From NCBI GenBank assembly GCA_002269645.1, contig NIVC01002225.1, positions 48,279 through 112,278 of the forward strand: a stretch of 64,000 nucleotides of DNA, given 5' to 3'. The translations under genes were made by a program, and so were the position numbers. Source of the DNA: Macrostomum lignano. Taxonomy: Eukaryota. Positions 1 to 64,000 of this stretch are shown here, piece after piece. Numbering within the stretch: position 1 is the first letter of the stretch; each line of letters begins with the position of its first letter. The notes below the pieces were generated by a model that ran no database searches, was not told the origin of the DNA, and was given only the letters and a program-made list of their open reading frames with translations.

Positions 1-407
1 AGAGGGTGAGAGGGAGAGAGGGAGAGAAGAGACGGGTTACAGAGAGATAGAAAAGCACAAATGCTAAGATGGGAAACCAGCAGACACATTGATGAGTGAC
101 AGACTGACATGCAGCTTGATACGATGAATTATTTAGCATTAGTAATAAGCAAATACATGTTCCTAAAAGCTCACCCGAGCAGTAACAAAGACAGTAATAG
201 ACAGGGAGATGCAGGACATCACAATAATGCAGATAGCATAGATTGTGTACTCCTCAATTAGCCACAGGGTGACGCTGAACAGTTGAAAAATGTAAAACGG
301 ATGCAGTCCCTGTGGTATTAGAAAAATGAGATTATTTGCCTATATTTCTACTCTAAGTAGAGAAATTAAAACAGTAAAATTTTATCAAAAGATTCAAAAT
401 GACTCGC

Positions 408-3400
408 CTGCACAACCAGAAGCTTCCAGATCGGGGTCAGTGGGATGTGCACCCGATTCTCGCCGTACTTGACAAACTCTAGATTGGCCTCAGCCTCATC
501 CAGGCCCGTTGACTCGTGAAAGAATTCGCAGGATGTGTTAATGAACACGCTGGAGTTAAATAATTGTTAAAAGATTTCTACGAATATAGATAGCTACTAT
601 ACATAACTACAGAGAAAAAATAGACACAAACGCACTCATTTCTTTTGAATCTTTGCTCATAAGATTGCCAGACATATTTGATCTTCTTGTGCATGAAGTA
701 CCTGAATGTTGACTCGACCTTCAGTGTGGGAAGGTAGATAATTTCTAATTAAAATGTGCATTTCAGTGAGAATTTTAGCATTTATATCTCATTTTAATTG
801 CTGAATAGTTTTAGATTTACGACGATTTTTACCAATTCGCCGGAAATTTAATCCGCAGAATAGCCGCCTGCGGTGGCGAGTTGGTAAGAAAAGGGAGAGA
901 GGGGGAGGTAAGAGAGAGACAAGAAAGAGATCGAGGTGGGAAGAAAAGGGTTGAGAGGGACAGGGAATAAAATGGAGAGGGGTGAGATGGGGAGAAGTGA
1001 GAGGGGGAGGGTGAGATGGGGAGAGGTGAGAGGGAGAGGGTGATATGGCGAGGGGTGAGAGAGTGGTGAGATGGGGAGAGGTGACAGAGAGAGAGAGAGA
1101 GTGGTGAGATGGGGAGGGGTGATAGAGAGAGTGGTGAGATGGGGATCGGGGTGATAGAAAGTGGTGAGATGAGTAGGGGTGAGAGGGAGAGGGTGAGATG
1201 GGGAGGGGTGAGAGTAGTGAGATGGGGAGGGGTGAGAGTAGTGAGATGGGGAGGGGTGAGAGTAGTGAGATGGGGAGGGGCAAGAGGGAGGGTTGAGATA
1301 AGGAGGGGTGAGAGAGAGTGGTGAGATGGGGAGGGTGGGAGGGAGAGGGTGAGATGGGGAGGGGTGAGAGTAGTGAGATGGGGAGGGGCAAGAGGGAGGG
1401 TTGAGATGGGGAGAGGTGAGAGAGAGTGGTGAAAGGGGGAAAATGGGGAAGGCAAGAGGGAGGGCTGAGATGGGGAGGGGCAAGAGGGAGGGCTGAGATG
1501 GGGAGGGGCAAGAGGGAGGGCTGAGATGGGGAGGGGCAAGAGGGAGGGCTGAGATGGGGAGGGGCAAGAGGGAGGGTTGAGATAAGGAGGGGTGATAGAG
1601 AGTGGTGAGATGAGTAGGGGTGAGAGGGAGAGTGGTGAGATGGGGAGGGTGGGAGGGAGAGGGTGAGATGGGGAGGGGCAAGAGGGAGGGCTGAGATGGG
1701 GAGGGGCAAGAGGGAGGGCTGAGATGGGGAGGGGCAAGAGGGAGGGTTGAGATAAGGAGGGGTGATAGAGAGTGGTGAGATGAGTAGGGGTGAGAGGGAG
1801 AGTGGTGAGATGGGGAGGGTGGGAGGGAGAGGGTGAGATGGGAGGGGCAAGAGGGAGGGTTGAGATGGGGAGAGGTGAGAGAGTGTGGTGAAATGGGGAG
1901 AAATGGGGAAGGCAAGAGAGAGGGCTGAGATTGGGAGGGGCAAGAGGGAGGGCTGAGATGGGGAGGGGCAAGAGGGAGGGCTGAGATGGGGAGGGACAAG
2001 AGGTTGAGATGGGGAAGGGCAAGAGGGAGGGCTGAGATGGGGAGGGCAAGAGAGAGGGCTGAGATTGGGAGGGGCAAGAGGGAGGGCTGAGATGGGGAGG
2101 GCAAGAGGGAGGGCTGAGATGGGGAGGGGCAAGAGGGAAGGGCAAAAATGGGGAGGGTGAGAAAGAGGTGTGGGAGAGAGAGGCGATGAGAGGGAGAGTG
2201 GATGAAAGGGAGAGTGGATGAGAGGGAGAGTGGATGAAAGGGAGAGTGGATGAGAGGGAGAGTGGATGAAAGGGAGAGTGGATGAGAGGGAGAGTGGATG
2301 AAAGGGAGAGTGGATGAGAGGGAGAGTGGATGAGAGGGAGAGTGGATGAGAGGGAGAGTGGATGAAAGGGAGAGTGGATGAGAGGGAGAGTGGATGAAAG
2401 GGAGAGTGGATGAGAGGGAGAGTGGATGAAAGGGAGAGTGGATGAGAGGGAGAGTGGATGAGAGGGAGAGTGGATGAGAGGGAGAGTGGATGAGAGGGAG
2501 AGTGGATGAAAGGGAGAGTGGATGAGAGGGAGAGTGGATGAAAAGGAGAGTGGATGAGAGGGAGAGTGGATGAGAGGGAGAGTGGATGAGACGGAGAGTG
2601 GATGAAAGGGAGAGTGGATGAGAGGGAGAGTGGATGAGAGGGAGAGTGGATGAAAGGGAGAGTGGATGAGACGGAGAGTGGATGAAAGGGAGAGTGGATG
2701 AGAGGGAGAGTGGATGAGAGGGAGAGTGGATGAGAGTGAAGATAAAAGCGTGACAAGGGTGAAAGAGAAGATGGGGTAAAGCAGAGCTAGTGGAGCAAAA
2801 GTGCAATTGTGCAGTTCGTACAAATACTGTACACTGTAAGTGCACAGGAAAGAGGACAAATCTCAGATGGTGAGTTTTTGGCATTACAGTATCAAATCAA
2901 TTAAGATGCAAAATTTAGAATCGAAAACCGTCAACCTAGAGCATTGACAGAGCGATTGACTTCATCAGCTCACTACGCCGCAAATGTGACAATAGTCACT
3001 CGTAAACATAATTTCCAGTTGTTTGGACTCATTTATTGCTACTATGCAAGCGAGCGCACGAGGTGAGAGCGTGTTAGCACTGTAGTTCGTGTATACTCGC
3101 TAAAGTTAACCGAGAAAATCTATAGAGAAAATATAGAGAATAATTCCAACCAGAGCATATAGCAAACAAGCTCATCTAAGGCAGCAGTTCATCGGTCAAT
3201 GCCTTACCTTTCTTCCTATTCTCTCTCTCTCTCCAAATGTCTGTCAGTTACGTTAAGAACACAAGCGTACGAGAACACTGTGCCTATTGTTAGTGGGTGT
3301 ACATGCTGCAGTCCAGTCTAAGCTCGTGCCCTGCTGTACAGCAGGGGTTGGAAAACAGTTTCTCACCCCAAGGGCCAGATACGAGCGTGGTAGTCAAGAA

Positions 3401-3443
3401 TCAATCCAGCTCATTGCTGCAGGCTAAATGAGAGCAAGAGGGA

Positions 3444-3492
<49 letters not shown>

Positions 3493-6071
3493 AATAGGAA
3501 TGAGAGAAGACAGGAGAGGCGAGAGGAAGATAAGAGGAGAAATGAGATGAGAGATAAGGTGAGAGAAAAAATTAGAGGAGAGAAAGGAGATAAGAGGAGA
3601 GAAGAGAAAAGGGCTAAGAAAACACACTGAGCAACATGTTAAATTTTCCACCCCAAAACCGGAGGTCAGCTTTTACTCAGATCTCAGCCCCAAGTGACGT
3701 CACTTTAACACGTTGCTGAGCGGGCCGGAGTTGCCGAACCCTATGCTGTAGATATACGAGTATTCCTATTTTTGACTATGGTCTGAAGTCATATGCATGG
3801 GAAAGACAAAAACAATTCTTGAGGCAGCTATGCATTCATCACGAGTATTTTTATAACTATAGCGACTGTAGTTAACTGTTGTTGAAGAAGGCTAGGCTAT
3901 TCAAGAAACACACAATAGTTAAAAAAGGTACTCACGGGGACTCCAGGACAGGAGCTGCTGTATAGGACAGCTGTAGAGCGCTGTAAAGTTTTGAGTGTTG
4001 TGTGGAGATGTAAATAGTCGACTGGACTTTTGGGTACATTATACTGAAATTATTATCTATGAGATTGAGACTCCTGTCTCACGAGACCAGGATTATAATC
4101 TACGAGACTGGGACTCTAAGCAGCAATCCAAGCGAAAAAAATTCAATGTGGCGCAAAGCATTCGGCTGCATCGTCTCACAACCAGCAAAGTGCTGACGGC
4201 AATTCCGCACATTTCGCCGACTGCTGAGCACATGCAAGCGCGCCAATCACACAGTGCACATCACACCTAAAGAGCTCACAGCATTGTCCAGACTAGTTGA
4301 AGATGCAGCAGCAGCAGCAGCAGCAGAGTCGCCATCAACACACGGTGACTTGGTTGAACATCTGGCCGAATGAAGTCGGACATTTTTGTCCGTTTTTGAG
4401 CCTGCAATACCGGACTTTCTCAGCCTGATGGGGAAGGGCAACGATTCGTGTGAACGGCTATTCTAAAAGAGCGCATGTTCTTTCTGTTCTATAATAATTC
4501 TAGCCTGTATATGTTCTATGATCCTAGTCTATAGACGTGCTATGATCCTAGTCTATAGACGTGCTATGATCCTGGTCTATAGACGTTCTATGATCCTGGT
4601 CTATAGACGTGCTATGATCCTGGTCTATAGACGTGCTATGATTCTAGTCTATAGACGTGCTATGATCTTGGTCTATAGACGTGCTATGATCCTGGTCTAT
4701 AGACGCTCTATGATCCTGGACGTTCTATGATCCTGGTCTATAGACGTTCTATGATCCTGGTCTATACACGTTCTATGATCCTGGTCTGTAGACGTTCTAT
4801 GATCCTGGTCTATAGACGTTCTATGATCCTGGTCTATGATCCTGGTCTATAGCTGTTCTATGATCCTGGTTTATAGACGTTCTATGATCCTGGTCTATAG
4901 ACGTTCTATGATCCTGGTCTATAGACGTTCTATGATCCTGGTCTATGATCCTGGTCTATAGCTGTTCTATGATCCTGGTTTATAGACGTTCTATGATCCT
5001 GGTCTATAGACGTTCTATGATCCTGGTCTATAGATGTCTTCTGAACCTGCTCAGCGAATAGTCCTTGCTTTAATTTAAATTTTTCACATTTTTCTGCTTC
5101 GATGCTAATCCACTCAAAAAACTTACTTAATGCCCGCTGTGCTGACAATCACAACATCTTCCACAAACAGCTGCTTGTACTGGTCCTGAAATTTTAAGTG
5201 CAAAATCAAATTTTTATGGCATGCGTGGATTGCATGCAATTTTGTTGTGTTGCGTGTTGAGTGCAAGAAATTGAGCAATCCTAATTAACATAAAATATTT
5301 AAATGTAATAATTATTATGCTCCAGTTCAGGTGACTTCGTGGTCACTAGTCATACATGGTTTCTAGAACACAAAATGCTAATCTCATGACCCAATTAAGA
5401 ATGAATTCTCAATCTAGCATGAACACTGGCTTTAATTGGTTTAAATCATAATATTTGCAAGAGGGCTATGAGGAAATTCTGTCCATTCTGTTGACTCCTG
5501 ATCGCATAAAATTGCATGAATACTGTATGCAGATATGCACTCATACACACCCTCACACAGTGGCATTGACTTTCAAATGATCAGGCATATATAAACTCTC
5601 TGTATCTTAGGAATTCGTTCTGAACTTAGACTACAAAGATTCAAAGAACCAGGTACATTCTGAGTGAAAAAATCAATAAACAAAATCAAGCAATTAGTTT
5701 TAGTAACTAAAAATGACTGCAAACTTTGCATTAAATATGAAAAATCAACTTTACATATTCAACTTTGAACTTCAACTTACTCTAACTAGAATGCTGTCAG
5801 CTTCATGCAGGGCACATGGAACTTGAGTACATTTTATATGCAGACGTGGCAGCCAAAAGAAGAGCAGTCGTAGCAGAAATAGTGTGCAACCATAGCCAAT
5901 ATAGGTGAGCACTGTTTTTACTGTGCTCTTCTTATAGCCAATTATTTTCTAAAACAGTAAGACAAAAATATAATAAGTTCAATTAAAATATAATAGCAAA
6001 AAATATATTTGTGCACTTACAGACTCATCATCTTCTCCTTTATTAATTGTGTCCTCCAAGATGCTTATCAT
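408..6071 (-). CDS. P5B-type cation/polyamine-transporting ATPase (ATP13A2/3-like), 5' exons; gene continues off the left edge
   Basis: Exons reconstructed by eye with consistent splice phases: 6071-6021 (MISILEDTINKGEDDES), 5948-5781 (KIIGYKKS...LRLLFFWLPRLHIKCTQVPCALHEADSILVR), 5185-5127 (DQYKQLFVEDVV), 718-636 (FRYFMHKKIKYVW), 549-408 (TGLDEAEA...YGENRVHIPLTPIWKLLV). These match N-terminal motifs I recall for ATP13A3-type proteins (INxGxEDE, IxGY, W-x-P, RYF-x-HKK-x-x-Y-x-W, GL...YGxN). Exon(s) between 5127 and 718 are unresolved; candidate 45-nt exon near 3936-3980. Confidence 0.85.
895..2740 (+). repeat. Purine-rich intronic minisatellite complex (GGTGAGATGGGGAGGG-type units, then 16-bp GAGAGGGAGAGTGGAT units)
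   Basis: Tandem repeats visible directly; they explain the Pro/Ser/Leu/His ORFs at 789-2884. Confidence 0.95.
3435..3490 (+). repeat. (GA)n microsatellite
   Basis: Seen directly. Confidence 0.95.
4510..5035 (+). repeat. 24-bp tandem repeat (CTATGATCCTGGTCTATAGACGTT) in an ATP13A intron
   Basis: Period 24 (ATG at 4518, 4542, ...). Confidence 0.95.
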
Positions 6072-6755
6072 TTACAAAATAGTTTCTTTGAATTCTGCAG
6101 CATAATTTGAATTTTAGATGAATATATTCTTAATCTTAAACAATTAAATGGAATAGAAAAATCTAGAATAAAAATATCAATAAAAAACAGAATATTGATA
6201 TATATACCAAAAACAAAATCATATGGTTTTAATAGTATTTACCAATTGATACTATTATGACATCATATGATATAAAAAAGATAAGCCTAGATGTGTAGCA
6301 TCTTTTTACAATTACTTTTTATTATTTATTTACTAATTATAACAATATTTTAATTATGGTAAAATATGTTCTGCTATTTTACCTGTCTCATTAAATGATT
6401 ATATCATTGTATTATTTTCTGTAATAATAGATTAAGTAAATTTAATAACAATTTCTGGGTGTTAAGTGTCTAAGATTTTATACTTAATACACAACTACAA
6501 TTATGCGAAGTCAAAAGCTTTAAAACTACTGATATTTGATAACCAATTCTTGTTCTGTCACTTAGTACATGCAAATGAAGCCATAATAAAAATGCTTAGT
6601 CTCAAATCATCGAAAGTAAAAAGAGAAAGAATAAACTAAATGTATTACGAAAATTTCGACAAACAGAAGCCTAAAATTCCTGATCTATACATCTAAATCA
6701 GTAAATCTGGTCCAGCGTCACGTTAAAGATCAAGTAGTTTCAAGCGTCACGTTGC

Positions 6756-6971
6756 TGTTTTCAAATTATCGTGGTTAAGCATAAACTAATCTACTTTTAC
6801 GTACTTAAACAATTTTATAGACTAAAACTTTCAACTTTCACTATAAAAGTGATTTACATGAAAACATATTGTAGCAAAAATTATTATGTACTTTATCGAT
6901 TCAATATCTATTCAAAAATATATCTCTGACTGGGCACTGAACTTCAAGCCAGGCTCGTGATTTAGTCCAGT
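6756..6971 (+). repeat. ~216-bp direct repeat, copy 1 (copy 2 at 12448-12664), flanking the Gypsy fragment
   Basis: The two copies differ at only about 4-5 positions by visual alignment. Confidence 0.9.
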
Positions 6972-7620
6972 TGCGACGAATAAAGCGGAAGACTTTGTGT
7001 AGCGGATAATTGGGATTAATCTACGATCCAGCAGATCAGCAGCCGATTTTATCCTTAGCGTGAATTTGCAGATTTAGTATATTTGGTTTGGTACTTAATT
7101 TGATGCGCCTAGCAAGGGCCGGTCAGGATTCAGTTGATTGGTGGGTGGGCTGAGGCAGGCGGTAGAGGGTTAAGGTGAAGAGGCCAGACAGCTAAGGGAC
7201 CAGCAAGCTTAGAGCGAGAAGCGAAGCGACGAAGCAAATGGAGAGAGCGGCCGCTGACTGCAAGTGTATTTTTATAATTGGTGAGTAAACAAGATAACAA
7301 CAAGCTTAATCCAAAAACCAGACAAACCCCACTCAGGCGAAATGTACATGTACAAATTAATCGATAAATATATCATACAAGAATAACATACGTCAGTACA
7401 TGTACATAGGTAGGACTACTTTACGATAAATTATAACGATATGAATGAAATACAAATAATAGAATAAATACATAAGAGGCTACAAAAAACAAAGCAATTA
7501 ACAGTAAAAAAAGCGCGATAATAATACGTACAAATATTGTTAAAATAAATGAAAGAATACGGTATGCATATGAAAATAAAGAAATACGATACACGCGATT
7601 CTACGAATCACACTGTCACA
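6972..7620 (-). mobile_element. 3' LTR (~649 bp) of the Ty3/Gypsy element
   Basis: Minus-strand termini TGTGAC...GTCGCA (TG..CA with a short inverted repeat), immediately preceded by a polypurine tract AGAGGGGCGGG (7631-7621); TATAAAAA-like box near 7275 on the minus strand. Confidence 0.75.
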
Positions 7621-8708
7621 CCCGCCCCTCTACTAAAAAATACTGAAAAACGAAAAACAGAAAATACGAATATATCGAACAGCGATGAAGAATTATTAAC
7701 AAAAAACTTATTTCGAAAATACCGAACAAAATAATTTACATGCGAGTTCAATTACTGGTATTGTTGGCATCAGTTATTCGGATGAAAATATTGAAAAATA
7801 CACAAAGCATTGGAACGAACAGGAATTAAAACAGATATTTGTCAAAGAAGTGCTTCTCGCATTTCAAAATATTGAACGATATTTGGTGCAACGAGTTAGA
7901 GCCGAATTAAAGTACTCACAATGATTAATTATAGGAAATATCAAAGGTGTCGCAAACCAACTCAAAACACTACAAAGCAAATCACGAGACGCAAAACCGG
8001 CACAGGCACACCCTATGACTAAGAGAACACACCAAAGCGAGACGAAACAGGGCGCACCTAGCAACCTAGAAACACCAAGCAAACGGAGCACGAGAGAAAC
8101 GGGAAAAGAATTCGAGCAAGCCCGGAGGCGAGCTCAGGTCCGCGCACAAACACGAACCCAGCCGGGGACCGATCAAAAACGACCGCAAAGGGCACGCCGA
8201 TCAACGGCGCCGGAACCGACCTCGGAACCAGACGAACAGAGACCCTATGGTGCTCTGCACAGCCACACAGGCTTGACAACGGCGGCAGAAAACGCGCTAA
8301 AGACCGACAAGCGCTACTTAAGTACAGACGACACGCGATTGAATGACGATGCAAATTAACTAAACTCTAGGGCCGTAAACTACATGTATGAACTGATGAT
8401 GTATGAACTCTGTACTTTGTTATCTTGGAACAACCCTGTTTATTTTATTTTTTGTGACAATTATATTAGTTTTTATGCGTTTTTAAAGGAATATTTTCTG
8501 AATATTAATTTTACCCGGTCCGAGCGAGTTGCGATCGATTTTTATTAATTAAATAGCTGTGCTAGAAAATTTCGAAAACGTGCCGGTTTGGTAACAATCC
8601 TTCCGGATCTAGTCGTCTGTGTCGATTGAGGCAAGGAAATGGCGTCAATCTGTTCTTGTGGAGCGACAGCTTCCATCGTGGTCTCACTGTCAGGATCCTC
8701 GATGGCTT

Positions 8709-11700
8709 CTACCGGCATACCGGCTTCCCCCTAACGGGACTGTCTTCAGCCGGAGCTTGCTCCTCGGTGACATCTTCTGCCGCCTCCTCCAACAGATCGC
8801 CATTTTCATCGAACACAGCTCTGCCACTCTGTTTACCGTTCGAAACCTCGTGCGGATCACCTTCATCGATTACTCCCGCCTCTCCTTCCAAGGGCTCCAT
8901 CGGCGGGGGTGGCACTGCAACTGGCAGGTCGGGAGTGGCAACTGTGGTAACCTGCTGGGACTCATCCACAAGCGCTGATGACGCACTTTCTGATACCTGG
9001 AGCGGTTGAGTCGCAGCACTTTGATTGGAACCGTTGATGGAGCACGAAGACAACCAGGTAGACTGGTCGTCTCCTCGCAAGCCTACTCTTGACGACGGCA
9101 TTCTGGCTGGCATGCGAGTCCCGTACCTGTCCACAACATCTTCATAAGTCTGTTTGCGCACACAGCGCTTCATCCGATCGACATTGTACACATTGTGAGA
9201 CGGGTTGGGAATGCGCTCCAAAGGATTTATTCTAGCGAATTCTGGAATGAGTCTGTAATTCCTCTCCGAAATCTTTTGCACCACCTTGTATGGTCCAAAC
9301 CAGACAGCACTGTCGAGGCCACGATGGTCGGCGTTGAGGACCCATACAAGATCGCCTATCTCGAAGTTAGAGTTCAGCGCGCTGCGGTCATAGTAGCGCT
9401 TTTGGCGCTCTTGGGCCTTTCCACGGGCATGGCGCGCAGCCGCTGATACCTCCACGAGCGTCTGGTGCAGATAATGTGCATACAGTTCAGGTCTGTACCT
9501 ATCTTGAACTGGTGGATTATGAACGAGATCCAGTGGCAGATTTAGCTCGTGTCCAAAGAAGATCTTTGCGGGAGAAAATCCAGTGGATTCGGCGACTGTT
9601 GCCCGAATCGAGAGAGCTGCTAGCCGGGCTGCAAGAGGCCAATCGAACTGCCGATCCAAGCAAATAGCACGAATCTGACCTTTAACTGTCTGTATCATTC
9701 GCTCAACCTTCCCGTTCGCTTGTGGACGTCGTGCTGTGACACGCGCCATGTCCACCTCGAGAAGTCGAGTGAGCTCAGATACGGTGCTGTTGACAAAGGC
9801 TGTACCGTTGTCCGAGACTATCTGTTCCATGCACCCGTATCTCGCGATCCATTCGGTCAGGATATTGACTGCAGTCGTTTACGCTGAGACATCGGCTACG
9901 GGAATGACCTCTACAAAACCCGAAAATCGGTCAACCATCACGAGCAAGTACCTATATCCTGCTTGCTCGGGAAACGGACCAGCGTGATCAACGTGGACCA
10001 CCTGGCCCGGGTAGCCCGAGAGTTCGGGCTGCAGCGGGGCTTTATGCTTCAGTTTTGACTTTTTTGTTCTGGCGCAGACGTCACACTCAGCTATGATTCC
10101 CTTGACATAAGTTTCTAGGTCGGCGATGGCGAAACGAGATCGAATAGCTGTCAGGGTTTTTGTGATGCCGCAGTGATTGAGCTGTCGGTGGTATTTTGAC
10201 ACCAACTCGACAACATCTGCGGTCTCTGGAATCACTAACAGCTTATTGACTGATTTTTTGTTCTTTTTCGGCTTAAGGTGATATAAGAGCCCATTTTCGA
10301 CTTTCAGTTCATCGAACAGCGACCACAAGATTCTAACTTCACGACTGCAACTCTGCAGGCTAGCCTTAGGAGGCTTTTCTGTACGGCCCTGCACGCAATC
10401 GATCAGCTGAGCGATGTCAACGCAAGTCTCTTGTGATTCACGTGCCCATTCTAGTTCCGGGTCAACTGACTCGACTGAGGATTCGCTGGATGCCGATTGT
10501 TCGACTTCAGCTACCCTGACTGCTAGTCGAGACGTTTCGATTGGCATTGTCGCTTCGACAGCGGCCTCTGTGACCGGAACTGTAGTGAAAAATGTGCACT
10601 GTGTTGATGTGTTGCTTGTGAATTTCTCGGTTTGACAGGCTGATGTTACTACTGTTTCGATATTGTGACAGCTCGTGACAGGCGAGTCTGTCTGGCAACA
10701 TACGTCCGCTACAGAGCATTGCACTGCGGCGTCAACTTGTTGCCTTCTGATGTTAACTGATGCTGACTTTTTAGCTTTCTCGCTTTTAAATTTCTCTTGA
10801 AATTCAGGTACCATGCTGCATGACGGACAGTCGAAGTGATCGGCACGAAAGCGAGGATTTCGGCTCAGCATATCTGCCGCCACATGGTCTTTCCCTGGCC
10901 GGTACTGGACCTCAAAGTCGTATTCTCCGACTCTTTCAAGAGCTGACTGTTCGATCTTGAATTCGTACAAATCTATGGTCGCGAGCCACTGCGCGAGCAT
11001 GCCTGTGGCATGTTTCTTAGAATGAAGCCACTGCAGGGCTGCGGCATCCACTCTGACTGTGAAAGGTCGATCTAACAGATACGTACGAAAGTGTTCTAGC
11101 ATGAGTACTAACCCTAGTAACTCGCGCATGGTTGCACAATAGTTCGACTGACTCTGTGAAAATTTCTTAGATGCGTACGCAACGACTTGTTCTGACCCAT
11201 CTGGGCCAATCTGAGATAGCACGCCGCCAACTCCTTCAAGTGAACTGTCGCAGTCGAGCACGAACCCACGACTGTCGGGAGACAAGTCCGGATACGCTAA
11301 TACCGGTGGGTTGCACAAACAGCGCTTGAGTTCTTGGAATGCGCGTTCGTGGCGTTCTAACCACACGAACTTTTCCGAACCTTTAGCCAGCGCGTACAGC
11401 GGCGTGGCAATAACTGAGAATCGTTGTACGAATTTCCTATAATAGTTGGCAAAGCCAAGAAACGCCATTAACTGTTTCTTGTCTTTCGGTCTACACCACT
11501 CTTGGACCGCTCGAGTCTTGGCTGGGTCGGCTTCGATACCGTTAGACGAGACTATGAACCCTAAGAACTTAACTCTGTCTTTAAATAGCTCACACTTCGC
11601 AGGTTTAATCTTCAGATTGGCCTTGCGAAGTTGCCAAAGCACCAGCGCTAGGTGCGCGATTATTTGGTCATTATTCTGTGCTTTTATTATTATATCATCG

Positions 11701-12447
11701 AGGTAAATTAGGCTAACTTTCATAAGCAATGGTTGAAATACCTTGTGCATTAATTTAGCGAAATTCGCTGGGGCTGTTTTGATTCCGAATGGTATTACTT
11801 TCCAACGAAACGTGCCCTGTGGACAAGAGAAAGCTGTAAAATCTCTGTCTTCTTCTTTGATTCCCACCTGCCAATAGGCAGAGGTTAAATCAAGGCTGCT
11901 GAACACCGAAGAACCAGCCAGGCTGTCAAACGACTCTTCAATTAATGGCAATGGAAAACTACACGGTCTAATTAACTTGTTTACAGCTCGGTAGTCAATA
12001 CATAGTCTCTGAGACCCATCTTTCTTCTTAACTAACACTATCGGTGATACCCAGTCTGAATCACACTCTTCAATTACATCCTGCTTAAGCAATAGACTAA
12101 TATGTTGATCTAAAAACTCCTTTTGAGCTGGAGTTGTTCTCCTCGAAGCGAGCAGAACCGGACGACTGTCCTTGTCAATCAGATCGATTGACATTTCATG
12201 TAGCTTTGTTCGACCGAGATCACTATCATCCTGCGAGATCTGGCTTAAAAAGTAATTAAGCATGCGCAAAGTTAGGGATAATTGATTTGGAGTCAGACTG
12301 GACTGGTCGAGTCGGAACTGTTTCACAAGCCATTCTGCTGTACCTTTTTCTGGTGGTGGTAATCTTGAAAGCTTACTATTGAGGAGATTGCAGTTGTCTA
12401 TGGAAAAATCCTTCTCAGACAGAGCAGTTGGTACTACAACTTCTCCA
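8709..12447 (-). pseudogene. pol: Ty3/Gypsy pol (RT-RNase H-integrase), 5'-truncated, with one in-frame nonsense codon in the integrase core
   Basis: RT (RLCIDYRAVN, FSSLDL, YLDD), RNase H (LDCDSS, ADMLSR), integrase HHCC finger, VHVDHAGPF core and GPY/F motif (WFGPYKV). ORFs 9879-12326 and 8709-9830 share one frame, separated by TAA at 9881-9879 (VSA*TTAVNILTEWIARYGC). The frame stays open to ~12447; no gag, protease or 5' LTR is present. Confidence 0.92.
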
Positions 12448-12664
12448 TGTTTTCAAATTATCGTGGTTAAGGATAAACTAATCAACTTTTACGTACTTAA
12501 ACAATTTTATAGACTAAAACTTTCAACTTTCACTATAAAAGTGATTTACATAAAAAACATATTGTAGCAAAAATTATTATGTACTTTATCGATTCAATAT
12601 CTATTCAAAAATATATCTCTGACTGGGCACTGAACTTAAAGCCAGGCTCGTGATTTAGTCCAGT
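12448..12664 (+). repeat. ~216-bp direct repeat, copy 2
   Basis: Matches 6756-6971 and abuts the truncated pol 5' end. Confidence 0.9.
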
Positions 12665-13348
12665 ACAACTGCAAAATTAGTTGTTCGTGAATGCACTGGT
12701 TTTAAGGTCTATGCTTATAAGTGTCAGTCCTATCATTATAAACTTAAACATGTTTTGCGTGAAAAACTTAGCAATTTTTCCGCTTACGTTCAGCTCGCCA
12801 ATGCCATGGCATCGATCTCATCTGATCCTACGTATTTTTGTGCACAAAATTGTGCCAAAAAGTTCGGTTGTGTCCAACAGTACTTTTAGAAATCTTTAGT
12901 ACATGTAGGCTTCACATGACGTACTTACATGATGTGCATGCGCATACTCTATAAATTTATATGTAAAAATATACGTTTATGTGCTTAGATTGCGCTTAAA
13001 TATATCCATATGCAGTTTAATAACTTCTACGCAGTAAAGTGAGTTTATTATTTAAAAACAGAAAAAAAATTGATACATGGTACGACTTTGCGGTAAATTT
13101 AATTAAACTTATATAATTAGTCCTTGCGCCACCAATGCGGCAAGCATTGAAGCAGTATATACATTTACATGTACATGTAAAACGTACATTATATTTAATG
13201 AACCTGCATGAACAGAAAGTGCCATTAATTTAACCCTAAAATTTAAGCTGCAAGAAGAATATATACTGTCCAACTGAACTCATGCATGTAGATCAGTGAC
13301 TGTTGAAAATGCTGAAATGCATGCAACTATATGCATACGTATATCTTA

Positions 13349-13510
13349 CTGTCGTACTTTTCTACAATGCTTTTCTATCTGCTTCAATGATTTGAAAAGC
13401 ATTTCTTTCTCATTCCCTGCATGGCTCTCCCCACACACAGCGTTAGATATTTCAATACAGCTTTTATAGAAATTGGCTTTTCCTAAAGCTAGTAGCAGCT
13501 TCGCGCAGTC
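13349..13510 (-). CDS. Possible isolated coding exon of an unidentified gene
   Basis: Open frame DCAKLLLALGKANFYK...KHCRKVR between an acceptor-like tccgcag and a donor-like gtaaga; no homology recognised. Confidence 0.3.
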
Positions 13511-14709
13511 ATCTGCGGAGACAAAAGTGTGCTCAAACAACAGAGAAAACAACACAGGACTATACAAAATTGTTATTTCTCATCTATATCTATGCAGTAA
13601 GCGACAATCGCCATAGCAACTCATGTGTGCGCTCCGCCTGCAGGGAGCTGAGGTGGGTGCATGAATTTCGCCCGCGGTACTCGACTCGCATGTAGCTATT
13701 GCAGTTAATGCATTTATGCAGTTAATTGTTAAACCTCACCTGAGCACGAGGCGTGGCTTCCATTACTCGACTGAGAGAGCAATGTAAATTTTCTATCATA
13801 TGCAATCTCTCAGCTCAGTATGACGTAGCATGCAGCTCAGCGGGAGTCTGGCCCAGGCATATGTATAAGCTTCATCATTTTTAATAGGATTTTTATTGAG
13901 CTTGTCGTTTAAATGCGCCTGTGAAGAATTAGCCTGCTGCACACATTACACGGCACAATCACCCAGTTTACATTTAGCTGCGGATTGTAAAGGTAGGATT
14001 TCGATTGATTGTGAAGAGAATGATGCTCTTGAGCAATGATTTTTTTTACCTAATTTCGTCTATGTCGAAACCTCATTAGCTCTATGTAGCCCACGAATGC
14101 AAGGAGCGGGGAGCGGAGAATACAGACTAGATTCGCGGAGATTATGAGTACTCTCCGCTCCCTGTATTCGCGGGACACGTTTTGTCTATGGTAGAAGAAA
14201 GTGTTCAATAAATCTCACTCAGGTTCACGGCGTTAATTTTATTGTCTATGGCAGCGGAGGTTACTTAGTGAGAATCTCCGCTAGCAAAGCACTAGCGACA
14301 TAGACAAGGCGTACAGGCAAACTGGGATCCATATTTATTAACAACCGCTATCCAAGTCGGACGAAGTTTTTGCTCATGAAATGGACTGCTAATCTGTTAT
14401 AAATTCAAAGCAGCACCGAGCTCCGCGTGTTTTCCTCGAAATAAGGAACCTCCTTGTCAACGTACATTTCTAACAACGCTTTTGGGTGAATCTCGAAACT
14501 TTGATATCTATACGCCATCAATGGCTTCTACCGTTTGTCGAATTTATTTCTTTTTTCGACACCCGAATAGTTGTAGAAATTTCCTGAAATTACCGATATA
14601 GTTCCGCTTTAAAAACTTCATCAGGAAAACCTTTTTTCGATTCGAAAAGTTAGAAAGTTGATGATTCGGCCATGGACATATCAGCACGAAGAAGGATGAC
14701 ACCAGCAAC

Positions 14710-14756
<47 letters not shown>

Positions 14757-15132
14757 ACTCTCATAGAAATCATGTTTATAAATTATCGACTTCCATACAG
14801 TAAAGATCAGAATAATCCTATGATAATGAATCCTTTAGGCTCGTCCTATATGATAATTGAAACTCACTCAAGCATTCGTCCGTGACTGCAGACGTTTCTC
14901 TGACCACGTGTTTTAGACGCGGATAAGCAGACAAAAATTGATTTTAGCGTTACTGTTTAAAGTCGGGTCTTTACTATAAATAAAACTGCGTACATAGTTT
15001 ACCCATGCACTCAGCAGGTATTCTGAAGTTTATTTAGGTTTCTTGTCCCGGGGGCTAATTGTCGTGCAAATTAAAATTTGTTGAGTTAGAGTCAGTTTAT
15101 CACACATTTCGCACCCCAGAGCCACCTGCAGA

Positions 15133-15775
15133 AATGCCTGATTATCGTAAGTTGCCGACGCTTATGAAAAGTTGGCACAATGCCGCCATCGGCTCGCCGG
15201 AATCGAACCCGCGACCTCGGCGCAGCTTCAGCGCTCCTGGCAGATTTCCGCGTCAAGCGCTCGGAAGATCTCGCCTGTCGCCAGCGCCCATCACCTACGA
15301 CTATCAGGTGGTGATGAGCAGCCATCGGCCCACTCGATTCACAGAAACCCGGGCAGCGGCGATGCCAGACTCCACCCGGGCTGTTGAGTCCGCAACGAAG
15401 CCTCAAAAAAGTCTTCCGGCACTGCCTGTACGAGCGACAAAGAAGAGTCTGCGACTTCAACAGCAGCGGCAGCAGCGACAGCGGCAGCCAGAGGAACCGG
15501 CTGTTGAAATTCAGTACACGGAGCCTCGCCTGCTGGAGACTCGAGAAGCTGCCACACGGGGCGGCATGACGGAGATCCGACGGTACCGCTTCACTGACGA
15601 CTTCGTGCCTGTCCGGGTGTACATTGTGCCGCCGCCGGCGACAGAAGCGACGCCAGCCAACGAGCTGCAGGATGTCGGCGCTGATGGCAAGAAACGACGC
15701 AACAAGAATGGAGCGAATTCGGTCGCTGCGGCGGCCGCTGCCGCTAGCAAGATGAGGCGGCACCAAAGGCGATGA
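15133..15775 (+). CDS. Hypothetical low-complexity protein (~213 aa from ATG 15133), orphan
   Basis: GC-rich open frame in AT-rich surroundings, with poly-Q/R and poly-A tracts and basic KKRRNK and KMRRHQRR segments; no domain recognised. Confidence 0.55.
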
Positions 15776-16134
15776 CGTCATACGGAGCTGAATCACTATA
15801 GATTGCTGAACATTTTCCATCTGTCTCTTGATTTTTTGCGAACATCCAGACTAAAAATTATGTCACACTGCAGTTTTTAGAGCTTTTCACCTGCAATATT
15901 TTTATAACTCGATATTGTGTTCACCCTTTTAGCAAAAACTTCGAATTTTACCTGTGAATTTCAGCTGTCAGTTTTCTCTTGTTTAATAAAGTATCTCTTT
16001 GAGTGGGAAATTAATACGGGCCCAACAAGTGAAATATTGACAAATCGACATAGATTCATAGATTAAAATAAGTAAAACAAATACGAGCGTATGTATATAT
16101 AAGGGTTCTTGAATAGGATTATTAGGAGTAGGAG

Positions 16135-17620
16135 TATTTTGAGTAACATATAATCCGAGTAACAGTTAATAGAGTAACAGGTAACAGGTAATCTGAGTAA
16201 CAGGTAATTCGAGTAACAGGTAATCCGAGTAACAGTTAATAGAGTAACAGGTAACAGGTAATCTGAGTAACAGGTGATTCGAGTAACAGGTAATTCGAGT
16301 AACAGGTAATAGAGTAACAGGTAACAGGTAATCTGAGTAACAGGTGATTCGAGTAACAGGTAATTCGAGTAACAGGTAATCCGAGTAACAGTTAATAGAG
16401 TAACAGGTAACAGGTAATCTGAGTAACAGGTAATCCGAGTAACAGGTAATCCGAGTAACAGTTAATAGAGTAACAGGTAACAGGTAATCTGAGTAACAGG
16501 TAATTCGAGTAACAGGTAATCCGAGTAACAGTTAATAGAGTAACAGGTAACAGGTAATCTGAGTAACAGGTAATCCGAGTAACAGTTAATAGAGTAACAG
16601 GTAACAGGTAATCTGAGTAACAGGTAATCCGAGTAACAGGTAATCCGAGTAACAGTTAATAGAGTAACAGGTAACAGGTAATCTGAGTAACAGGTAATTC
16701 GAGTAACAGGTAATCCGAGTAACAGTTAATAGAGTAACAGGTAACAGGTAATCTGAGTAACAGGTAATTCGAGTAACAGGTAATCCGAGTAACAGTTAAT
16801 AGAGTAACAGGTAACAGGTAATCTGAGTAACAGGTAATTCGAGTAACAGGTAATCCGAGTAACAGTTAATAGAGTAACAGGTAACAGGTAATCTGAGTAA
16901 CAGGTGATTCGAGTAACAGGTAATCCGAGTAACAGGTAATCCGAGTAACAGGTAATCCGAGTAACAGGTAATCCGAGTAACAGGTAATCCGAGTAACAGG
17001 TAATCCGAGTAACAGTTAATAGAGTAACAGGTAACAGGTAATCTGAGTAACAGGTAATTCGAGTAACAGGTAATCCGAGTAACAGGTAATCCGAGTAACA
17101 GGTAATCCGAGTAGCAGTTAATAGAGTAACAGGTAACAGGTAATCTGAGTAACAGGTAATTCGAGTAACAGGTAATCCGAGTAACAGGTAATCCGAGTAA
17201 CAGGTAATCCGAGTAACAGTTAATAGAGTAACAGGTAACAGGTAATCTGAGTAACAGGTAATTCGAGTAACAGGTAATCCGAGTAATAGCTGATTTAGGT
17301 AACAGGAAATCCGAGTAACAGGTGATTCGAGTAACAGGTAATCTGAGTAATAGCTGATTTAAGTAACAGGAAATCCGAGTAACAGGTGATTCGAGTAACA
17401 GGTAATCTGAGTAATAGCTGATTTAAGTAACAGGAAATCCGAGTAACAGGTGATTCGAATAACAGGTAATCCGAGTAATAGTTGATTTAAGTAACAGGAA
17501 ATCCGAGTAACAGGTGATTCGAGTAACAGGTAATCTGAGTAATAGCTGATTTAAGGAACAGAAAATCCGAGCAAAAGGTGATTCGAGTAAAAGGTAATCC
17601 GATCGTGACAAGTAACAAGA
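16135..17620 (+). repeat. Minisatellite of 15-23-bp GAGTAACAGGTAAT-based units with a recurring ~70-bp higher-order unit
   Basis: Seen directly; units change to a GAGTAATAGCTGATTTAA variant after ~17280. Confidence 0.95.
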
Positions 17621-20600
17621 ATACAATAAGTTCGTACAAATAAGTTCAATACAGGGGTAAAGCAATAAAGTAAGCACGCAAATATAAAATTAGTCTCATA
17701 GCCACATACATGTAGATAAATAGAAACAACTCATTTTTAGTATAGTGAGTTAGCTTGGGGATTCGTTAGGAACGAAACAAATTAAGAAAGGAATACTTTT
17801 TCGTTAAATACACTTGTAGCTTTTGCCCAGTTGCAGTGACTATTTTTTTAAAGCATGCACCCTACAATTCAGATGTCTACCCTAAGATATCAGCAACTCT
17901 GAGCGTTGATATCAAAGCCTCCATTTGCCATGGGCAAATCTCCCTTTGATATTTGACCTAGATCAAAATCTCAAGTGACCCCTGTTGAGCCTTGGCATCT
18001 TCGCAATTCCCCCAAAAGTTGCACAGATGACTTTTATGTAGAAGTTTATGGATTAGCTAAATAATTGAATAATTCGCTCAATAAATATAGTGTTTTAAAA
18101 ATTTGACGCTTGTAAGTCAGTTGACATAAAAAGAAGTTACTTCGTCAATGGGCGTAAACTTCTGTGGAGTAGCTGGTCTAAAATAAAAAAATGTAAGCCG
18201 ATTTTACCATCATAGTTTTTACACTTACATCCAGAAAAGTGATATATAGACAGACAAACTTACAGTGTCCTTAGAACCCCCGGCATATTGACTGGCGCGA
18301 GACAAACCAAAGTTCATTGCTTGCAACTCGGTTGCTTCTCGCGACTCTCGTCGGGCAGTAGACTGCTTGCCGAGTATTTTAACGTAACCGATAGCGATTA
18401 GAGCTACAATAACGGCTATTGATGTTGCTATCAGCAGAGGACGCTCCCAAAATCTTGCCAACCTGGAGTCTGGAAATCGGTTTGTGCGATGAAGTTAGAA
18501 GTGTTAATATGAGGAAATATTTGTAAATACTCGTTGCTCTCATCGAAAATACTCACCATCATTAAGCTTGCGCAGCTCGAGAAGAGCAAAGCCGCCATTA
18601 AGCAGACGGCACCTGATGACGGAGCCTGCAGTGAGCCCCGAGTGAGCGATCGCTGAGAACTGCGACGTCACTGTGCTGAGGCAGTGCAAACCGCTGGGAC
18701 TTGTCGAATCCTGAATATTTTTTTCATCGCATGCATGAATATGTGACTTACGAGTAATTAAATGACTTAATAGCAACATTGCAACACAAGAAATGTACAA
18801 ACCCGCTTTAATAAGGACGCAATTAATGTATCATTGTTGATAGTCTTCAGCTCGCACAGGTGTGTCACACTGGGACAGACGGACTTAGAAACTGTACGGA
18901 ACTGAATCACTCCAGTGAGGTGCCACAGCTCAGGACGAGTCAGATCGATCTTTATGTGCTCTGGGTAAGCTAAAGTGTATATGACACCAAAAGTTAGATA
19001 TACATGTATTTTTAGGAACGACGAAGAAGTGTTTATCTTTTCAAGGTAGAATACCTTCAGAAGGTACGTAAGACGACTGCATCCTCTGGATTCCAGTTCC
19101 TGAAAACTCGCTCGTGACTTCGCTGATGCAAACAGATTCAATAACGCGAGCTGGTGATTCGAATCGAAACTCAGTTGCCAACGGAAACATCGAAATACTT
19201 GTCTAAAATCAATCACTCAATATTTTGTCTTGCAAATCCCAAACAAGATAAGCAATACAAGCTAGGTTAAAAAACGTTCAGTACCTCAGCAACGGTGTAA
19301 TTTTCCCGGCACTCGTGACTAAGTCGGCACTGCACAGAAATTCTGCTCAGCACAGAGTCGCTCGGTCTCGGCTCCAGCGACACTCCGAATGAGATCGGAG
19401 CGGCCCTTCCTGTCCACTGGCTGAAGTTCCATCGGACCCGGTGGGACTCTGAAACAGAGCGGAAGCTGCGGTAGGTCAGTTGGATTGATATGCAAAACAA
19501 AGCAATGGGTGCAGACTGACCAATGCTGATCAGCGGCAGCTCGCGCACAGTCATGCCGCCGAACATTTGTCGGCACTGTATCGATGAGTTCCGGTCAGTT
19601 ATGAGTTGGGCAGGTACCGAATGCTCAGTTCTCAAATCGATTCGGCATGAAGAGCTTTGACGTTTTGAGTTGATCTAAAAGTGGCGAGTAGGTTGAAGAG
19701 AGTGTTGAGCATTGCGTCTATGCTACTGTGTGCAGTTCCACTTACTAGACTGACGTGTGCGCTAACAGCTGAGCCGATGGAGGACCTCAGCCAGCACAGA
19801 TGCACCGCATTGGGACAAGCGCCGAGAGACTCCGTTTGAAACTGAACTGCTCCCGTCTGAGACCATAGCTCAGGGTTTTGCAACTCGATTTTGATGAACT
19901 TCGGATCAGCTAAAATTGAATGTCATAATCAATGAAAGTGCAGTAAAGATAAAGCCATGGTAACAACAAAGTCAAATATTTGCTTGCACCTGGCGGTAAA
20001 TCAACGAATCGAATCAAGTCAAGCATTCCGACTGCTGAGAACGTGCACGAGACGTTTCTGCTGCACCTGTGCTGCGGCATCATTGAGCCGGAAAATGTGA
20101 AGCTCTTGACCACTAATGCTGTTGAAGTTCTGGTTTTCTGTTATTTTTTTAAGGAAGCATGATTGGTGCTTATCAGATCGCAGCGCAGTGTCCATTTACA
20201 TTTAATGATGCAAAAATGTCTGCTTAAATAACACGAGTGAACAAAGAATCAGTGCACTCAGCTTACCAAAGTCATTGGGATTTCAACGCTTGGACTTCCG
20301 CACTCGTGATGCAGCCTGCACACTGCAGACACTCCTGAGACACGGGTCGCTGTTGTCAAAGATACGTTTATTGAAGCGCCCAACGTATCGGACCAGTCCG
20401 AGATGTTCCACTGAATATCCTGTGCAACTGGGGTGTTCAGAGTTTGGACTACTTGTAACTAAAAAAGGAGCTCTGGCGATCAGCAATTGGAAATGGCGAC
20501 ACTAAAGAAATTGCGCAAAAAACTCCATTGCCATTAACAGCCCTGTGCTCTGAATTGGTCTTAATTGCACTGTTATTCTGAATTCTGGCAAGATAGCTCT

Positions 20601-23600
20601 CAAGAACTCAAGAATATAAAAAAATAAACATTCTCACCCAGCTTCATCATAGGAACTGGTAATTCAACTGTGCCGATTTGCAAATAACAGACAATTCTAG
20701 AGCTGGCAAACAACCAGGGATCAATAAAAACTGAGAAGTCCGTCTTTACTGCGGTGGCACATTGAGGCGGGGCGGTTCCAGAGATATCCTAAAAAAATTA
20801 CAATGAGCATGACACTTTCGCTTCAGAAAACGCGCACAAGCAACACGAAACGAAAGGTACCAATTTGCTCGCATGAACCGATGTTGAGCTGCCATTGGAC
20901 AATCTCAGCTCGCAGTGATGTCGTACAGAGCGACAAGTGAGTTCCGACACAGCTCGGAACTGAAGTACACCAGTCCGAGGGCACAGCTCAGTGTGAATGA
21001 GATCGATTTTTATGCTCTCTGGGTTGACTGAAATCCAAGTAAATTTGTATGCAGGAGGTTATAGTTCTTCGCTCGAAAAGTGCATTTTTAGTAGCACAAC
21101 TAGCAATCTAATGCCCCCTTCGGGGCGCCCAATAAGCAAGGAGCAAAAATTATAGATGCAAATCCATTAAACAGCACATTTTCTTAAGAACCAATTCCTT
21201 CTTCAGTTTTATAAATCACCTAATTCGGGTAAAACTGTGATAGAATTACCTTCAGGAAGCACATGGGACCTGGTCATATTCCTGAGTCCGGTTCCAGAGA
21301 AGTCGCATTTGATGTTCTTGATACAAGCATAGCGATCCGCATAAGCAGCTTGATGAAATTGAAAGCTGTTCGATAATGATTGCATCGTCTGGGAATCCGC
21401 CCAGAGTTTTTAGAGTGAATTAGATAATTTTATACGCAAAAGATGTGGTGAGTATTTATAACGACGGATACAACAGCTATAATCAGATATTTAATATTAC
21501 CTCAGCAACGCTGTACTTTTCTTGGCACTCGTGAATCAGTCGGCACTGCACAGAAATTCTGCTCAGCACAGAGTCGCTCGGTCTCGGCTCCAGCGACACT
21601 CCGAATGAGATCGGAGCGGCCCTGCCTGTCCACTGGCTGAAGTTCCATCGGACCCGGTGGGACTCTGAAACAGAGCGGAAGCTGCGGTAAGTTAGAGTTG
21701 TGAGGTGCCGACCACAGAGCAGTGACTGCTCACTGACAAATGCTGATCAACGGCAGCTCGCGCACAGCCAGCGTTTCATTTGCGAGTCGGCATTCAATGC
21801 GGGGTGAGTCGGTTCCGATGAGTGATTGAACTTTGGCAGTGTATTCGGTAGTTACTGTGACTTTGCAATGTTGATATTCCTGCTTTAATAGGGTCTGAAA
21901 ATTTTAGGATGACTTTTTAAAGAACTTTGAATCTCTGATAGTACTGAGTAGTCTTTGAGAGCATTTTCAAAACAGAAAAAGTTTACCCTTTTGACTTTTT
22001 GAACAGCAGCTGACCCAACCAGTGTGTTCAATGCGCACTGATGCTCAGTGCTAGGACACGCTAGGCTTGAGACAGCTTTAAACTTTATTAGTCCTGAGGT
22101 AGACCACGACTCTGATTGAGTTAGCTCGATAGCTATATGTTCTGGGTTGTCTGCAAAGCAATGATATACCCTTTTGATTAGCTTAGACCGATTGTAATTC
22201 GCATATTGACATATTCAACGTGCCTTTGATTGAAACTCATAATTCTCTCGTATCCCGAAAATAAACTTAATGACACTTGCCCAAACTCACAGACCCCACA
22301 CTGACAACCAACCATCGCAACCCCATAACGCTAAACGAATACGGCGGAAACAATGCAGCTAAGTTGCACAACTTTGTGAATGTTTAAAAGCTCATGCTGC
22401 ATCAAAAGATCAAACGGCTTTTACTACAGGCACTACAGAGCAATACAAACAATGCACTTTCGCAAGTTTTGCTAACAAATACCTTGCGGTATTGAAGCTG
22501 ATAGTATCATGTCAGTCATTTGTCGAGCCGAAAACATACACGAGATGTTTTTGGCGCACAAGTGACCTCTCGGTACTCCATAGAACTTTTGCGCATTGAC
22601 CAACGGAGTGGTCGTATTTACGCCTTTTCCGCTCTGAAAACATCGAGATGTCGTGAATTATCAAATACTGTTTATTCAGTATTTCACACAGGTTAAGCGA
22701 TTAGTTTGTAAGGCTTATCAAAATAAAGTCATGGGAAATTTGCAAACATGCAACTGTCGAATTTCAAAGCTAGCTACTATTGACAGAATAGGACTAGCTG
22801 TCTGCTTGTCTCAGGTGTTCATATATACGTTCTCTGTTTCATATATTGATGGAAAGCTGTGAAAATTATAGAAATTTTGTTACAGACTTTTTGTTTTAAA
22901 TATATTCTGTTGGATAGTAAGTAGTAAATAGTAAATAGTAAATCTGCATAGTGAAATAATTCAAATTACAATTAAAGAGGCACAATTCAAATTATATGTT
23001 TGGACTGAGGCGAATACACCTGATTTTTCAAGAAATCCTCGATCCAGATCCACGAAAATTTCCAGCTAAAATATGTAACCTAATAAATTCAACAGCCAAA
23101 AGCTGCGCTAGCAACTTACAGATATCAGATAAAACTCTGAAGCTTCGGCATCGCAATCGTGATTCAGCCGACACCTTGCCGATAGAATCGTCGCTTTAGA
23201 CGTCAGTGAAACACTAAATGAAGCACTCGAGGTCCACTCTGAGAAATTCCAGCTTACGTTCTGAGCCTCTGAAAATCGATAAGCAAAATTGACTTAATTC
23301 CTCACACTCAAACTTTTGCAACTATTTTTAACATTAGTTTTTTGTAACTTATATTCGAAAAATTCAGAAAACTTCAGATCAGTTTCTTACATCAGCATTC
23401 GTATAATTTTTTAATCTTGTCTACATTGAAATTCATCAACAATTAATCCTACCAAACTGTATCCGAGGTAATATTTTGCTGCTATTTGAGCCAAATGCCA
23501 AATAACAATAGATAACAGAGCCATAAATTTCTTCGGGCTTAGCCACTACTGAGAAATATGTGATCACCGAGCTGAAGCACTGGGGTGAAACAGGTGCCGT

Positions 23601-23626
23601 CACTTCCTGTAAATGCATATAAGTGC

Positions 23627-24790
23627 GGGGGCCCATCACAAGCTCGAAAAATCACATCGTCGAAAAGCATCCATCATCACAAGCTCGAAAAGTCATAAGC
23701 TCGAAAAATCATATCGTCGAAAAATTTAGCAACCACCATCACAAGCTCGAAAAGTCATAAGCTTGAAAAATCATATCGTCGAAAACTGATTTAGCAACCA
23801 CCATCACAAGCTCGAAAAGTCATAAGCTCGAAAAATCACATCGTCGAAAACTGATTTAGCAACCACCATCACAAGCTCGAAAAGTCATAAGCTCGAAAAG
23901 TCACATCGTCGAAAAGGTTAGCAACGACCATCACAATCTCGAATAGGGTTAGGGTTAGAGCTTGTGCCTTAGGGTTAGGGTTTAGGGTTAAGTTTAGGGT
24001 TGGGGTTAGAACTTGTGCCTTAGGGTTAGGGTTTAGGGTTAGGGTCGGGGTTAGAACTTGTGCCTTTAAGTTAGGGTTTAGAGTTAGGTTAGGGTTGGGG
24101 TTAGGGTTAGTGCCTTAGGGTTATGGTTCAGGGTTAGACTAGGGTACTGGTGCCTTAGGGTTAGGGTTAGTGCCTTGGGGCTAGGGTTAGAGTTTGTGCC
24201 TTTTCGAGCTTGTGATGATGTTTGCTAAACTTTTCGACGATGTGATTTTTCGAGCTTGTGATGGTGGTTGCTAAACTTTTCGACGATGTGATTTTTCGAG
24301 CTTATGACTTTTCGAGCTTGTGATGGTGGCTGCTAAATCAGTTTTCGACGATATGATTTTTCGAGCTTGTGATTTTTCGAGCTGGTGATTTTTCGAGCTT
24401 GTGATGGTGGTTGCTAAATCAGTTTTCGACGATATGATTTTTCAAGCTTATGACTTTTCGAGATTGTGATGGTGGTTGCTAAATCAGTTTTCGACGATAT
24501 GATTTTTCGAGCTTGTGACTTTTCGAGCTTGTGATGGAGCCTTGTTTTCGACGATGTGATTTTTCGAGCTTGTGATGGTGGTTGCTAAACTTTTCGACGA
24601 TGTGATTTTTCGAGCTTGTGACTTTTCGAGCTTGTGATGGAGCCTTGTTTTCGACGATGTGATTTTTCGAGCTTGTGATGGTGGTTGCTAAACTTTTCGA
24701 CGATGTGATTTTTCGAGCTTGTGACTTTTCGAGCTTGTGATGGAGCCTTGTTTTCGACGATGTGATTTTTCGAGCTTATGATGGCGACCC
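23627..24790. mobile_element. Non-autonomous foldback DNA element with modular TIR arrays and an internal TTAGGG tract
   Basis: 8-bp TSD ATAAGTGC (23619-23626 and 24791-24798). Termini GGGGGCCCATCACAAGCTCGAAAAATCACATCGTCGAAAA and its near-inverse. Arms are built of ACAAGCTCGAAAA/ATCGTCGAAAA units; degenerate (TTAGGG)n at ~23945-24195. Confidence 0.85.
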
Positions 24791-25789
24791 ATAAGTGCAG
24801 ATAGAAATTTAGGAAGGTTACAACTTTTTCAATTTACATATTTATACACGCATGAAGATATATGGATGCATCATTGGCTAACCCGTTGGAGTTGTTGAGC
24901 AGTGACTATAATACTCGTATTCTGCGATGACGCCATCTTACACCTGTGCCTTAGATTGGGACAGGCGTTTTCAGAGACGACACGAAACTGGATAATTCCA
25001 GTCAGTGGCCACCGTTCAGAGCCGATAAGTTCAATGGTTGCTGACTCTGGATCGGCTGAAAACATAAAACGATTTTTCGCATAAAGTAGACGGTCAAAGA
25101 CTTTAGACTAGGAGCTAGTGGGAGTGAAGCATTTCAAGTAACCTTACCCTATATCTAATACAGCTAAAAAATTCCTCACCGTACAACAAATCCAAATTTC
25201 TTTGGATATGAAAAGGGTCATCAGATGTCCAATGGGCTGTGCATGTCGCGGAACGTATGCAATACGCGATGCCTGCTGTTTCAGTGTCAATGTAGTACTG
25301 GCCTAAGGTGGCTGTGCTTTTAGCCTACTCAATTTCAATGAAAATAAGTACAGTTTTTGCTTTGTACTAATTTTCGATAATAAATAATAAAAAACTCAAG
25401 CAGTTGAAGGTATGCAGTTACCTTCAAGTTGTCTGCACGACTTTCGCAAGCTGATTGAAACTCACAAATGACTGTGGTGTTATCATCTGTACGTCGAACA
25501 GACAGACTAATTTTAGCTTCTGGCAAGATCCTTCCGACCCAGTTATTAACAACTGCAGCAATACTGCGATCTGATTAATTTAAACAAGATAAAATGCTCA
25601 GTGTGAAGTTAGTTTTTTCATGGGGACATAAAGCTAAATATGCATGCTTAATTGCAAAAACTTCGTGAATCACTTACATGCTTTAGTATAGTAAAACTTG
25701 AATTGAAAACCAGTGTTTCCCGTGCTACTACTTGAAGTGGCGAATGAAATGCTGATCCCGGTTGAAAAAAATACTGGATTAGCCCATTG

Positions 25790-26525
25790 AAATTGGCCCG
25801 CTCATCGGCCACTTCGTGTCAGAAAAGCCCGCTCTAAAAGCCCGCTCATTTTTCCAAATCAACGAGTCTCTCAAATCGGCCCGTTCCACGGCCCGCTTCT
25901 GGGCCCGCTGGCTGGCCCGCTCACTGGCCCGTTCTAAACCGGCCCGCTGGCTGGCCCGTTGTTTGGCCCGCTGGCTGGCCCGTTGGTTGGCCCGCTCACT
26001 GGCCCACTCATTGACCCGTTCTAAACCGGCCTGCTGGCTGGCCCGCTGATTGGCCCCCTCATTGGCCCGTTCTAAACCGGCCCGCTGGTTGGCCCGTTGG
26101 TTGGCCCGCTGATTGGCCCGTTCTTAACCGGCCCGCTGGTTGGCCCGTTGGTTGGCCCGCTCATTGGCCCACTCATTGACCCGTTGTAAACCGGCCTGCT
26201 GGCTGGCCCGCTCATTGGCCCGTTCTAAACCAGCCCGCTGGCTGGCCCGTTGGTTGGCCCGCTGGTTGGCCCGTTCTAAACCGGCCCGCTGGTTGGCCCG
26301 TTGGTTGGCCCGCTGGTTGGCCCGCTCACTGGCCCACTCATTGACCCGTTGTAAACCGGCCTGCTGGCTGGCCCGCTCATTGGCCCGTTCTAAACCAGCC
26401 CGCTCATTGGCCCGTTCTAAACCGGCCCGCTCATTGGCCCGTTCTAAACCGGCCCGCTGGCTGTCCTGTTGGTTGGCCCGCTGGTTGGCCCGTTCTAAAC
26501 CGGCCCTCTGGTTGGCCCACTGAAC
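25790..26525 (+). repeat. Left subterminal array (GGCCCGCTGGTT and GGCCCGTTCTAAACC units)
   Basis: Seen directly; inverted relative to the right array. Confidence 0.92.
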
Positions 26526-26845
26526 GAACAAAAAAAATAAGTAAAGAAGCAAAATAAGCATGAGATTTCTAAGTCAGACCGATGAGCCGTACAATTAGCT
26601 TTTTTATAAAAACCGGGAATATACATCATCGGATCTGGTAAAAACAAAGAGATGTTAAGGTTAAAATTGAATACTAGTATTTTTTCATGGTGGCACGAAT
26701 AGCTAAAAGAGCTAATATAGCTAATAGAGCTAAAAGAGCTAATATATATAAAAGAGCAACCCTAGCCTCAGAGTCTATTCTCAACCCAAAGTAATGTTTG
26801 CCAGCATAGTGAAAAATTGTCACCACAATCGAGGCCTAGTCTCTA

Positions 26846-28564
26846 CTACTCGCTTTCCTCTTCATTTTCTGCGCAGGCGCCACTTTTCGCAGACGAACTC
26901 TCCCGATCCCGTACGGTCCTGGCTGTACGGCGGAAGACCTCGCCGAGTTCGGCGTCTGTGAATAGTTTTTTGTCCTCCTCTGAGACCAGTTTACTGGCCA
27001 GGTAGGACCGTATGGCCGCCTTCTTGGAGCTATCCAGCTCAACCCGGTTGGCCGCTTTCTCTCCTTTCACCTGTCGACCAGCCCAAGATGCGGTTCGCAG
27101 GTCTTGCTCAGGGCACACAGCAAGTATGACTAGCCGAATGGCTCGTCTGCGAATCTTGTTATTGTTTGCGGCTTTTCGCATTTCAACTGCTGCGGCTTCC
27201 AATTTTGTCAGGGCCAACGGACAAACCGTGACACCGGGAAATGCAGCTATCAGCGGCACACGTTTCGACGACTGGTTGCCCATCATGGAGGTCGATATAT
27301 TTGCGATTGCCGTCGCAATGGCGTGGCTCACAAATCCACTGGTAAGCTGCGATGACGTCGAGCCACTTGGCTCGGCATCGATGCCGATATCGGCAGCAGC
27401 TGATGACGACTCTCCGGGTGCAGTACTCGAACCAGCGACCAACGTTTCGTAGTCACTAATAGAGCGCACCAGACTTTCGAGGTGGCTGCATGATTCTGTA
27501 GTTCTACGTGCCACCTCGTTGGCCGACCGCGCCTGCGCCGTGACGAACCGTAGCGTCTCAAGTATCTGAGAATTCGCATGCATGGAACTTGCAAGACGGG
27601 TGTCATACTTTTGCAGCACGTCATCTTTCTGTGCCAGTTCCTGTTTCAGCTGCTCATTCTCAGACCGAATGGCCTCATTCTCAATCTTCAGGTTGGCTGC
27701 ATCAGTTTCAGCAGCCCCCCGCTTGTCCGTCTCTTCTCGATTTGCCTCACGTAGGTCACGACATTCGATGTCGAGGTTCCGGCAGCGCGGGCATCCGGCA
27801 TCAGGGTGATTTATAACGGGTTGCACGCGCCTATAGGCGCCTGCAGAGCCCGACCCCATTAAAGTTGCCGATTTGGCCAGGTTGTCCCGGGCAGCGTAGG
27901 CGGACTTCCTATCCGGAAAAGGCCCGGCTGTCAGGAAAGCGTCGAAAGTTTTTGCACTCGGGCTATGGCCAGTCCGTACTTGTACTTTAACGCCGACTGT
28001 TCGTGTTACGGGGTCCGGGTCGACGATGCACTTTTGGTCGATGGCCATAACTTTGCCGGTGTTAGTGTACGTGAGCACCCACCAAATAGCTTTGTGGATG
28101 ACCATGACACGGGGCGCCTTAGCCTTTGGTGGTCCACCGGCCCTATTGCGATGCCGCATCTCCTTTCTCGACTCTAGATCTGGCTCGCTCGATGAGTCAG
28201 ATAGAGATTCGCGATGCCGATGCCTATCGGCATTGGCTTCGGCTTTCCGTTTTGTAGTAGAGCCGGTCGGCTCCGCGGACACGGCCGTGCTCATATCGGA
28301 GCCGATTAGCGCCGTTGAAGTGGCGTCGTGGGCTTTAGGGAGCGTCGTGGGCTCATCTCTGCCGTCGCCATTCAGCTCAGCAGGATTTTCCTGGACGTCA
28401 GCAGCTGCAGTTGTTAGGCCAGTATTGGCATCTTTATCTTTCCGCTTCTCTTTTTCGGCCCGATTCTCGTGATCCCTCTTCTTATTCATTCTATCTGTCT
28501 TCTTTCCGTCTCCCATTATTCTGCAATGAGAGCGGGAAAGGTTTCTTTCTAAATGCGGTTTCAT
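26846..28564 (-). CDS. Transposon ORF4: charged N-terminus, coiled coil and C-terminal BEN-like domain
   Basis: Long open frame (ATG at 28564 or 28516). Heptad segment NLKIENEAIRSENEQLKQELAQKD. The C-terminal LVILAVCPEQDLRTASWAGRQ...RVELDSSKKAAIRSYL...LGEVFRRTAR resembles the BEN pattern (L..S..G....LD..K..AI) by eye. Confidence 0.7.
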   Translation of the reverse strand: MKPHLERNLSRSHCRIMGDGKKTDRMNKKRDHENRAEKEKRKDKDANTGLTTAAADVQENPAELNGDGRDEPTTLPKAHDATSTALIGSDMSTAVSAEPTGSTTKRKAEANADRHRHRESLSDSSSEPDLESRKEMRHRNRAGGPPKAKAPRVMVIHKAIWWVLTYTNTGKVMAIDQKCIVDPDPVTRTVGVKVQVRTGHSPSAKTFDAFLTAGPFPDRKSAYAARDNLAKSATLMGSGSAGAYRRVQPVINHPDAGCPRCRNLDIECRDLREANREETDKRGAAETDAANLKIENEAIRSENEQLKQELAQKDDVLQKYDTRLASSMHANSQILETLRFVTAQARSANEVARRTTESCSHLESLVRSISDYETLVAGSSTAPGESSSAAADIGIDAEPSGSTSSQLTSGFVSHAIATAIANISTSMMGNQSSKRVPLIAAFPGVTVCPLALTKLEAAAVEMRKAANNNKIRRRAIRLVILAVCPEQDLRTASWAGRQVKGEKAANRVELDSSKKAAIRSYLASKLVSEEDKKLFTDAELGEVFRRTARTVRDRESSSAKSGACAENEEESE

Positions 28565-28906
28565 ATGACATGCGTCATATGACGCAAGCATGCGTCAGTG
28601 TCATGCTAATGAAAGTAAGGAAGGATATTGAATTCCATAACGAAAAATGCAACGCCTGTGCATCTTCTATGTGCAATCGACGCTGACAAGTCGACGCAAG
28701 TATACTTTAGCTATGAGACGTTGATGGCATGGAAGCTGGCAAGCTACTGCTGGGAGAAGCGCTACTATAGTAGTACTCGCTACACTACTCATGACATTGA
28801 GCCGGCTGGCTCGACTAGAAGTATTTATATAAATAGATCTAGATCTAATAGAGTAGTTACAGTACAATATTGTCAATTATTAACAGTGACGTACAGCCTA
28901 TGCTGC

Positions 28907-29938
28907 CTACAGCTTCTTATCCCGTGTGTTAGACGGCCCGGCGCTAGCACCCGTCAGTGGACGCATGCGCCTCTTGCCTAACCTCATGGCCTCAAAGGGC
29001 GCTTCTGGCTGAGTGTCAGGCATTTCGATTTTAAAAAAGTTGGGGTCGCGCTTCTGCTGAGGCTGATTACTGCGGTGCCGCCCGTGCTCTTGCAGCCGTC
29101 TCTGCTTTGTACGAGGTGACAAATTCGAAAACCAGGCCTCACAGTCAGGGCAGCAGTGCGGGTCCAGTTCCTGCCGATCCGCCCGTTTTCGAACAACGCG
29201 TACGCAAGCGTAATTCTTTTGATTCGGCGGGTCAGGCATGCGGTTATACTCCGCGCGCAGTTTGTTCAAGTTCTCAGCCGGCTCGTAGTCTCGCGCCGCG
29301 GGCTGATCGTCACTGGCGACGTTCGCAGTCGAGCCAGCCGGCTCAATGTCGTTAAACAGAGACGGCGAACCGAGCTGGGTCTCGGCGTTGTAGCGAAGCT
29401 GATCGTCGTTGGCGTCGTTCGCAGTCGAGCCAGCCGGCTCAATGTCGTCAAACAGAGACGGCGAACCGAGCTGGGTCTCGGCGTTGTAGCGAAGCTGATC
29501 GTCGTTGGCGTCGTTCGCAGTCGAGCCAGCCGGCTCAATGTCGTCAAACAGAGACGGCGAACCGAGCTGGGTCTCGGCGTTGTAGCGAAGCTGATCGTCG
29601 TTGGCGTCGTTCGCAGTCGAGCCAGCCGGCTCAATGTCGTCAAACAGAGACGGCGAACCGAGCTGGGTCTCGGCGTTGTAGCGAAGCTGATCGTCGTTGG
29701 CGTCGTTCGCAGTCGAGCCAGCCGGCTCAATGTCGTCAAACAGAGACGGCGAACCGAGCTGGGTCTCGGCGTTGTAGCGAAGCTGATCGTCATAGGCGTC
29801 GTTCGCAGTCGAACCAGCCGGTAACCGGTAACCGATCAGGTCGACAAGAGTCGGCGACATAGTTCGCGCCACGTCTCGAAGGAGGTCATCCATGATGGCG
29901 GAGAAGTTAACTCCTCTAGGGCTCAGGTCGTTCGACAT
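28907..29938 (-). CDS. Transposon ORF3: 32-aa tandem repeats followed by a CtIP/Sae2-like C-terminal domain
   Basis: NYACVRVVRKRADRQELDPHCCPDCEAWFSNLSPRTKQRRLQEHGRHRSNQPQQKRDPNFFKIEMPDTQ aligns without gaps to human CtIP as recalled ([69 protein letters not shown]). Five-plus 96-bp repeats lie at 29328-29820. Confidence 0.82.
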   Translation of the reverse strand: MSNDLSPRGVNFSAIMDDLLRDVARTMSPTLVDLIGYRLPAGSTANDAYDDQLRYNAETQLGSPSLFDDIEPAGSTANDANDDQLRYNAETQLGSPSLFDDIEPAGSTANDANDDQLRYNAETQLGSPSLFDDIEPAGSTANDANDDQLRYNAETQLGSPSLFDDIEPAGSTANDANDDQLRYNAETQLGSPSLFNDIEPAGSTANVASDDQPAARDYEPAENLNKLRAEYNRMPDPPNQKNYACVRVVRKRADRQELDPHCCPDCEAWFSNLSPRTKQRRLQEHGRHRSNQPQQKRDPNFFKIEMPDTQPEAPFEAMRLGKRRMRPLTGASAGPSNTRDKKL

Positions 29939-29990
29939 GTCTGAAAAGCAAGTATATGTCGTCTGTTATGCACACGCAAGTTTGTCCGAC

Positions 29991-30089
29991 ACACATCTGA
30001 GCTTGGAGAATCAATACCTATCTATCTATCTATCTACCTATCTATCTACCTATCTATCTATCTATCTATCATCTATCTATCTATCTATC

Positions 30090-30152
<63 letters not shown>

Positions 30153-30240
30153 ATCTATCTATCTATCTACCTATCTATCTATCTATCTATCTATCATCTA
30201 TCTATCTATCATACACATCTGAGCTTGGAGAATCAATACC
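29991..30240 (+). repeat. (CTAT)n microsatellite flanked by a 28-bp direct repeat
   Basis: ACACATCTGAGCTTGGAGAATCAATACC at 29991-30018 and 30213-30240. Confidence 0.9.
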
Positions 30241-30731
30241 ATGCTGCTGGGCTGTGCAGTGGGAAATTGTTAACTATTTATTACTATTACGTTACTAGTA
30301 AGTAGAGACGCTTGACAAACTTGATTAGTGAACGAACGATGATTGACCTGATTGGCCTGTATACGCCACAAATCGTATATATATATATGTATATATGAGC
30401 AAAATAAGCAATATAAACTAAATAAGCAGTGCGAAAGCAATATAATCAATACAAAGGCAATGTAAGCAATATAAGCAGTATTAGCAATATGAGCAATATA
30501 AGCAATATGAGCCGACTGGCTCGATTTCAAAGGGCCAATTTGTCCAATTTCTCCAAATTGCCGTGCTCTTTCTAAAACGTGGCGGTCTTTGTACGGTTTA
30601 AGCGGAATCTAATCAGATTCAATAAACTCTATATTCTGTTATACTCTCTTAATTGTGGTGGGCAGAAACGACTAGTGATTGAAGCTGCGGCTAACTACAC
30701 GTTCCGGAATTACTAACGTGGCCTACATTAA

Positions 30732-31892
30732 TTACTTAAACCGCACATAGGCCGCCCACGTCCCTACAATGGCGACGGCCAGAGTCATGTATAGGACATT
30801 CGATTTATGTCCTAAGTACACCAGCCGGTACTCCTGGGCAGCTCGACCGCGTCGCCTTGACTTTTTCAGCACCTTGACCCGATTTTGCACCGGTGGCGTG
30901 ACACCGGCGGATCCGGCGTGCTCATTAACGGTGCTCACGGCTCGGTCGAAGATGGCCTGGGCGTCGAGCGACAACTCGGTCTTCGCGCCAGCCGGCGCGT
31001 CTACGATTCCGCTGTCTCTGAGGTGCGAATACAACGTGCGGACTGCATTAGTCCAGCACGTTGTTTCACATCCCCGGGACCACAGAAAGATAAAGACACA
31101 AACTAGTGTCAAGATGGCATTGCCCATGCTGTCCGAAAATAGTATGCTGTGTTCAGACTCATACTCCCGTAGTTTGTAAGAAGCAGCAGTCATGAACGTC
31201 TGCATATCTGTATGCCAGCAGTATGGCCAGTTTTTTCCATTCGCGTACAGCTCTCTGCACCGACCGCAAATGCCAGAGTAATTTCCCGTCGCGCCGAGGG
31301 TGCCTTCGGCCTGCTGAGCGGAATCGCTCAGAGGCTCGTTGTACAACGACATGTCGCGAAGCTGTTTGACTACTCCTGTGGCAGCAGACGCAGCTGGGAC
31401 ACAGGTCGAGCCGGTTGGCTCGACACGACCCGTCGCGCCGAGGGTGCCTTCGGCCTGCTGAGCGGAATCGCTCAGAGGCTCGTTGTACAACGACATGTCG
31501 CGAAGCTGTTTGACTACTCCTGTGGCAGCAGACGCAGCTGGGACACAGGTCGAGCCGGTTGGCTCGACACGACCCGTCGCGCCGAGGGTGCCTTCGGCCT
31601 GCTGAGCGGAATCGCTCAGAGGCTCGTTGTACAACGACATGTCGCGAAGCTGTTTGACTACTCCTGTGGCAGCAGACGCAGGAACACAGCTCGAGCCGAC
31701 TGGCTCAACTGTAGCTCCGGCGTCGTCACTACAGTCGTCGTCCCAGTTGCTGCAGGCGCGCGATTTAACTAGCCGTTGCTGCTCGGCATGGGCTGCGTGG
31801 ATGTCATCCTCACAGTCGTCGCAGTGAGAGGAGCGACAAAAAAACAATAGTCGGCGAACGCGAAGTATTCCCGCGAATTGCATTTGGGGCAT
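30732..31892 (-). CDS. Transposon ORF2: 386-aa protein of unknown function with ~3 x 48-aa repeats
   Basis: ATG-started open frame; 144-bp repeat period (31405, 31549); CDDC and CGRC motifs; basic patch KKSRRRGR; hydrophobic C-terminus. Confidence 0.7.
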   Translation of the reverse strand: MPQMQFAGILRVRRLLFFCRSSHCDDCEDDIHAAHAEQQRLVKSRACSNWDDDCSDDAGATVEPVGSSCVPASAATGVVKQLRDMSLYNEPLSDSAQQAEGTLGATGRVEPTGSTCVPAASAATGVVKQLRDMSLYNEPLSDSAQQAEGTLGATGRVEPTGSTCVPAASAATGVVKQLRDMSLYNEPLSDSAQQAEGTLGATGNYSGICGRCRELYANGKNWPYCWHTDMQTFMTAASYKLREYESEHSILFSDSMGNAILTLVCVFIFLWSRGCETTCWTNAVRTLYSHLRDSGIVDAPAGAKTELSLDAQAIFDRAVSTVNEHAGSAGVTPPVQNRVKVLKKSRRRGRAAQEYRLVYLGHKSNVLYMTLAVAIVGTWAAYVRFK

Positions 31893-32523
31893 GGTTGCTG
31901 GTCCGGCATTGTGATGTCTTAATCTTAATTTGTTTATTTGTCCTTAATTTGTACAAATTAATTTCTTTTGCTGGTACTTCTTTGTCAGTGGGTCGACTGA
32001 AATTAATGCGAAGTAGGTGCACGATTATTGGAACAAAAGGACAGCTGCGTACCGGTTGTAACCTACTATATTGTCAGGTAGAAATAAAGGCGTAAAGGAA
32101 GGCAACATATGGATATAGACGTCATGTGACCGACGTTTGTTACTAAATATAAATATAATTTCCTATGATACCACATAGCAATGTGCAGTAGTAAGCAGTA
32201 TAAGCAATATATATATTATATATAAAAGCAATAAAAGCAAAACACAGTTGAAGAAGGCATGCTGGAAAAGAGCAATTATGGCATATCCCGTCCCGTTTGA
32301 GCGAGGGTGTCCTCTAGCCCTCACCCCTTGTTGTAAACTGTAGTCATAAGTTTTGAATGAACAGGTGACATTTCTACTCAATTTAAAAAGCTTTAGAACT
32401 TTCGAATGTTTACTTACTATAGTGATGTGAGTTCTAAGAAATTATATTGCTTTACCAGAAAGCCTGTGCAACGATTTTTCCTTCTTATTGGGACACCCTA
32501 CGTACAATGAGTACATACAATTC

Positions 32524-35304
32524 TCACGCTGCGTAAGAAAACTGAATATGGGGGAGGAATGCTACGTAGCGGTCGTTCACACAACACGTAGCGAGTACGT
32601 CGTTAGCAGGGATTTCGAAGTAGTATTTGTCAACTGCGCAAAATGGATTGGCACGCAGGCGCCGAACGTGTGCGACTGAGCATCCGCCGTGGTCCGGTTC
32701 GCCAGTCAAGCGGTACAACGGATGATTGTCCTCGTGCGGCTCCACAGTCAGAAGGCGGCGTAGGCGAACCCATGCGCAATTGTCCCGGAGTTGAATTTCC
32801 TCAATTCGTGCGAATTCAAACGGCTGACGACAGTTAGGGATGAGGACAGTAACAAAGCACGAGGCGGCGCGCTGGTGGATCAGGCGAGGCAAGAATATTT
32901 CAATGCGTAGCCCGCTGGTCAGTACTGCTTTGCCATACCGTGTGTCACCGCCCGCCAATTGGCGGCGAATAGGATTGCGCAGTCGCACACCATCCGGCAG
33001 TCGAACCTCACCATTTGGTGGTCCCTCGCTGAAGATGTTGGGGAGTTGCAATTCGGCCATCATTTGCCTTCGCGCCAATTGGCGCTGTAGGAGGCCGGCA
33101 ACTTCGGTGTCAACATTCCTGGAGCCGTGAATTTTGGTGCGAAGATTCGCATGCGACGACTCAAACAAGCCCGCAGACATCCTCCACATTGGCCCGTATA
33201 AAGTTACGTACGATACAAAGTGCTCACAAACTTGGTGTGCATTGTACGTAAGGGCCATGTTGGAGTACATCTGAGGCAGCTGACTGTAAAAGTAGTGCAG
33301 AAGCCGGCTGGCTTTCATCACTTCCATTAGAGGCGCTCCATCCAATGTAAGCCAGAACATGGCCGTGGACAGTAGCTGAAGGTGCCAGTAGTAGCGGTCG
33401 GGCAGGATGCCTTCCATCACCATAGGGCCGTAGACGATTAACCATGCCTCAAGTTCGTGGCCCCGAAACATGCCGAGTTCATGGAAACTTCGGGGAGCAC
33501 GTTGATGAGACAGGGGTACGTGAATCCGCGAAGAGGCAAGGTCCACATCTGCACGTCGCGAAACTAGATTGGGGTTATGCGCGTGGTACATGTCTGGTTT
33601 CTTAGGATGAAACAGCTGTTTCAAAATCCAGTGAACGAGTCCAAGATAGCACTGATGAAGCAGACACGGTGGACACCCATGCATGTAGTCGAAACCGTTT
33701 AACTGGTCCAACACTGACACGCACATAACGCCCAGATAGTTGTCCTTGCCGACCGGGATGTTGTGCGCCAGTAGGCGCGTGTCTCGCAAGCTACGAGCGT
33801 GCGGTGTAATACAACCGACTGCGGTTGCCAGCGCAACCGCCTCTTCTTTGCCACTGACTGGGTACCGATTGGCACCCAATGATCTCTGCGTCTTCACATA
33901 GCAGTTGTCGCAGCCGAACTCTGCATTGTGACGCTTTAGACCGACAACCTCAGCTCTCTGTGGGGCATCCAAGACGAATAGGTACGGGTGCAGTCGAAGA
34001 AGACCAGGCGCGTCGCCTTCAGTGCCACCACCTGTGCTGTAGGTGATCCCGATAGACCGGAGCTCATTCAGCTCTCTAACAAGGCCGGGAAGGAAGGTGG
34101 ATGTCTTGACTTTCGACTTTGCAGCCCAGAAACCACATACGACGATGAAACGCGATTTCATTGCTTCGTGTACTTCGTTGATACTCAAGTACACTGGGCA
34201 CATTTCCATCAGCGCGTCTGCAAATACTGGAAAGCCGTCGATGTTCACAGTATACGACAGATCTTGCTTCAAGTGTAGCCGAACTGAACGCTTGAAATGC
34301 CGATACTCGTCGCAACTGGATACTGAGACAAAATTACGATCTTCAGATGACAAATCGACAGGGAAAGTTACGCTCTGTAGAAGCCGGCACTGTTCAATTA
34401 ACTGTCTGATTTGCAATTTAAAGTCGGTGGTATAAAACTTGGATACGCCGGCCGGCGACAGTTCCTTGTTACAATAAGTGCAATTTTCACGGTTCTGAGC
34501 CTGTGCTGACGTGACCTCAGCACTACAGGAGGAACAGAACAGTCGGGGTGGCGATGTAAAGTCGTTCGCGAATGCCTGGACTGTTTTCCGTAGTAAATAT
34601 ACACTACCAGGCAGGTTGCTACCGACTGGCACAGCTGCATGGAAGAGGCGAAGCAGGTCAGCTATGCCTTTCCTTGGCAGAGACTGGCGCTCGCTGAACA
34701 AATGCACATAGGCCGCAAACGAATCGTAGGTCAACGGAGAGTCTAGGAAAAGTGCGGCTCCATTTCTCCTACGCGGCTGCATATCCATAGCTTCTGGGTT
34801 ATGGGTGGCTCCATTGCCAACACACGGTACATCCTCATCCTCTGGTGGGCGGTCATCTTCAGTGAAGTCCTCACAATCGTCGCACTGCTCGATGGCGTCC
34901 AACGCCATTGGAGCGCCACTCCAATAGTCGTCATCTGGAGCTTCTTCGCCTGGTTCCTCAACGATAGATCTAGAAGATACGTCCTCATCGTCGTTGTCTG
35001 AATACTGCGAGCCGGTAGGCTCGACGACCATGGGAGTCTGGACGCCACTGCTACATCCACCTGTTGCCAATGCTGGCTGCCAGCTGCTGCCAACACTGGC
35101 TACACTGTTGCTTGTTTGCGCGTCATAAGTGGTTGGTACGTCATGAGTGGTCCGAGTTGCAGTTAGTAAATGGCTCACTGAAGCTTCTGCTCGTGTCGGA
35201 CGGGCTGTCGCCGCAACTGTCTGTCTGAGTGATTCTTTGAGTCGACTGAAGCGCCGTGCGATGGCAACTGACTTCTTGTCGAGCTCTTTTAGTCGTTCAA
35301 GTGA
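32524..35304 (-). CDS. CACTA/EnSpm (CMC)-type DDE transposase
   Basis: 884-aa ORF extendable to a splice acceptor at 35305 (possible ATG-ATG micro-exon 35382-35377). Motifs: CSSC..CTYC; NIDGFP (D1); LVRELNEL; VLDAPQRA (D2); HNAEFGCDNC; LLHQCYLG; FRGHELEAW; HLQLL; YNAHQVCEH; YGPMWRMSAGLFES (E). This layout is typical of animal EnSpm-like transposases. Confidence 0.88.
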   Translation of the reverse strand, partial: SLERLKELDKKSVAIARRFSRLKESLRQTVAATARPTRAEASVSHLLTATRTTHDVPTTYDAQTSNSVASVGSSWQPALATGGCSSGVQTPMVVEPTGSQYSDNDDEDVSSRSIVEEPGEEAPDDDYWSGAPMALDAIEQCDDCEDFTEDDRPPEDEDVPCVGNGATHNPEAMDMQPRRRNGAALFLDSPLTYDSFAAYVHLFSERQSLPRKGIADLLRLFHAAVPVGSNLPGSVYLLRKTVQAFANDFTSPPRLFCSSCSAEVTSAQAQNRENCTYCNKELSPAGVSKFYTTDFKLQIRQLIEQCRLLQSVTFPVDLSSEDRNFVSVSSCDEYRHFKRSVRLHLKQDLSYTVNIDGFPVFADALMEMCPVYLSINEVHEAMKSRFIVVCGFWAAKSKVKTSTFLPGLVRELNELRSIGITYSTGGGTEGDAPGLLRLHPYLFVLDAPQRAEVVGLKRHNAEFGCDNCYVKTQRSLGANRYPVSGKEEAVALATAVGCITPHARSLRDTRLLAHNIPVGKDNYLGVMCVSVLDQLNGFDYMHGCPPCLLHQCYLGLVHWILKQLFHPKKPDMYHAHNPNLVSRRADVDLASSRIHVPLSHQRAPRSFHELGMFRGHELEAWLIVYGPMVMEGILPDRYYWHLQLLSTAMFWLTLDGAPLMEVMKASRLLHYFYSQLPQMYSNMALTYNAHQVCEHFVSYVTLYGPMWRMSAGLFESSHANLRTKIHGSRNVDTEVAGLLQRQLARRQMMAELQLPNIFSEGPPNGEVRLPDGVRLRNPIRRQLAGGDTRYGKAVLTSGLRIEIFLPRLIHQRAASCFVTVLIPNCRQPFEFARIEEIQLRDNCAWVRLRRLLTVEPHEDNHPLYRLTGEPDHGGCSVAHVRRLRANPFCAVDKYYFEIPANDVLATCCVNDRYVAFLPHIQFSYAA

Positions 35305-35711
35305 CTGAAAATGAAGAAATTGAATACCTGTGTGACTAGGAGAGAATCCGTACTAAAATTGTTAATTAACAAATACCATCATTCTACTATCAGTTTAAAT
35401 CAGTTTGCTATCTTAGCCCAAGAGCCAACAAAGGGCGAAGCAATGGTTTCACACTAAACTGGGTGATATCTGAAGTACATACGTCACAACGTAGCGCGAT
35501 ATACAAATTGCTGTGGGCGTATAAGGCGATAAAAATAAATAAAATTGACACACTCATTGTACATGTCATCATGAAATTTGTGTATGCACAGTTTATTGGA
35601 CAGCATTAGTGCTCTACAAATCAAATAATTGCCCGAGCGCCAAGACACCGCAAAAGTTTACACGTACAAGTTTATACACCATTTGATAAGATTATCACGT
35701 TCACAACAAGT

Positions 35712-36540
35712 CAGCGGGCCGGTTTAGAACGGACCATTGAGCGGGCCAACCAGCGGGCCAACCAGCGGGCCGGTTTAGAACGGGCCAACCAGCGGGCCAA
35801 CCAGCGGGCCAACCAGCGGGCCAACTAGTGGGCCGAGCAGCGGGCCGGTTTAGATCGGGCCAGTGAGCGGGCCAACCAGCGGGCCGTGCAGCGGGCCGGT
35901 TTAGAACGGACCATTGAGCGGGCCAACCAGCGGGCCAACCAGCGGGCCGGTTTAGAACGGGCCAGTGAGCGGGCCAACTAGTGGGCCGAGCAGCTGGCCG
36001 GTTTAGAACGGACCATTGAGCGGGCCAACCAGCGGGCCAACCAGCGGGCCGGTTTAGAACGGGCCAACCAGCGGGCCAGTGAGCGGGCCAACTAGTGGGC
36101 CGAGCAGCTGGCCGGTTTAGAACGGGCCATTGAGCGGGCCAACCAGCGGGCCAACCAGCGGGCCGGTTTAGAACGGGCCAACCAGCGGGCCAGTGAGCGG
36201 GCCAACTAGTGGGCCGAGCAGCTGGCCGGTTTAGAACGGGCCATTGAGCGGGCCAACCAACGGGCCAACCAGCGGGCCGGTTTAGAACGGGCCAACCAGC
36301 GGGCCAACCAGTGGGCCGCGCAGCGGGCCGGTTTAGAACGGGCCAGTGAGCGGGCCAACCAGCGGGCTAATCAGCGGGCCGATCTGCGGATCGGTTTCGA
36401 GCGGGCCATTAGCGGGCTAATCAGCGGGCTTCAGAGCAGGCCGAGTTTCAGCGGGCCAATTTGTTGTAAAAGGCCTGTAATACGGGCCGATTCGCTTCGG
36501 CCCGCTAATGGCCCGCTCAAAAGCCCACTGAGGCCCGCTA
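35712..36540 (-). repeat. Right subterminal array (AACCAGCGGGCC and GGTTTAGAACGGGCC units)
   Basis: Reverse complement of the left-array units. Confidence 0.92.
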
Positions 36541-57385: not shown

Positions 57386-59299
57386 CCGAGCTCAACTATC
57401 TTCTCTGAGCCCACACTAGAAGCTTGATGATCAGAAAACTACAGTACAAGTAGTGTCCACATCAGATTTAATTAAATTTGAGTTGCTTCTAACTTGGTAA
57501 GGTGATATCAAGGAATGTCATTGTTGTACATAGTAAGTATAACATAGGCATAACATTCAAGTACCTTTTGTACAGTATGCACATCTAGCTTTAATATCAG
57601 TTTAGCAGGAGGTCGGTTATGAAAGCGTCCCTAGTCATTTCGTCATCTAGGGTGTCTATATGTATGACCCCCCTCCCGGTTCTGGTCACTTCGTCATCTT
57701 AATCAACATACACTAACTGAAGGGAGTCATTTTGTCATCCACAAGCATTTCAATTCCAAGTGAATTAATGTGGATCATTTACGAGTATAAAGTATTTATT
57801 GTATGCAAATACGTGTGCTTAAAGTATTAATTGTTTGCATTTTTTATAATTAAGACTTGGTGTCCATCTCTATTGGTGATTACTCTCTCGAAGGGTCCAA
57901 ATTTACGGTTTAGTTATATGTGCATTGTTACATACGAGTGTGTTGCAATGGATTGTCATCCACCACTTAGCCGATTGAAATTGATAACAAAGTATTGATT
58001 AACCTAGGTTCCAGGTATTATTAAAATATTTGCTAACTTCATCTCATATTACTTTAGAATGCTACTTAGCTCCTGGTCACTTCGTTATCCTATATGACGA
58101 AATAGAATATAACAATTGACCAGCAACCAATTAATCATATTTGTCGTATGGATCGTATTTTAATATAAATCAAATTCTAACCCCTGTTCGCATTTGCATA
58201 AAAATGCAAATTTAAAATTGAAATAAAAATGTTGTCTCCCCATTTTGTCTAACCCAAGGGGAAGTTACTCATACAGATTTAAGTAGCTAGAAACTCATCG
58301 ATATATTAATCAATTTTATTTAGATTTTCAGGCAAAAAATGTCTGTTTGGTCTGCGACTGCTCCAGCATTATGCAAAATTGAGATAAACCCCTGAGACTG
58401 GCTGATTAACTATACTTTGTTCCTAATATATGCTTAACTAAAGATGTGTATTAATACAAATAACAACAAGCCCCTTAAGAAACGTGTTTATGTTTTGACA
58501 ATAAAATAAATAAAATATTGCGAGCAGGCAATTTAATTAGTAGCATTTATTAAAAAATTTATTACGCAGGACAAAATATACTATTTTAGTTACCAGCTGT
58601 TTCTTACAAAATGCTGATTAAGACAGAAAAAACTTACAAAATATTGTAAATATATATCGGTATCGGCTAAATCAACGAGTGTTAATTAAGACTTGTAGCT
58701 TTGAGCAATAAGTAGAAAAAATAAATCAGCACCAGAAATTCAAGCTAATATCATTACTAATTCATTGTTTATTACATTAGTAATAGCATATGAATTATGC
58801 AAATGTAATGAAGATGGTCATACATGTAAATAAAAAAGAAAATTGCATGTATTTTGCAAACTAAATTGCCCCCACCCCGATGAAAACGAGAAGGCCAAGA
58901 AGCAGCATAGAGTCGTTGCAGGTAACACAGGTAAACTAGGAAAGAAGTGACTCTAGACGACTCTAAAACAATTTGAAACGTTTTCTGTCTCAATTGTCTG
59001 CGACTGAGACCGTACAGTCGGATCTGAGGCGTACCAGAGTACTTGAGTTAGTCGTTTGTGTCGTTAAAATGTCACAAAAAGATCGCTCTAGAATCGCTAG
59101 AGACTTAAATATATTGTGTGCAATGACTCCTTAGCAATTCTGGTCAGGGCAACGTTCTCAACAGGTAGTAATTGATGGAAAGGTTAGTTAGTCACACTAA
59201 TAGCAAATATAACTAATACAAACATTTATGCACACATCAGAGCTAGAGCTGCAGTATATTGTAGGTCAGTTAAAATTTGCACCTTGAAAATACCGGCAA

Positions 59300-61963
59300 T
59301 CACTCTCCGTGACTCTCAGCAGTGCAGTCGGTCAGCAGAGCCTTGGACTCTTCATTCATCGTCCGATTGAAATCCTCGCGCAGGTAAGACTCCAGATGGC
59401 TGGGGTTCGTGTCTACAGATTTTGTAGCGTGCTGTTCAATCCACGGGTGGCACTGGATGTCCTGGAGGCTGATGCGGTCCTTGGAGCGCTTGCGCAGAAT
59501 GCGGCTGATCAGGTCTCTGATGGCAACAGTTTTTTATGGGAATCAATATATAAAAGATATAGGGGGCGTAAATAATTGGAATTTTCTAATGTCAAAAGTG
59601 CAAGCTTGGGAGTTAATTCAGAGTTGAGATGAGAAGTGACATTTATGAGATGATAGTGGGATCTATGTGATAGGAAGTGAGATTTAGAGATGGTGGGTGA
59701 GATTTATGAAATGGGAAGTGAGAGATTTATGAGATAGGAAGTGAGATTTATGACGGGAAGTGAGATTTATGAGGTGGTGGGTGAGATTTTGAGATGGGAA
59801 GTAAGATTTACGAGATGGGAATTGAGATTTATGAGATGGAAAGTAGGATATATCCAACTTTATCCACGCTTTAAACAATATTTATCCAACTAAACTAATT
59901 CATGAGATTAGAAGTGGGGTTTATGAGATGGGGAGTGGGATTTATGAGATGGGGAGTGGGATTTATGAGATGGGGAGTGGGATTTATGAGATTGGAGTGG
60001 CATTTGAGGCGGCAAGTGGGTTCATGAGATTTGACATTAGAATAATAATCATAAAAAAAACCGGTAAGCAACGGAAAACGACAAAACTGTCCCCTCCTAA
60101 CCGCCTCACCTGGCCAGAGGAGAGATGTGCTCGGGGAAGGTGAAGTCCACCATAGCGATTCGTTTTTGGGTCCCATGCTCATCTTCGTCCTCGAACGGTG
60201 GCGAGCCGTGCAGCATCTCGTAGCAGAGGACGCCCATCGTCCAGACGTCGACGCCTTCATCGTGGGTGACCCCTGTGACCATCTCTGGCGGCAGGTAGTC
60301 CAGGGTGCCGCACAGGGTTCGCCTCCGCTGCGATGGCGCGTGCACTGACCAGCCGAAGTCGGCGAGCTTCAGCTCGTAATAGAATCCCAGCAGCAGGTTC
60401 TCCGGCTTGATGTCTGCGATGGGGCAGCGGGGGTTCGACTCTGTTCTAACTGCACTGGATTCTCACCCATGAGAATAGATCTGGCTACATGGGATTCTCA
60501 CTCATGAGAATAGATCTGGCTACACGAGATTCTCACCCGTGAGAATAGATCTGGCTACACGAGATTCTCACACATGAGAATAGATTTGACTACATGAGAT
60601 TCTCACCCATGAGAATAGATCTGGCTACATGGGATTCTCACTCATGAGAACAGATCTGGCTACACGAGATTCTCACCCGTGAGAATAGATCTGGCTACAC
60701 GAGATTCTCACACATGAGAATAGATTTGACTACATGGGATTCTCACCCATGAGAATAGATCTGGCTACATGGGATTCTCACTCATGAGAATAGATCTGGC
60801 TACACGAGATTCTCACCCGTGAGAATAGATCTGGCTACACGAGATTCTCACACATGAGAATAGATTTGACTACATGAGATTCTCACCCATGAGAATAGAT
60901 CTGGCTACACGAGATTCTCACCCATGAGAATAGATCTGGCTACACGAGATTCTCACCCATGAGAATAGATTTGACTACATGAGATTCTCACCCATAATAA
61001 TATATTTGGATACATGGGATTCTCACCCATGAGAATAGGTCTGGCTACATGCGATTCTCACTCATGAGAATAGGTCTGGCTACATGGGATTCTCACTCAT
61101 GAGAATAGATCTGGCTACACGAGATTCTCACACATGAGAATAGATTTGACTACATGAGATTCTCACCCATGAGAATAGATCTGGCTACATGGGATTCTCA
61201 CTCATGAGAACAGATCTGGCTACACGAGATTCTCACCCGTGAGAATAGATCTGGCTACACGAGATTCTCACACATGAGAATAGATTTGACTACATGGGAT
61301 TCTCACCCATGAGAATAGATCTGGCTACATGGGATTCTCACTCATGAGAATAGATCTGGCTACACGAGATTCTCACCCGTGAGAATAGATCTGGCTACAC
61401 GAGATTCTCACACATGAGAATAGATTTGACTACATGAGATTCTCACCCATGAGAATAGATCTGGCTACATGAGATTCTCACTCACCCCTGTGAATGACCT
61501 GCTTGCTATGACAGAAGGCCAGGGCATCAGCTAGCTGGTACATGTAGGTGGCGGACCTCCGCTCGCTGAAGCGGCCCATCCTGGTGAGCAGGGAGTACAT
61601 CTGGCCTCGAAAGGCGTACTCAAGCACCAAGTAGATGCGCTTCTGATCGTAAAACATTGTATAGAGCTGCAGAATATGCGGATGCCTCAGATGACTCATA
61701 ATCTCAATCTCGCGATGAAGCTGGTGCTCCATCCGACCTTTGACCAACTGACTTTTAAACAGAATCTTCAGAGCAACCAGGAAATCGTGCTTCTTCTCCT
61801 TGGCTAAATACACATTGCCGAACTTGCCCTTGCCGAGCGGGCAGCCGATGTCGAAGTCGGAGATTTTCGACATTCGAGTTTGGACGCCGGAGACTTGTGG
61901 CGACAGAGGCTGCTGATTGTTCAGCTGGTTCTCCACCGATGACAGCGCTGACGAAGACGACAT
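59300..61963 (-). CDS. Aurora kinase; complement(join(59300..59516,60110..60413,61486..61963)); alternative ATG at 62002
   Basis: [66 protein letters not shown]; splice phases consistent. Confidence 0.93.
59590..60040 (+). repeat. ~21-bp degenerate repeat (GAGATTTATGAGATGGGAAGT) in Aurora intron 2
   Basis: Seen directly. Confidence 0.85.
60455..61485 (+). repeat. 35-bp palindromic minisatellite filling Aurora intron 1
   Basis: Period 35 (60481, 60516); each unit contains ATTCTCA-N4-TGAGAAT. Confidence 0.95.
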
Positions 61964-62132
61964 TTCCAAAGTCTTGAAAGAGAAATTAAAGAAGTGTTGC
62001 ATTTTAACTACAGAAAAACTGGGTCTTCAAGAACTGCCTATTTTCAGTAAAATTAGTCTGCAGTAGGTAAGGGGAAGACAGATTGAAAACGGACCCCAGA
62101 TATTTCGGTTAAGTTGCGCATTTGATGAATAC

Positions 62133-62930
62133 TTGGGGAAGAAGAGGGCAAGAGAAGAGGGCAAGAGTAGAGGGCAAGAGAAGAGGGGAATAGAAGATGG
62201 CAAGAGAAGGGGCAAGAGAAGAGGGGAAGAGAGGGGGAAGAGAAGAGGGGAAGAGAAGAAAGAGGGGAAGAGAAGAAAGAGGGGAAGAGAAGAAAGAGGG
62301 AAGAGAAGAAAGAGGGGAAGAGAAGAGGGCAAGAGTAGAGGGCAAGAGAAGAGGGGAAGAGAAGAGAGGAAGAGAAGAGGGCAAGAGAAGAGGGGAAGGG
62401 AAGAGGGCAAGAGAAGAGGGGAAGGGAAGAGGGGAAGAGAAGAGAGGAAGAGAAGAGGGCAAGAGAAGAGGGGAAGAGAAGAGGGCAAGAGAAGAGGGGA
62501 AGAGAAGAGGGGAAGAGAAGAGGGCAAGAGAAGAGGGGAAGAGAAGAGGAAGAGAGAGGCAAGAGAAGAGGGCAAGAGAAGAGGGGAAGAGAAGAGGGGA
62601 AGAGGTGGCAAGAGAAGAGGGGAAGGGAAGAGGGGAAGAGAAGAGAGGAAGAGAAGAGGGCAAGAGAAGAGGGGAAGGGAAGAGGGGAAGAGAAGAGGGG
62701 AAGGGAAGAGGGGAAGGGAAGAGGGGAAGGGAAGAGGGAAGAAGAGGGCAAGAGAAGAGGGGAAGAGAAGAGGGGAAGAGAAGAGGGAAGAGGTGGCAAG
62801 AGAAGAGGGGAAGGGAAGAGGGGAAGAGAAGAGAGGAAGAGAAGAGGGCAAGAGAAGAGGGGAAGGGAAGAGGGGAAGAGAAGAGGGGAAGGGAAGAGAG
62901 GAAGGGAAGAGGGGAAGGGAAGAGGGCAAG
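62133..62930 (+). repeat. Purine-only GA-rich low-complexity repeat upstream of Aurora
   Basis: AAGAGGGGAAGAG / GGCAAGAG units. Confidence 0.95.
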
Positions 62931-63465
62931 CGGGCCTCACAAATCTTTCGTGACAACTAAACGAAGCGAACCGATAGAAATGAAGACAACGCGGAATTGC
63001 AGTTTGCTTTTTAACTGAGCAGAAAAGCATGCAAGAATGAGTTCAACTTTATTATCAGTATTGGTAGAAATATATTACTCAAAATGATATACGTTTCTTA
63101 TTGGCATACAGAACCATATAAAATAATTTGCGAAAATAACAACCGCTCGTGCTTATGAAAATATTGTGAATTAGCTATCGGGTTAGTCTACATACTACTA
63201 ATTAGCTAAATTCAAAGTAGTAAGCTAAAGGTTAGATAATGCATAACATGCGATGCTTGTAGAAAAAATGAAATTGAAAAATTAGTTTTATGGAGAAAAT
63301 AATAAATAATTGATTTCGATCACCGATGCAGGGAAGCGAATGACAATGGTGTGATAAACATGGCATTATGATTGACCGGACAATTGTTTCATAATTAATA
63401 CACGAAATAATGGGAAGAACTATTTTTGTTCATATTGGATATATCAGATTGGATTAGATTATTGG

Positions 63466-63705
63466 GAACAGGGGAGATTAGATACGGGAACAGGGGAGAT
63501 TAGATACGGGAACAGGGGAGATTAGATACGGGAACAGGGGAGATTAGATACGGGAACAGGGGAGATTAGATACGGGAACAGGGGAGATTAGATACGGGAA
63601 TAGGGGAGATTAGATACGGGAACAGGGGAGATTAGATACGGGAATAGGGGAGATTAGATACGGGAACAGGGGAGATTAGATACGGGAACAGGGGCGATTA
63701 GATAT
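63466..63705 (+). repeat. 22-bp tandem repeat (ATTAGATACGGGAACAGGGGAG)
   Basis: Period 22, about 10-11 copies. Confidence 0.95.
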
Positions 63706-64000
63706 GAAAAGTTTGGGATGGAGAAAAGCTGATTTATATGAGGAAATGTTTTAACACTTACATTGATTAAGATGAAGCAACCCTGAATTCGATAGTAGTA
63801 TAGGCAGAATACGATCGTATTGTAAAAAATGTAAACAAAGATTTTTACACAAAAAATCGAAGCCAGTCAAAAATTGAATTCAATCCATCAAACAACTTGA
63901 CGATATTGAACCGCGCAGCAAAACTACGAGCTAGAAGCCAGCCTACTCAAACTTGATGCCCTGAGCCAGCGGCAGGTCCTTGCCATAGTTGATAGTGCAG

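What the first reader, a model, noticed from the sequence alone, without database searches (positions are those of the whole stretch)
27357..35025. GAGCC-N4-GGCTC palindrome recurs throughout the element and reads E-P-x-G-S in all four ORFs
Seen: 13 perfect copies near 27357, 28257, 28796, 29328/29424/29520/29616/29712, 30506, 31405/31549/31690 and 35006, at about 7 independent loci, often extended to GTCGAGCC-N4-GGCTCGAC. Two copies (28796, 30506) are intergenic. All 11 coding copies are in the same frame (AEPTGS, AEPSGS, IEPAGS, VEPTGS). A 10-base motif is expected about 0.01 times per 10.8 kb at uniform composition, and I noticed none outside the element. The tandem protein repeats of ORF2 and ORF3 each carry one copy. 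Inference: a coding-compatible operator array for an element-encoded dimeric protein (BEN proteins such as Insensitive and BANP bind palindromes), or a self-spreading mini-palindrome.
Basis: partly seen in the sequence, partly recalled or inferred. Interest (0 to 1): 0.85.

Follow-up and report, generated by a model that had tools for sequence, protein, structure and literature searches.

The report
Coding-embedded DNA palindrome in flatworm transposon
A 10.8-kb cut-and-paste transposon of the flatworm Macrostomum lignano carries 13 copies of one short DNA palindrome, written through the coding sequence of all four of its genes and into two spacers; the evidence says the constraint is on the DNA, not on the peptide, and the likeliest (unproven) role is a set of binding sites for a dimeric protein.

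Summary
There are 13 perfect GAGCC-N4-GGCTC sites (0.02 expected), all inside one element and none in the other 53 kb. All 11 coding copies read E-P-x-G-S.

The element (window 25757-36555, genes on the minus strand) is a CACTA/EnSpm-like DNA transposon of Macrostomum lignano. It has 13-bp TIRs, a 3-bp TSD, subterminal arrays of a 12-bp unit and four ORFs.

The constraint is on DNA, not peptide:
- Two copies lie in stop-riddled spacers.
- Every EPxGS uses the palindromic codons.
- Homologous proteins of diverged subfamilies lack the peptide.
- Synonymous-codon permutation removes most of the element's palindromes (18 observed, 4.8 expected).

The motif is better written G(A/C)GCC-RRYY-GGC(T/G)C. 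Spacing is strictly 4, the arms always change symmetrically, and the centre is purine/pyrimidine-symmetric. A subfamily with a 36%-identical transposase has its own recurrent palindrome (GTCAwTGAC).

The best reading is an array of two-fold-symmetric sites for a homodimeric DNA-binding protein. ORF4 (coiled coil plus a helical domain) is the candidate; its BEN assignment is weak, resting on fold only with no HMM match. Rivals are hairpin or cruciform structure, palindrome-generating template switching, host AP-2 sites, and a peptide motif. Independent loci number about six, not seven.

The parts
25757..36555 (-). Whole transposon (10.8 kb), CACTA/EnSpm-like, with its genes on the minus strand
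   Evidence: Homology with other genomic copies starts and ends exactly here. It is flanked by the 3-bp TSD GAT at 25754-25756 and 36556-36558.
25757..25769 (+). Terminal inverted repeat CCCGGTTGAAAAA (low-coordinate end)
   Evidence: The same terminus is found in 8 other copies, each with a different 3-bp TSD.
36543..36555 (-). Terminal inverted repeat (high-coordinate end), reverse complement of the other
25823..26522 (.). Subterminal array of the 12-bp unit GGCCCGCTGGTT (higher-order periods 51/63/153)
   Evidence: It is inverted relative to the array at the other end. It does not contain the GAGCC palindrome.
35712..36429 (.). Subterminal array of the same 12-bp unit in the opposite orientation (AGCGGGCCAAYC)
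32524..35031 (-). ORF1, transposase. The first ATG is at 35031 and the frame stays open up to 35352.
   Evidence: 4940 relatives in the representative library; those relatives hit Pfam Transposase_21 (tnp2) and DUF1258. There are 58 six-frame matches in the genome at 34-100% identity. The first ATG lies 9 nt before the palindrome.
30732..31892 (-). ORF2, 386 aa, function unknown. Its N-terminal half is 3 units of 144 bp, each very palindrome-dense.
   Evidence: It occurs only in this family. The AF2 model is unusable (pLDDT 37.5).
28907..29938 (-). ORF3, 343 aa: 5.4 units of 96 bp followed by a CtIP/Sae2-like C-terminal domain
   Evidence: PF08573 scores 28.4 bits against a cut-off of 19.8. 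Homologues lie next to many diverged transposases.
26846..28591 (-). ORF4, 581 aa: disordered N-terminus, coiled coil at residues 268-387, disordered linker, helical C-terminal domain at 458-570
   Evidence: AF2 model. Weak Foldseek similarity to BEN domains 8yzs and 4ix7. No Pfam BEN hit.
35009..35022 (.). Palindrome GAGCCTACCGGCTC in ORF1, codons 4-8 counted from the first ATG (VEPTGS)
   Evidence: Conserved in 10 copies. In two old copies exactly the 4-bp spacer is deleted.
31408..31706 (.). Three palindromes in the ORF2 repeat units (31693, 31552, 31408). The latter two have 8-bp arms: GTCGAGCCaaccGGCTCGAC.
30509..30522 (.). Non-coding palindrome GAGCCGACTGGCTC in the ORF2-ORF3 spacer
   Evidence: In copies C255, C85 and C278 it is the centre of a perfect 17+4+17 palindrome; this copy lost the right arm by a deletion of about 55 bp.
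29331..29728 (.). Five palindromes, one per 96-bp ORF3 repeat unit (IEPAGS)
28793..28816 (.). Non-coding palindrome (28799-28812) inside a 24-nt perfect inverted copy of the ORF3 repeat segment GACATTGAGCCGGCTGGCTCGACT
   Evidence: inverted repeats I1-I5
28260..28273 (.). Palindrome in ORF4 (AEPTGS, residues 107-112, predicted disordered)
27360..27373 (.). Palindrome in ORF4 (AEPSGS, residues 407-412, disordered linker). Extended form: CGAGCCAagTGGCTCG.
33765..33778 (.). Second class, GCGCC-N4-GGCGC. Further copies at 33072-33085 (GCGCCAATTGGCGC), 30985-30998 and 27827-27840, together using all three reading frames.
28561..28597 (.). Cluster of three overlapping perfect palindromes across the ORF4 start codon (TGACGCAtgctTGCGTCA, TGCGTCATATGACGCA, TCATATGACgcatGTCATATGA)

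Best explanation
The recurring GAGCC-N4-GGCTC is a DNA-level cis-element of one family of CACTA/EnSpm-like transposons in Macrostomum lignano. It is not a functional peptide. Its fuller form is the 14-bp two-fold-symmetric site G(A/C)GCC-RRYY-GGC(T/G)C.

It is laid into spacers and, by codon choice, into coding sequence. Where disorder could be checked (both ORF4 sites) it sits in a predicted disordered segment, a context in which the reading E-P-x-G-S should be harmless.

Most likely the roughly six loci (13 copies) form an array of binding sites for a homodimeric sequence-specific DNA-binding protein. The best candidate is the element's own ORF4 (long coiled coil plus a C-terminal helical, weakly BEN-like domain). 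The array would mark or regulate the interior of the element, for example by autoregulating its four genes or helping assemble the transposition complex. It is distinct from the 12-bp subterminal repeats at the ends.

Shown: the DNA-level constraint, the symmetry rules, the family specificity and the anatomy of the element. Inferred: that a protein binds the sites, which protein it is, and what binding achieves.
For: 1. Enrichment and location. 13 sites against 0.02 expected, all inside the element, about 1000 times the genome density.

2. DNA rather than peptide.
- Two copies lie in spacers with stops in all frames.
- All five coding loci use GAG/GGC/TCN, each with a probability of about 0.16-0.2 given the ORFs' own codon usage, and no EPxGS uses other codons.
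- Transposases of 20 diverged loci and CtIP-like homologues of two other subfamilies lack EPxGS.
- Independent loci split 5 coding to 1-2 non-coding, matching the 72:28 split by length.

3. Codon choice makes palindromes. Perfect palindromes with arms of at least 7 in the four ORFs number 18, against 4.8 +/- 2.0 (maximum 11 of 200) after permuting synonymous codons.

4. Duplex-site geometry.
- GCC-N4-GGC occurs 22 times (17 distinct contexts) against 1-6 at spacings 1-3 and 5-9; spacing 0 (GCCGGC) gives 13, 9 distinct, partly from motif sites whose spacer begins GGC.
- The spacer is RRYY in 4 of 6 independent GAGCC loci and 7 of 13 distinct spacers, against a background of 6-10%.
- Solo half-sites are at chance level.

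5. No RNA signature. One-mismatch stems show 1 sense G.U against 4 A.C. Rfam finds nothing.

6. Family specificity.
- No diverged subfamily locus has the motif or GCC-N4-GGC enrichment.
- The subfamily at locus L026 has its own palindrome, GTCAwTGAC, 8 times against 0.16 expected. This is the pattern expected when an element-encoded binder and its sites co-evolve.

7. Candidate binder. ORF4 has a 120-residue coiled coil and a C-terminal helical domain whose only specific Foldseek matches are BEN-DNA complexes.
Against: - No binding data exist.
- The BEN assignment fails the Pfam HMM, and the fold match is not significant (E about 1, single-sequence model).
- Arms never form hybrids: flank +-1 is complementary in 17 of 17 GCC-N4-GGC sites and +-2 in 15 of 17, although the base itself varies. 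A single homodimer with a loose half-site should give hybrids, so two specificities or base pairing must be invoked.
- Several sites carry locus-specific symmetric extensions (8+4+8, 7+2+7, 17+4+17). The L026 palindromes have variable but symmetric flanks. A core-reading protein does not need either feature.
- The element is rich in many unrelated perfect palindromes (22 observed, 4.0 expected). One binder cannot explain that.
- All five coding loci share one frame (P about 0.01 if frames were free). The DNA model explains this only through tolerance of E-P-x-G-S in disordered regions.
Confidence: 0.4

Rival explanations
1. Hairpin or cruciform element. The palindromes act as intrastrand stem-loops in single-stranded DNA, supercoiled DNA or the mRNAs. 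A conserved upper stem (GAGCC/GGCTC) sits on a four-base loop, and the lower stems are free to vary as long as they pair. They would be recognised or processed by a structure-specific factor. This could connect to the CtIP/Sae2-like protein that this transposon superfamily encodes.
For: - Arm positions +-1 and +-2 co-vary symmetrically with no hybrids.
- Stems extend in a locus-specific way to 8, 7 and 17 bp.
- The difference between ORF2 units 1 and 2 lengthens the arms from 5 to 8 bp.
- The L026 subfamily shows a conserved core with variable symmetric flanks.
- There is a general excess of perfect palindromes.
- The RNA stem-loop of the core is predicted at -8.6 kcal/mol, and the extended forms reach -21 to -31.
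- ORF3 carries a CtIP/Sae2 C-terminal domain. From my own knowledge, Sae2/CtIP with Mre11 processes hairpin-capped ends.
Against: - The arms are invariant in sequence at six loci while the loop varies. That is the opposite of most protein-recognised hairpins.
- The loop is biased to RRYY, which is a duplex symmetry and not a loop feature.
- There are no G.U pairs and no sense-strand bias.
- Five-bp arms are too short to extrude as a cruciform.
- Rfam finds nothing.
- Palindrome richness does not track the presence of the CtIP-like gene across subfamilies.
Confidence: 0.2
2. Mutational by-product. Repeated repair synthesis of a cut-and-paste element is prone to intrastrand template switching and fold-back priming. 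That process perfects quasi-palindromes and copies short hairpin-containing patches, so palindromes accumulate without any function.
For: - Perfect palindromes are about 5-fold enriched, while one-mismatch stems are near expectation (6 found).
- The palindromes are diverse and occur in coding and non-coding DNA.
- The spacer copy at 28799 is an exact 24-nt inverted copy of the ORF3 segment.
- The 14-mer at 30509 is identical to that of the first ORF2 unit.
- One old copy pair lost exactly the 4-bp spacer.
- AAGTATACTT and AAATATATTT differ by a symmetric double change between the young and old copies.
- The flanking genome is only slightly enriched.
Against: - It does not explain why one core (GAGCC) recurs at six loci with different flanks and spacers.
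- It does not explain why the GCC-N4-GGC seeds themselves are about 6-fold enriched at one spacing only.
- It does not explain why the centre is RRYY rather than either fully paired or random.
- Several sister subfamilies with the same lifestyle show no enrichment (L010, L017, L022, L024, L029).
Confidence: 0.2
3. Host transcription-factor sites. The GCC-N4-GGC core is a consensus for AP-2 family homodimers. The element would have accumulated AP-2 sites as internal enhancers to drive expression of its genes in a particular host cell type.
For: - GCCNNNNGGC is given as the AP-2 consensus in PMC8602670.
- The genome encodes AP-2 domain genes (PF03299, 33 exon matches above the cut-off).
- Spacing is strict and the site is two-fold symmetric.
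Against: - The conserved site is 5+5, not 3+3, and the symmetric outer bases are not part of the cited consensus.
- The N3 spacing is not enriched (4 against 22).
- The first spacer base is never C and the last never G in 17 sites. From my recollection of AP-2 matrices, GCCC..GGGC is preferred.
- Other subfamilies in the same host do not use the site.
- Genome-wide, the motif barely exceeds its controls once repeat copies are allowed for.
Confidence: 0.1
4. Short linear peptide motif. [A/I/V]-E-P-x-G-S-[T/S] is a docking or modification motif shared by the four element proteins. The DNA palindrome would be a coincidence of codon usage.
For: - All coding copies are in one frame (P about 0.01 for five loci).
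- The motif occurs in all four proteins.
- Both ORF4 copies lie in predicted disorder.
- A preceding aliphatic residue and a following Thr are frequent. At 28260 the Thr is kept with non-palindromic codons (TCT ACT).
Against: - Two perfect copies lie in non-coding DNA. My own estimate of the chance of this is of order 1e-6.
- Invariant codons at five loci have a probability of about 1e-4.
- The peptide is absent from homologous proteins of other subfamilies.
- The GCGCC-N4-GGCGC class occupies all three frames.
- The synonymous-permutation test shows a DNA-level bias.
Confidence: 0.05

Closest known systems
En/Spm (CACTA) transposons with TnpA-binding 12-bp subterminal motifs
   Same: Cut-and-paste element with a tnp2-type transposase, a 3-bp TSD, arrays of a 12-bp unit in inverted orientation at both ends, and additional element-encoded proteins. 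Short sequence motifs serve as cis-sites for element proteins.
   Different: The termini are CCCGG..., not CACTA. The palindrome studied here is not in the subterminal arrays but is scattered through the interior, mostly inside coding sequence. It is a two-fold-symmetric interrupted palindrome, not a 12-bp asymmetric unit. The accessory genes (CtIP-like, coiled-coil protein, ORF2) are not TnpA.
BEN-domain factors binding palindromes (Insensitive CCAATTGG, BANP TCTCGCGAGA)
   Same: Homodimeric recognition of short palindromes. The ORF4 C-terminal helical domain gives its only specific Foldseek matches to the BEN-DNA complexes 8yzs and 4ix7. Two sites of the wider class are literally GCCAATTGGC.
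   Different: There is no BEN HMM match on ORF4 or anywhere in the genome. The fold match is not significant. The dominant site, GAGCC-RRYY-GGCTC, is not a known BEN site. Binding is untested.
AP-2 (TFAP2/APTF) binding sites GCC-N3/4-GGC
   Same: The same GCC-N4-GGC core, two-fold symmetry and homodimeric reader. The host has AP-2 genes.
   Different: Two further symmetric bases are fixed on each side. Only the N4 spacing is used. The site is family-specific within one host.
Dual-use (overlapping) codes: regulatory DNA motifs embedded in exons, and palindromic elements inserted in-frame in genes (e.g. Rickettsia palindromic elements)
   Same: A nucleic-acid-level element coexists with an open reading frame and is translated into a tolerated peptide.
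   Different: Here the element is only 14 bp. It has no flanking insertion signature, sits in a eukaryotic transposon, and recurs in all of the element's genes in one frame.
Quasi-palindrome template-switch mutagenesis
   Same: It produces perfect short palindromes and short inverted patches, as seen at 28793-28816 and in the arm extensions.
   Different: It is a mutational process with no sequence preference. It does not predict one recurrent core, a single spacing or an RRYY centre.

Membership tests
CACTA/EnSpm (CMC superfamily) DNA transposon | Transposase of the tnp2 / Transposase_21 type | tested here: met
   ORF1 itself has no Pfam hit. Its relatives at E of 1e-29 to 1e-43 hit PF02992 Transposase_21, several above the cut-off, and DUF1258. 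Membership is therefore by transitive homology.
CACTA/EnSpm (CMC superfamily) DNA transposon | 3-bp target-site duplication | tested here: met
   The TSD is GAT here. Six other copies show TAT, AAA, TAG, TTA, AGG and TGA.
CACTA/EnSpm (CMC superfamily) DNA transposon | Termini beginning CACTA/CACTG | tested here: not met
   The TIR is CCCGGTTGAAAAA.
CACTA/EnSpm (CMC superfamily) DNA transposon | Subterminal arrays of short repeats in inverted orientation at the two ends | tested here: met
   TRF reports about 35 and 55 tandem copies of a 12-bp unit (GGCCCGCTGGCT; GGCCCGCTGGTT in part of the array) at the low- and high-coordinate ends, in opposite orientation.
BEN domain (PF10523) for the ORF4 C-terminus | Match to the BEN profile | tested here: not met
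   No hit at E<=0.1 on the whole protein. No hit at E<=10 on the isolated domain. PF10523 finds nothing in the six-frame genome, although the controls did not ring either.
BEN domain (PF10523) for the ORF4 C-terminus | All-alpha fold superposable on solved BEN domains | tested here: inconclusive
   Foldseek matches the NACC1 BEN domain 8yzs_A (probability 0.60, TM target 0.43) and the Insv BEN domain 4ix7_A (probability 0.33, TM target 0.41), both at E about 1. The model is single-sequence, with domain pLDDT 64-83.
BEN domain (PF10523) for the ORF4 C-terminus | Sequence-specific binding to the palindrome | not testable with these tools
   This needs EMSA, DAP-seq or SELEX.
AP-2 transcription-factor binding site | GCC-N3/4-GGC core | tested here: met
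   22 GCC-N4-GGC sites. The consensus is as cited in PMC8602670. The N3 form is not enriched.
AP-2 transcription-factor binding site | Host encodes the factor | tested here: met
   PF03299 matches above the cut-off at about 13 loci.
AP-2 transcription-factor binding site | Occupancy by the factor | not testable with these tools
   No ChIP or DAP data are available.
Short linear peptide motif (SLiM) | Lies in intrinsically disordered segments | tested here: met
   ORF4 residues 107-112 and 407-412 fall in segments with pLDDT<50. The ORF2 and ORF3 copies lie in low-complexity repeats, but disorder there was not established (the ORF2 model is unusable; ORF3 and ORF1 were not modelled).
Short linear peptide motif (SLiM) | Conserved as a peptide, independent of codons, in homologous proteins | tested here: not met
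   No EPxGS occurs in the transposases of 20 diverged loci or in the CtIP-like homologues of L027, L029 and L030. Within the family every instance uses the same codons.
Short linear peptide motif (SLiM) | No reason to occur in non-coding DNA | tested here: not met
   Perfect copies occur at 28799 and 30509, in spacers with stops in all frames.
Structured RNA or hairpin element | Pairing kept through compensatory changes | tested here: inconclusive
   Flanks +-1 and +-2 always change symmetrically and the arms extend. However, the stem sequence is invariant at six loci, there are no G.U pairs and no strand bias, and Rfam has no match.
SAE2/CtIP C-terminal domain (ORF3, context only) | Match to PF08573 above the curated cut-off | tested here: met
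   28.4 bits against 19.8, covering CxxC...RHR...NFF..MPDTQ.

The most novel reading that the evidence does not exclude
Some lineages of this flatworm CACTA-like superfamily keep a 'palindrome code'. Dozens of perfect short DNA palindromes with lineage-specific cores are written through their own genes by synonymous codon choice. The cores are GAGCC-RRYY-GGCTC here and GTCAwTGAC in a sister lineage. The palindromes would act as hairpin or cruciform or dimer-binding landmarks for element-encoded factors, possibly coupled to the superfamily's CtIP/Sae2-like protein. That would be a transposon-internal cis-system of a kind not yet described.
Probability: 0.15. Interest if true: 0.8.

Novelty: new variant of a known kind. 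Interest (0 to 1): 0.58.

Why it matters
If the sites are bound by an element protein, this would be a clear animal example of a transposon carrying its cis-regulatory or assembly sites inside its own coding sequence. Codon choice and the tolerated peptide would both be shaped by the DNA motif. The system would then be tractable for studying overlapping codes and the co-evolution of transposon-encoded binders with their sites across subfamilies in one genome.

M. lignano is a transgenic model organism. An active multi-gene CACTA-like family with intact copies, defined ends and candidate regulatory sites is also of practical interest.

The CtIP/Sae2-like accessory gene conserved across the superfamily is a separate lead on how such elements handle the DNA breaks they make.

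Tried and rejected
- **Wider flanks of 17 diverged subfamily loci.** The accessory regions of most other subfamilies, the ORF4 paralogues (C557, C2235, C2582) and the GCGCCTACCGGCGC repeat family could therefore not be read.
- **Motif versus flank conservation among copies.** The copies are too similar (97-100%) to give power. Against the old copies (about 6% diverged), arm positions overall are not more conserved: 36 of 371 differ, against 145 of 2768 elsewhere.
- **ORF4 homologues.** The 5.8-billion-protein search returned none, and PDB sequence searches of ORF4 and ORF1 returned nothing useful.
- **ORF2 structure.** Mean pLDDT was 37.5, which is unusable, so no fold search was run.
- **Rfam.** Nothing at E<=1.
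- **Link between palindromes and deletion breakpoints.** Breakpoints lie 70-155 bp from the sites, so the idea was rejected.
- **Link between the palindrome and the subterminal 12-mer or TIR.** Neither contains GAGCC/GGCTC pairs, so this was rejected.
- **Correlation of palindrome richness with the CtIP-like gene across subfamilies.** None was seen.
- **Literature.** Nothing was found on M. lignano transposons of this type or on EnSpm with CtIP.
Full report
**Observation**

A pattern search finds exactly 13 perfect GAGCC-N4-GGCTC sites in the 64-kb window. They start at 27360, 28260, 28799, 29331/29427/29523/29619/29715, 30509, 31408/31552/31693 and 35009. Dinucleotide-preserving shuffles give 0.02 sites. 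None lies outside 27.3-35.1 kb.

The window is contig C2225 of a 764-Mb assembly. A 100%-identical UniRef entry identifies the organism as Macrostomum lignano. Genome-wide the pattern occurs 888 times, against 572 for the reversed control. That is about 1.2 per Mb, against about 1200 per Mb in the element.

On the minus strand every coding copy reads [A/I/V]-E-P-x-G-S in the same frame. The copies at 28799 and 30509 lie in AT-rich spacers with stops in all frames. The corrections are given below.

**What the element is**

Comparison with other genomic copies puts the element at window 25757-36555. It has 13-bp terminal inverted repeats (CCCGGTTGAAAAA) and a 3-bp target-site duplication. The duplication is GAT here and differs in each of six other copies. 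Both ends carry arrays, in inverted orientation, of a 12-bp unit (consensus GGCCCGCTGGCT, GGCCCGCTGGTT in part of the array; TRF counts about 35 and 55 copies).

ORF1 has no direct Pfam hit. It has 4940 relatives in the representative library, and those relatives hit Transposase_21 (tnp2) and DUF1258. The genome holds at least 58 six-frame matches, forming many subfamilies at 34-50% identity, most with open frames. Full, near-full and internally deleted copies of this family exist. This is a young CACTA/EnSpm-like cut-and-paste family, except that its termini are not CACTA.

The other three ORFs:
- **ORF3** ends in a CtIP/Sae2 C-terminal domain (28.4 bits against a cut-off of 19.8). Homologues of that domain sit beside many diverged transposases.
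- **ORF4** is predicted as disordered, then a 120-residue coiled coil, then disordered, then a helical C-terminal domain.
- **ORF2** occurs only in this family. Its model is unusable.

**DNA or peptide?**

Five lines of evidence favour DNA.

1. Two perfect copies are non-coding.
2. Given the ORFs' own codon usage, an EPxGS peptide would spell the palindrome with a probability of about 0.16-0.2. All five independent coding loci do so, and no EPxGS uses other codons.
3. The peptide is not a conserved feature of the proteins. Transposases of 20 diverged loci lack it. CtIP-like homologues in three other loci have different N-terminal repeats, sharing only a ...T-L-G-S-P motif.
4. Permuting synonymous codons within each ORF, which keeps both the protein and the codon usage, drops perfect palindromes with arms of at least 7 from 18 to 4.8 +/- 2.0 (maximum 11 of 200).
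5. Independent loci split between coding and non-coding DNA roughly as sequence length does.

What the DNA model does not predict is that all five coding loci use one frame (P about 0.01). The least costly explanation is that E-P-x-G-S is a tolerated insert in disordered segments; both ORF4 copies lie in predicted disorder, while disorder at the ORF1-3 copies was not tested. A dual constraint cannot be excluded.

**Anatomy of the motif**

The core is GCC-N4-GGC. It occurs 22 times (17 distinct contexts) in the 9.2-kb interior, against 1-6 at spacings 1-3 and 5-9; spacing 0 (GCCGGC) gives 13, partly from the motif's own GGC-initial spacers.

The two bases outside the core are symmetric. Flank +-1 is complementary in 17 of 17 sites and +-2 in 15 of 17, while +-3 is at chance. 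The classes are:
- GAGCC/GGCTC (six independent loci)
- GCGCC/GGCGC (four loci, using all three reading frames)
- single AAGCC, CCGCC and ATGCC palindromes

There is no hybrid such as GAGCC-N4-GGCGC. In the genome at large such hybrids are as common as composition predicts (815 + 772 sites). The symmetry is therefore a property of the element's sites.

The spacer is not random. It is RRYY in 4 of 6 independent GAGCC loci (P about 2e-4) and in 7 of 13 distinct spacers, against a background of 6-10%. The site is therefore best written G(A/C)GCC-RRYY-GGC(T/G)C, a 14-bp two-fold-symmetric duplex site. Isolated half-sites are at chance frequency.

**Features that point beyond a simple binding site**

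- Several sites have extra, locus-specific symmetric arms. ORF2 units have 8+4+8, ORF4b has 7+2+7, and copies C255, C85 and C278 have a perfect 17+4+17 palindrome at the equivalent of 30509. The window copy lost the right arm of that one by a deletion.
- ORF2 units 1 and 2 differ by changes that lengthen the arms from 5 to 8 bp.
- The element interior holds 22 distinct perfect palindromes with arms of at least 7, against 4.0 +/- 1.6 in shuffles. Flanking genome is near expectation.
- Some sister subfamilies are enriched too (L015, L026, L027, L028). Others are not (L010, L017, L022, L024, L029).
- Locus L026 (transposase 36% identical) has its own recurrent palindrome, GTCAwTGAC. It occurs 8 times against 0.16 expected, in coding and non-coding DNA, with flanks that vary but stay symmetric.
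- The spacer copy at 28799 is an exact 24-nt inverted copy of the ORF3 repeat segment. At least one copy therefore arose by a short templated inversion, and independent loci number about six.

**RNA?**

Stems with one mismatch show no excess of sense-strand G.U (1 against 4 A.C). The stems are invariant while the loops vary. Rfam finds nothing. I see no evidence for an RNA-level element, though the core would fold (-8.6 kcal/mol).

**Who might read the site?**

ORF4 is the best element-encoded candidate. It has a long coiled coil for dimerisation and a C-terminal helical domain. The only specific Foldseek matches of that domain are BEN-DNA complexes: NACC1 8yzs (probability 0.60) and Insv 4ix7 (probability 0.33). 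Both are at E about 1 and come from a single-sequence model. The Pfam BEN profile does not match ORF4, nor anything in the genome's six-frame translation.

A host reader is possible. GCCNNNNGGC is the AP-2 consensus (PMC8602670) and the genome encodes AP-2 genes. Against this, the fixed outer bases, the absence of N3 sites and the family specificity fit AP-2 poorly.

**Verdict**

The finding is real and is a DNA-level, family-specific palindrome embedded in coding sequence. I rank the readings as follows:
- an array of sites for a homodimeric DNA-binding protein, 0.4
- a hairpin or cruciform element, 0.2
- a by-product of palindrome-generating template switching, 0.2
- host AP-2 sites, 0.1
- a peptide motif, 0.05

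The first three are not mutually exclusive. A selected core with neutral, templated outward growth of the arms would account for all the features.

Relative to known systems this is a new variant: cis-sites of a CACTA-like transposon placed inside its own genes. A fuller 'palindrome code' remains possible but unproven.

Noticed in passing
window 28907-29290 (ORF3 C-terminus); also L029:4252-5058, L030, L027: The transposon encodes a CtIP/Sae2-like C-terminal domain (CxxC...RHR...NFF..MPDTQ; PF08573 above the cut-off). Homologues at 42-61% identity lie just downstream of many diverged transposases of the same superfamily. The gene looks like a conserved accessory gene, and its N-terminal repeats share a T-L-G-S-P motif.
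   Followed up: partly
L026 (G000:C1620:133687-138978), positions 265, 2488, 2977, 3517, 3617, 3700, 4824, 5238: A subfamily with a 36%-identical transposase carries its own recurrent palindrome, GTCAwTGAC (8 copies against 0.16 expected). The flanking bases differ from site to site but are symmetric. The sites are both inside and outside the transposase ORF.
   Followed up: partly
window 26531-35701: The element interior is generally rich in perfect short palindromes of many sequences (22 distinct with arms of at least 7, against 4.0 expected). The excess survives a synonymous-codon permutation test (18 against 4.8). The 144-bp ORF2 repeat unit alone holds five palindromes.
   Followed up: yes
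window 33072-33085 and 32952-32965: Two 14-bp perfect palindromes lie 120 bp apart inside the transposase ORF: GCGCCAATTGGCGC and CCGCCAATTGGCGG. From memory, their CCAATTGG centre is the published site of the BEN-solo factor Insensitive. A related subfamily has TAGCCAATTGGCTA (L048:95).
   Followed up: no
window 28561-28597: Three overlapping perfect palindromes built on GACGCA/TGCGTC and CATATG straddle the ORF4 start codon. The same GCGTCA..TGACGC theme recurs in L026.
   Followed up: no
G000:C255, C85 and C278, at the equivalent of window 30509: In three other copies the spacer site is the centre of a perfect 38-bp palindrome, CCCTTTGAAATCGAGCCagtcGGCTCGATTTCAAAGGG. It is followed by a module of about 60 bp (GGGACGGGATATGCCATAATTGCTC...) that also occurs downstream of ORF1 (window about 32240-32300). 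The window copy and C1111 have deleted the right arm and the module.
   Followed up: partly
window 25823-26522 and 35712-36429: TRF reports about 35 and 55 tandem copies of a 12-bp unit (GGCCCGCTGGCT/GGCCCGCTGGTT) at the two ends of the element, in inverted orientation. This is the likely binding array for the transposition proteins. The arrays read as long spurious ORFs.
   Followed up: partly
window 35029-35031: The first ATG of the transposase frame lies only 9 nt upstream of the palindrome (MVVEPTGS...). The frame is open for another 107 codons upstream, and a TTTTCAG acceptor-like site lies at about 35305. The true 5' end (spliced or trans-spliced) is therefore unresolved. UniRef fuses a copy of this ORF to a 'guanylate cyclase domain-containing protein' model (P0001).
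   Followed up: no
genome-wide: Other repeat families carry related palindromes. One has a pair, GAGCCTCTGGGCTC and GAGCCAGGAGGCTC, about 430 bp apart on many contigs. GCGCCTACCGGCGC occurs on at least 10 contigs and has the same TACC spacer as the ORF1 site but with GCGCC arms. GCGCC-N4-GGCGC is 2.5 times its control genome-wide.
   Followed up: no
G000:C16 and C3783 (old copies), at the equivalent of window 35009: Two degenerate copies lost exactly the 4-bp spacer of the ORF1 site (GAGCCGGCTC). Many differences between old and young copies are CpG to TpG/CpA changes.
   Followed up: no
window 1-4000, 40000-45000, 62000-64000: These stretches have extreme strand composition (GC skew up to 0.63, AT skew up to 0.88). 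They are presumably satellite or simple-repeat blocks flanking the element's neighbourhood.
   Followed up: no
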